IMG/VR virus record: IMGVR_UViG_2671181134_000011
Source of the DNA: a virus
Lineage: Duplodnaviria > Heunggongvirae > Uroviricota > Caudoviricetes
Length of the DNA: 17,913 nucleotides
Strand: one strand, 5' to 3'
Shown: positions 1 through 17,913 of the stretch, one piece after another
How positions within the stretch are numbered: the first letter of the stretch is position 1
Layout: each line of letters starts with the position of its first letter
Translations under genes and position numbers: made by a program
The notes under the pieces: generated by a model
The model's database searches: none
What the model saw: the letters and a program-made list of their open reading frames with translations, nothing else
Told to the model about the DNA's origin: nothing

Positions 1-1917
1 CCCCGTGATATCTGTCAGCGTCAGCGTATCTGCTGTAAAGCCATCATTTGTCCACATCACAAGGTCAAATGCCGTCTGCTCTGCACCATCAATCACCGGA
101 ACAACTCTTTCGCTGTTATTTCCCGCAAAGCGGAAAACAACCGTATGCCAGTTATGGTCAAACGTACCAAATGTACCCAGTTGTGCATTCGAGGAGCCCT
201 TCTGGTGCATCAGATTAAGATTTGATGTATCCGTCTGAAGGAAGAATGATGCCAGCATACTGTTTGCTGTCGCGCCTGACGCCCACTGCGACACCGGCCA
301 GTAGATACCAAAGACAAACTGTCCGTTCACCAGCTCGCTTCCATCCGGAATTTTGAACCGTACGGCAATTTCCCCCCCCTTGCTGAGAAGATTTTTTGCC
401 TCCTCCACTGCAATAGTACGGAACATTTTCCAGGACGTCAGTTTACCGGGCTGTTTTTCCAGTCGCAGCGCTTTCCGTCCACCGTCATCAGTCACAGTGC
501 CTTTGCCGCCGGAAGCGCCCCACTGCTGCTCTGTCAATGCACCATTTCCACTGTTCGCATCATATTCAGCCACCGTCCTGGTACTGCTCACGGCCTCATC
601 ATGACCAGTACCAGCAACACCGCCATCCTGCGGTTTCTCAACATCCGGTGTCCCCGGACTGACAGGCGTTGTACCACCCGACTGCGGTGCGCTCTGCCCG
701 GTAAGGAACGATAATGTCCGCCCGGCGTACTGCAAAATGGCACCTGCCAGGCGGTCTGAAACAAGGCCTCTTCGCGCCCATGAACTGAAGTGCGTTTTAC
801 GATCGGCTGCCGTCCAGTTACTGGCAGTGCGTGACGCAGCGCCATAGTATCCCGCCGGGATAATGTCCGGATCTTCTGACGGCTCGTTTGTCGGCACATT
901 CACACCATGCTCATCCGTCATCAACGGCACAAAGTGAATATTCTGCGCAGCTTTTCCTTTATACCCACCGTAAACCGCCTCATACGGCACTGCATACCTT
1001 TCCTTCCAGTAGTACGTGGTATCACCGCAAATCCACGGGACGCTGGCCGTTGTCCCGCCAGTACACTGCTCTGCCACATCTGCCAGTTCCGTACGGAACT
1101 GATTTACCATGGCAAGGAAAAGCGCATTGTGTTCTGCATGTCTCCCCGAACTGACATCTTTTTCTCCCTGCATCCAGATCACTGATAACAGCACGTTCTT
1201 CGGATTTTTCTTCAGGGCCGCACGGGTTCTGCTGACCAGGTCATGATACAGCGGTTTATCCGCCCCCCACAGGGACGAGCCTGCGGTCGCTCCCGACGCT
1301 TCGTTAAACGCCCCCTCGGCCCCCGCAGTAAATCCCGAATCGCCACGGCCACATGGAACAAGAAGGATACCCGCATTCGCAGGCATAAACGGCAGCAGCT
1401 TTTTGGCAACATGCAGAGCATGCCCCACACAACCGTACTGTCCCTTACTCAGGTCTGCATGAGGATGATTCAGGTTACTCATATCCTGCACATCATGCAG
1501 ACAGTGGTCTGCCGGAATGATGTCGTTATATTTACAGGCGGCACCACCCGGCGTCACCGTACTGCGACGCGCCAGCTGTTTAATACGCGGGTCCGGACGG
1601 TCATATGTCTCCGGCAGCGGCAGCCCTTCACCAAAAGACATTGAGTTTGACTGCCCCGCCAGAACAACAACAAAGTAATACTCCGGTTCGCTGGTGGTGC
1701 TGATAACTGTGCCTTCTCCATCCGACGGCTTCACCACCACAGGTGTGGTGACATCACCTTCTGCGACAATCGCCTGAATAAGTGCTGCGCCATCATCCGT
1801 ATACGAAGAAAACGGCCCGCCGTATGGTTGCCATCCTTCACGAATTTTTTGAGCAAGCGCATCCGCAAGGTCTGACGGCGATGCCGCCCTGACCACATCA
1901 TAGTGTTTAAATGCCAT
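1..1917 (-). CDS. NanS-p-like prophage sialate O-acetylesterase (SGNH/SASA family), 3' end beyond window
   Basis: Minus frame is open from ATG at 1915-1917 (GGGAGG SD 5 nt upstream) to position 1, 639 codons with no stop. Hand translation starts MAFKHYDVVRAASPSDLADAL and contains the SGNH block I motif VVLAGQSNSMSFG. Size and position downstream of Q match NanS-p esterases of E. coli lambdoid prophages. Confidence 0.7.
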   Translation of the reverse strand, partial: MAFKHYDVVRAASPSDLADALAQKIREGWQPYGGPFSSYTDDGAALIQAIVAEGDVTTPVVVKPSDGEGTVISTTSEPEYYFVVVLAGQSNSMSFGEGLPLPETYDRPDPRIKQLARRSTVTPGGAACKYNDIIPADHCLHDVQDMSNLNHPHADLSKGQYGCVGHALHVAKKLLPFMPANAGILLVPCGRGDSGFTAGAEGAFNEASGATAGSSLWGADKPLYHDLVSRTRAALKKNPKNVLLSVIWMQGEKDVSSGRHAEHNALFLAMVNQFRTELADVAEQCTGGTTASVPWICGDTTYYWKERYAVPYEAVYGGYKGKAAQNIHFVPLMTDEHGVNVPTNEPSEDPDIIPAGYYGAASRTASNWTAADRKTHFSSWARRGLVSDRLAGAILQYAGRTLSFLTGQSAPQSGGTTPVSPGTPDVEKPQDGGVAGTGHDEAVSSTRTVAEYDANSGNGALTEQQWGASGGKGTVTDDGGRKALRLEKQPGKLTSWKMFRTIAVEEAKNLLSKGGEIAVRFKIPDGSELVNGQFVFGIYWPVSQWASGATANSMLASFFLQTDTSNLNLMHQKGSSNAQLGTFGTFDHNWHTVVFRFAGNNSERVVPVIDGAEQTAFDLVMWTNDGFTADTLTLTDITG

Positions 1918-2219
1918 GAATCCTCCCGGCCGGGATAATATTGTGAGTAAAATAAGGAGCGGGCTGAAGTCCGGAAGTTACAGGACAATGGCAGAAGGGA
2001 GACGACAGCCCGCAATTCGAAAAAGACCGCGCAGTTGCGCAGCCTTATGAATTCTGGTTAAAATCCATTCGATTATAAAAATGTATATCTCATGCTGTTG
2101 CCCGAACCCACTCAGGCTTTTTTTTGCCCACAAGAAAGCCCCTCCGGAGAGGGGCTGGAGAGTGGCGCTATGTGCCATTGCATGGTGCCGGTTGCCTCCC
2201 GGTGAGTTCAGTATCAGCA

Positions 2220-2261
2220 NNNNNNNNNNNNNNNNNNNNNNNNNNNNNNNNNNNNNNNNNN
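2220..2261. other. Assembly gap (run of 42 N)
   Basis: Literal N characters in the sequence. Confidence 0.95.
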
Positions 2262-2304
2262 ACGGGAAAGCAACAACCACCACACCCATCAGCCGCCCAT
2301 TTAC

Positions 2305-2336
2305 CACAAATAAAAAAGCCTTCAGGACTGAAGGCG
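2305..2336 (-). terminator. Intrinsic terminator (minus strand) overlapping the stop of the 65-aa ORF
   Basis: Perfect hairpin gccttcag/gac/ctgaaggc at 2318-2335; the plus-strand A-run aaataaaaaa at 2308-2317 gives a U-run 3' of the stem on the minus transcript. Confidence 0.4.
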
Positions 2337-2519
2337 TCTGTAACAACCGAACTGATAGTCTGCCAGCCCAGCCATAACAAGCTGGGTCAGTATTAACTGA
2401 CAGCGTTCGCGTGAAAGGTACGTATTCTGTGCAATCTCCCCGACTGTCGCCGGTTCGGTGACGCTTAATTCATTAAACACCACTCTGGCGGTTTCGGTCA
2501 TATCCTGCTGTTTCAGCAT
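2322..2519 (-). CDS. Hypothetical small protein (65 aa), first ORF downstream of the pR'-like promoter and terminator
   Basis: Internal ATG at 2517-2519 with upstream AAAGGGAAAAAGAC. The ORF-track start at 2642 is a GTG inside the upstream terminator stem, so the shorter model is preferred. No recognisable motif. Confidence 0.3.
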   Translation of the reverse strand: MLKQQDMTETARVVFNELSVTEPATVGEIAQNTYLSRERCQLILTQLVMAGLADYQFGCYRRLQS

Positions 2520-2640
2520 GTCTTTTTCCCTTTTCCGGTTAACGTGACACACCAATAACTCTTGTCGAAAAAGCCAGCAAGCTGAAAGAACGGTATTAAT
2601 AACCACCAGCGAATTTATTGCGCTGCTGTATATTACGGAC

Positions 2641-2664
2641 ACAAAAAAACCACCTTCCGGTGGC
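2641..2664 (-). terminator. tR'-like intrinsic terminator just downstream of the Q-like gene
   Basis: Minus-strand RNA would read GCCACC-GGAA-GGUGG followed by UUUUUUUGU (plus-strand ccaccttccggtgg at 2650-2663, A-run at 2641-2649). Confidence 0.5.
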
Positions 2665-2725
2665 TTCCTTGTGCGAAAAAAACTTGCATTTCGCCTCGCG
2701 ATACAGCCTTGCGAAGCTTATACGG

Positions 2726-2754
2726 ATTGAAGCAGTTTATTGATCAGTTTGCAA
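2726..2754 (-). promoter_or_regulatory. Candidate late promoter (pR'-like) overlapping the 3' end of the Q-like gene
   Basis: On minus strand: -35 TTGCAA (plus 2749-2754), 17-nt spacer, -10 TTCAAT (plus 2726-2731). It lies ~60-80 nt upstream of the tR'-like terminator, as expected for a Q-utilisation promoter-terminator unit. Confidence 0.3.
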
Positions 2755-3309
2755 CATTTTTTTCTCTGTAACAAAAGCCATACGCATGGGGGCATGTAAC
2801 ATAAATTCAGATATCCCCAACCACTGATCAATTCGGCGTCTGCACGTAACCAACGTCCACTCAGGATGATCTGCATTTAACCTTTCGGCCATTTTCAGTT
2901 TGCTCATTCCCCGTCCTTCGTACCTTTGCCGGAGAATATTGATTAGTCCGGGATATTCCCCAAGCACCTCACTGATAACGCGATCAATAATCAACGCCTC
3001 TGTGTCTGTACAATGTGACAACCAGCTCTTCTGCTTCCCTCTGGTCATATCCCGAAAAAATGCCTCAAGTTCCGGTTTTTCCAGCCCGGATTTCTTCATT
3101 CTGCGTAAAACCTCATTAACTGCTGTTTTCGTCAGCTTTTTCGAAACCAGTAACCGGTTAAACATATTTCCGTATTTACCCCCACCGATATACGACCACC
3201 GCCCCCACATCCGTAATTTCCCCTGGATCCAGACTGCTTCCAGCGTGTTCAGGCGTAAATGTTCGCCGCTTTTGCCTGTAATTTCCGGATATATCATATT
3301 TACGCTCAC
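2737..3309 (-). CDS. Putative late-gene antiterminator Q (assigned by position; family not recognised by eye)
   Basis: 190-codon ORF immediately 3' of rusA (GTGA start/stop overlap at 3306-3309; alternative ATG at 3295-3297) and immediately 5' of the pR'-like promoter and terminator. No Zn-finger motif seen, so family assignment is uncertain. Confidence 0.5.
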   Translation of the reverse strand: MSVNMIYPEITGKSGEHLRLNTLEAVWIQGKLRMWGRWSYIGGGKYGNMFNRLLVSKKLTKTAVNEVLRRMKKSGLEKPELEAFFRDMTRGKQKSWLSHCTDTEALIIDRVISEVLGEYPGLINILRQRYEGRGMSKLKMAERLNADHPEWTLVTCRRRIDQWLGISEFMLHAPMRMAFVTEKKMLQTDQ

Positions 3310-3665
3310 TCACTCTCAATTTTGTAAATCTTCACACCCAGCCGACCACCAAGAACAAGCTGACCACGTACAATATTGATTTCATCAAACTGCTCATCGT
3401 CCATTAACAACCCCGCATGCGTAAGCGCATCCAGCGGTGCTTTCAGAATATTGTCCAGGTCACGGCGGCGCTTATCCGGTGGTTCTGCAATAATTTTTAT
3501 TGCCAACCGTCCGGACAGGCTTAATTTCAAGCGCTGCTGGCGAACAATAAGCGCCACTGCCCGGCGATAACGCTCCCCGGCTTTTGATACAAAATATGTG
3601 CTGCCACGGCGTCGCCAGTAAGTGTTCACCGTCGGCGGGTAAGGTAAAACCAAATCTATGAGCAT
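3306..3665 (-). CDS. rusA: RusA-type Holliday junction resolvase
   Basis: 119 aa; contains PPTVNTYWR and DKRRRDLDN...DALT, closely matching the RusA signature (DRRRRDLDN in the DLP12 protein, from memory). ATG at 3663-3665. Confidence 0.85.
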   Translation of the reverse strand: MLIDLVLPYPPTVNTYWRRRGSTYFVSKAGERYRRAVALIVRQQRLKLSLSGRLAIKIIAEPPDKRRRDLDNILKAPLDALTHAGLLMDDEQFDEINIVRGQLVLGGRLGVKIYKIESE

Positions 3666-3677
3666 CAGTCACCTCTT

Positions 3678-4727
3678 TTACCCAAGCACGCCAGTTGCAA
3701 AGGCGTGATCAAGAAAACGAAAAATTAAATCAACCTGAGAACCATGCTTTTCTTCGAACGCCAGCGGATCCGCATGAAGCTCGTTATGATGCTCCCGACA
3801 CAGCGGTAGCGTGAAAATATCGTGGGCTTTTGTTCCCATTCCCCCCTGACCATGACCAATCAGGTGATGCGGATCGTCAGCTGGCTTACCACAACACGCA
3901 CACGGCTGTGTCTTTACCCAGCGCATGTATTTCTCATTAACCCAACGGCGACGTTTAGGCCGCTTCATGAACGATTCAGGAGACTCCGGATCAACGGCGA
4001 TACTGACAACCGTTTTTTTCTGTGGTGGATTTTGTTGCTGGTGGACGTGAAGTGGCAGCGCAATATTTTTTGTGCGCTGCTTCAGTATGCTGATGGCGGT
4101 CTGCTCTCCCGGTATGATGTCGCTTTCGCGATACACCGAGCGGATTTTTTCCGCACGTAACCCCAGAGAACGACGTAATACTGCCTCCGGAAGCGCGTCC
4201 GCCACCTGATTGCAGACCGCCCACCAGGATAATTCAGCCAGCGACAATTCCCGCTCCTGCGTGCCATTCATTGCATGGCGTATGACGTCAATCATCCATG
4301 CTGACAGGTTTTGATGAGCAAGTTGCCCGAGTGATTCGGATGTCTGGTCACGCAGCTGGTTGTCACAGTGCCAGCACAACACCATCGCGCCAGCGCCATA
4401 ACGGTGAATGACGGTTTCACTGTGGTGATAATCGCCGTGTGGCCACTGGCAGGATTTAACATGGCGCAGTAACCAGTCAGACAATGCGCCAGCGCCACCA
4501 GCAGCACGAATCACTCGTTCGTCGCTGAAAAATGGCAGTAATGATTTATCCTCCGCCAGCGGCTGGCGAACGGCAGGAACGACCCCGGACGGCAGATTAC
4601 GCATGCTTTTCGGTTCCGGCTCCACCAGTACCCGGGTATTTTGGAATACCGGCATGGATTCATGGCCCGGCTTAACGATCACCAGCCCGAGTTCTGGCAC
4701 AAGAACAGGTCGAAGTAATACCCGCAC
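3678..4727 (-). CDS. DUF968/YdfU-like prophage protein with C-terminal HNH-like Cys/His motif
   Basis: 349 aa; GTG start at 4725-4727 preceded by GGAGG (4 nt spacer). C-terminus has CACCGKPADDPHHLIGHGQGG...LPLCREHHNELH (Cys/His cluster). Same length and neighbourhood (hok, rem-like, Q) as Qin ydfU, recalled from memory. Confidence 0.6.
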   Translation of the reverse strand: MRVLLRPVLVPELGLVIVKPGHESMPVFQNTRVLVEPEPKSMRNLPSGVVPAVRQPLAEDKSLLPFFSDERVIRAAGGAGALSDWLLRHVKSCQWPHGDYHHSETVIHRYGAGAMVLCWHCDNQLRDQTSESLGQLAHQNLSAWMIDVIRHAMNGTQERELSLAELSWWAVCNQVADALPEAVLRRSLGLRAEKIRSVYRESDIIPGEQTAISILKQRTKNIALPLHVHQQQNPPQKKTVVSIAVDPESPESFMKRPKRRRWVNEKYMRWVKTQPCACCGKPADDPHHLIGHGQGGMGTKAHDIFTLPLCREHHNELHADPLAFEEKHGSQVDLIFRFLDHAFATGVLG

Positions 4728-4728
4728 G

Positions 4729-5007
4729 TTACCTCCAGATACGTTGCTGGAATGTGCGGGATGGACGCGGTGGGCGCTCGGAGTAAGGAAGCCTGACGGA
4801 GATTATCCAGTGACGATAATCGAGGCTGAGGGCTTTCTTAATCTCGTATCCGTGTCTGCGGTAGCACTGAATTAGCCACTCGGCCTGTTCTTCAGTGCAT
4901 GGGGGATGCTGGAACCAGTCAGATTTGAAAGTGCGGGAACGCCGCCCGTGCCTGCTGGCAAAGACGGCAGAATCATCAGAATTGTGTAATTTGGTATCGT
5001 GCGCCAT
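4729..5007 (-). CDS. Hypothetical protein, possibly rem-like (between hok and the ydfU-like gene)
   Basis: ORF-track frame 4729-5136 trimmed to the internal ATG at 5005-5007, because the upstream part overlaps the hok mRNA terminator. Weak RBS; assignment is by position only. Confidence 0.3.
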   Translation of the reverse strand: MAHDTKLHNSDDSAVFASRHGRRSRTFKSDWFQHPPCTEEQAEWLIQCYRRHGYEIKKALSLDYRHWIISVRLPYSERPPRPSRTFQQRIWR

Positions 5008-5076
5008 CGGTTGTCTCTGCTGGCGCAGCAGGTGCCAGTTGTTCAGGCTGGCGTGCGAATTGTAAACCAGAATGCC

Positions 5077-5106
5077 AGGAAAAAACAAAACCCGCCGAAG
5101 CGGGTT
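5077..5106 (-). terminator. Intrinsic terminator at the 3' end of the hok mRNA
   Basis: Minus-strand RNA: AACCCGC-UUCG-GCGGGUU followed by UUGUUUUUUCC (plus-strand stem at 5089-5106, A-run at 5080-5090). Confidence 0.6.
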
Positions 5107-5174
5107 ACGTGCGGGTGCGTTGAGGATGCCTGACATATCAGAGGTGGCGAGGGATTTCTCCCTCGCCGGGTCTC

Positions 5175-5330
5175 TTACTCCTCAGGTTCGTAAACTGTGA
5201 AGACAGCGACCTCCGTCTGGCCGGTTCGGATTCGTACCTCGCAGAGGTCTTTCCTCGTTACCAGTGCCGTCACTATGACGGTTAAACAGATGACGATCAG
5301 GGCGATTAACATCGCCTTTTGCTGCTTCAT
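5175..5330 (-). CDS. hok: Hok-family membrane toxin (51 aa)
   Basis: Translation MKQQKAMLIALIVICLTVIVTALVTRKDLCEVRIRTGQTEVAVFTVYEPEE: single TM helix and conserved C-terminal region typical of Hok/RelF. ATG at 5328-5330 with AAGGAG 10 nt upstream. The ORF track extends it in frame to an ATG at 5387. Confidence 0.8.
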   Translation of the reverse strand: MKQQKAMLIALIVICLTVIVTALVTRKDLCEVRIRTGQTEVAVFTVYEPEE

Positions 5331-5506
5331 AGCCTGCTTCTCCTTGCCTTTCGGCACGTAAGAGGCTAACCTAGATTTGCCGTTCATAGATTGAGCCTCA
5401 GATTAATGTTAAGCGTCTTGCAGGACGCGTAATGTTAACTGGGGCTTTTCTCTATCTGCCTTTTGGTATTCATGCCTGAGACAGATAGCCTCAAGCACCC
5501 GCAGCA

Positions 5507-5534
5507 ATTCTACTTAACTATCCTTTCCCCGCAA
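5507..5534 (-). promoter_or_regulatory. Candidate hok mRNA promoter
   Basis: On minus strand: -35 TTGCGG (plus 5529-5534), 16-nt spacer, -10 TAGAAT (plus 5507-5512). The predicted 5' end GGGUGCUUGAGGCU resembles the 5' end of plasmid hok mRNA as I recall it. Confidence 0.35.
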
Positions 5535-5621
5535 ATCGTTTTTATCCCCAGCGACAAATCGAATACACCACCAGCGCCACCGCCATTGCGATCCCTACCG
5601 TTGTGAATGCCTCAGGCCAGG

Positions 5622-5966
5622 TCATCGTAAAACATCCTCTGCGCTTATCAGTCCGTTTCGCTTCAGGTAGTCCATCGCCTTACCCGGCAATTTACAGTCC
5701 TGCTTCGTTTTCCTCAGTTGCCAGGTTAACTGCTTTACCAGCATGGTTAACTCGTCGACCAGACGCTGATGTCCCACTGGTTTGTATTCATGCAATTTAC
5801 CGGCTGGCTCTGCTGCCAGCGATGCCAGTGCGATTTCCAGAACAGCAATATCCATCTTATATGTGCGGATGATGTCATGGTCGTTTGTGCCCGGTATGCA
5901 CAGTCTCTGTGCTTCAATAGTCTCCTCTGCGTGAGCTATTAACTGCTCTCTGGTAAAAGTGGTCAT
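5622..5966 (-). CDS. Hypothetical nin-region protein (114 aa), paralogue of 6480-6905
   Basis: ATG at 5964-5966 overlaps the stop of the upstream gene (ATGA). N-terminus [17 protein letters not shown]...[11 protein letters not shown] parallels MTELTKEQLIEEAKLKI...KIALTSLEAEP of ORF 6480-6905. Confidence 0.5.
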
Positions 5967-6478
5967 GCCGCGCTTCCTTCTTGCTTATTAACGATTACAC
6001 CGTCATATATTTCATTAAGGTGTCCCCTCAACTCCATGCGCCTTAATGCAGACAACATGTAATCGCATTCAACCTGCTTATTTCCAGTAAATGGCTTATC
6101 GTCAGGATCACCCCAACAGCAATTACCCTTGGGCCACCCATGTACTTTCCGTACTCTTCCGTTAACAACGTGAAGTAATCCCCAGCCAGGTGGTAAATCC
6201 TCAATTGAAATAATTCCCGGCTCACTAATAAAGAATCTCCAGTCGCCCATGCCAAGAGAGGGATTTTTACGGAAACGCTTTTTTCTATCTGCCAACAAGT
6301 CAGCACGAGAACACTTCGCCTCTATCAGGCATGATGCTGAATTTCTGAATCCCATAGCATCTGGTTGTTCTCCAGTACTGGTTACAGCAACAAAGCGGTC
6401 ATGAAAGCAAACCTTGAACCCGTTGCGCTTAAGGAACCTGTACGCAATCTGACAGAGTTCGCGGTGTGTTAACGCCAT
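5963..6478 (-). CDS. Putative PD-(D/E)xK-fold nuclease (171 aa)
   Basis: Contains GEQPDAMGF-x8-LIEAK, a PD...ExK arrangement with an upstream acidic residue (HDRFVAV). ATG at 6476-6478. Confidence 0.5.
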
Positions 6479-6479
6479 C

Positions 6480-6905
6480 TCATTCTCCTTTGATGCGAAT
6501 GTTTACAACCTGACAAACCTCTTTGAGTACCCAGTCAACAGCGTCTTTCCACGCTCCAGTCTCAACTGGCGGATTCTCACGTTTTACTTGTTCATAGAAG
6601 TGCACAGCTTTAACCAGTCCTTCAGGTACTACAGGCACTGGCGGCATGCGATACAATGGAGTAACACAACGCGAAGCCTCATATTTATCTGACGGACGCT
6701 GAAATATCTCACCGAACCCATATTTTTCAATATCTCGCAGTTCCTCGTCGTCAGTCCATGCCACCGGTTCTGCTTCCAGCGATGTCAGTGCAATTTTGAA
6801 TAACTCACCCTCTACTCGTGCCACGCCTGAATTGGGATGGCATTTCGCAATCGCTATTTTTAATTTGGCTTCTTCGATTAATTGCTCTTTTGTTAATTCA
6901 GTCAT
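6480..6905 (-). CDS. Hypothetical nin-region protein (141 aa), paralogue of 5622-5966
   Basis: ATG at 6903-6905. Shared N-terminal motif with ORF 5622-5966, with nucleotide-level similarity (tgcttccagcgatgtcagtgcaatt vs tgctgccagcgatgccagtgcgatt). Ends in IRIKGE encoded by an 18-bp repeat. Confidence 0.55.
   Translation of the reverse strand: MTELTKEQLIEEAKLKIAIAKCHPNSGVARVEGELFKIALTSLEAEPVAWTDDEELRDIEKYGFGEIFQRPSDKYEASRCVTPLYRMPPVPVVPEGLVKAVHFYEQVKRENPPVETGAWKDAVDWVLKEVCQVVNIRIKGE
6484..6501. repeat. 18-bp direct repeat tctcctttgatgcgaatg, copy 1 (gene junction)
   Basis: Identical 18-mer recurs at 7363-7380; on the minus strand it encodes IRIKGE at the C-terminus of the upstream gene. Confidence 0.8.
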
Positions 6906-7000
6906 TTTTCATTACCGCTCTTTCTGGCGGCCTCCTGATGTTCTGAGGGTGCAGAAATCCCTCCGGCTAAGGATTAAATTTTTAACAGTTCTAAATTTAA

Positions 7001-7357
7001 TTATTCAGTTCTGGATTTTGTCGCCCTGCGTATCCGCGCTTTCGCGTTACGCTCAATCTGAATTAGCTTTTCTATATTTTTTCGCCTTTCCCGCTCCTCC
7101 TGGCGCAAGTGCCTTACATCATCTGCCAGTCTGGTTTCTCTTTTCGCCACAGAGAGCATCCAGTCAAATGGCTCCACAACTGCACCGCAGATTTTACAGC
7201 GGACCTGACGCTCTTTTTCGTCAACCAGGACAGAGGCGTGATGACAATATGGTCTTTCCGATGGCTCATAAAGAAAATTAACCTGATTACGAGGGTCATC
7301 CTCTTTTACCGGAAATAAAACGATATTGCTTAACTCATCCTCTGGTTTTATTTCCAT
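7001..7357 (-). CDS. Hypothetical Cys/His-motif protein (118 aa) with basic C-terminal tail
   Basis: ATG at 7355-7357 preceded by GGAGAGGAG. Motif PYCHH-x15-CKICG, then a K/R/E-rich C-terminus (RQEERERRKNIEKLIQIERNAKARIRR). Confidence 0.5.
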   Translation of the reverse strand: MEIKPEDELSNIVLFPVKEDDPRNQVNFLYEPSERPYCHHASVLVDEKERQVRCKICGAVVEPFDWMLSVAKRETRLADDVRHLRQEERERRKNIEKLIQIERNAKARIRRATKSRTE

Positions 7358-7796
7358 GCTCCTCTCCTTTGATGCGAATGCCAGCGACGCGTAATGCGTG
7401 TTCTAGGTCAATCAGGTAAAGCCAACTGCCATTTTCTTTAGGTATCATGACATGTCGCTCATCTGCATTTATCGGGTGTCCATATCGAAGGTCGTAACGA
7501 GTCGGTAATTGAACTTCCCGCGCTTCCAGTTCAGCAATACGCTTGCTCCCATCAGAGATAACGCCTTCGTAATACTCACGCTGCTCGTTGAGTTGTGATT
7601 TTGCTTCTTCCAGTCCATCCAGCAAATCAGCGATAATATCCGCTTCCCGATGACGGATGTGACGCTTAAACGCCGCTAAAGCTGCATCACAATCCTGTTC
7701 AGCGTTTGGACTGTCTGGCTTTTCCTGATACCACGCCAGCGTCGATTGATAGTTTTGTGCTGCCTCACGCAGTGCCTGATAGTCAATCTTGCTCAC
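7335..7796 (-). CDS. Hypothetical nin-region protein (153 aa)
   Basis: GTG start at 7794-7796 preceded by AAAGGAGG (7 nt spacer), overlapping the stop of the upstream gene. C-terminus ...IRIKGEEHGNKTRG contains the 18-bp repeat. Confidence 0.5.
   Translation of the reverse strand: MSKIDYQALREAAQNYQSTLAWYQEKPDSPNAEQDCDAALAAFKRHIRHREADIIADLLDGLEEAKSQLNEQREYYEGVISDGSKRIAELEAREVQLPTRYDLRYGHPINADERHVMIPKENGSWLYLIDLEHALRVAGIRIKGEEHGNKTRG
7363..7380. repeat. 18-bp direct repeat tctcctttgatgcgaatg, copy 2 (gene junction)
   Basis: Identical to 6484-6501. Confidence 0.8.
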
Positions 7797-8100
7797 TGGC
7801 TGCCTCCTTTGCCGGGATTTCTAACTTTTGAGTGGTTGTATCAAATTCAAACAACTTAACCACGTCATCAAACAGGACATAATCACCATCAGGATCTTCA
7901 GTCATATCAGTGCCACAATCCTGACCGCACGAGTCGCAACCACCCATATCAAGCTCGTATCGCTTCAGGTTCGCGATATTTGATAAATTCAGCGCCAGTA
8001 CAGCCAGATCATTAACCTCGTCTGCGGTATACCCTGCACCATGTCCATACATTCCAATGCGGGATATGATTTCTTCTACACGTTGTTTTGTGATCGTCAT
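7783..8100 (-). CDS. Hypothetical acidic protein (105 aa) with CDSCGQDCG motif
   Basis: ATG at 8098-8100 preceded by GGAGTGAAGAGAAAA; the ORF track extends it to a TTG at 8124. Acidic C-terminus. Confidence 0.45.
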   Translation of the reverse strand: MTITKQRVEEIISRIGMYGHGAGYTADEVNDLAVLALNLSNIANLKRYELDMGGCDSCGQDCGTDMTEDPDGDYVLFDDVVKLFEFDTTTQKLEIPAKEAASEQD

Positions 8101-8398
8101 TTTTCTCTTCACTCCGATATACAAGGATTACTACGCCCCCTCTGCTGATTGCGCGAGCTGGATCTCCTGGTTCCATACCGTCAATCCCGAAGGCTTCGAA
8201 AAATGCATCCATTGCCTGCTGGCGTTGATCCTGCCTACGGCGTTTATTCCATTTTTTCATGAACAACAGTGACATCCATCGTCCGCTGCAGAACATGATG
8301 TAGAAATAACCAAGAAGTGCCAGGCCGGTATTCAGGGCCGTATCAATCGTTATCGCCGGGTCAATATTCACTGACCACCTCCTGAAAAATAACCGCAT
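8012..8398 (-). CDS. Hypothetical protein with N-terminal hydrophobic segment and basic stretch (128 aa); uncertain
   Basis: ATG at 8396-8398 with GGAGAAA ~10 nt upstream. Hydrophobic segment ITIDTALNTGLALLGYFYIMF followed by KKWNKRRRQDQRQQ. Overlaps both neighbours in other frames (38 nt with 8361-8657; ~90-110 nt with 7783-8100), so the true extent is uncertain. Confidence 0.3.
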   Translation of the reverse strand: MRLFFRRWSVNIDPAITIDTALNTGLALLGYFYIMFCSGRWMSLLFMKKWNKRRRQDQRQQAMDAFFEAFGIDGMEPGDPARAISRGGVVILVYRSEEKNDDHKTTCRRNHIPHWNVWTWCRVYRRRG

Positions 8399-8657
8399 GA
8401 CCCAGTTTCTCCGTCAGTGCCAGCTCAGTCCTTGCACCTGCCGACTGCTGCCAGCCTTTCAGTATGTAAACCGCATCCACGCAACGGAGCATTGCCATGC
8501 AAATATCCATGTAGTGTGGCTGAGTCAGCCCGTCCGGAAGCACAGCCGGATTTAAAACGGTATGCCCTTCCCGTTTCAGCGCCTCTGCCGCCTTGTGAAA
8601 TGCCTCGCGGTTAAAATTTTCATATCCCGTCATCGGACCGGCGATATAAATCCTCAC
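8361..8657 (-). CDS. DUF4406-like (nucleoside 2-deoxyribosyltransferase-like fold) small protein
   Basis: 98 aa starting MRIYIAGPMTGYENFNREAF...LNPA, the characteristic N-terminus of this fold family. GTG start at 8655-8657 preceded by AGGAGGG and overlapping the upstream stop (GTGA). Confidence 0.6.
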   Translation of the reverse strand: MRIYIAGPMTGYENFNREAFHKAAEALKREGHTVLNPAVLPDGLTQPHYMDICMAMLRCVDAVYILKGWQQSAGARTELALTEKLGHAVIFQEVVSEY

Positions 8658-8971
8658 TCCTGAACCCTCCTGTCGAAATAAACGTAGTTATTCACTGCGC
8701 CCAACTTCATCCCAAACTTTTCGGCAATTTCCCGTTGGGGTACGCCACGCTGATGCAGTTGCCGCGCCAGCTCAATATCACGCTGTGAGAATTTGGCTGA
8801 CTGGTGATAATCACCCCGTAACATCATGCTGATCCCCAGTTCCCGCGCTTTCGTCCTGACGGCTGACTCACTACGGCCAATCAGATAACCGATGCTTTCG
8901 ACTCTCATCGTTCCCGCACACTGCCGGAGTATCAGGATTTCAGCCCAACGCCACTTCTTCCAGCCACTCAC
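8654..8971 (-). CDS. Putative HTH DNA-binding protein (~105 aa)
   Basis: HTH-like segments ESIGYLIGRSESAVRTKARELGI and RGVPQREIAEKFGMKLGAVNNYV. Start taken as the GTG at 8969-8971 overlapping the stop of the 44-codon ORF (GTGA); the ORF track extends it to a GTG at 9058; an ATG at 8906-8908 is an alternative start. Confidence 0.45.
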   Translation of the reverse strand: MSGWKKWRWAEILILRQCAGTMRVESIGYLIGRSESAVRTKARELGISMMLRGDYHQSAKFSQRDIELARQLHQRGVPQREIAEKFGMKLGAVNNYVYFDRRVQE

Positions 8972-9102
8972 CGCTGCTGCTCTCTGGTGGTGGTAATATC
9001 CCGGAGAATATCCCTGTGTTTGTTCAGTTCCCGCAGCGCAGCACAGACTCGCTCCCACTTCTGGACATCACTTTTCGCCCGACGCAGTTCGCGGTTTGCC
9101 AT
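8968..9102 (-). CDS. Possible 44-aa ORF (MANRELRRAKSDVQKWERVCAALRELNKHRDILRDITTTREQQR)
   Basis: ATG at 9100-9102 lies 6 nt after the stop of 9109-9684. Below the ORF-track size cut-off; no clear SD, so expression would depend on translational coupling. Confidence 0.25.
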   Translation of the reverse strand: MANRELRRAKSDVQKWERVCAALRELNKHRDILRDITTTREQQR

Positions 9103-9108
9103 ATGCAG

Positions 9109-9684
9109 CTATGGTAAAACCAGGTCATCCGCTTGCGTTTCGGTGAACAGTGGCAACGACTGCACAATATCCACCACAGTTTCTGTTTTAATATCTTCCT
9201 GTGTAGTCGTTTGCTGGACTGGTAACGCAACACCTGCTGGCTGAGGAAGGGCTTTACCATCCGTTTCCGCTACAGATGCGGCTTTCGGCTCTACTGGTAA
9301 ATTATCGCCCGGCATGCAGTAACGAAATTTACCGCCCTGATTCACGCGAATCAGACGCCCTTTGCTGATTGCCATTGCCAGCGATGAATTCGCACGGCGG
9401 GAGGTAATTCCGAACATCAATGCCAGCTCATCCGCCGTTTGTGGGCCATGTTGTTCAATCGCCTCTGTCAGCATTTGCGCCGTCACTTTTGGTGGTTGTA
9501 TCACAGATTCACTTTCCCCTGCCTGAGTCAGCCACCACATCGCCCCCCTGTTATCCGCTTCACCACGGCGTTTCAGTTTCCACAGTTCGTTGACAGCCTC
9601 TTCACGACTGATTCCAAGGCGCGCAGCCACCACATGTGAAGAGGCTTTTTTCAGTGCTTTCAGTGCGTCAGATACGGTTTCCAT
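9109..9684 (-). CDS. Hypothetical protein with two winged-helix-like segments (191 aa)
   Basis: ATG at 9682-9684 preceded by GGAGG. Segments [22 protein letters not shown] and [27 protein letters not shown] resemble wHTH recognition units. Confidence 0.55.
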
Positions 9685-9705
9685 TAAAATTTCCTCCGGA
9701 CAAAA

Positions 9706-10452
9706 TTACTTCACAACCCTCATATTGCTGACATTTGGACGCCAGCTATCCCAGTTAAACGTCACCCATCGACCACCGTTCATGGTCATGCGGTCCATAA
9801 TCCTCTCACCAAGAAGCGTACTCATTGCGGCATGATTCAGGTTTGTTAACATCCCGACACTGCACAGTGATGCTGTCCGGCGATCAATTATCTGGTGCAA
9901 TACCACCTGCTCGTTTTTCGTCTCCCGCTGGACGCCTATTTCATCCAGGACCAGCAAATCAACCCCGCAAAGCTCCTGTAAAAATTTTTCCCCGGATTTG
10001 CCGTTGTCGTAGCTGTCATGCAACACGCTCATGACGTCAGACACGGTGACGATAATCACGCTGCGCCCCTTCACCATCAGCCGGTTGCCCATCGCCGCTG
10101 CAAGGTGATTTTTCCCGGTGCCGGTTTTACCGCTGAACACAAAATTCGTGCACCCGGTCATCAGTTCGTCAGCTATGGATTTGGCCTAGCTCAGCGCGTA
10201 TTTTTGCCCGTCGTTCTGCACCTGATAATTTGCAAACGAGCATTTGCTGTGCAGAGGCTGGATGCCCGAACGATTCAGGATTTTTTCCACCCGCAACTGG
10301 CGATTCTGGCAGTTAATCTCCTCGCTGCGTTTTCGTCCTTCAGCAAGTTGCCATTCCCGCCACTCCTCCACCGTCCGGTACGGTGGAACCGCCCCCAGTG
10401 GTGCAAGTCTGCGAATACATTCAAGAACCCCAACTGCCGCAATGTTTTTCAT
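9706..10452 (-). pseudogene. dnaC-like helicase-loader gene interrupted by one in-frame amber codon (TAG at 10186-10188)
   Basis: ORFs 10186-10452 and 9706-10161 are in the same frame: ...FANYQVQNDGQKYALS*AKSIADELMTGCTNFVFSGKTGTGKNHLAAA.... Walker A GKTGTGKNHL and downstream LLVLDEIGVQ match DnaC/IstB-type AAA+ loaders; the halves align colinearly with E. coli DnaC as recalled. ATG at 10450-10452. Confidence 0.7.
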
Positions 10453-10458
10453 GCCACA

Positions 10459-11427
10459 TCACCCCCTGAATCCCGGCGGTATTTCAGTGTCCGGTTCAGA
10501 AATGTGATTTACGCAACGCTGCGCGGGCGAACGCCCCAGGCGGATAACCAGTTCATCCCATTTTTCCCTGAGTTTTGCCGGACTCATGATGTTTTTTACC
10601 CAGAACGAATCCCGCTGGACACGCCCAAACATTTCACAAATCTGCCGGTGACTACGTCCATCCAGCATACGCATCATGCGCACATCATTCGCCCAGGTCG
10701 TCCAGTTAGGTTCTCTGGGGCGTGACACCTCACCATCATCACTGGCGGCCTGTTCATACAACGCCACAACCCGTCCCCAAATCCACTGCGCACAGGCGAC
10801 ATCCTCACGGGTACCCCACTGTCGCTTCGGTACATTCCAGGTATGCGCATCTGGGTGTTTCTCCAGAAATCGCTCAACTGGTGATGATCGTTTTTCGTCC
10901 AGCAGTGAAACGTCCGGACAAGAAGATCTTTTATCTGACGGATCAGGTTTTAATACTGACGGATCGGGGTCAATCATCGCCCCCCTAATACGCAGTTTTT
11001 TATCAACCGTTGATCCATCAACATTTGACGGGTCAACCGTTGAGGGGGCAATATTTGACGGGTTAACTGTTAACGGGTCATTTTTTGCCGGGCTAATTTT
11101 TCTTTTCGGTTTATATGCCTCACGCGCCGCAGTTGCAGCTGCTTCGAGTTTTTCCACATTAAGCCGATAGATATTGCTTACGTTACGCCCACCGACCTTA
11201 CGCTCTTCCTTCGTCAGCCAGCCCTCTTTCGCCAGTTCTGCAATAGCAGATTTAACGGTGGATTCACTTCTTGCACCGATCTGACGCCGGATAGTTTCAA
11301 TGGCAGGCCATGACACGCCCTCGTCATTGCTGTAGTCTGCAAGACGGGCCATAACCGCCACCCTGGATAAGATCATGCCGGTGAAGGCGCACCCTTCCCA
11401 GACAAGACCATGAAGCTTGCTGCTCAT
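10459..11427 (-). CDS. Replication initiator (lambda O-like) with N-terminal HTH domain
   Basis: ~322 aa from the ATG at 11425-11427 (track start is a GTG at 11442). N-terminal HTH-like region, then a 5-residue periodic linker DPLTV/NPSNI/APSTV/DPSNV/DGSTV encoded by the iterons. Sits directly upstream of the dnaC-like gene. Confidence 0.7.
   Translation of the reverse strand: MSSKLHGLVWEGCAFTGMILSRVAVMARLADYSNDEGVSWPAIETIRRQIGARSESTVKSAIAELAKEGWLTKEERKVGGRNVSNIYRLNVEKLEAAATAAREAYKPKRKISPAKNDPLTVNPSNIAPSTVDPSNVDGSTVDKKLRIRGAMIDPDPSVLKPDPSDKRSSCPDVSLLDEKRSSPVERFLEKHPDAHTWNVPKRQWGTREDVACAQWIWGRVVALYEQAASDDGEVSRPREPNWTTWANDVRMMRMLDGRSHRQICEMFGRVQRDSFWVKNIMSPAKLREKWDELVIRLGRSPAQRCVNHISEPDTEIPPGFRG
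11003..11092. repeat. Iteron array (about six 15-bp units) inside the O-like gene; candidate replication origin
   Basis: Consecutive 15-mers tcaaccgttgatcca / tcaacatttgacggg / tcaaccgttgagggg / gcaatatttgacggg / ttaactgttaacggg / tcattttttgccggg. An in-gene iteron block is the arrangement known for ori-lambda. Confidence 0.5.
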
Positions 11428-11449
11428 AAACCCCCCGAACACCGTGCTT

Positions 11450-11875
11450 TTAGTGCATCACCACAGCATTCCCTGCCGGGCCGCCGCGATTCATCTGGTC
11501 ATACAAAACAACCGCTGACGCAACAAAATCATCGACATCCTTCACCAGCCGATCCCTCCGTTCGACGATCTCACGGTAATATTCAGAACTGTGGCTGCGC
11601 ATACGGGCCACCAGCAAAGGCGGCATCGCCTTTTCGATCGCCGGTAACAGAGCCTGCATTTTTTCAACAGCATCAGGGGTGTCTTTATCCAGCCAACGGA
11701 AAATTTTCTGTGTATTACGGGCCAGGGCTTCCGGATGGCTGTCGTCGTACAGTTCAGGGAACGTCATCCCCAGTTCGAAATAAGTCCGGGCTATTTCAGC
11801 TGCAGGAACTTTCTCACCGTCCGGATAGGCCCAGGCATTGATCGCCATGCGGATGTGCTCATGCTTGATTTTCAT
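11450..11875 (-). CDS. YdaT-like (CII-like) early regulator (141 aa)
   Basis: Begins MKIKHEHI, as I recall for Rac YdaT; ATG at 11873-11875 with AGGAG 9 nt upstream. Position between the cro-like gene and replication genes matches cII-type regulators. Confidence 0.5.
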   Translation of the reverse strand: MKIKHEHIRMAINAWAYPDGEKVPAAEIARTYFELGMTFPELYDDSHPEALARNTQKIFRWLDKDTPDAVEKMQALLPAIEKAMPPLLVARMRSHSSEYYREIVERRDRLVKDVDDFVASAVVLYDQMNRGGPAGNAVVMH

Positions 11876-12140
11876 GAATCAAGCTCCTAGAAAGTGGTTG
11901 TGTTAACGTTTTGGTATCTTCCAGCTCAGGCCAAATATTCATCCAATCAAAAGGCCTTAGTTGCTGACGTGTAACTTCACCATTACTGGCTCGCTCAATA
12001 AGGACACATAACGATGCCCCTAACACTTGGCCTTTACTCAATGCCTTTCTTAGATAACCGATGCTGGTACCACACTCGCATGCAAACATACGCTGTTCAT
12101 CTGACGAAAGAGAATTGAGAAATATTCTTAATTCTTCCAT
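11859..12140 (-). CDS. YdaS/Cro-like HTH regulator (93 aa), divergent from the repressor
   Basis: ATG at 12138-12140 with AAGGAG 7 nt upstream. HTH-like segment CGTSIGYLRKALSKGQV; first gene of the minus-strand early-right operon. Confidence 0.55.
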   Translation of the reverse strand: MEELRIFLNSLSSDEQRMFACECGTSIGYLRKALSKGQVLGASLCVLIERASNGEVTRQQLRPFDWMNIWPELEDTKTLTQPLSRSLIHENQA

Positions 12141-12247
12141 AGCTACTCCTTAGTAAACACAGCAAAGAATACCTATAGGTAAACAAAAGTCAATACCTTT
12201 GGGTTGTTTACCTTACGGTAATCACATCTATTATTTACCTATGGACA
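12141..12247. promoter_or_regulatory. OR-like intergenic control region with TACC-N4-GGTA palindromes
   Basis: Perfect palindrome tacctataggta at 12170-12181; taccttacggta at 12209-12220; degenerate copies tacctttgggtt (12194-12205) and tacctatggaca (12236-12247). Lies between the divergent starts at 12140 (minus) and 12241 (plus). Confidence 0.45.
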
Positions 12248-12660
12248 AATATGAATTTAGACGACAGCAGCTCATCAAAATTCGTGATGAGAAATGCGAT
12301 GGTAAAGCGGTTAACGTAGCCAGAAAGATCGGTCGCGAGCCTTCTTATGTATCAAGAATGTTGTACCCAGAGGGGAAAAAGGGAAAAAAACGGATCGCTG
12401 ATGATATGGTGGAGATTATCGAAGAGTCCTTTGGGTTACCCCGAGGATGGATGGATGGTATCGTTTCATCATCAACGAACACAGCCTCCAATTATGAAAC
12501 AAGGGTTCTAACGCCACGACAACGTATTTTTTTAGATCTCTTAGACGAGCTGCCAGAAAGTGAAGCGGATAACTTATTAAAAACTCTTGAAGAGAAAAAA
12601 CAGTATTACAATATGATCTACGAAGAAATCCGTAAAAAGAAAGCACAAAACGCATCATAA
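12241..12660 (+). CDS. Prophage repressor, DicA/RacR-like XRE-family HTH protein (139 aa)
   Basis: ATG at 12241 (track start is a TTG at 12199). HTH GKAVNVARKIGREPSYVSRML; C-terminal LDLLDELPESEADNLL resembles the DicA C-terminus as I recall it. Divergent from the cro-like gene. Confidence 0.65.
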   Translation: MDKYEFRRQQLIKIRDEKCDGKAVNVARKIGREPSYVSRMLYPEGKKGKKRIADDMVEIIEESFGLPRGWMDGIVSSSTNTASNYETRVLTPRQRIFLDLLDELPESEADNLLKTLEEKKQYYNMIYEEIRKKKAQNAS

Positions 12661-12699
12661 CTCACCAAACAACCAGTCACCAGTTAAGACGCCTGAAAA

Positions 12700-12745
12700 A
12701 AAGTTACCCATGGGTATTTACTTTTTGGGTACCCATGGGTATGCT
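12700..12745 (+). promoter_or_regulatory. OL-like operator pair and candidate early-left promoter
   Basis: Two perfect palindromes tacccatgggta at 12705-12716 and 12730-12741 (25-bp centre spacing), same half-site family as the OR sites. Candidate -35 TTTACT (12717-12722) and -10 TATGCT (12740-12745) overlap the second site. Confidence 0.4.
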
Positions 12746-12926
12746 CCCTTTCATACCAACCCACTCCGCCCCACAGAATGCAGGGCAATACCTCGAGTTA
12801 CCCGGCAGTGGTCAGGGGTTAAGTAGCCAGCCCGAGGCGTATGAACATGACGGCGGGAACACTTTGTATAACAGCGCAGCAGGTTTTTAGTTCCGCTACC
12901 CGGCGTTAAGGGTAAATGGGGTCAAC

Positions 12927-13079
12927 ATGGATACTATCGAGCTTGGCAACAACGAATCTCTGGTGTGCGGAGTATTCCCCAACCAAGACGGCACGTTTAC
13001 CGCGATGACGTATACCAAAAGTAAAACGTTTAAAACCGAAGCTGGCGCGCATCGCTGGTTAGCCAGAAACGCTAACTGA
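12927..13079 (+). CDS. Small ydfA-like (DUF1391-like) protein, 50 aa
   Basis: ATG 12927 to TGA 13077-13079: MDTIELGNNESLVCGVFPNQDGTFTAMTYTKSKTFKTEAGAHRWLARNAN. Below the ORF-track cut-off. Resembles small proteins following the repressor in Qin/Rac-type prophages (from memory). Confidence 0.5.
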   Translation: MDTIELGNNESLVCGVFPNQDGTFTAMTYTKSKTFKTEAGAHRWLARNAN

Positions 13080-13334
13080 TTAGCGCCAGTAAAAACAGGT
13101 TTCCACAGGTTAATTTACCCTGAAAAGTCAGGGCATAACACGAAAGCGCACGGCGAGATTCCTTTGCATATAAGGTTAGATTTCTTCGACCGTGCGCTTC
13201 CGGTTGTGGCAATCCGCGAAATGGCGCGGCGGTAAGTATGGCGGGGTTATTCCTTCCCCCGTTGAGGACACCGGGTTGTCAGGTTGACCATACGCTTAAG
13301 TGACACCCCAGCCACAACAACCTCTGTTATCACT

Positions 13335-13373
13335 TTTCTGGTGATTCGGCGGAAATGAATATCCGCCCTTTTT
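13335..13373 (+). ncRNA. dicF: DicF-like small RNA, shortened variant, with intrinsic terminator
   Basis: tttctggtga ttc ggcgg aaatgaatat ccgcc cttttt: the 5' UUUCUGGUGA, the GGCGG...CCGCC stem and the 3' CUUUUU tail match K-12 DicF as I recall it, but ~20 nt of internal sequence are missing. Lies directly upstream of dicB. Confidence 0.5.
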
Positions 13374-13551
13374 AAAGTGAATTTTGTGATGCTGTGAATG
13401 CGGCTATGCGCACGCGGAACAGTTAAAGCAGTAAGGCGGTCTTTTACTGGCGTAACGAGCATCAACTAACCCGACGTTAATTGTTAACTGGTTAACGTCA
13501 CCTGGAGGCACCAGGCGCTGCATCACAAAATTCATTGTTGAGGACGCGATA

Positions 13552-13740
13552 ATGGAAACGTTATTACCAAACGTTAATACGTCTGAAGGTTGTTTTGATA
13601 TTGGTGTTCTGCTCAGTAATAAAGCGTTTACTGAGGATGCCATTAATATGCGGAAATATGAGCCTTATCTGCTCAATGATAATTCCATTCTTTCCCGAAT
13701 TGCCCTTATTAAACTTGGTATTTTCGGAGAACGTCAATGA
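13552..13740 (+). CDS. dicB: DicB-like cell-division inhibitor (62 aa)
   Basis: METLLPNVNTSEGCFDIGVLLSNKAFTEDAINMRK... matches the DicB N-terminus (MKTLLPNVNTSEGCFEIGV...FTEDAINKRK, from memory). GAGGA SD 6 nt upstream of the ATG; AT-rich codon usage. Confidence 0.7.
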   Translation: METLLPNVNTSEGCFDIGVLLSNKAFTEDAINMRKYEPYLLNDNSILSRIALIKLGIFGERQ

Positions 13741-13925
13741 CTTCAGCATTTGCACTGGTGATGACGGTTTTTCTTATAACGGGTGAATAACAGAATGTGA
13801 TTACCGGAATTTATGCCAGTAAAGAATCCTGCCTCCAGGCAAGAGACGAGCAAAAAATTTCTGGTGAATGCCTACCGGTAAAAAAAGTATCGCTGAACCT
13901 GAATAACGAAACACCGGCTGGATAA
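13737..13925 (+). pseudogene. ydfD-like small membrane protein gene interrupted by in-frame TAA at codon 18
   Basis: ATG 13737 (ATGA overlap with the dicB stop): MTSAFALVMTVFLITGE, TAA at 13788-13790, then 44 further in-frame codons QNVITGIYASKESCLQARDEQKISGECLPVKKVSLNLNNETPAG to TAA at 13923-13925. Total 63 codons, the size and position of Qin ydfD as recalled. Confidence 0.45.
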
Positions 13926-14020
13926 CCCGCCAGCCATATTAACGCCATACCAACGGATTAAAAATGCCAGCAATAGCAGGGATTCGTTCACCCTGAAATC
14001 TGTAATGAGGTTAAAACACA

Positions 14021-16492
14021 ATGAATAAAATCTTTATTTGCGCTGCTATTCCTGACGAACAGGCCATAGAAGAAGATAGCGCTGTTGCGGTGGCCACTGC
14101 CATTGAAGCCGGTGATGAGCGTCGCGCACGCGCAAAATTTCACTGGCAATTTCTGGAGCAATTCCCGGCAGCTCAGGACTGCGCTTATAAATTTATTGTC
14201 TGCGAGGATAAACCCAGTATACCCCGCCCTGCCCTCGATTCCTGGGATACCGAATATATGCAGGAAAACCGCTGGGATGAGGAGTCTGCGTCCTTTGTCC
14301 CGGTCGAACCCGAATCCGATCCGATGAACGTCACTTTTGACAATCTGGCCCCTGAAGTACAGAACGCCGTCATGGTTAAGTTCGACGCATGTGAAAACAT
14401 CACTGTTGATATGGTGATTAGCGCTCAGGAATTGTTGCAGGAAGACATGGCAACATTCGACGGCCATATCGTTGAAGCGTTGATGAAGATGCCAGAAGTT
14501 AACGCCATGTATCCGGAGCTTAAGCTGCATGCCATCGGGTGGGTTAAGCATAAATGTAAACCTGCTGCTAAATGGCCCGAAATTCAGGCAGAGATGCGCA
14601 TCTGGAAAAAACGTCGCGAAAGTGAACGCAAGGAAACCGGGAAATACATATCTGTCGTTGATATCGCCCGTTCCAGAGTAAACCAACAGAACACTGAAAA
14701 CGCTGCTGAAAAAACCGGGGCTGTCACTGTTGCCGTTCGCCGCGAATACAAACAGACATGGAAAACACTCGACAATGAACTGGCCTGCGCCCTCTGGCCC
14801 GGTGATGTGGATGCAGGAAACATTGACGGTACCATCCATCGCTGGGCGACAAATGAGGTTATCGACAAGGATCGCGAAGACTGGAAGCGTATCTCAGCAT
14901 CAATGCGCAAACAGCCCGAAGCACTTGCCTATGACCGTCAGACTATTTTTGGCCTTGTTCGCGAACGTCCGATCGATATTCACAAAGATCCCGTTGCACT
15001 GAACAAATATATCAGCGAATACCTGACGACAAAGGGCGTGTTTGAACATGAAGAAACAGACCAGAGCTCTGCTGATGCTCTCCAGTCACCAGCAGCACAA
15101 ACTGCTCCAGTGGAGACGGCAGAATCCGATACTCAAAAAAATGAAATCCTGGTGGAAGCTGAACCATCTGTAGAGCGTGAAGGACCATTTTATTTCGTCT
15201 TTACCGATAAGGGCGGGGAAAAATACGGCAGGGCAAACAAACTTTCTGGTCTGGACAGGGCGCTGGCTGCCGGCGGTACCGAAATCTCAAAAGAAGAATA
15301 TTTTGCCCGAAAAAATGGCACATACACGGGCTTACCGCAAAATGTGGATAGCACTGAAGATTCCGAACAACCAGAGCCGGTAAAAGTTACCGCTGACGAA
15401 GTAAACAAAATTATGCAGGCAGCCAATATCAGCCAGCCTGACGCCGATAAATTGCTTGCTGCATCACGTGGTGAATTTGTTGAAGGGATTAGCGACCCGG
15501 ATGATCCGAAATGGGTGAAAGGGATCCAGAGTCGCGACGCTGAGGACCAGAATCAGCCCAACGTGAAACAAAATGAGCCAGAAGCGGAACAAAACAGCCC
15601 GGATACGCAACAAAACGGGCCAGAAGAACAACAACCAGAACCAGCAGTGCAACAGGAACTGGAAAAAGTTTGCACCGCATGCGGTCAGACCGGTGGCGGC
15701 AACTGTCCTGACTGTGGTGCGGTGATGGGGAACGCAACCTACCAGGAAACATTCGATGAAGAAAATCAGGCTGAAGCTCAGGAAAATGATCCGGAGGAAA
15801 TGGAAGGCACTGAACATCTGCACAAGGAGAACACTGTCAGCGATCAGTATCACGCCAGCGATAATAAAACTGGCGAAACAGCAAATCCCTTAATTAAAGT
15901 GAACGGTCATCATGAAACCACATCCACCAGCAGGTTGTGGCACCATCTGATGATTGACCTTGAAACAATGGGAAAAAATCCTGATGCGCCAATAAACGCT
16001 ATAGCCGGTAAGTTTTTTGATCCGGCAACCGGAGAGATGGGGCCAGAATTCAGCAAAACTATCGATCTGGAAACCGCAGGCGGGGTCATCGATCGGGACA
16101 CCATTAAGTGGTGGCTGAAACAGTCACGCGAAGCACAATCCGCCATTCTGACCGATGAAATCCCGTTGGATGATGCACTGCTGCAATTCCGGGAATTTAT
16201 CGACGAAAACTCCGGTGAATTTTTTGTTCAGGTCTGGGGTAACGGTGCAACTTTCGACAACGTGATTTTACGCCGTTCATATGAACGGCAGGGGATCCCC
16301 TGCCCGTGGCGTTACACCAATGATCGCGATGTAAGAACGATGGTTGCTCTGGGACTGGTGATGGATTTCGACGCAAGAACGACTATTCCATTCGAAGGTG
16401 AACGCCATAACGCGCTGCACGATGCGCGTTACCAAGCAAAATACGTTTCAGCCATCTGGCAAAAACTGATCCCGAGTCAGGCTGATTTTTAA
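14021..16492 (+). CDS. Large early-left protein (823 aa): N-terminal region of unknown function, acidic low-complexity linker with CxxC-x7-CxxC ribbon, C-terminal DEDDh 3'-5' exonuclease domain
   Basis: ATG 14021 with GAGG 10 nt upstream; single open frame to TAA 16490-16492. DnaQ-like motifs in order: MIDLETMG (D646, E648), WGNGATFDNV (D746), HNALHDARY (H796/H800, D801). Zn-ribbon CTACGQTGGGNCPDCG at nt 15671-15715. Directly upstream of xis-int. Confidence 0.8.
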   Translation: MNKIFICAAIPDEQAIEEDSAVAVATAIEAGDERRARAKFHWQFLEQFPAAQDCAYKFIVCEDKPSIPRPALDSWDTEYMQENRWDEESASFVPVEPESDPMNVTFDNLAPEVQNAVMVKFDACENITVDMVISAQELLQEDMATFDGHIVEALMKMPEVNAMYPELKLHAIGWVKHKCKPAAKWPEIQAEMRIWKKRRESERKETGKYISVVDIARSRVNQQNTENAAEKTGAVTVAVRREYKQTWKTLDNELACALWPGDVDAGNIDGTIHRWATNEVIDKDREDWKRISASMRKQPEALAYDRQTIFGLVRERPIDIHKDPVALNKYISEYLTTKGVFEHEETDQSSADALQSPAAQTAPVETAESDTQKNEILVEAEPSVEREGPFYFVFTDKGGEKYGRANKLSGLDRALAAGGTEISKEEYFARKNGTYTGLPQNVDSTEDSEQPEPVKVTADEVNKIMQAANISQPDADKLLAASRGEFVEGISDPDDPKWVKGIQSRDAEDQNQPNVKQNEPEAEQNSPDTQQNGPEEQQPEPAVQQELEKVCTACGQTGGGNCPDCGAVMGNATYQETFDEENQAEAQENDPEEMEGTEHLHKENTVSDQYHASDNKTGETANPLIKVNGHHETTSTSRLWHHLMIDLETMGKNPDAPINAIAGKFFDPATGEMGPEFSKTIDLETAGGVIDRDTIKWWLKQSREAQSAILTDEIPLDDALLQFREFIDENSGEFFVQVWGNGATFDNVILRRSYERQGIPCPWRYTNDRDVRTMVALGLVMDFDARTTIPFEGERHNALHDARYQAKYVSAIWQKLIPSQADF

Positions 16493-16556
16493 TGTTCAAC
16501 CCCGGTCGTCGCCCGCAAGCTATAGTGGCGGCGACCATGATTAGCGAACAACTCTC

Positions 16557-16805
16557 ATGGCAAGACTTATTCTTCTCACTGAGTGGGCAAAAGAGGAATT
16601 CAGTGACCCGGTCCCGACTCCGGGCACGTTAAGTAAATACGCTAAAGCCGGAATGATATTTCCTCTCCCCAAAAAAGTTGGAAGACACTGGCGAGTGGAT
16701 CCTCGAGCTCGCTTTGTCGGAATGGTAAACAAGCCGGAAGTGATCGCCACAGATCACCCTGCTTTGAAGAGGATACTGGAAGATGGCGCGCCCACGAAAA
16801 TATAA
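16557..16805 (+). CDS. xis: Excisionase (Xis-like)
   Basis: 82 aa, MARLILLTEWAKEEF...GMIFPLPKKVGRHWRV resembles the lambda Xis fold signature (LTLQEW...RIFPPPVKDGREY). Overlaps the int start by 23 nt, as in lambda. Confidence 0.7.
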   Translation: MARLILLTEWAKEEFSDPVPTPGTLSKYAKAGMIFPLPKKVGRHWRVDPRARFVGMVNKPEVIATDHPALKRILEDGAPTKI

Positions 16806-17913
16806 AACTGAAGTTCCGGGATTATCTCCGTATTTTGACAAAAGAAATAACAAAGTTTACTGGCGTTACAGGCATCCCATAACAGGAAAAAATCACGGAC
16901 TCGGCAGTATTGACCAGAAACAGGCAGAAGCTATTGCAGCAGAAGCGAACAGCCGTCTTGCCAGGCAACAAATGGAACAAATGCTCAGTCTGCAGGAGAA
17001 AATTATTAGTGATACCGGTAGTCCATCAACCGTTTCTGCTTTTCTGAATAGTTACCGAAAAATTCAACAGGAAAGATATGAAAACGGAGAGATCAAACTC
17101 AACACACTGAAACAGAAAGCATCCCCTCTCAGAGTATTTGATGAACGTTTTGGTACCAGACCATTAGATGCCATAACCGTAAAAGATGTGGTATCGGTGC
17201 TGGAAGATTACAAGGCAAAAGGACATAACAGAATGGGACAAATTTTCAGGAAAGTACTGATCGATGTTTTCCGGGAGGCCCAGCAAACGGGCGATGTCCC
17301 GCTAGGCTTTAACCCTGCAGAATCGGCAAAAAAACCACAGGTACGGATATCACGGCAACGACTGACCTTTGATGAGTGGATGATGATTTATAATGCAGCG
17401 GAAAAGGATGGTTACTTTTTACAGCGTGGTATGCTGCTGGCACTGATGACAGGCCAGCGCCTTTCAGATATTTGCAAAATGAAATTTTCGGATATCAGGG
17501 ATGGTTATCTTCATGTCGAACAGCAAAAAACAGGAACCCGGATTGCCATCCCTCTGGCTCTGCGTTACGATAAATTAAATCTCACCCTGGATGATGTGGT
17601 GTCATCCTGTCGCGATTGCGTTCTTAGTCCGTGGCTATTGCACCACCATCATGCTAAAGGGACAGCTAAGCGCGGCGGGATGGTTAAGCCAGCAACGTTA
17701 ACCGTTGCATTTAAAAAAGCCCGGGATTCTGTGGATTACAACTGGCGTGCTAATGGCACCCCACCCTCTTTCCATGAGCAGAGATCTTTATCAGAACGAT
17801 TGTTCAGAGAACAGGGAATTGATACCAAAATTTTGCTGGGCCATTCGAATCAAAAAATGACCGATATTTACAACGACGCACGCGGTAAGGAATGGAAAAA
17901 ACTGGTCATTTGA
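16783..17913 (+). CDS. int: Tyrosine integrase, lambda Int family (376 aa, complete)
   Basis: Catalytic-region motifs TGQRLSD, HVEQQKTGTRIAIP, HEQRSLSERL and LLGHSNQKMTDIYNDARGKEWKKL align with lambda Int (VVTGQRVGD, YVEQSKTGVKIAIP, HELRSLSARL, LLGHKSDTMASQYRDDRGREWDKI). Stop codon is the last three bases of the window. Confidence 0.9.
   Translation: MARPRKYKTEVPGLSPYFDKRNNKVYWRYRHPITGKNHGLGSIDQKQAEAIAAEANSRLARQQMEQMLSLQEKIISDTGSPSTVSAFLNSYRKIQQERYENGEIKLNTLKQKASPLRVFDERFGTRPLDAITVKDVVSVLEDYKAKGHNRMGQIFRKVLIDVFREAQQTGDVPLGFNPAESAKKPQVRISRQRLTFDEWMMIYNAAEKDGYFLQRGMLLALMTGQRLSDICKMKFSDIRDGYLHVEQQKTGTRIAIPLALRYDKLNLTLDDVVSSCRDCVLSPWLLHHHHAKGTAKRGGMVKPATLTVAFKKARDSVDYNWRANGTPPSFHEQRSLSERLFREQGIDTKILLGHSNQKMTDIYNDARGKEWKKLVI

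Follow-up and report, generated by a model that had tools for sequence, protein, structure and literature searches.

An apparently intact hok/sok-family locus of the hokD/hokW subtype in a Qin-like lambdoid prophage

How much of a hok/sok toxin-antitoxin system is present at positions 5077–5534 of the Caudoviricetes sequence IMGVR_UViG_2671181134_000011? The whole stretch analysed, 17,913 nt of this IMG/VR record, is called the window here. A first-pass annotation made from the letters alone had described a complete hok/sok-type mRNA architecture in this region, and each feature that it named was present, on the minus strand, where it had been placed. In this copy no damage was seen in tac, ucb, fbi, the Shine-Dalgarno sequences, either start codon, the terminator, or the candidate Sok promoter and hairpin. 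We are highly confident that together they make up a complete and intact locus of the type I toxin-antitoxin family hok/sok, hokD/hokW subtype. The host element is a Qin-like lambdoid prophage of E. coli, with the locus in its nin-equivalent region.

The locus is an ordinary full copy of a module already known, not a new one. It carries little weight as a discovery: annotations of hok/sok in lambdoid prophages date back to the genomes of 933W and VT2-Sakai, hokW/sokW has already been characterised, and the enrichment of hok in prophages has already been documented. Of 5426 complete E. coli genomes, 4955 contain DNA similar to the locus. RefSeq, on identical DNA, has the Hok CDS only, under the name hokD, and leaves mok, Sok and the mRNA elements without annotation.

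Toxin gene, promoter and transcript

The 51-aa Hok ORF proposed in the first-pass annotation was found at 5330..5175, stop codon included (minus strand, as are all the mRNA features that follow), and matched the Pfam family HOK_GEF (PF01848) with a score of 77.3 bits (cutoff 22 bits; E = 6.4e-22). NCBIfam, which has no model specific to HokD, gave Hok-family matches below threshold only (45 bits, cutoff 73). The leader matched Rfam RF01794 at 112.4 bits (gathering score 59 bits; E = 2.6e-25) over model positions 1–157 of 157, from 5500 to 5325; the Rfam comparison that had been suggested for the locus was in this way positive, alongside the Pfam match.

The candidate promoter TTGCGG-16-TAGAAT is present as described, though its match to consensus is weak. 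Its −35-like hexamer TTGCGG (5529..5534), read from the sequence and identical in hokW of VT2-Sakai, agrees with consensus at three of six positions by manual count. The −10 hexamer TAGAAT (5507..5512) follows after a 16-nt spacer, and relatives have a TAnAAT-like hexamer (TAGAAT, TATAAT, TACAAT or TATATT) at a constant distance from tac. A consensus scan of both strands over 4900–5750, with a threshold of at least 4/6 matches per hexamer, called no promoter. Because the scan called neither the hok promoter nor the Sok promoter discussed below, both assignments rest on homology and positional conservation. Homology between copies stops just upstream of the hok −35 hexamer.

A full-length mok-hok mRNA of ~418 nt is predicted, from 5500 to 5083. 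Its start is probably at 5500, judging from position 1 of the Rfam RF01794 model and homology with the R1 transcript, and its end is placed in the T run of the terminator. The tac element (translational activator; GGGUGCUUGAGG) occupies 5489..5500 at the mRNA 5′ end, and the hok Shine-Dalgarno sequence, AAGGAG, lies at 5340..5345. Downstream of the ORF is a 3′-UTR hairpin, GGCGAGGGAGAAAUCCCUCGCC (5146..5167), seen in the MFE fold and again in the consensus fold (columns 365–372 with 384–391), where it has compensatory changes; by analogy with R1 (PMC9841398) it is likely the 3′ end protector of the processed mRNA. The fbi (fold-back inhibition) element, CCUCAACGCACCC, follows at 5113..5125. 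The intrinsic terminator of the first-pass annotation is also in place (5080..5106), as a hairpin with its stem at 5106..5089 followed by UUUUGUUUUUU, a T run reaching 5080; it is shared with K-12 hokD.

Long-range pairing and fold of the mRNA

Pairing of the two ends of the mRNA, with a one-nucleotide bulge, had been proposed for this locus, and such a helix is predicted. In RNAduplex the 5′ segment GCGGGTGCTTGAGG (5502..5489) and the 3′ segment CCTCAACGCACCCGC (5125..5111) make 14 bp with one bulged C, at −25.6 kcal/mol. When the RNA from 5502 to 5084 was folded as a whole, as the first-pass annotation had advised, the tac/fbi helix appeared in both the MFE and the centroid structures (MFE −174.7 kcal/mol, z = −10.3). 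A scan of the window for the 12-nt core complement, allowing for a one-base gap, found these two sites only, and 200 shuffles gave 0 matches.

The pairing also came through the conserved-structure analysis on which it had been staked. RNAalifold predicted the tac/fbi helix de novo on 32 homologues, with pair 6:429 being UA in 18 and CG in 12, and found compensatory changes in 21 of the 72 pairs predicted overall. RNAduplex, run on each sequence, had tac positions 3–14 paired in 31–32 of the 32, with compensatory changes at positions 6, 13 and 14; this register-free procedure selects the best pairing per sequence and so leans towards structure. On the fixed alignment 82.5% of tac/fbi cells were paired, versus 34–57% with the partner slid, and here the bias runs towards under-counting the 3′ half of the helix, since Photorhabdus-type sequences are without the bulge and one column out of register in the MAFFT alignment. 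Few independent events lie behind the covariation, mainly in the Photorhabdus clade and in Pantoea and R1-type sequences. As read from the aligned sequences, such compensatory changes, which preserve the structure in different genera, indicate that the RNA fold is under selection. The two outermost pairs of the helix (5502/5501 with 5111/5112) are probably outside the RNA if its start is at 5500; they are kept only in the E. coli/Shigella/E. albertii prophage group and in one Pantoea locus.

Two further pairings concern the 5′ end. The first 36 nt fold as a hairpin (−16.9 kcal/mol, z = −4.2) of the metastable kind of R1, in which tac is paired with GUCUCAGGCAU (5472..5498), and the same hairpin forms in a 3′-truncated RNA. 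The motif GCCCC at 5441..5445, an anti-Shine-Dalgarno sequence named ucb here by analogy with R1 (PMC9841398), is paired in the MFE structure with GAGGC of the mok Shine-Dalgarno region. This pairing is in the consensus fold as well (columns 74–79 with 121–127), where pair 79:121 is AU in 22 sequences and GC in 10. In the folding model, ucb sequesters the mok Shine-Dalgarno sequence of the full-length RNA. In the MFE structure of the 3′-truncated RNA the 5′ hairpin remained closed and the SD remained paired with the anti-SD, and the published open tac/ucb form was not seen; because the truncated RNA stays closed, thermodynamic folding does not reproduce the activation step. Manual pairing of GGUGCUU with AAGCCCC gives an R1-like tac/ucb helix, at the cost of one U–C mismatch.

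The mok start and a candidate Sok antisense RNA

An ATG lying 19 codons upstream of hok and in frame with it had been singled out in the first-pass annotation. It is at 5387–5385, 57 nt upstream of the hok start, and opens a 70-aa mok ORF (5387..5175) that shares the hok frame and adds 19 N-terminal codons (MNGKSRLASYVPKGKEKQA), with the geometry of mokW. Its Shine-Dalgarno sequence, GAGG, is 8 nt upstream (5396..5399), and GAGG was found upstream of the aligned mok start in 32 of 32 relatives. The mok frame is that of hok in 24 of these 32; the offset is 58 nt in five and 56 nt in two further ones. The claim of an N-extended frame stands, but the frame is not peculiar to this copy, being present in those 24 relatives and annotated so for mokC/hokC and mokW/hokW.

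For plasmid R1 itself, published coordinates put mok 58 nt upstream of hok and out of frame, encoding a 70-aa Mok (PMC9841398). As a proxy for R1 we used these nucleotide coordinates together with five R1-type plasmid loci whose Hok is 100% identical. The 58-nt offset was found in four of the five and the 57-nt, in-frame form in one, so the out-of-frame mok ascribed to R1 in the first-pass annotation was right for most R1-type loci, while the in-frame form is the commoner one across the sampled relatives. The literature yielded nothing useful that explicitly addresses an in-frame mok, and annotation coordinates (mokC, mokW) were used. By this comparison of sequences, the upstream in-frame ATG is the family's usual mok start.

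Ribosomes initiating at an in-frame mok would make a 70-aa N-extended Hok beside the 51-aa form. Might the longer protein be the main or only toxic species, with no independent use of the internal start of the 51-aa form? The toxin would then be controlled directly at the mok start, with no translational coupling. The exact spacing of 19 codons, in frame, in 24 of 32 relatives would suit this, as would the conserved GAGG and a predicted Sok that covers the mok start; the extension MNGKSRLASYVPKGKEKQA is basic and hydrophilic, and by inference compatible with a cytoplasmic N-terminus. Yet the hok ATG and its AAGGAG Shine-Dalgarno sequence are conserved in nearly the whole alignment, and where the offset is 58 nt (five relatives; four of five R1-type plasmids) or 56 nt (two), Hok can come only from its own start. 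Moreover, the 51-aa HokW is toxic by itself (PMC8621323), and in R1 it is the translation of mok that matters, not the Mok product (PMC9841398). We regard it as rather unlikely that the 70-aa form is the main or only toxic species.

The Sok gene, absent from the first-pass annotation, was placed at 5379–5449 on the plus strand by homology to the annotated sokW and sokC. Projected from sokW, the candidate RNA would be ~71 nt long and begin with 9 single-stranded nt at the 5′ end (GCCGUUCAU), followed by a long hairpin and then a U-rich tail. Its overlap with mok would cover the first 9 nt of that ORF, an overlap equal to that of sokC with mokC, and its predicted fold (−31.5 kcal/mol, z = −6.2) has the architecture of sokW and sokC. 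The corresponding candidate promoter, deduced from the annotated 5′ end of sokW, is TTGCCT (5344–5349)-17-TAACCT (5367–5372), on the plus strand at 5344..5372. VT2-Sakai has exactly the same sequence over this stretch, and R1-type loci have TTGCGC-17-TATCCT at its position. Function of the sokW promoter has been shown by −10 mutations (PMC8621323).

Positions 1–14 of the predicted Sok, equivalent to mok codons 1–3 and the 5 nt upstream, are hypervariable; the RNAs are otherwise 96–100% identical. This copy has 5–7 differences in these 14 nt from each other sampled copy, and copies co-resident in one genome likewise differ from one another at 5–7 of them. The Sok of one prophage copy might be unable to protect against its neighbour's hok.

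Relatives, prophage setting and proposed mechanism

The mokW/hokW/sokW locus of VT2-Sakai (Sp5; AP000422.1) is 91.5% identical in nucleotide sequence over 515 nt (window 5111–5625). It shares the promoter hexamers, the 70-aa in-frame mok, the 51-aa hok, the tac and fbi sequences and, as predicted for the window, the 9-nt Sok/mok overlap and the enlarged Sok hairpin, and 47 of 51 Hok residues are identical. The two differ in the Sok 5′ tail and mok codons 2–5 (GCCGUUCAU here versus GUUCAGCAU in sokW; 6 of the first 14 Sok nt) and at the Hok C-terminus (TVYEPEE here, VDYESEK in HokW). They also differ in the sequence after fbi: homology ends at 5111, two bases past the 3′ end of that element, and hokW is without this terminator hairpin. 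Other genes flank hokW (homologues of 933W L0134–L0142), whereas the copy in the window is between replication genes and Q. In the Stx2 phage VT2-Sakai (Sp5)/933W, hokW/sokW has been found to be toxic, Sok-suppressed and dependent on RNase III and Hfq (Takada et al. 2021, PMC8621323).

K-12 hokD (relF), in the Qin prophage, has the same position upstream of DUF968 (ydfU) and Q-like genes. Over window 5081–5344 it is 97.7% identical, which takes in the hok Shine-Dalgarno sequence, the ORF, the 3′-UTR hairpin, fbi and the terminator, and the Hok proteins agree at 50 of 51 residues (A46V). The homology stops at window 5344, 14 nt upstream of the hok ATG; beyond it K-12 has no promoter, tac, ucb, mok start or Sok, and relB-relE are directly upstream. 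The first-pass annotation had been right that the copy in the window, unlike that of K-12 with its upstream relE, is not preceded by relBE: the full leader, mok and the candidate Sok are found upstream instead. On this sequence comparison K-12 hokD is a 5′-truncated derivative whose regulatory half was replaced by relBE, and the window has the complete form. The intact copy shows what K-12 hokD has lost, namely all that is upstream of the hok Shine-Dalgarno sequence, and, as a reference for the hokD subtype, is preferable to the K-12 gene.

More distant relatives keep the same plan. In the E. coli mokC/hokC/sokC locus (gef), mokC and hokC share their stop and the 69-aa mokC starts 19 codons upstream in frame, both as here, and sokC overlaps the mokC start by 9 nt, as the candidate Sok would overlap that of mok here. 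The hokC tac is identical to that of this locus, and intact hokC-type loci pair it with CUUCAACGCACCC; the hokC product is ~80% identical to the Hok of the window. In contrast, the hokC Sok/sokT hairpin is ~18 nt shorter, hokC is located in the core chromosome, and K-12 hokC has lost its fbi to IS186. Plasmid R1 hok/sok (parB) has its elements in the same order (promoter, tac, 5′ hairpin, ucb, sokT, mok SD and start, hok SD and start, 3′ hairpin, fbi, terminator), and the tac/fbi pairing is kept in R1-type loci with CG where this locus has UA. The R1 Hok sequence is much more diverged from the Hok of the window; HokW, the closest characterised relative of the latter, is 44% identical to R1 Hok (PMC8621323). 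R1 hok/sok is plasmid-borne with demonstrated post-segregational killing.

An intact-looking locus could still be a functionally silent passenger that makes no harmful level of Hok and brings no benefit to prophage or host. A preprint (bioRxiv 10.1101/2025.08.07.668861) reports no post-segregational killing by, and no rifampicin response of, the intact chromosomal hokA, hokB and hokC loci. The promoters of the locus are below scanner thresholds, and decayed relatives exist: in one sampled copy tac is degenerate and mok interrupted, besides the K-12 hokD without its 5′ half and the K-12 hokC without fbi. Against silence, every element is intact in this copy, the compensatory changes seen in different genera indicate that the RNA fold is under selection, and hokW/sokW, ~92% identical, is an active system with an effect on phage release (PMC8621323). 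We consider a silent passenger very unlikely. That the complementarity and ORFs are chance features of prophage DNA has nothing in its favour beyond the weak promoter matches, and it is refuted by the 200 shuffles without a complement match, the fold z-score of −10.3, the Rfam and Pfam E-values (2.6e-25 and 6.4e-22) and conservation across genera, which leave it practically no credence.

The nin-like setting ascribed to the locus holds. The gene order is replication genes, hok, DUF968, RusA and a Q-like antiterminator, and everything from a cro-like YdaS gene through replication, hok, DUF968 and RusA to the antiterminator is on the minus strand. With replication genes on one side and Q on the other, the locus has the orientation of the pR-type early operon in which it lies. 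The flanking ORFs at 4729–5007 and 5622–5966 had no Pfam or NCBIfam match and that at 5963–6478 no Pfam match; no tRNA genes were found in the window. A hydrophobic 27-aa ORF (5542–5625) was considered as a second small toxin and rejected, as it is frameshifted in VT2-Sakai.

At prophage induction, antiterminated read-through running head-on into the Sok promoter could turn Hok on as an induction-coupled lysis helper. The combined proposal, that the prophage copies form separate Sok specificity classes and that the locus is coupled to prophage induction, is a tentative one, with odds that we put well short of even. We know of no description, for this copy, of either the specificity variants or the coupling to induction.

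The working of the locus is inferred here from the paradigms of R1 and hokW. The weak promoter would give a stable full-length mRNA of ~418 nt, held closed by the tac/fbi clamp; in that state it would not be translated and Sok would not bind it. Once slow trimming from the 3′ end had taken off fbi, the 5′ end would refold (tac to ucb), exposing the mok Shine-Dalgarno sequence and the Sok target. Sok, abundant but unstable, would use its 5′ tail to pair across the mok start, and the duplex would be destroyed by RNase III. Were the supply of Sok to stop, by loss of the element, shut-off of host transcription by an infecting phage or prophage induction, mok would be translated and Hok made. Hok would then depolarise the inner membrane; overexpressed HokD is toxic, according to the preprint (bioRxiv 10.1101/2025.08.07.668861).

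Layout and identity of the hok locus

Read on the minus strand (5560..5060), the window holds every item of the hok/sok-type mRNA listed in the first-pass annotation, each where it had been placed. Promoter-like hexamers TTGCGG (5534-5529) and TAGAAT (5512-5507), 16 nt apart, are followed after 6 nt by the translational activator element tac (GGGTGCTTGAGG, 5500-5489) and a leader of ~170 nt. An upstream ATG at 5387 is preceded by GAGG, and the hok ATG at 5330 by AAGGAG; the 51-codon hok ORF ends in TAA at 5177-5175. Downstream lie a GC-rich hairpin (5167-5146), the fold-back inhibition element fbi (CCTCAACGCACCC, 5125-5113), and a hairpin then a T run (5106-5080).

Family searches supported the hok/sok-type interpretation. 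Rfam model RF01794 (named sok) matched over its full length at 5500..5325 (minus strand), scoring 112.4 bits where the gathering score is 59. This model is in the hok mRNA sense, spanning GGGUGCUUGAG (tac) to the hok AUG, so the strand of the hit marks the leader, not antisense Sok. Pfam assigns the 51-aa ORF to the Hok/Gef proteins (E = 6.4e-22), and its product is identical to K-12 HokD at 50/51 residues and to HokW at 47/51. By Megablast, 4955 of the 5426 complete E. coli genomes contain similar DNA, at a median of two places per genome; strain ES5 carries identical DNA, where RefSeq annotates hokD only. The best-annotated relative in the phage collection was VT2-Sakai (Sp5), with 91.5% identity across 5111-5625 and with mokW, hokW and antisense sokW all annotated. 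The hokW/sokW locus depends partially on RNase III and Hfq and aids Sp5 release following mitomycin C (PMC8621323). Elements of this kind are already known, and a characterised close relative is ~92% identical to the one described here.

Pairing of the mRNA ends and other RNA elements

The proposed long-range pairing of the 5' and 3' elements was seen both in the single sequence and in conserved-structure analysis. The two elements form 14 bp with one bulged C (-25.6 kcal/mol); with a one-base gap allowed, the window has no further complement of the 12-nt core, and none of 200 shuffles contains one. The RNA 5502..5084 (419 nt) folded with an MFE of -174.7 kcal/mol, versus -126.2 ± 4.7 for shuffles (z = -10.3), and the tac/fbi helix is present in both MFE and centroid structures.

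For comparison we started from 47 loci with close Hok relatives, one genome per species. VT2-Sakai and one R1-type plasmid locus were included as well, and truncated or decayed copies were dropped, leaving an alignment (A1) of 32 full-length mRNAs. Its sources were Escherichia, Shigella, Kluyvera, Photorhabdus, Pantoea, Citrobacter, unclassified Enterobacteriaceae, one soil metagenome bin (labelled Proteobacteria) and one plasmid. A long-range helix between columns 3-8 and 427-432 emerged de novo from RNAalifold, with pair 6:429 being UA in 18 sequences, CG in 12, UG in 1 and broken in 1; 21 of the 72 predicted pairs had compensatory changes. Tested on A1, the helix of the first-pass annotation had 82.5% of cells paired, versus 34–57% when the 3' partner was slid by 1–3 columns. 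Its two outermost pairs were kept in only 12–14 of 32 sequences, and the inner half was under-counted because bulge-less sequences are one column out of register. Register-free RNAduplex on each sequence, which selects the best pairing, found tac positions 3–14 paired in 31–32 of 32. The pairs varied at position 6 (UA 18, CG 12, UG 1), position 13 (GC 23, GU 8, AU 1) and position 14 (GC 20, AU 11), a covariation reflecting few independent events, chiefly in Photorhabdus plus Pantoea and R1-type sequences. These pairings fit the published family model of tac/fbi, ucb and dcb (PMC9841398). Both the Rfam model and the R1 transcript have the GG of GG(G/C)(U/G)GCUUGAGG as their first bases, which makes 5500 the most likely transcript start; pairs 5502-5111 and 5501-5112 would then fall outside the RNA.

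When the full-length RNA is folded, GCCCC (5445-5441) is paired to the mok Shine-Dalgarno (SD) region, and the A1 consensus fold retains this pairing with AU/GC covariation; the segment corresponds to R1's ucb anti-SD. A hairpin with tac paired to GUCUCAGGCAU forms within the first 36 nt (-16.9 kcal/mol, z = -4.2) and corresponds to the one described as metastable in nascent R1 transcripts. The MFE structure of the 3'-truncated RNA stayed in the closed form, with the open tac/ucb conformation absent, so the activation step is only inferred. The elements and their pairings are present in the window, and the best-supported mechanism is that of R1 and hokW; from those systems we infer the transcript ends, 3' processing, refolding, RNase III cleavage, toxicity and biological role.

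At 5187-5195 on the minus strand, Tyr47 (codon TAC, 5192-5190, then G) is part of a UACG motif located in a hairpin loop. This hairpin is small and conserved (A1 columns 332-334 paired to 344-346), with compensatory changes at one pair (CG 16, UA 14 sequences) and another (GC 21, AU 8). The mRNAs of hokC, hokD and hokE, like hokB, are reported to undergo TadA A-to-I editing that recodes tyrosine to cysteine (bioRxiv 10.1101/2025.08.07.668861); the edited site, numbered 46 in the preprint, is presumably Tyr47 in UACG. A46V (GCT to GTT), the sole difference from K-12 HokD, directly adjoins the 5' side of this motif.

The mok frame and the predicted Sok RNA

The ATG at 5387, noted earlier as upstream of and in frame with hok, is the mok start, 57 nt from the hok ATG. 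K-12 RefSeq has the same arrangement, with mokC (16751-16960) and hokC (16751-16903) sharing a stop, in frame and 19 codons apart, as does VT2-Sakai with mokW (213 nt) and hokW (156 nt). In the alignment of 32 relatives a GAGG-preceded ATG occupies the homologous place; its distance to the hok ATG is 57 nt (in frame) in 24 sequences, 58 nt in five and 56 nt in two, with one misaligned. The first-pass description of R1 mok as out of frame was borne out: of five R1-type plasmid loci whose Hok is 100% identical (L004 of NZ_CP128973.1 compared with L054-L057), four have the 58-nt offset and an out-of-frame 70-aa Mok, while the remaining one, on an IncFII plasmid, has the 57-nt offset and an in-frame 71-aa Mok with a different N-terminus. 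The 58-nt offset agrees with the R1 coordinates (mok ATG 116-118, hok ATG 174-176), and R1 mutation T315A is a mok stop and Hok Y48N at once (PMC9841398). Of the versions sampled, the in-frame mok is the commoner, and its annotation is long-standing. That both frames coexist is consistent with the published conclusion that translation of mok matters, not its product (PMC9841398). The hok ATG and AAGGAG are conserved regardless of mok frame, which argues for use of the 51-aa start.

Several relatives (L009, L014, L015, L018, L019, L020, L028, L029) deviate in mok or tac, with 56- or 58-nt spacing, a non-ATG mok codon (ATA in L018) or a degenerate tac (L009); the family therefore mixes frame variants, decaying and intact copies.

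Projection of annotated sokW places a predicted Sok at 5379-5449 (plus strand), downstream of a candidate promoter (TTGCCT 5344-5349, 17 nt, TAACCT 5367-5372). This promoter stretch is the same in VT2-Sakai, where the sokW promoter was verified through -10 mutations (PMC8621323); R1-type loci have TTGCGC-17-TATCCT there. The fold of predicted Sok (-31.5 kcal/mol, z = -6.2) comprises a single-stranded 5' tail of 9 nt, a long hairpin and a U-rich tail; annotated sokW and sokC adopt the same form. It covers the first 9 nt of mok, an overlap also found in sokW/mokW and sokC/mokC.

The hairpin of Sok and its target region sokT is lengthened by an ~18-nt insertion (CGCGUCCUGCAAGACGCU; A1 columns 91-113, window ~5413-5431) carried by the prophage-type copies (window, hokW, L007-L018, L028, L029) and missing from hokC-type, Photorhabdus and R1-type loci. 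At 5375-5392 (mok start and Sok 5' tail; A1 columns 133-150), mean pairwise identity within a set of nine close prophage-type copies fell to 0.57–0.58, with flanks at 0.9–1.0. The first 14 Sok nt of the window differ at 5–7 positions from those of every other sampled copy. Co-resident copies likewise have 5–7 differences there, both L008/L016 (E. coli CP178302.1) and L011/L016, the latter co-resident in that L016 is identical to L017 of S. flexneri CP182556.1. By contrast, sokW and sokC have one and the same 9-nt tail. This pocket may be a specificity determinant.

Genomic context and K-12 hokD

Minus-strand gene order is cro-like YdaS protein, YdaT, HTH replication-initiator-like protein, DnaC/IstB-like ATPase, DUF1627, Ead/Ea22-like protein, several unknown ORFs, hok, a 92-aa unknown ORF, DUF968, RusA and a Q-like antiterminator (DUF1133/Phage_antitermQ), making "nin-like region" a fair label. 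This order is collinear with a Qin-like prophage of ES5. Possible roles would be prophage stabilisation, abortive infection upon superinfection, or assistance to lysis upon induction, a role reported for hokW; the third is an attractive candidate, given that hok is co-oriented with the early rightward operon.

In Qin, K-12 hokD sits at the equivalent position but shares only 5081-5344 with the window (97.7%); homology ends 14 nt upstream of the hok ATG, where relE adjoins directly, and the window copy, as had been noted, has no relBE ahead of it. The window thus has the complete element and K-12 hokD a 5'-truncated form. A Kluyvera sp. CHPC 1.2972 locus (L030) has the same upstream sequence as K-12 hokD (L002), with the relE-side junction in place of the hok leader, so the relBE-hok fusion is not peculiar to K-12.

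A 27-aa hydrophobic ORF (5542-5625, minus strand) overlaps the upstream gene's stop (ATGA). It falls within the block shared with VT2-Sakai (homology from 5625), where a 1-nt indel interrupts it, and is probably non-coding; the extent of this block suggests a mobile unit reaching ~90 nt upstream of the hok -35. An STnc100 Rfam match at 2126-2326 (minus strand; 47.6 bits, barely over the gathering score of 47) lies ~400 nt downstream of the Q-like antiterminator gene (2737-3309), has a strong hairpin at its end, and may be a late-promoter leader or terminator region acted on by Q.

Follow-up and report, generated by a model that had tools for sequence, protein, structure and literature searches.

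In lambda/P22-like phages, the ren-nin region between P and Q holds small, tightly packed, overlapping and dispensable genes that are mosaic at gene boundaries and lie 3' of the replication genes and 5' of the Holliday-junction resolvase gene and Q. The exo-xis region of lambda and of Stx phages contains a further group (Ea22, Ea8.5 and orf60a/61/63/73), and in lambda ea22 is followed by ea8.5. T-even phages harbor free-standing homing endonuclease genes and, as a result of their insertion, 'genes in pieces'. MmcB is linked to mitomycin C resistance in Caulobacter. The Ea22 protein is built from an N-terminal domain, a coiled coil and a variable C-terminal domain, and an NMR structure of the C-terminal domain of lambda Ea22 has been published (PMC10834534). 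A prolysogenic effect was demonstrated only for the Ea22 proteins of lambda and phi24B, proteins with different C-terminal domains (PMC7093339). Relaxed homologous recombination is documented between diverged lambdoid sequences and defective prophages (PMC2327257, PMC3945230), and genes of cryptic prophages can still be expressed and be rescued through recombination (PMC3945230).

Here we describe a block of eleven small genes (g1 to g11) on the minus strand at positions 5542-9684 of the window, i.e. the whole 17,913-nt stretch of DNA that was analysed. The block is about 98% coding and extends from a DnaC-like replication gene to hok/sok. The minus-strand order is O-like, DnaC-like, block, hok/sok, DUF968, RusA and DUF1133/Q, with cro/YdaS-like, YdaT-like and HTH O-like genes as further flanks. 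The nin-region position proposed in the initial annotation was correct: the block takes the position that ren and the nin genes have in lambda, ahead of hok/sok, DUF968, RusA and Q, and it shares the small, packed, overlapping, dispensable and mosaic character of the genes there. Its first gene, g1, takes the place equivalent to that of lambda ren and weakly matches the 'Ren-like exclusion protein' family phrog_142 (2e-4). In contrast to lambda, the NinA-NinH families (e.g. NinB, NinG) are absent from the Pfam, PHROG and NCBIfam matches of the ten block proteins g1 to g10, and the resolvase/Q part consists of DUF968, RusA and DUF1133/Q, an arrangement that Rac and Qin share with the window. 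With these two prophages of E. coli K-12 the locus also has in common YdaS/YdaT-like, DnaC-like and hok/sok genes, DicB-region neighbors in relatives, and a defective state with nonsense mutations; the K-12 counterparts are presumably of the ydaV type (DnaC-like), the hokD type (hok/sok) and the ydfU type (DUF968). The cargo from the replication gene to hok, however, is not alike. In our view the block is, with high probability, the slot for accessory genes in the early-right operon of a lambdoid prophage of the Rac/Qin type, occupied by separate cassettes rather than by a functional unit.

Results

Ten minus-strand ORFs of the window's ORF list fill positions 5622-9684, and reading their junctions from the sequence confirmed the previously noticed tight run of small genes on one strand. 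The g1/g2 and g2/g3 junctions are GTGA (8968-8971 and 8654-8657) and the g9/g10 junction is ATGA (5963-5966). Thus, the overlaps named initially at 5963-5966, 8655-8657 and 8969-8971 hold, but that at 7794-7796, the GTG start of g6, is a 14-nt overlap of g5 and g6 instead of 4 nt. Another ATGA (5622-5625) leads from g10 into the 27-aa g11, which is missing from the ORF list and had been overlooked. g3 and g4 overlap by 11 nt if g4 starts at GTG 8371, the start chosen by RefSeq in a 99%-identical relative. Between g4 and g5 there is an 89-nt out-of-frame overlap, with the g5 ATG at 8100 and the g4 ORF continuing to 8012; g6 and g7 (ATG at 7357) overlap by 23 nt, and the g9 ATG (6478) follows the g8 stop (6480) after 1 nt. 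Shine-Dalgarno-like GGAG/AGGAG motifs precede most block starts. The sole sizeable gap comprises 95 nt (6906-7000, minus strand). It shows no significant RNA structure (z = -0.51) and no match in an Rfam search; other loci have about 478 nt and two small ORFs at this place, and the gap is probably a cassette-junction scar.

A pattern scan of 5100-12300 detected no terminator-like site on the minus strand and 4 promoter-like sites versus 8.2 expected from shuffles; one of the four precedes the cro-like gene. A single weak promoter-like match lies inside the block on the minus strand. Given the absence of terminator-like sites and a number of promoter-like matches below that of shuffles, the block is probably co-transcribed. 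Junctions and terminator scan together agree with a translationally coupled operon, except at the 95-nt gap.

All ten block proteins match PHROG families (E-values about 1e-25 to 1e-120), five of the ten have Pfam matches above the curated cut-off, dN/dS across the block gene families is 0.10-0.41, and plus-strand ORFs within the block have no PHROG match. Hence, the block genes are more than chance ORFs. Their families are under purifying selection. In profile searches none resolved to a known housekeeping function such as NinB/NinG, in line with the earlier view of a mostly uncharacterised block, and for nine of the eleven genes a putative function is assigned by weak or absent homology. No defence, anti-defence or RNA family match was found among the block genes, and a search of all ten proteins against PADLOC-DB v2 (E <= 0.01) gave 0 families. 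The motifs named at the outset, PD-(D/E)xK, DUF4406, HTH and a Cys/His protein, were all recovered.

g1 (8968-9684, minus strand, as are all genes below; 717 nt) is a DUF1627 gene with winged-HTH-like regions (PF07789, 205.8 bits). The initial listing had given it as two genes, a 191-aa ORF (9109-9684) and a 44-aa ORF (8968-9102), which correspond to phrog_630 positions 1-206 and 210-252, respectively. They form one gene with an in-frame TAG at 9109-9111; the 44-aa ORF is therefore a DUF1627 C-terminal remnant, and an intact full-length PF07789 protein is not encoded. The amber site is Ser in 109 of 112 related loci, and RefSeq marks the equivalent 717-nt gene of the 99%-identical relative as 'internal stop'. 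The same label is given there to the DnaC/IstB-like replication ATPase gene (9706-10452; PF01695 at 1.3e-17), which in the window also contains an in-frame TAG, at a position that is Gln in relatives. The prophage carrying the block has two nonsense mutations, and because both the DUF1627 and the DnaC-like gene are affected, it looks defective. On the other side of the block lie the hok/mok ORF of the ORF list (5175-5387) and the sok antisense RNA region (5325-5500; Rfam RF01794, 112.4 bits versus a gathering score of 59).

g2 (8654-8971) encodes a 105-aa HTH DNA-binding protein with a GTG start (phrog_323 'transcriptional regulator' at 5e-25). Its Pfam matches to Sigma70_r4_2 and other HTH families are all sub-threshold, and RefSeq has a 318-nt 'DNA-binding protein' as its counterpart in the 99%-identical relative. 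The 98-aa g3 (8361-8657) belongs to DUF4406, in the nucleoside 2-deoxyribosyltransferase-like superfamily: it covers positions 1-91 of 91 of PF14359 (120.5 bits, cut-off 22) and matches phrog_355 'nucleoside 2-deoxyribosyltransferase' at 5e-45 and, weakly, PF05014 (E = 0.032). A close relative of g3 with a solved structure was not found. g4 (8012-8371) is a DUF4752 small membrane/basic protein (PF15944, 130.3 bits) with a conserved core to about residue 92, and its last ~27 codons overlap g5 in a different frame. This tail is unconserved, and alleles elsewhere are 91-105 aa long or, owing to frameshifts, 72-79 aa. The acidic 105-aa g5 (7783-8100; phrog_3126 at 2e-65) has 226 homologues, and identity is at least 77% in all 120 that were listed. 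Its CDSCGQDCG motif, to which attention had been drawn, is not conserved, as C62 alone is invariant among the three Cys. The AF2 model of g5 was unusable (pLDDT 49).

Three genes are related to Ead/Ea22. The 153-aa g6 (7335-7796) passes the PF13935 gathering threshold (49.7 bits, cut-off 27) and matches phrog_250 at 7e-46; g8 and g10 have no PF13935 match. phrog_60 is common to g8 and g10, and phrog_250 and phrog_16519 tie g8 to g6. The 141-aa g8 (6480-6905) consists of an N-terminal leader and a middle domain, ends with 'NIRIKGE' and corresponds to phrog_660 positions 3-143 of 193. The 114-aa g10 (5622-5966) combines a related leader with a C-terminal domain, residues 67-114 of which correspond to phrog_660 positions 146-193. 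In one related locus, L084, a single 171-aa ORF unites the middle domain of g8 with the C-terminal domain of g10. The two proteins had been regarded as a paralogue pair; what they share is only about 50 N-terminal residues (1-56, 34% identity). The 3' end of g6 contains the element CATTCGCATCAAAGGAGA (7363-7380, minus strand), which encodes ...IRIKGE and provides the ribosome-binding site of the next gene. An exact 18-nt direct repeat of it is located at the g8/g9 boundary (6484-6501). Among 235 related loci, 182 contain the junction 16-mer, 198 copies in total, and the 15 residues upstream of it form 36 different contexts. Of the 87 g9 loci that could be assessed, nearly all have an ORF ending with ...R(I/T)KGE upstream of g9. 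g6, g8 and g10 are Ead/Ea22-type proteins that have been shuffled, and a reused 'IRIKGE'/ribosome-binding-site junction joins them.

The 118-aa g7 (7001-7357; phrog_1621 at 5e-56) has a C-x-H...C-x2-C zinc ribbon and, C-terminal to it, a basic helix that is invariant: among 20 homologues down to 46% identity, C38, H40, C54 and C57 as well as most of the residues 81-110 do not vary. Neither g6 nor g7 has a significant sequence match to any solved structure, the C-terminal domain of lambda Ea22 included. An Ea22-like gene followed by that of a zinc protein mirrors ea22-ea8.5 of lambda. The exo-xis region of Stx phage ArgO145 contains close homologues of both g7 and g10 (gp10, 90% identical to g10), which adjoin Ead/Ea22 genes. 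In contrast to exo-xis, the cassettes described here are in the pR and not in the pL operon.

g9 (5963-6478) encodes a 171-aa protein with a confident nuclease fold, including the restriction-endonuclease-like alpha/beta core. Its triad D40, E53 and K55 is invariant in 36 sequences and also in 40 sequences down to 33% identity. Judged by these features, g9 is a probable PD-(D/E)xK nuclease, with predicted nuclease activity, related to the MmcB-like family (PF06319)/SPO1766 (PDB 3dnx) and to archaeal Hjc. Yet g9 itself has no Pfam match, PF06319 at its gathering threshold included. PF06319 was matched below threshold by five of the 40 distant relatives (best E = 2.9e-4), and Hjc likewise by more distant family members. 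Consequently, g9 is placed in an unnamed family of its own, which comprises at least 3,211 clusters at 50% identity. Its dN/dS is 0.10; stable Ead-g9 fusions exist in Salmonella and frameshifted remnants in relatives. Copies of g9 in lambdoid prophages, IncY P1-like plasmids and IncI2 conjugative plasmids are 95-97% identical at the nucleotide level. g9 behaves as a self-contained mobile cassette. The conserved hydrophobic membrane ORF g11 (5542-5625), read from the sequence, is found in 23 of 28 DUF4406-anchored loci and has a dN/dS of 0.11 (27 alleles); no Pfam or PHROG family matched it.

For co-occurrence, loci were picked via three anchor genes, mostly from E. coli, and the figures are raw counts that ignore phylogeny and sampling. 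The 81 related loci with both flanks contain 24 gene combinations, and gene order is constant (0 violations). The check across prophage loci that had been suggested earlier shows that the genes assort independently; co-inheritance as expected of a multi-gene system was not found, the full set of the window being present in 0 of 81 loci. At least 80% of the block is covered in 1 of 20,395 E. coli records. g9 is the sole block gene in 30 of the 36 loci having enough flank. Conditional co-occurrence is often below 20% (g9 with g7, 6/36; g7 with g9, 4/32). g3 occurs fairly often together with g1 (24/28) and with g2 (18/28), and a small g1-g2-g3 sub-module is conceivable. Per-gene prevalence in 5,426 E. 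coli genomes shows a threefold spread (g7 1,679; g9 931; g3 574; g5 533). Cassettes of the block also occur on plasmids and in the pL exo-xis region of ArgO145, where an unrelated HNH endonuclease occupies the g9 slot with a 4-nt overlap onto the 90%-identical g10. At one site, some loci have g8-g9-g10 and others a single g8-middle/g10-C-terminal ORF.

Discussion

The initial annotation expected an undescribed small-protein system here, and the tight packing with stops overlapping starts, the mixture of DNA-binding, enzyme-like, membrane and nuclease proteins and a position known for accessory functions would suit one coherent defence, anti-defence or host-takeover machine made up of all or most of the block. 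Nevertheless, we regard this as highly improbable. Independent assortment, g9 standing alone, the uneven prevalence of the genes, the presence of cassettes in the other early operon of Stx phages and on plasmids, the lack of PADLOC matches and a first gene that is a pseudogene here next to intact remaining genes all speak against it, and the co-occurrence data already largely refute it. Decay of the block into functionless cargo of a dead prophage is unlikely for this copy. The amber codons in the DnaC-like and DUF1627 genes, the g4 tail running into g5, the frameshifted g4 in many relatives and the g9 remnants would fit such decay. However, nine of the ten block genes and g11 are intact ORFs with start signals, the families are under purifying selection, and cryptic prophage genes are still expressible and rescuable, as mentioned above.

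A distinctly unlikely further explanation concerns g9, which could be a selfish free-standing homing-type endonuclease that cuts 'empty' Ea22-like/phrog_660 alleles, the ensuing repair then inserting a copy of it. Such behavior would account for the spread of g9 and the split of g8 and g10, and the remaining block would be passive context. The intact triad and confident fold, the high nucleotide identity across prophages and plasmids, and the conserved junction directly upstream of g9 in essentially all 87 loci are consistent with it. The arrangement may also be likened to that of T-even homing genes: a small nuclease gene separates two pieces that elsewhere make up one gene, is present or absent at one site, and appears to alternate in its slot with the unrelated HNH nuclease of ArgO145. 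In contrast to homing enzymes, however, g9 and its nearest relatives (MmcB-like, Hjc) are of a repair- or resolution-type nuclease class, and g9 has no obvious extra DNA-recognition domain. Moreover, g10 has its own N-terminal leader, and therefore ordinary recombination between tandem Ea22-like genes accounts for the pattern equally well. The low dN/dS and the stable Salmonella fusions fit a phage-useful function.

If the block is an accessory-gene slot, one long rightward transcript would run from a cro-side promoter through the YdaS/YdaT-like, O-like and DnaC-like genes, the block, hok/sok, DUF968 and RusA to Q. Translation would be coupled via overlapping stop/start codons and ribosome-binding sites inside the upstream gene. 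Each block gene would be a separately exchangeable cassette of fixed rank order, exchanged probably by recombination at short conserved junctions such as 'IRIKGE'/AAGGAG. g1, dead here, and g2 are probable DNA-binding regulators, g3 is a probable nucleoside- or nucleotide-processing enzyme, and g4 and g11 are probable small membrane proteins. g7 is presumably a zinc-ribbon protein with a basic helix, and g9 may act as an MmcB/Hjc-related PD-(D/E)xK nuclease. For Ea22, a prolysogenic role and a modular build have been reported (PMC7093339, PMC10834534); g6, g8 and g10 are probably domain-shuffled Ead/Ea22-type modulators of the lysis-lysogeny decision. The region is of an ordinary kind, a mosaic of cassettes that are common among E. 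coli prophages and can be swapped independently of one another, and some block gene may be an anti-defence factor.

Genetic context of the block

The window belongs to a lambdoid prophage of the Rac/Qin type from an E. coli-like host. Its plus strand carries the genes for the integrase (16783–17913), a large exonuclease with an Rv2179c-like domain (14021–16492) and the protein in repressor position (12199–12660). The minus strand carries the early-right operon and encodes, in transcription order, a YdaS-like protein in cro position (11859–12140), a YdaT-like protein (11450–11875), an HTH O-like protein (10459–11442) and an IstB/DnaC-like ATPase (9706–10452). The block of small genes (5542–9684) follows, and downstream of it lie sok RNA (5325–5500, assigned to the minus-strand operon; Rfam 112 bits), mok/hok (5175–5387), a DUF968 gene (3678–4727), RusA (3306–3665) and a DUF1133/Q antiterminator gene (2737–3309). 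A sigma-70-like sequence just upstream of the cro-position gene (12193–12166) is a pattern match and not transcript data. A pattern scan of the minus strand between 5100 and 12300 found no terminator-like sites, and promoter-like matches were scarcer than in shuffled sequence. Sok was the sole Rfam family in the block area, both at the gathering threshold and at E ≤ 1, with no RNA family inside the block.

Between hok and the DUF968 gene, a 135-residue ORF (4729–5136, minus strand) matches the PHROG family phrog_1212 over residues 70–135 only. Judging from the annotation of relatives, the real gene is probably the 'hypothetical protein' of about 66–90 residues found there. Downstream of Q, positions 2126–2326 match the STnc100 sRNA in Rfam with 47.6 bits (gathering score 47); a masked run of N, appearing as X in translations, is located within this match at about 2200–2245. 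No long ORF was listed for positions 1–2100, because the gene there runs off the start of the window. This segment is 97–100% identical over its full length to an E. coli prophage gene that is annotated either as 'SASA family carbohydrate esterase' or as 'DUF6645 domain-containing protein'. Strains S19-651 and LZSFT34 have this gene 150–200 kb from their own block copy. Hence, the prophage in the window is a different recombinant.

Architecture of the block

We designate the block genes g1 to g11 in transcription order; all are on the minus strand and every junction was read directly from the sequence. The first gene, the DUF1627 pseudogene g1 (8968–9684), has a GGAGG ribosome-binding site upstream of its ATG. 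The genes for an HTH protein (g2, 8654–8971) and a DUF4406 protein (g3, 8361–8657) each overlap the preceding gene by GTGA. An 11-nt overlap leads into the DUF4752 gene g4 (8012–8371), and the gene for an acidic protein, g5 (7783–8100), starts inside the g4 ORF. The Ead/Ea22-like gene g6 (7335–7796) and the zinc-ribbon gene g7 (7001–7357) overlap their predecessors by 14 and 23 nt, respectively. A gap of 95 nt, with neither a significant fold (z = -0.51) nor a terminator, precedes g8 (6480–6905), which encodes a protein of family phrog_660. The PD-(D/E)xK gene g9 (5963–6478) follows after 1 nt and is joined by an ATGA overlap to a further phrog_660 gene, g10 (5622–5966). A second ATGA overlap connects g10 to g11 (5542–5625), an ORF for a hydrophobic protein of 27 residues just upstream of hok/sok which was missing from the initial annotation. 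In total, about 98% of 5542–9684 is coding.

All ten proteins from g1 to g10 matched PHROG families (E-values 1e-25 to 1e-120), and five of the ten had Pfam matches above threshold. In alleles from 235 related loci, dN/dS of the block genes was 0.10–0.41. The plus-strand ORFs 5603–5872, 6796–7281 and 8987–9244 had no PHROG matches and were treated as spurious. Taken together, the family matches, the low dN/dS and the plus-strand ORFs lacking such matches indicate that the block genes are real. The short g11 belongs to no Pfam or PHROG family; its dN/dS was 0.11 over 27 alleles, and it is present in 23 of 28 loci anchored on DUF4406. Thus, the tightly coupled run of small same-strand ORFs originally described is borne out, with corrections. 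Lambdoid early operons are built by tight packing with overlapping stop and start codons. Since such packing is typical of them, it is not evidence for a functional system, and the main value of our check is this negative one.

Corrections to individual genes

Two ORFs of 191 and 44 residues, initially listed as separate genes, are a single DUF1627 gene with an in-frame TAG at 9109–9111. The PHROG profiles run on across this codon, 109 of 112 relatives have Ser at the position, and RefSeq flags the identical 717-nt gene of a STEC prophage with 99% identity as 'internal stop'. An in-frame TAG is also found in the DnaC/IstB-like gene, where relatives have Gln; here, too, RefSeq flags an 'internal stop' in a relative from a STEC strain. 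With this amber codon the prophage lineage looks replication-defective. Both amber codons recur together in three IMG/VR loci, which together with the RefSeq relative points to a defective prophage lineage that spreads. According to a 2026 preprint, the prophage sRNAs PasA and PasC have DUF1627 genes among their conserved neighbours.

In g4, conservation stops near residue 92; the last ~27 codons are a non-conserved read-through into g5, and the gene is frameshifted in many relatives. In the CDSCGQDCG motif pointed out for g5, C62 is the sole invariant Cys. A conserved Cys metal site was dropped because C55 and C58 vary; an AlphaFold2 model of g5 from a shallow alignment reached a pLDDT of 49. 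Across Enterobacterales, the g7 residues C38, H40, C54 and C57 never vary, and its basic helix (residues 81–110) hardly does. A phmmer search with g7 against the PDB returned no solved relative and only a weak match to the S27e zinc ribbon. A relationship of g7 to Ea8.5 or Lar was rejected as generic zinc-ribbon similarity, given this S27e match and a Pfam E-value of 0.064 for Lar.

The g3 protein is a full-length DUF4406 and g6 is a Pfam member of Ead/Ea22 (PF13935). A prolysogenic effect and a modular build have been reported for Ea22 of lambda and phi24B (PMC7093339, PMC10834534). Comparison of g6 with solved structures, including the C-terminal domain of lambda Ea22, gave nothing significant, its C-terminal part being unrelated by sequence to any of them. 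Literature searches on DUF4406, DUF1627 and DUF4752 yielded no functional data, nor did those on MmcB or on 2-deoxyribosyltransferase in connection with anti-defence.

Gene content of related loci

For comparison, g9, g7 and g3 served as anchors to retrieve 233 loci from IMG/VR; two from RefSeq brought the total to the 235 loci, onto which all proteins of the block and its flanks were mapped by tblastn. Among the 36 g9 loci flanked by 4.5 kb or more on either side, only 6 had g7 or g8 in company with g9, and in 30 no other block gene was nearby. The g7 gene is near hok in 31 of 32 loci and near DUF968 in 30, but near g9 in only four. Of 28 loci anchored on g3, 24 also contain g1 and 18 contain g2. 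Among the 81 loci holding the DUF1627 end as well as hok or its neighbour, 24 combinations of block genes were found (41 if interval length is counted). None of these 81 loci has the full gene set of the window, and none violates the order g2 to g11. From its gene content the window looks like a recombinant of an upstream half of the type seen in locus L161 (g1–g6) and a downstream half of the L083/L118 type (g6–g11 and hok).

Only one of 20,395 complete E. coli records covers at least 80% of the block. Its genes differ in prevalence, with g7 in 1,679, g9 in 931, g3 in 574 and g5 in 533 of 5,426 E. coli genomes. These per-gene counts were used instead of a whole-block query, whose 5,064 of 5,426 genomes are inflated by the sok-containing end. 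In the other early operon of the Stx phage ArgO145, the interval from int to the recombination genes contains Ead/Ea22 genes together with close homologues of g7 and g10. None of the ten proteins matched a defence model in PADLOC or gave a usable match in NCBIfam.

The initial annotation had regarded the block as the likely site of an undescribed small-protein system. The 24 combinations, the unequal prevalence and the cassettes in the other early operon speak against this. What stands is the presence of uncharacterised accessory genes in a position equivalent to the nin region, the accessory genes between P and Q of lambda. Combinatorial gene content in a fixed order identifies the block as a rank-ordered slot rather than a co-inherited unit.

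Cassette junctions and probable domain shuffling

An exact 18-nt repeat, CATTCGCATCAAAGGAGA, is located at the end of both g6 (7363–7380) and g8 (6484–6501). It codes for ...IRIKGE and contains the AAGGAG ribosome-binding site of the following gene. Allowing one mismatch, 182 of the 235 loci contain its 16-mer core, 198 copies in all, with 36 distinct upstream contexts of 15 residues and several different genes downstream. Among 87 assessable g9 loci, the upstream gene ends in ...IRIKGE or a close variant in 49 (Ead/Ea22-like, mostly 119–315 residues) and in ...HLRTKGE in the other 38 (mostly an ORF of 62 residues). Junctions of this type are probably the sites at which relaxed homologous recombination exchanges cassettes; if so, the junction would produce the tail of the upstream protein merely as a side effect. 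Such recombination has been described in lambdoid phages and in defective prophages (PMC2327257, PMC3945230).

In g8 and g10, which had been named as a paralogue pair, no more than about 50 residues at the N-terminus are common to both (34% identity); g6 and g8 have only a C-terminal stretch of ~29 residues in common. On the phrog_660 profile (193 positions), g8 and g10 cover complementary halves. In loci without g9, the middle domain of g8 and the C-terminal domain of g10 form a single ORF of 171 residues (10799–11314 in locus L084). This ORF fits the phrog_660 profile and is consistent with domain shuffling.

The PD-(D/E)xK cassette

The AlphaFold2 model of g9, based on an alignment of 36 sequences, has a pLDDT of 87.6, and its BFVD matches include proteins named MmcB-like. 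Homologues as distant as 33% identity all retain D40, E53 and K55. A broader g9 profile matches SPO1766 (pdb entry 3dnx), an MmcB-like protein, over the catalytic core with an E-value of 2.3e-4. The g9 protein itself has no Pfam match, and distant relatives match PF06319 and the archaeal Hjc below threshold only. Membership in the MmcB-like family PF06319 was therefore discarded for lack of sequence-level support, and MmcB is kept as nearest relative only.

Clustering at 50% identity divides the g9 family into 3,211 or more clusters, and some of its Salmonella members carry an Ead/Ea22 N-terminus as a fusion. On 297 plasmids g9 is found with 95–97% nucleotide identity; two such copies are at 6001–6516 of locus L238 and 5001–5516 of L239. 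It adjoins Ead/Ea22 genes in IncY P1-like phage-plasmids and is the last gene of an operon transcribed divergently from mobC and the relaxase gene in IncI2 conjugative plasmids. The lagging region is the usual place of relaxase genes (PMC11541004). Because the g9 operon is divergent, g9 of IncI2 plasmids is probably located on the leading side of oriT, opposite the relaxase.

In ArgO145 the slot of g9 is occupied by gp11 (4423–4788 of locus L236), an HNH endonuclease whose gene overlaps the start of a g10 copy with 90% identity. Other loci have neither the HNH nor the PD-(D/E)xK gene and carry the fused single ORF instead. Two unrelated nucleases alternating in one slot, together with an 'empty' fused allele, resemble free-standing homing endonucleases. 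Ordinary recombination among tandem Ea22-like genes explains this pattern equally well. In a rather improbable reading, g9, a member of a large and unnamed PD-(D/E)xK nuclease family, is a mobile module of one gene that passes with nucleotide identity of at least 95% between lambdoid prophages, P1-like phage-plasmids and IncI2 plasmids, always behind a conserved '...R(I/T)KGE'/ribosome-binding-site junction, and takes turns with the HNH nuclease in one slot. It could then be either a new free-standing homing nuclease that shuffles Ea22-like arrays or an establishment or anti-defence nuclease of incoming mobile DNA.

Overall, this defective prophage carries here a mosaic accessory slot of an ordinary kind. 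As a textbook-style example of such a slot in a lambdoid prophage it carries little weight, its genes already belonging to Pfam DUF and PHROG families and having been sequenced in hundreds to thousands of E. coli genomes. The IRIKGE/AAGGAG sequence is a concrete, reusable cassette junction that may explain the shuffling of Ea22-like arrays, and the data argue for the 'Ea22-like' genes being a domain-shuffling family and not true paralogues. The g9 cassette is the only element of the block with some potential. Being a widespread, uncharacterised MmcB/Hjc-related nuclease that passes between phages and plasmids by itself, it would be a sensible choice for functional screening of single genes.

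Follow-up and report, generated by a model that had tools for sequence, protein, structure and literature searches.

An inherited amber codon in the DnaC-type helicase-loader gene of a Rac-like Escherichia coli prophage beside ompW

The DNA analysed here is a tailed-phage record of 17,913 nucleotides (IMGVR_UViG_2671181134_000011), referred to at its full length as the window; it is 100% identical to contig LOGR01000061.1 of assembly GCA_001608165.1. Its replication module is an early-right operon of the Rac type on the minus strand, in which a ydaS/cro-like and a ydaT-like gene are followed by an O-like replication initiator, a DnaC-like helicase loader and a DUF1627/ydaW-like gene (Table 1). 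A pR-like site for this operon was found by pattern matching at 12193-12166 on the minus strand. The gene at the repressor position has no Pfam match and is assigned by phrog_5736 only; in related prophages this position is occupied by a CI of the LexA/S24 family. The window ends with xis and int, and the prophage of its relatives is integrated next to ompW. The O-like gene, annotated by PGAP in a version of 969 nt as a "helix-turn-helix domain-containing protein", ends 6 nt ahead of the loader ATG. It contains an array of iteron-like units that stand in tandem, each of them a short palindrome. By analogy with the iterons of ori-lambda, which lie inside gene O, this array is a candidate prophage origin.

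Table 1. Features of the replication module and its surroundings in the window
Feature	Position	Strand	Basis
DnaC-type helicase-loader pseudogene (Rac ydaV-like, PRK12377)	9706..10452	-	translation, profile matches, PGAP
Amber TAG, codon 89, ancestral CAG (Gln)	10186..10188	-	codon comparison with intact orthologues
88-codon N-terminal ORF, Shine-Dalgarno GGGGGTGA before ATG	10186..10452	-	sequence, DnaC alignment
151-codon C-terminal ORF from ATG (Met98), AAA+ core	9706..10161	-	translation; Pfam IstB_IS21 match
DUF1627 (ydaW-like) pseudogene	8968..9684	-	Pfam DUF1627 6.5e-89; PGAP "internal stop"
O-like replication initiator, intact	10459..11442	-	HTH_36; phrog_391, 3.6e-105
Six 15-bp iteron-like units TCAACNNTTGANNGG, inside the O-like gene	11003..11092		repeat search
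ydaS-like (cro-type) and ydaT-like genes, operon head	11450..12140	-	Pfam YdaS_toxin, YdaT_toxin; annotation
Divergent promoter-like pair: pR-like (-), pRM-like (+)	12166..12234		consensus scan, pattern matches only
Repressor-position gene	12199-12660	+	PHROG phrog_5736 "transcriptional regulator"

Translation of the loader frame from 10452 to 9706 gives 248 codons with a sole break at codon 89: 88 sense codons lead to TAG (10188-10186, read as CTA on the plus strand) and a further 159 to TAA (9708-9706). In the mechanical ORF list the same stretch appears as two ORFs of one common frame, 10186..10452 (88 aa) and 9706..10161 (151 aa), both on the minus strand. Since the TAG is separated from the ATG at 10161-10159 by only eight sense codons (AKSIADEL), it alone interrupts the frame. 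A preliminary description of this locus had reported exactly this arrangement of two ORFs in a shared frame with a TAG as the only break, and both the translation and the ORF list confirm it; the strand of the gene was absent from that description. The loader ATG at 10452 is preceded by the strong Shine-Dalgarno sequence GGGGGTGA. The sequence just upstream of the Met98 ATG at 10161, AATCCATAGCTGACGAACTG, contains no Shine-Dalgarno, and a consensus scan inside the gene revealed no promoter-like site for the C-terminal half.

With codon 89 read as Q, the 248-aa product matches the NCBIfam model NF009043 (PRK12377, "ATP-binding protein") over positions 1-248 of 248 with 497.1 bits (cut-off 389, E=9e-150) and the PHROG family phrog_50, "DnaC-like helicase loader", with 1.2e-80; it also matches Pfam IstB_IS21. 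Residues 9-242 align colinearly with residues 7-241 of E. coli DnaC (6qel_G, E=1.7e-72). Because the Q89 product matches PRK12377 end to end and is colinear with DnaC, there is no doubt, on the sequence, that 9706-10452 is a single gene rather than a chance pair of ORFs. The earlier assignment of the halves to the two parts of a DnaC-like loader was thus correct. The score against the DnaC equivalog model NF005931 (291.3 bits) lies under its 357-bit cut-off, so that the protein is a phage-borne paralogue and not DnaC itself.

Walker A (GKTGTGKN, 108-115, with K114) and Walker B (LLVLDEIG, 166-173) are aligned to K112 and E170 of DnaC, and both AAA+ signatures of the PRK12377 subfamily, GxxGxGK and hhhhDE, are present; the uninterrupted coding sequence expected of a functional member is broken here by the TAG at codon 89. 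Residues 1-75 of DnaC form its helicase-binding domain, and K112 is the lysine of Walker A (PMC8213410). The 88-codon ORF corresponds to the whole of this domain (DnaC 1-75, approximately residues 1-77 here) plus 11 residues, and the stop, at the equivalent of DnaC residue 87, lies 20 residues ahead of the Walker A P-loop. From its place between the helicase-binding domain and Walker A, it cuts off the entire AAA+ module. A product restarted at Met98 would be without the helicase-binding domain and also without the equivalents of DnaC 76-95, ~20 residues at the start of the AAA+ domain.

The TAG was compared across 16 closely related sequences from Switzerland, Japan, China and metagenomes, which include complete genomes from different laboratories and countries, drafts and metagenome assemblies. 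It is present in 15 of them. Five complete E. coli genomes, of Swiss and Japanese isolates, match segment 9500-10700 of the window at 100% identity, and four more do so at 99% or above; three of these four have the TAG. The exact 88-aa product occurs in 331 blocks of public assemblies; among the matches listed (ten places), all show the ompW context and the split into 88 and 151 aa; contig LOGR01000061.1 is one of these places. In at least eight complete genomes PGAP/RefSeq describes the locus as "ATP-binding protein, internal stop", a pseudogene. A sequencing or assembly error hiding a sense codon at this place, which the preliminary description had listed among its explanations, is a possibility that any single-base difference raises a priori, and we found nothing in its support. 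The same base in 15 of 16 sequences from separate assemblies, the abundance of the truncated product and the phylogenetic segregation of site 10188 together with linked sites refute it, and we consider an error practically out of the question.

The ancestral state is equally well defined. Intact orthologues with 97%, 96% and 81% amino acid identity have CAG (Gln) at codon 89, and Q89 is found in all four intact sequences aligned, including that of the inducible Stx phage POCJ13. The comparison with intact orthologues that had been proposed as a check therefore gave a uniform answer, CAG in every one examined. Given this state in the orthologues, the change at codon 89 is, as read from the alignment, CAG to TAG, a single C to T transition on the coding strand (G to A at 10188 on the plus strand).

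The history of the allele was reconstructed from an alignment of window positions 7362-17913 with 15 relatives and, for the replication-gene segment, two outgroups. In the resulting tree, KY203 and KY177 branch off as a pair after the outgroups, followed by the LZSFT34 type; the remaining lineage divides into the pair of SCU-106 and L022 and the window type. As the TAG occurs in every sublineage, and in 15 of 16 sequences, its origin is placed by this reconstruction on the stem of the ompW-prophage clade, together with a synonymous change at 9931. The sublineages differ from each other at about 40 sites per 10.5 kb (about 0.4%), and the allele is accordingly not very recent. The mutation had been suspected to be both inactivating and recent; the latter term has to be qualified, since the TAG predates the split of sublineages ~0.4% apart and is found worldwide. 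Substitutions in the clade after the TAG (three synonymous, two non-synonymous and one frameshift) were too few for dN/dS-type evidence of relaxed constraint.

The single exception is SCU-106, in which codon 89 is CAG and the loader gene is intact. Its nearest relative L022 has the TAG, and both share 14807A and the deletion at 12696. SCU-106 looks ancestral at only two sites that changed on the stem (9931 and 10188), and it is derived at the flanking sites 9169, 10231 and 10311. Judged from this pattern, its CAG was most likely regained by recombination over a short patch (<1.1 kb), with an intact close relative as donor. Two independent back-mutations were considered and are very unlikely, with an estimated probability of the order of 1e-3. 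E. coli JNEC-KY177 carries a 4-bp insertion at 10034 (CGTC, plus strand) in the C-terminal half of its TAG-bearing loader, which is further decay of the gene. Numerous private changes and several additional frameshifts set the KY177 prophage apart, for which assembly quality, besides decay, could be responsible.

The loader is not the only damaged gene of the prophage. The adjacent DUF1627 gene, with the Shine-Dalgarno GGAGGAAA before its start, is interrupted by an in-frame TAG at 9111-9109 (codon 192), where the ancestral codon is TCG (Ser192). The window-type, LZSFT34-type and SCU-106 sublineages share this second TAG, which KY203 and KY177 lack; being confined to the non-KY subclade, it is younger than the loader TAG. 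The rest of the ompW prophage was inspected in three complete genomes, with frameshifts as called by PGAP. In S19-651, IS600 is inserted in the portal gene, and the portal and tape-measure genes are frameshifted; KY203 has frameshifts in the portal, major-capsid and integrase genes; in SCU-106, an IS66 element sits in the lysis region, the portal gene is broken and three frameshifts lie in tail genes. Overall, the ompW prophage looks like a long-resident, vertically inherited and defective element. The earlier suggestion of a decaying prophage with an inactivating mutation is thus upheld by the ancestral CAG, by the IS insertions and frameshifts of the relatives and by the DUF1627 nonsense codon. 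The prophage of S19-651 (L003 1339-19797) also encodes, at and within its late end, a 1330-aa autotransporter peptidase of the S6 family (SPATE-type), a YadA-like adhesin and a Lom/Ail protein, and a porin gene of the ompC-like kind is inserted among its tail genes.

The window itself is a mosaic with a junction at ~7361/7362. Positions 7362-17913 match the ompW prophage of S19-651 at 99.99% identity; positions 1-7361 (the nin/Q region with a hok-like gene and a DUF1133-type Q) are ~97% identical to a second prophage of the same strains, located at potC. Such a junction points to exchange between co-resident lambdoid prophages. The decay of structural genes was observed in the sister genomes, where these genes were inspected, and window positions 1-7361 belong to a different mosaic. 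The potC prophage of S19-651 was also considered as a source of a spare dnaC-like copy; this second lambdoid prophage has a loader of the lambda-P type and thus offers no DnaC-type gene for complementation or as a recombination donor.

Taken together, these observations make it very probable that the inherited change of the Gln89 codon CAG to TAG inactivates the DnaC-type loader of a lambdoid, Rac-like E. coli prophage beside ompW, and that the locus is an ordinary pseudogene. Translation starting at the ATG at 10452 with its Shine-Dalgarno would end after 88 residues, with the whole AAA+ module lost, and from this truncation we infer the loss of loader function. After derepression, the O-like initiator could still bind the iteron origin within its own gene; host DnaB, however, would not be recruited without the loader, and prophage replication is expected to fail. 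The mutation goes back to the stem of a now worldwide prophage lineage; in the relatives at least, it is one of several lesions of an element that appears to be decaying, retained by the host and carrying cargo. Its fixation may have had either of two reasons. With the operon repressed in the lysogen, neutral decay may suffice. Alternatively, selection may have acted against lethal in situ replication ("replicative killing") in a prophage that could no longer complete its cycle. In lambda, the survivors of derepression that escape replicative killing are replication-initiation mutants, classically of O and P (PMC6022878).

Two other readings of the locus would leave the interrupted gene with a role. 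According to one of them, two fragments are produced, the 88-aa helicase-binding part and, by restart at Met98, a 151-aa AAA+ part, which act jointly or separately; the preliminary description had pointed to the ATG at 10159-10161 as a possible start of a separate ATPase half. The TAG does lie 11 residues beyond the boundary of the helicase-binding domain, and the in-frame ATG follows 24 nt downstream. Post-termination reinitiation at distances like this is known in E. coli, and PHROGs contains short "DnaC-like" families that match the C-terminal half only (phrog_3277). However, Met98 lacks the kind of Shine-Dalgarno that precedes the real starts of the loader (GGGGGTGA) and DUF1627 (GGAGGAAA), having AATCCATAGCTGACGAACTG in its place, and no promoter-like site lies within the gene. 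The restart product would miss not only the helicase-binding domain but also the beginning of the AAA+ domain (equivalents of DnaC 76-95). Moreover, the split occurs in a single clade of at least 99% identity, while every intact diverged homologue has one ORF with Q89; even within the clade, KY177 adds a frameshift to the C-terminal half and SCU-106 is back to a single ORF. A second ORF with a ribosome-binding site of its own and a split kept across lineages, as would characterise a two-gene loader, are both lacking here. The suggestion of a split protein thus gains no support, and we regard a functional split as highly unlikely.

According to the other reading, the two ambers in adjacent genes of the replication module make replication conditional on a suppressor tRNA or on leaky UAG readthrough. 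Both interrupted genes, the loader and DUF1627, do end prematurely in TAG, and a third internal TAG occurs downstream of Q in a methyltransferase remnant of the S19-651 prophage (L003 42038-42202; ..FMG*GS.., presumably a former Ser codon). The mutational expectation, nevertheless, deprives this coincidence of weight: among the one-step nonsense mutations open to these genes, 33-53% should yield TAG, the joint chance of both stops being amber is about 0.15-0.23 over such paths, and the identity of the two stops was rejected as a signal by this null. The two TAGs also differ in age and in source codon (CAG and TCG), with sense codons at these places in relatives. The fourth nearby internal stop, in the potC prophage (L013 3868-4008), is an unrelated TAA; the resulting three TAG and one TAA among the four internal stops in about 90 kb of ompW and potC prophages are not significant. 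A recoded stop, moreover, should be kept in diverged homologues, and in this case CAG/Q is found at 97%, 96% and 81% amino acid identity and in one member of the clade. ARAGORN detected no tRNA gene in the window, and in 112 kb of related prophage DNA it found only tRNAs for Arg(UCG) and with the anticodon CAU, none with CUA. A BLAST search for a supE-type glnV(CUA) gave perfect matches in 155 complete E. coli records; the matches listed (60) all come from strains of K-12 size or laboratory type, and the nine relevant genomes are absent from them. The idea of a suppressor-dependent switch, also put forward in the preliminary description, therefore finds no support in the sequences searched, and we attach very little credence to it.

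A more speculative variant concerns the N-terminal fragment. The TAG is close to the boundary between the domains, and the helicase-binding domain stays intact in a well-initiated ORF, which is compatible with residual function. The isolated N-terminal domain of DnaC retains some activity in vitro. A stand-alone 88-residue DnaB-binding peptide might be kept for the good of the host, for instance through interference with the hijacking of the helicase by superinfecting phages. Such a host-beneficial peptide, or a replication switch conditional on natural suppressors, is, even when the two are considered jointly, very improbable; if either were true, what looks like a pseudogene would be a module, domesticated or conditional, of an E. 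coli lineage found around the globe.

As an inactivated loader gene, the locus is of little importance beyond annotation. It is already annotated as a pseudogene in RefSeq/PGAP and presents nothing beyond ordinary prophage decay; our literature search found no report on ydaV/DnaC in prophages, on these strains or on this assembly. The proper label is a DnaC-like loader pseudogene and not two genes, and public gene callers that split it into "proteins" of 88 and 151 aa pollute the protein databases. The TAG at 10188 and the later one at 9110 may be useful as clean, phylogenetically ordered markers of one ompW-prophage lineage. Finally, the locus provides a small natural example of the stepwise decay of a replication module with occasional repair by recombination.

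The closest known systems are the prophage paralogues of DnaC in the PRK12377/phrog_50 group, such as ydaV of Rac and gp17 of Shigella phage POCJ13, the latter with 81% amino acid identity to the loader. Like them, the loader is full-length and colinear and keeps both Walker motifs, and it is found in the same Rac-type gene order of cro/ydaS-like, ydaT-like, O-like initiator, DnaC-like and DUF1627/ydaW-like genes. Whereas the intact paralogues have CAG at codon 89, the loader has TAG, and its normal start yields the first 88 residues only. Chromosomal DnaC of E. coli (PDB 6QEL/6QEM), reportedly a ring breaker (Arias-Palomo et al. 2013), has the same two domains, helicase-binding and AAA+; the loader differs from it in falling below the NF005931 cut-off and in being interrupted. 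A further parallel is provided by the O and P ambers of lambda and by the replication-null RK- survivors of defective lambda prophages from the Hayes laboratory (PMC6022878). Here, too, a nonsense codon in a gene for the initiation of prophage replication puts an end to origin firing, and in lambda it is such mutations that survive the derepression of a non-excisable prophage. These mutants, however, were selected in the laboratory and affect lambda P, a loader outside the AAA+ class, whereas the allele described here is natural and affects a loader of the DnaC type. With the cryptic-prophage pseudogenes of E. coli that PGAP labels "internal stop", the loader locus compares without material difference.

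Follow-up and report, generated by a model that had tools for sequence, protein, structure and literature searches.

A shortened dicF allele upstream of dicB in prophages of O157:H7 and other STEC, a candidate terminator and processing module

The 39-nt element located upstream of dicB in the window (the whole 17,913-nt stretch of Caudoviricetes DNA analyzed here) raises the question of whether it is an allele of dicF and, if so, what may remain of the function of that gene. DicF is a well-known example of a prophage sRNA through which division and metabolism of the host and, in EHEC, virulence are controlled. The locus comprises the following features:

12927-13079 (+), DUF1391 (ydfA-like) gene, upstream member of the operon (100.6 bits; annotation)
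13335-13373 (+), short dicF allele (read directly; dicF orthology by alignment)
13374-13551 (+), spacer between dicF and dicB, with a conserved hairpin CACCUGGAGGCACCAGG just upstream of dicB (sub-threshold similarity to STnc100)
13552-13740 (+), dicB, intact, 62 aa, 65% identical to K-12 DicB (Pfam DicB, 121 bits)

The element occupies a dicF-type position, i.e. it lies on the same strand between the DUF1391 gene and dicB. Downstream of dicB there are a ydfD-like DUF1482 gene, an 823-aa exonuclease, an excisionase ORF (called in the PGAP annotation of an identical region) and a lambda-type integrase, and the divergent cro/ydaS-ydaT-replication genes lie to the left of the operon. The locus is an early-left, repressor-controlled (dicBp-type) operon of a lambdoid prophage. 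The chromosomes of several STEC isolates from humans contain its 481-bp dicF region (13080-13560) without a single difference. Parts of the dicF-dicB spacer are conserved as strongly as dicF; its score against the Rfam STnc100 model (gathering score 47) is 21.7 bits in the window, compared to 29-34 bits for the spacers of K-12, O157 and other loci. The ydfD-like DUF1482 gene (13737-13925, +) overlaps the dicB stop and carries a premature stop at codon 18 (TAA; TCA in O157:H7), and PGAP annotates only its C-terminal 42 codons, from a GTG start at 13797.

Read directly, positions 13335-13373 (+) are TTTCTGGTGA-TTC-GGCGG-AAATGAATAT-CCGCC-CTTTTT, which is exactly the string given in the initial annotation of the window; the K-12 DicF sequence given there for comparison agrees base for base with NC_000913.3 1649382-1649439. 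The alignment also upholds the statement that the first 10 nt of DicF, the GGCGG/CCGCC stem and the U-tail are kept. The internal loss, put at about 20 nt, proves to be a net 19 nt, and it consists of two separate changes rather than a single deletion. Beyond the ten identical nucleotides of the 5' tail a CG is missing and one U has become C, by which the canonical 5' seed UGGUGACGUUUGG is converted to UGGUGAUUCGG, and in place of the canonical 27-nt interior UAUCAGUUUUACUCCGUGACUGCUCUG there is a 10-nt loop of unrelated appearance, AAAUGAAUAU. Counted to the CCC at which the K-12 annotation stops, the short allele has 34 nt (53 nt in K-12), and 39 nt with the U5 tail; a stretch of it that can serve as a probe target is UUCGGCGGAAAUGGAUAUCCGCC. 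Its parts are:

13335-13347 (+), 5' tail UUUCUGGUGAUUC, single-stranded (nt 1-13 unpaired in the predicted fold)
13348-13367 (+), terminator hairpin, 6-bp stem GGCGGA/UCCGCC, 8-nt loop AAUGAAUA (fold of -10.7 kcal/mol; terminator scan)
13368-13373 (+), C followed by U5 (13369-13373), predicted terminator and putative Hfq-binding 3' tail, the same as in K-12 DicF (alignment; terminator scan)

An intrinsic terminator was defined by a GC-rich stem of at least 5 bp, a loop of 3-8 nt and a U-run immediately after. An independent terminator scan finds the hairpin with 6 pairs, 5 of them G-C, a loop of 8 and then CTTTTT, so that by this definition the short allele is predicted to bring about intrinsic (Rho-independent) termination.

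To place the element with respect to known dicF genes, the ydfA-dicB intergenic region was aligned with those of the O157:H7 strain Z1835, of phage Tritos, in which DicF is annotated, and of the Qin prophage of K-12. Over 250 nt on its upstream side and 180 nt on its downstream side, the element is flanked by sequence that can be aligned position by position with the dicF loci of K-12 Qin, Tritos and O157:H7. The flanks are about 95% identical to the K-12 Qin and Tritos loci over more than 400 nt, and the sole large difference falls inside the DicF hairpin; the element is therefore a true dicF allele and not a chance likeness. The 5' end UUUCUGGUGA matches DicF in 10 of 10 nt, and the upstream context CUCUGUUAUCA of the end that RNase E generates in K-12 is identical save for an A to C change at position -2. 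Synteny and flank homology thus bear out the claim of a shortened dicF-locus allele upstream of dicB.

The covariance model of DicF (RF00039, gathering score 48 bits), against which the initial annotation had proposed to check the element, gives a different answer. It has no match at the gathering level in the whole window and none at E<=10 in positions 13150-13560 (411 nt); likewise, there is none at E<=10 in two other short-allele loci and none at E<=1 in prophage Sp14 of strain Sakai. Among the controls, K-12 DicF scored 76.7 bits and an allele of the O55:H7 type 43.5 bits. Since even a permissive threshold yields no match, membership was judged by synteny and alignment. By the criterion of the curated model the element is not a DicF; its position and flanks, together with its 5' end and terminator, make it an allele of dicF. 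The missing model match is also what could be cited for a chance resemblance to DicF, but this reading is excluded by the positional orthology and by the identity of the flanks, and TTTCTGGTGA alone is expected only 0.04 times per window, so we consider it vanishingly improbable.

Which of the DicF functions may be left depends on the segments that pair with target mRNAs. DicF pairs through its 3' region with the ribosome-binding site (RBS) of ftsZ and through its 5' end with xylR (Balasubramanian 2016, PMC5069750), and the 3' end pairs with manX (Azam & Vanderpool, PMC5861419). The dicF23 mutation weakens the repression of ftsZ and also abolishes that of pykA (PMC5069750); therefore, a mutation located in the part that pairs with ftsZ also affects pykA. 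The initial annotation had supposed that the target spectrum would be altered if pairing, e.g. with ftsZ, used the missing segment. The missing segment is indeed the ftsZ-pairing part, but the 5' targets are not kept either, as the validated xylR seed shrinks from 13 to 6 bp. In canonical DicF the anti-Shine-Dalgarno motif ACUCCG complements the Shine-Dalgarno sequence of ftsZ. This motif is missing from the short allele: the interior helix CAGU/ACUG and the ACUCCG loop are absent, AAUGAAUA stands in their place, and no pairing with the ftsZ RBS is found.

Duplex energies were calculated segment by segment and compared with shuffles, an approach that is informative for xylR, pykA and manX and has low power overall. 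Canonical DicF matches the pykA RBS over 13 nt (-23.7 kcal/mol), manX over 10 bp at GCAGAGCAGU (-29.0 kcal/mol), and xylR +7..+19 through a 13-bp duplex of UGGUGACGUUUGG (-20.3 kcal/mol). The short allele retains only UGGUGA of the xylR seed and does not reproduce the -20.3 kcal/mol at the canonical site. Its best duplexes with the ftsZ, pykA, manX and xylR leaders reach -12 to -16 kcal/mol at unrelated sites, and they fall within the range of the shuffles save for a borderline one at the xylR RBS (-16.2 kcal/mol, shuffle fraction 0.04-0.07). Against pchB and pchC the canonical interior gives -25.9 and -22.8 kcal/mol, respectively, compared to about -12 kcal/mol for the short allele. The validated DicF-ftsZ pairing is itself inseparable from shuffles in this test (fraction 0.38), and for that reason the argument for loss rests mainly on the missing complementary stretches. 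Full-length duplexes with opening energies gave unrealistic whole-molecule pairing and were dropped. On these grounds all known DicF pairing modules, i.e. those for ftsZ, pykA, manX, pch and xylR, are predicted to be lost or truncated. Within the window, a scan for sites complementary to the 13-nt seed revealed none that is convincing.

The processing context upstream has been kept. In K-12 the dicBp polycistron is cut by RNase III to a 190-nt species, RNase E generates the 53-nt DicF, and the dicF terminator acts partially, with read-through (PMC10448788). The same authors deduced from the size of a blot band a 1,146-nt ydfABC-dicF transcript (PMC10448788), which fits an end at the dicF terminator with read-through into dicB. 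The corresponding features of the window are:

13141-13202 (+), long hairpin, the homologue of the site at which RNase III generates the 190-nt precursor in K-12 (predicted, -26.4 kcal/mol, z -4.1)
13198-13334 (+), conserved 137-nt precursor body, the 5' extension of the long DicF species (alignments; PMC10448788)
13329-13345 (+), hairpin AUCACU/GGUGAU predicted for the precursor, the edge of whose loop coincides with the position of the DicF 5' end (RNase E)

The RNase III-type stem also forms in K-12 according to fold prediction. The precursor hairpin has a predicted energy of -6.5 kcal/mol (z -3.6) in the short allele and -6.3 kcal/mol (z -2.9) in the canonical one, in a different register, and in these models the allele-specific changes (A to C and the loss of CG) agree with the precursor structure having been preserved. 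The 190 nt upstream of dicF (13141-13334, +) are highly conserved across allele classes and about 95% identical to K-12, above the level of the flanking genes. RNAalifold revealed no informative covariation among 106 distinct precursor sequences, because these sequences are too similar. In 30 distinct short-allele loci there are 5 variable columns per 40 between -20 and +75, i.e. the element is no more conserved than its flanks, and consequently conservation does not discriminate between a role in cis and one in trans.

Pattern scans of IMG/VR and of GTDB genomes reveal three classes of dicF alleles, which are 59 nt (canonical), 57 nt (O55-type) and 40 nt (short) in length when the leading T and the U5 tail are counted. 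The short class was found in dicF context in 51 prophage loci with 7 distinct sequences. Their loops read AAAUGAAUAU, AAAUGGAUAU or AAACGGAUAU, the stem is followed by C or A, and there are three stem variants, two of which (GGUGG and CCGCU) still pair as G-U, while the third (GGCAG) breaks the pairing. In 46 of these 51 loci the gene downstream of the short allele is an intact dicB of 62 aa, and at least 13 DicB protein variants, belonging to both main types, occur in this position; canonical dicF is likewise found upstream of both main DicB types. This distribution indicates an established lineage that recombines among prophage backgrounds, not a one-off lesion. Among complete E. coli genomes (n=5426), a megablast search with a 62-nt query specific to the short allele identified it in 442 (about 8%), at 528 places and with up to 3 copies per genome, and the canonical dicF interior is present in 4011. 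The genomes with the short allele are mostly O157:H7 and other STEC, and most O157:H7 genomes among the matches listed carry it. It is also present in E. albertii and absent from the sequenced genomes of isolated phages in INPHARED.

The O55-type class, UUUCUGGUGACGUUUGGCGGCAUCUGUUUGCCCAUGAACUGAUGUCCGCCC, is represented by L006:437-486 (O55:H7 USDA5905) and also by the loci L014, L115 and L135 (the latter from E. albertii). Like the short allele, it combines a conserved 5' part and terminator stem with a diverged interior, and AUGAA occurs both in this interior and in the loop of the short allele; unlike the short allele, it has the full length, a complete canonical 5' seed and 43.5 bits in the Rfam model. 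As this score falls just under the gathering score, the O55-type allele may be under-annotated, and since its diverged interior lacks the anti-Shine-Dalgarno motif ACUCCG, it may not target ftsZ. Together, the three allele classes suggest that the DicF interior is an evolvable target-recognition module. A different kind of change is seen in Shigella flexneri SFBU1023 (L139, about 1433-1500, -), where a canonical dicF has visibly decayed, showing scattered substitutions and a broken stem and U-tract; this degenerating dicF contrasts with the cleanly truncated short allele.

In the O157:H7 reference strain Sakai the short allele is found in Sp14 at about 2,707,678-2,707,716 (NC_002695.2), between ECs_2767 and ECs_2768 (dicB), at a site where nothing is annotated. 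Sp11 and Sp12 carry canonical dicF. Sp10 was considered as a short-allele site and rejected, as it is Rac-like and has no dicB. For strain EDL933 the four copies DicF_1 to DicF_4, of 52-56 nt, are reported at 1.255, 1.881, 2.159 and 2.326 Mb (PMC5331693), and a passage of a review that cites Melson & Kendall 2019 likewise gives four DicF copies for EHEC (PMC7873438). The Sp14 allele (2.708 Mb) lies near serU, and none of the listed EDL933 copies is in the serU-linked prophage region. Because all four entries lie outside that region, the Sp14 short allele appears to be a fifth, uncounted locus beyond the four published O157:H7 DicF copies. The four copies resemble it in being prophage-borne paralogues with the same operon context in the same genomes, but they have 52-56 nt, compared to 34-39 nt for the short allele. 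A literature search retrieved no paper that links DicF with Sp14 or CP-933U, neither DicF nor dicB is mentioned in the supplements of Tree 2014, which also give no matching coordinates, and no description of the short allele was found in the searchable literature. HnrS, a multicopy prophage sRNA of EHEC, was rejected as the identity of the element, since it has 66 nt and is encoded in the late region.

Compared with DicF of K-12 Qin (RF00039), the short allele shares the locus in the dicBp operon upstream of dicB, the first 10 nt, the GGCGG/CCGCC stem, the U5 tail and the upstream processing context with the RNase III-type hairpin and the 137-nt precursor body; it differs in being 19 nt shorter, in lacking the interior helix and the anti-Shine-Dalgarno ACUCCG loop, in its altered 5' seed, in being missed by the Rfam model, and in the predicted loss of pairing with ftsZ, pykA, manX, pch and xylR. 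It also resembles the terminators inside lambdoid early-left operons, in which a short GC-rich stem with a small loop and a U-tract precedes a toxic gene, but, unlike these, it derives from the gene of a trans-acting sRNA and still carries the 5' end of that RNA.

The explanation that we favour, with moderate confidence and by analogy with K-12, is that the short allele serves the dicB operon as a terminator and processing module, shedding an RNA of 34-39 nt that would no longer act as DicF. We prefer it because the cis features (the stem, the U-tract and the processing context) are strictly kept and the known trans features are gone. By the same analogy, the hairpin and the U-tract would act in cis as a partial intrinsic terminator of the upstream transcript and would limit read-through into the toxic dicB, and trimming by RNase III plus RNase E would yield RNAs about 171-176 nt and 34-39 nt long. 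The short RNA would not be a DicF-type division inhibitor and, in particular, would not silence ftsZ, and any activity in trans would have to reside in the 13-nt 5' tail. The invariance of this tail and the equal stability of the precursor hairpin would fit continued selection for a processed, seed-bearing sRNA as well. Such a functional minimal sRNA, the idea of the initial annotation, is the main rival: an RNA of 34-39 nt would be bound by Hfq and would regulate mRNAs complementary to UUUCUGGUGAUUC, and the locus would be uncoupled from the control of ftsZ. Its architecture of seed plus terminator is intact with the 5' tail predicted to be unpaired, neither the processing context nor the RNase III hairpin has been lost, its U5 tail does not differ from that of the Hfq-dependent DicF, the lineage is old enough for 7 variants in two species and many dicB backgrounds, and the borderline xylR RBS pairing points in the same direction. 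On the other hand, the validated DicF pairings are all lost or truncated, the seed has no convincing complementary site in the window, and the element is conserved only as its flanks are; to our knowledge, 39 nt would also be shorter than any well-established Hfq-dependent sRNA. We regard this rival as somewhat unlikely, though serious.

The opposite possibility is that the element is a neutral remnant, i.e. a decayed dicF that has no function in cis or in trans and is carried along with dicB. The failure of the Rfam model and the loss of the interior agree with it, and so does the premature stop in the neighbouring DUF1482 gene, which indicates that some decay is occurring in the prophage of the window. 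Decay, however, would hardly be expected to leave the stem and U-tract perfectly kept around an interior swapped for a compact loop, with two of the three stem variants wobble-compatible; nor does it suit the presence of the allele in 442 genomes in up to three copies, the intact dicB in nearly all the loci scanned, or the different appearance of a truly decayed dicF (the Shigella flexneri one with its broken U-tract). We therefore disfavour the neutral remnant as quite improbable. A more ambitious reading would have dicF as a modular sRNA cassette, in which a fixed 5' end and terminator enclose a swappable target-recognition interior of the canonical, O55 or short type; the short allele would then be expressed as a seed-only, Hfq-bound sRNA of about 35-39 nt with an EHEC regulon of its own, as a fifth DicF paralogue. 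We put this forward tentatively, as distinctly unlikely in its full extent.

DicF copy number has been counted from Rfam-type hits, which the allele present in about 8% of the complete E. coli genomes, including Sakai, escapes. If the fifth-paralogue reading is true, Rfam-based annotation misses this allele, and experiments that delete the four recognized dicF copies leave it uncovered. If the preferred terminator and processing reading holds and the RNA is inactive in trans, the prophage would have shed the toxic ftsZ-silencing module and kept the terminator that gates dicB. If the RNA is active, it would be an unrecognized EHEC regulator, among the shortest Hfq sRNAs.

Several other sequences in the window deserve mention. 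A second exact copy of TTTCTGGTGA occurs at 13858-13867 (+), inside the DUF1482 coding sequence; it is present in O157 loci and Sakai Sp11, absent from K-12 and Tritos, and probably represents coincidental coding sequence. An STnc100 match at the gathering level (47.6 bits) was found at 2126-2326 (-), directly downstream of a Q-type antiterminator ORF (2737-3309, -; DUF1133 and Phage_antitermQ), and it is probably the late-promoter (pR') leader or a short terminated transcript of the prophage. Finally, there is a hok/sok-type toxin-antitoxin locus at 5325-5500 (-), where the Rfam sok antitoxin RNA is matched over its full length with 112 bits, and a small ORF (5175-5387, -) overlaps this match.

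What the first reader, a model, noticed from the sequence alone, without database searches (positions are those of the whole stretch)
14021..16492. 823-aa DEDDh exonuclease fusion in the recE/exo slot, with no annealase partner
Seen in sequence: one 2.47 kb ORF with a good SD; its C-terminal ~180 residues carry the three DnaQ-type motifs in canonical order (D-x-E in MIDLETMG, FD in WGNGATFDNV, H-x4-D in HNALHDARY). Residues ~330-640 are strongly acidic and low-complexity, with an embedded CxxC-x7-CxxC ribbon. The next gene is xis, so no bet/recT-like gene sits between the repressor and int. Established knowledge: in lambda and Rac this slot holds exo-bet or recE-recT, where the nuclease is a 5'-3' PD-(D/E)xK enzyme paired with an annealase. 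Inference: a 3'-5' DEDDh nuclease tethered to a long acidic, possibly DNA-mimicking arm points to a different role, such as degrading nucleic-acid or oligonucleotide signals, anti-defence, or exclusion. I have an unverified recollection that K-12 Qin ydfE (IS-truncated there) and part of the RecE N-terminal region resemble this protein.
Basis: partly seen in the sequence, partly recalled or inferred. Interest (0 to 1): 0.7.

Follow-up and report, generated by a model that had tools for sequence, protein, structure and literature searches.

The report
RecE-like prophage protein with swapped nuclease
This prophage gene keeps the front two-thirds of a RecE-type recombination protein but carries a T4 DexA-like 3'-5' exonuclease at its end and has no annealing partner; the gene family is very common in E. 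coli, already catalogued in databases, and I found no experimental study of it.

Summary
The ORF at 14021-16492 encodes 823 aa. Its C-terminal domain is an intact DEDDh exonuclease (Pfam Rv2179c-like, E=7e-62). The only solved relative found by sequence is T4 DexA, a DNA exonuclease.

Residues 1-255 are 87% identical to K-12 YdfE, and residues 262-625 match RecE 278-591. No annealase gene lies anywhere in the window.

The gene belongs to a modular family found in Enterobacterales in the loci sampled. A RecE- or YdfE-type N-terminal platform carries one of three C-terminal cassettes:
- PD-(D/E)xK nuclease, followed by recT in 5 of 5 loci.
- DEDDh nuclease, followed directly by xis-int in about 11 contexts, none with an annealase.
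- A cassette with no Pfam hit, followed by a Gp157-family gene in the two loci scanned (L014, L017).

Megablast finds the DEDDh cassette in 4061 of 5426 complete E. coli genomes and the K-12 RecE nuclease cassette in 1736. Phage Tritos carries an 84% identical protein. Tritos is the published prototype of a "nuclease only, no annealase, Chi-rich" recombination-module class.

My best reading, at moderate confidence, is a DNA-end-processing exonuclease that works with host RecBCD/RecA. Roles in defence or on RNA are not excluded. I rate it a new variant of a known kind, of moderate interest.

The parts
14007..14010 (+). Shine-Dalgarno-like GAGG, 10 nt upstream of the ATG
   Evidence: Read directly from the sequence.
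14021..16492 (+). 823-aa ORF: platform plus DEDDh exonuclease (PHROG 2082; annotated 'exonuclease' or '3'-5' exonuclease' in RefSeq)
   Evidence: Five orthologues are each exactly 823 codons. dN/dS over the whole gene is 0.18-0.33.
14021..14725 (+). YdfE-type head, aa 1-235 (Pfam YdfE_N and YdfE_C in precomputed annotation of close homologues)
   Evidence: 87% identity to K-12 ydfE over aa 1-255. Pfam names. AF2 confidence is low for aa 1-133 and moderate for aa 135-206. dN/dS is 0.13-0.21.
14741..15052 (+). Helical 'mid' domain, aa 241-344; the module shared by nearly all family members (its match to K-12 RecE itself is weak), with no Pfam model in the local copy
15173..15334 (+). Small beta-beta-alpha-beta-alpha domain, aa 385-438 (REGPFYF...GRANKL...EI.KEEY.ARKNGT)
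   Evidence: pLDDT 91-97. Conserved in many relatives; not evident in the K-12 RecE row. dN/dS 0.06-0.12.
15445..15894 (+). Acidic, predicted-disordered linker shared with RecE (aa 475-625); a mosaic segment
   Evidence: 76% DNA identity to K-12 recE codons 455-591; homology ends at 15894. About 80% protein identity over aa 470-625 by my count of the BLASTP alignment. pLDDT is mostly below 50.
15671..15715 (+). CxxC-x7-CxxC zinc knuckle (C551, C554, C562, C565)
   Evidence: Also present in RecE (CNACGQTGGDNCPDC). pLDDT about 65.
15924..15931 (-). Chi octamer (GCTGGTGG on the - strand) at the junction between linker and nuclease cassette
   Evidence: Conserved at the same codon in 7 of 7 YdfE-head DEDDh genes examined.
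15941..16459 (+). DEDDh (DnaQ-like, Rv2179c/DexA-type) 3'-5' exonuclease domain, aa 641-813
   Evidence: Pfam PF16473, E=7e-62. phmmer against PDB finds only T4 DexA. Foldseek top hits are DexA 8kel, then RNase T. Catalytic residues are invariant. dN/dS is about 0.1.
16557..16805 (+). Excisionase gene, starting 64 nt after the exonuclease stop codon
16783..17913 (+). Integrase gene; the prophage sits next to ompW in close relatives
13552..13740 (+). dicB, an upstream gene of the same early-left operon (Qin/Tritos-type order dicB-ydfD-exo-xis-int)
   Evidence: Pfam DicB, E=1e-35. Same gene order in Tritos and Qin.
12166..12234 (.). The only sigma-70-like promoter matches between 12100 and 17000 (divergent pair at the repressor/cro-like boundary); presumed source of exonuclease transcription
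   Evidence: This is a consensus scan only and is weak evidence.

Best explanation
The gene is the last cargo gene of the early-left operon of a Qin/Tritos-type lambdoid prophage. It encodes a modular protein. An N-terminal RecE/YdfE-type platform contains a head, a conserved helical domain, a small beta/alpha domain, and an acidic disordered linker with a zinc knuckle. At its end the platform carries a DexA-like DEDDh 3'-5' exonuclease in place of RecE's 5'-3' PD-(D/E)xK nuclease.

Proposed mechanism: after induction, the platform brings the exonuclease to phage DNA ends or recombination intermediates. There the exonuclease trims 3' tails or flaps, or blunts ends. Recombination-dependent formation of concatemers is then carried out by host RecBCD-Chi-RecA rather than by a phage annealase.

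Shown here: the architecture, the intact catalytic residues and fold, the homologies, the cassette-partner rule, the absence of annealase and anti-RecBCD genes, the Chi orientation bias, and purifying selection.

Inferred: the DNA substrate, expression only after induction, cooperation with RecBCD/RecA, and what the platform binds.
For: Same slot and same platform as RecE.

The family is modular. The nuclease cassette predicts the neighbouring gene.
- PD-(D/E)xK cassette: followed by a RecT-family gene within about 15 bp in 5 of 5 loci (K-12 Rac, L010, L015, L016, L023).
- DEDDh cassette: followed directly by xis-int, with no annealase, in the window, L001, Tritos, L008, L009, L011, L033 (a Rac-like backbone), L034/L035, L036, L037 and L038. 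These span several integrase types and integration sites.

The only solved relative found by sequence, and the top structural match, is T4 DexA, which the record annotates as a 3'-5' DNA exonuclease. A 51% identical stand-alone homologue lies between ssb and abc2, next to erf, in phage g341c. The 2025 survey reports the same for epsilon34.

Phage Tritos carries an 84% identical protein. It is the published prototype of the class 'nuclease +, annealase -, anti-RecBCD -, many Chi'.

The window has 5 Chi in the proposed active orientation against 2 in the other. The closest complete relative's prophage has 8 against 2. The 7-kb lambda early-left stretch fetched has none.

Folded domains show dN/dS of 0.06-0.21, while the aa 346-384 linker shows 0.6-1.3. 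This holds although the prophage is defective.

The title of Fu et al. [quoted passage not shown] This ties the shared N-terminal region to recombination.
Against: No experiment on this protein was found.

Stand-alone homologues in other phages are often not next to recombination genes: P2-like, YuA, Redjac, N15-like and mEp460.

According to the 2025 survey, cellular DnaQ-like 3'-5' exonucleases usually inhibit homologous recombination.

The Pfam family is named after an exoribonuclease, so the substrate could be RNA.

The platform domains have no informative structural relative. What they bind is unknown.

Chi density equals the E. coli average; only the orientation is biased.
Confidence: 0.4

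Rival explanations
1. It is a defence or exclusion nuclease that destroys the nucleic acid of competing phages. One model is the DexA-like E. coli protein EcD ('HREX'), reported to digest 5hmC-containing T4 DNA. Another is the ISG20-like 'TONDO' exonucleases, which trim RNA-phage 3' ends.
For: A NAR 2025 paper reports that a plasmid-borne E. coli DexA homologue protects against T4 and cuts T4 DNA but not unmodified DNA. A 2026 preprint shows bacterial DEDDh exonucleases with auxiliary domains, some in prophages, defending against MS2 and Qbeta. The gene is intact and under purifying selection in defective prophages, and it is present in about 75% of complete E. coli genomes. That pattern could reflect a benefit to the host.
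Against: In a MAFFT alignment, the two DexA residues reported to recognise 5hmC are T766 (Y in most close relatives) and V780 here. The D90 equivalent, which EcD lacks, is retained as D718. There is no PADLOC hit for the full protein. The gene lies in the repressor-controlled early-left operon with no promoter-like site of its own. It should therefore be silent in a lysogen, as I recall recET being in Rac. This model does not explain the RecE-type platform or the cassette exchange with PD-(D/E)xK plus recT. The TONDO set was drawn from hits under 500 aa related to ISG20, which is a different clade.
Confidence: 0.2
2. It is an exoribonuclease, as the Pfam name and many NCBI annotations say. It would act on RNA 3' ends, for example phage or host mRNAs or the sRNAs of the dicF-dicB operon.
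For: The Pfam family PF16473 is named for the M. tuberculosis exoribonuclease Rv2179c. Many database entries read '3'-5' exoribonuclease'. RNase T and oligoribonuclease are good structural matches. In Qin and Tritos the gene sits in an operon with DicF.
Against: By sequence the only solved relative found is the DNA exonuclease DexA; no other solved chain, Rv2179c included, appeared at E<0.01. The domain replaces a DNA exonuclease on a shared platform. A close stand-alone homologue sits in a DNA recombination module. DicF is not detected in this window.
Confidence: 0.1
3. It is an anti-defence enzyme that degrades host immune nucleic-acid signals or effectors (oligonucleotide messengers, retron msDNA), helped by a DNA-mimicking acidic arm.
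For: It is an early-expressed phage gene with a nuclease and a long acidic region of net charge -39. DEDDh enzymes can degrade short oligonucleotides; Orn and REXO2 are among the structural matches.
Against: From established enzymology, cyclic messengers have no free 3' end, which a 3'-5' exonuclease needs. The acidic arm is shared with RecE, so it is not specific to this nuclease. No contextual link to defence or anti-defence genes was seen in any locus.
Confidence: 0.07
4. It is a decaying remnant of a defective prophage and has no current function.
For: The prophage is defective. The DnaC-like and DUF1627 genes are interrupted, and in the closest complete relative the portal gene is cut by IS600. 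K-12 ydfE is itself a pseudogene.
Against: The reading frame is intact at exactly 823 codons in five divergent orthologues. Folded domains show dN/dS of about 0.1-0.2, and the catalytic residues are conserved. The same gene is present in the complete genome record of phage Tritos.
Confidence: 0.03

Closest known systems
RecE (exonuclease VIII) of the Rac prophage, with its partner RecT
   Same: [quoted passage not shown] The middle region is homologous: aa 262-625 match RecE 278-591, including the zinc knuckle and the acidic linker, and DNA is 76% identical over aa 475-625. Relatives exist that carry RecE's own head plus the DEDDh domain (P0129).
   Different: It has no PD-(D/E)xK nuclease domain. 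The expected polarity is opposite (3'-5'). No recT follows. It scores 253.7 bits on the RecE equivalog model against a cutoff of 1269. The head is YdfE-type, not RecE-type.
T4 DexA (exonuclease A; PDB 8KEL/8KEN)
   Same: It is the only solved relative found by sequence (E=6e-6) and the top structural match. All five DEDDh catalytic residues align. The T4 record annotates DexA as a 3'-5' DNA exonuclease. [quoted passage not shown]
   Different: Identity is only 27%. DexA is a stand-alone 227-aa protein of a virulent phage, with extra loops. The residues reported for 5hmC recognition (W152, D169) are not conserved here.
Exonuclease of Escherichia phage Tritos (TRITO_27) and the 'Tritos' recombination-module class of Genome Res 2025 (PMC12315714)
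   Same: The protein is 84% identical and also 823 aa. The gene order is identical: dicB-ydfD-exo-xis-int. The paper lists this class as nuclease +, annealase -, anti-RecBCD -, with many Chi sites.
   Different: Tritos is a complete phage genome record, whereas this window is a defective prophage. The paper does not describe the fusion architecture or the cassette-partner rule in the text available to me. Its supplementary tables were not readable.
Stand-alone Rv2179c-like exonucleases of temperate phages (g341c gp30, epsilon34, mEp460 gp26)
   Same: They are 51-58% identical to aa 636-823. g341c gp30 lies inside an erf-ssb-exo-abc2 module. mEp460 gp26 lies directly before xis, as here.
   Different: They have no N-terminal platform. 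Their contexts in other phage groups are heterogeneous.
K-12 YdfE (Qin prophage pseudogene)
   Same: It is 87% identical to aa 1-255 and has the same upstream genes, dicB and ydfD. DNA is 80% identical up to the IS2 insertion.
   Different: In K-12 the gene is cut by IS2 at about codon 255. K-12 therefore lacks the mid domain, the linker and the nuclease.

Membership tests
DEDDh (DnaQ-like) 3'-5' exonucleases, Pfam PF16473 Rv2179c-like / DexA-like | Profile score above the curated threshold | tested here: met
   208.7 bits against a cutoff of 27; covers profile positions 1-177 of 177.
DEDDh (DnaQ-like) 3'-5' exonucleases, Pfam PF16473 Rv2179c-like / DexA-like | Exo I D-x-E, Exo II D, and Exo III H-x4-D catalytic residues | tested here: met
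   D646, E648, D746, H796 and D801 are invariant in the alignment with DexA and two phage homologues.
DEDDh (DnaQ-like) 3'-5' exonucleases, Pfam PF16473 Rv2179c-like / DexA-like | RNase H-like alpha/beta fold of the DnaQ type | tested here: met
   In the AF2 model, aa 641-820 have pLDDT 72-94 per 10-residue block. Foldseek top hits are DexA (E=1.4e-8), RNase T, a CRISPR-associated DnaQ domain, Orn and Cap18.
DEDDh (DnaQ-like) 3'-5' exonucleases, Pfam PF16473 Rv2179c-like / DexA-like | 3'-5' exonuclease activity, and its substrate (DNA or RNA) | not testable with these tools
   Requires biochemistry.
RecE / exonuclease VIII (NCBIfam NF007259 equivalog) | Full-length equivalog score | tested here: not met
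   253.7 bits against a cutoff of 1269. Only aa 453-625 match the profile.
RecE / exonuclease VIII (NCBIfam NF007259 equivalog) | C-terminal PD-(D/E)xK 5'-3' nuclease domain | tested here: not met
   BLASTP against K-12 RecE gives no alignment beyond RecE residue 591. phmmer with RecE aa 601-866 hits other family members, but DEDD-type members such as P0121 carry the DEDD domain in that position instead.
RecE / exonuclease VIII (NCBIfam NF007259 equivalog) | Shared N-terminal/middle platform (mid domain, zinc knuckle, acidic linker) | tested here: met
   aa 262-625 align with RecE 278-591, E=2e-58. DNA is 76% identical over aa 475-625.
Two-component phage recombinases (lambda Exo/Bet, RecE/RecT) | Adjacent single-strand annealing protein gene | tested here: not met
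   xis starts 64 nt after the stop codon. No RecT, Bet or Erf is found by Pfam, PHROGs or tblastn anywhere in the window. None follows any DEDDh-type relative examined.
YdfE family (Pfam YdfE_N PF27430, YdfE_C PF27432) | Homology of the head to K-12 YdfE, and Pfam assignment | tested here: met
   87% identity over 255 aa. Homologues at 87-96% identity carry PF27430 and PF27432 in precomputed annotation. These two models are absent from the local Pfam copy, so the window protein itself was not scanned against them.
HREX (5hmC-recognising DexA/EcD exonucleases, NAR 2025) | Residues equivalent to DexA W152 and D169, reported as needed to cut 5hmC DNA | tested here: not met
   In the MAFFT alignment, W152 aligns with T766 (Y in most close relatives) and D169 aligns with V780. 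These lie in loop regions, so the alignment there is uncertain.
HREX (5hmC-recognising DexA/EcD exonucleases, NAR 2025) | Loss of the tetramer-forming D90, as in EcD A78 | tested here: not met
   D718 aligns with DexA D90. The EcD sequence itself could not be retrieved.
HREX (5hmC-recognising DexA/EcD exonucleases, NAR 2025) | Selective cleavage of modified DNA and protection against T4 | not testable with these tools
   Requires experiments.
Known anti-phage defence systems (PADLOC-DB v2) | Match to a defence-system protein model | tested here: not met
   No family matches the full protein. For the isolated domain there is only a 24-residue match to a generic exonuclease effector, at E=0.0026.

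The most novel reading that the evidence does not exclude
The RecE/YdfE N-terminal platform may be a general delivery scaffold that targets interchangeable effector cassettes to one DNA structure or host factor. The three cassettes would be a 5'-3' nuclease with RecT, a 3'-5' DEDDh nuclease alone, and a non-nuclease module with a Gp157-family partner. Under this reading the DEDDh version, found here in far more E. coli genomes than the K-12 RecE nuclease cassette, would define an uncharacterised phage pathway. That pathway would either couple phage replication to host RecBCD-Chi-RecA or act as a nuclease against competing phages.
Probability: 0.2. Interest if true: 0.7.

Novelty: new variant of a known kind. 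Interest (0 to 1): 0.45.

Why it matters
RecET is a textbook recombination system and a workhorse of recombineering. Yet in complete E. coli genomes the same platform far more often carries a nuclease of expected opposite polarity and no annealase: 8021 places in 4061 genomes, against 1827 places in 1736 genomes for the K-12 RecE nuclease cassette (megablast-level detection).

Learning what this protein does would address three questions:
- How the large class of Chi-rich lambdoid phages without Red-like genes replicate and recombine.
- What the long, unexplained N-terminal region of RecE is for.
- Whether a very common prophage gene contributes to recombination between prophages in pathogenic E. 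coli or to phage exclusion.

The cassette-partner rule also provides natural chimeras for experiments.

Tried and rejected
- A literature search with 'RecE' as a word start matched 'receptor' and returned nothing useful. Searches for Rv2179c plus prophage, ydfE, and Tritos found no functional study.
- The supplementary tables of the Genome Res 2025 paper, which would say how the Tritos nuclease was typed, are not held.
- The EcD sequence (HAK9828821.1) could not be retrieved. Whether EcD is a stand-alone homologue or a fragment of this family stays open. Residue numbering suggests a stand-alone protein.
- The word-indexed homologue search returned only near-identical E. coli proteins. Diversity came from the representative search instead.
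- The search for related loci with the full-length alignment failed because no stretch was conserved enough. It worked with the mid-domain alignment.
- There was no PADLOC hit.
- DicF was not detected in the window.
- An internal start that would give a stand-alone nuclease from M644 was considered and rejected, because no Shine-Dalgarno sequence lies upstream of it.
- The idea that stand-alone homologues always sit in recombination modules was tested and rejected. Their contexts are mixed.
Full report

Yes. The ORF at 14021-16492 on the + strand starts with ATG and encodes 823 aa. A GAGG lies 10 nt upstream of the start codon.

The only hit in the local Pfam copy is PF16473, the Rv2179c-like 3'-5' exoribonuclease domain. 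It covers aa 641-813 at E=7e-62, spanning the whole profile. D646, E648, D746, H796 and D801 are invariant in an alignment with the stand-alone exonucleases of phages mEp460 and g341c and with T4 DexA.

Residues 330-640 are acidic: 20% D+E, 8% K+R, net charge -39. C551, C554, C562 and C565 form the CxxC-x7-CxxC motif.

The following genes are xis (16557-16805) and int (16783-17913).

The window contains the entire early-left operon, from the repressor-like gene at 12199 to int. It also contains the replication and nin-like regions. No ORF in it matches RecT, Bet, Erf, lambda Exo, Gam or Abc2 by Pfam, PHROGs or tblastn.

**2.

Both are correct. Residues 1-255 are 87% identical to the K-12 Qin pseudogene ydfE. 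That gene is cut by IS2 at about codon 255, and the DNA homology to Qin runs exactly up to the IS2 element.

Residues 262-625 align with RecE residues 278-591 (E=2e-58). Identity is about 80% over aa 470-625, including the zinc knuckle. At the DNA level, 15445-15894 is 76% identical to recE codons 455-591. Homology stops there, immediately before RecE's nuclease domain. Nothing in the protein matches that nuclease domain. The RecE equivalog model scores 253.7 bits against a cutoff of 1269. The protein is therefore not a RecE orthologue, but it shares RecE's non-catalytic platform.

**3. Anatomy**

An AlphaFold2 model built on 76 sequences gives three confident folded parts:
- A helical domain at aa 241-344, pLDDT about 96.
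- A small beta-beta-alpha-beta-alpha domain at aa 385-438, pLDDT about 95.
- The nuclease domain at aa 641-820, pLDDT 72-94 per 10-residue block.

Residues 135-206 are moderately confident helices. Residues 1-133, 345-384 and most of 439-640 are predicted disordered, and the zinc knuckle is of middling confidence. A second model of aa 236-442 confirmed the two platform domains.

Foldseek against the PDB puts T4 DexA first, followed by RNase T, a CRISPR-associated DnaQ domain, oligoribonucleases and Cap18. By sequence, DexA is the only solved relative.

Selection follows this anatomy. In comparisons with Tritos, E. albertii and E. ruysiae orthologues, dN/dS is 0.06-0.21 in the head, mid, small and nuclease domains. 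It is 0.33-0.42 in the acidic linker and 0.6-1.3 in the aa 346-384 spacer. All five orthologues compared are exactly 823 codons.

**4. How common is it, and is it already catalogued?**

It is very common. Megablast finds the gene in 4781 of 5426 complete E. coli genomes. In 3535 of these the match covers at least 80% of the gene. The median is two copies per genome and the maximum nine. The annotations read 'exonuclease' or '3'-5' exonuclease'.

The protein is the full-length member of PHROG 2082. Close homologues carry the Pfam families YdfE_N and YdfE_C plus Rv2179c-like in precomputed annotation.

The nuclease cassette alone is found in 4061 genomes at 8021 places. The K-12 RecE nuclease cassette is found in 1736 genomes at 1827 places. 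This is a megablast-level comparison, so more divergent variants of either cassette are missed.

The best phage match is Escherichia phage Tritos, at 84% identity and 823 aa. Its gene order is cI, small genes, DicF, dicB, ydfD, exo, xis, int.

**5. A modular family with a cassette-partner rule**

A search of 1.84 billion cluster representatives with aa 1-640 found only 245 clusters. All 16 loci recovered from the species-level genome collection are Enterobacterales, apart from one MAG labelled only 'Proteobacteria'.

Mapping domains onto the long members shows two alternative heads, YdfE-type or RecE-type. These are followed by the shared mid domain, usually the zinc-knuckle linker, and then one of three C-terminal cassettes:
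- the DEDDh domain,
- the RecE PD-(D/E)xK domain, or
- about 300 residues with no Pfam match.

Both heads occur with both nucleases.

The cassette predicts the downstream gene.
- In K-12 Rac and in all four PD-(D/E)xK-type loci from other species, a RecT-family gene starts within about 15 bp of the stop codon (Pfam E from 1e-35 to 3e-44).
- In every DEDDh-type context examined, the next genes are xis and int, with no annealase. These contexts are the window, its close relatives at ompW, Tritos, E. albertii, E. ruysiae, a Rac-like backbone with kilR-ydaE, two relatives that are 30 and 34% identical to the query, and E. coli prophages at potC and yccA with other integrases.
- In the third type, the two loci scanned (L014, L017) have a Sipho_Gp157-family gene next. 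L018-L022 have a similar unscanned ORF, and several also have a 60-aa ORF.

The third type probably corresponds to the 'RecE-2' proteins without a nuclease domain mentioned in the 2025 survey.

Intragenic mosaicism is visible. One relative is 99-100% identical to the window protein in aa 1-345 but only 77-78% identical in aa 441-823. Exchange therefore seems to happen inside the linker.

**6. What the literature says**

[quoted passage not shown] It also says these nucleases usually inhibit recombination in cells. It lists a small class with Tritos as prototype that has a nuclease but no annealase, no SSB and no anti-RecBCD gene, and many Chi sites. The authors propose that phages lacking a recombination module use Chi and RecBCD to form packageable concatemers.

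The window fits that picture. It has no Gam or Abc2. Five of its seven Chi sites are in the orientation that corresponds to the paper's active strand. The prophage of the closest complete relative has eight against two.

A NAR 2025 paper (PMC12153337) solved the structure of DexA. [quoted passage not shown] It reports that an E. coli homologue, EcD, protects against T4 by cutting 5hmC DNA.

A 2026 preprint reports that ISG20-like bacterial DEDDh exonucleases defend against RNA phages.

I found no study of YdfE-type proteins themselves.

**7. Best explanation**

I read the protein as a DNA 3'-5' exonuclease carried by the RecE-type platform. It would be expressed with the early-left operon after induction. 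It would process phage DNA ends or recombination intermediates by trimming 3' tails or flaps or by blunting ends. This would occur in phages that leave strand exchange to host RecBCD-Chi-RecA rather than to their own annealase.

The supports are:
- the shared slot and platform with RecE,
- the exchange of the nuclease cassette together with recT as one unit,
- DexA as the nearest characterised enzyme,
- a 51% identical stand-alone homologue embedded in erf-ssb-exo-abc2 in g341c,
- the Tritos class, and
- the Chi bias.

The title of Fu et al. 2012 (cited) links RecE's N-terminal region to linear-linear recombination.

The weak points are:
- there is no biochemistry on this protein,
- the platform domains are structural orphans,
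- cellular 3'-5' exonucleases generally have an anti-recombination effect.

Confidence is about 0.4.

**8. Rivals**

*Defence or exclusion (0.2).* This is suggested by EcD and the TONDO enzymes and by the gene's persistence in defective prophages. Against it:
- the 5hmC-recognition residues of DexA are not conserved (T766 and V780 in the alignment),
- the D90 equivalent is retained,
- there is no PADLOC hit,
- the model does not explain the RecE platform.

*An RNA-directed role (0.1).* This rests mainly on the family name and on database annotations.

*Anti-defence by degrading signals (0.07).* From established enzymology, cyclic messengers offer no 3' end. The acidic arm is shared with RecE.

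*A dead remnant (0.03).* This is contradicted by selection and conservation.

**9. Verdict**

The protein is not a RecE orthologue, and it is not new to the databases. It is abundant, named, and represented in phage Tritos, whose nuclease-only module has been noted in print.

What appears not to be described in the literature I could search is:
- the fusion architecture as a platform with three exchangeable cassettes,
- the strict cassette-partner rule, and
- the finding that the DEDDh cassette is detected in more than twice as many E. coli genomes as the K-12 RecE nuclease cassette.

The function remains untested. I rate it a new variant of a known kind, with moderate interest (0.45).

Noticed in passing
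window 15924-15931 (- strand); also L004, L009, L011, L025, L037, L038: A Chi octamer lies 10 codons before DEDDh motif I, about 30 nt after the point where homology to recE ends. It is conserved at the same codon in 7 of 7 YdfE-head DEDDh genes examined, although dS in this part of the gene is 0.3-0.7. It may mark, or promote, the cassette junction.
   Followed up: partly
window, whole; L044:1-49162: Chi sites are biased in orientation: 5 on the - strand against 2 on the + strand in the window, and 8 against 2 in the closest complete relative's prophage. The 7-kb lambda early-left stretch fetched has none. Density is about the E. coli average, so only the orientation is unusual.
   Followed up: partly
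L013, L014, L017-L022 (loci from the species-level genome collection): A third cassette type exists on the same platform: about 300 C-terminal residues with no Pfam hit. It is followed by a Sipho_Gp157 (PF05565) gene in the two loci scanned (L014, L017). L018-L022 have a similar unscanned ORF, and several have a conserved 60-aa ORF. This type is probably the 'RecE-2' proteins of the 2025 survey.
   Followed up: partly
window 5175-5500 (- strand): A hok/sok toxin-antisense locus sits in the nin-like region: a Hok/Gef ORF at 5175-5387 and an Rfam sok match at 5325-5500 (112 bits).
   Followed up: no
window 2126-2326 (- strand): There is an Rfam match to the sRNA family STnc100 just above its gathering score (47.6 against 47 bits).
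   Followed up: no
window 9109-10452 (- strand): The DnaC/IstB-like replication gene appears split into 9706-10161 and 10186-10452, and the DUF1627 gene is shortened. Close relatives are annotated with internal stops there, and their portal gene is cut by IS600. The prophage is therefore defective, while the exonuclease gene stays intact.
   Followed up: partly
window 13080-13550: DicF, which lies between the small ORFs and dicB in Qin and Tritos, is not detected here even at a permissive threshold. A terminator-like hairpin at 13348-13367 has a CCGCCCTTTTTAAAG tail and might be a remnant of the DicF terminator.
   Followed up: partly
L025:5000-7472 compared with window 14021-16492: There is mosaicism inside the gene. 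Residues 1-345 are 99-100% identical between the two, but residues 441-823 are only 77-78% identical. This points to recombination within the linker between prophage lineages.
   Followed up: partly
window 13797-13925: The ydfD (DUF1482) gene upstream of the exonuclease is annotated as only 42 aa in the closest relative, against 62-67 aa in Qin, Tritos and other prophages. It may be truncated here.
   Followed up: no
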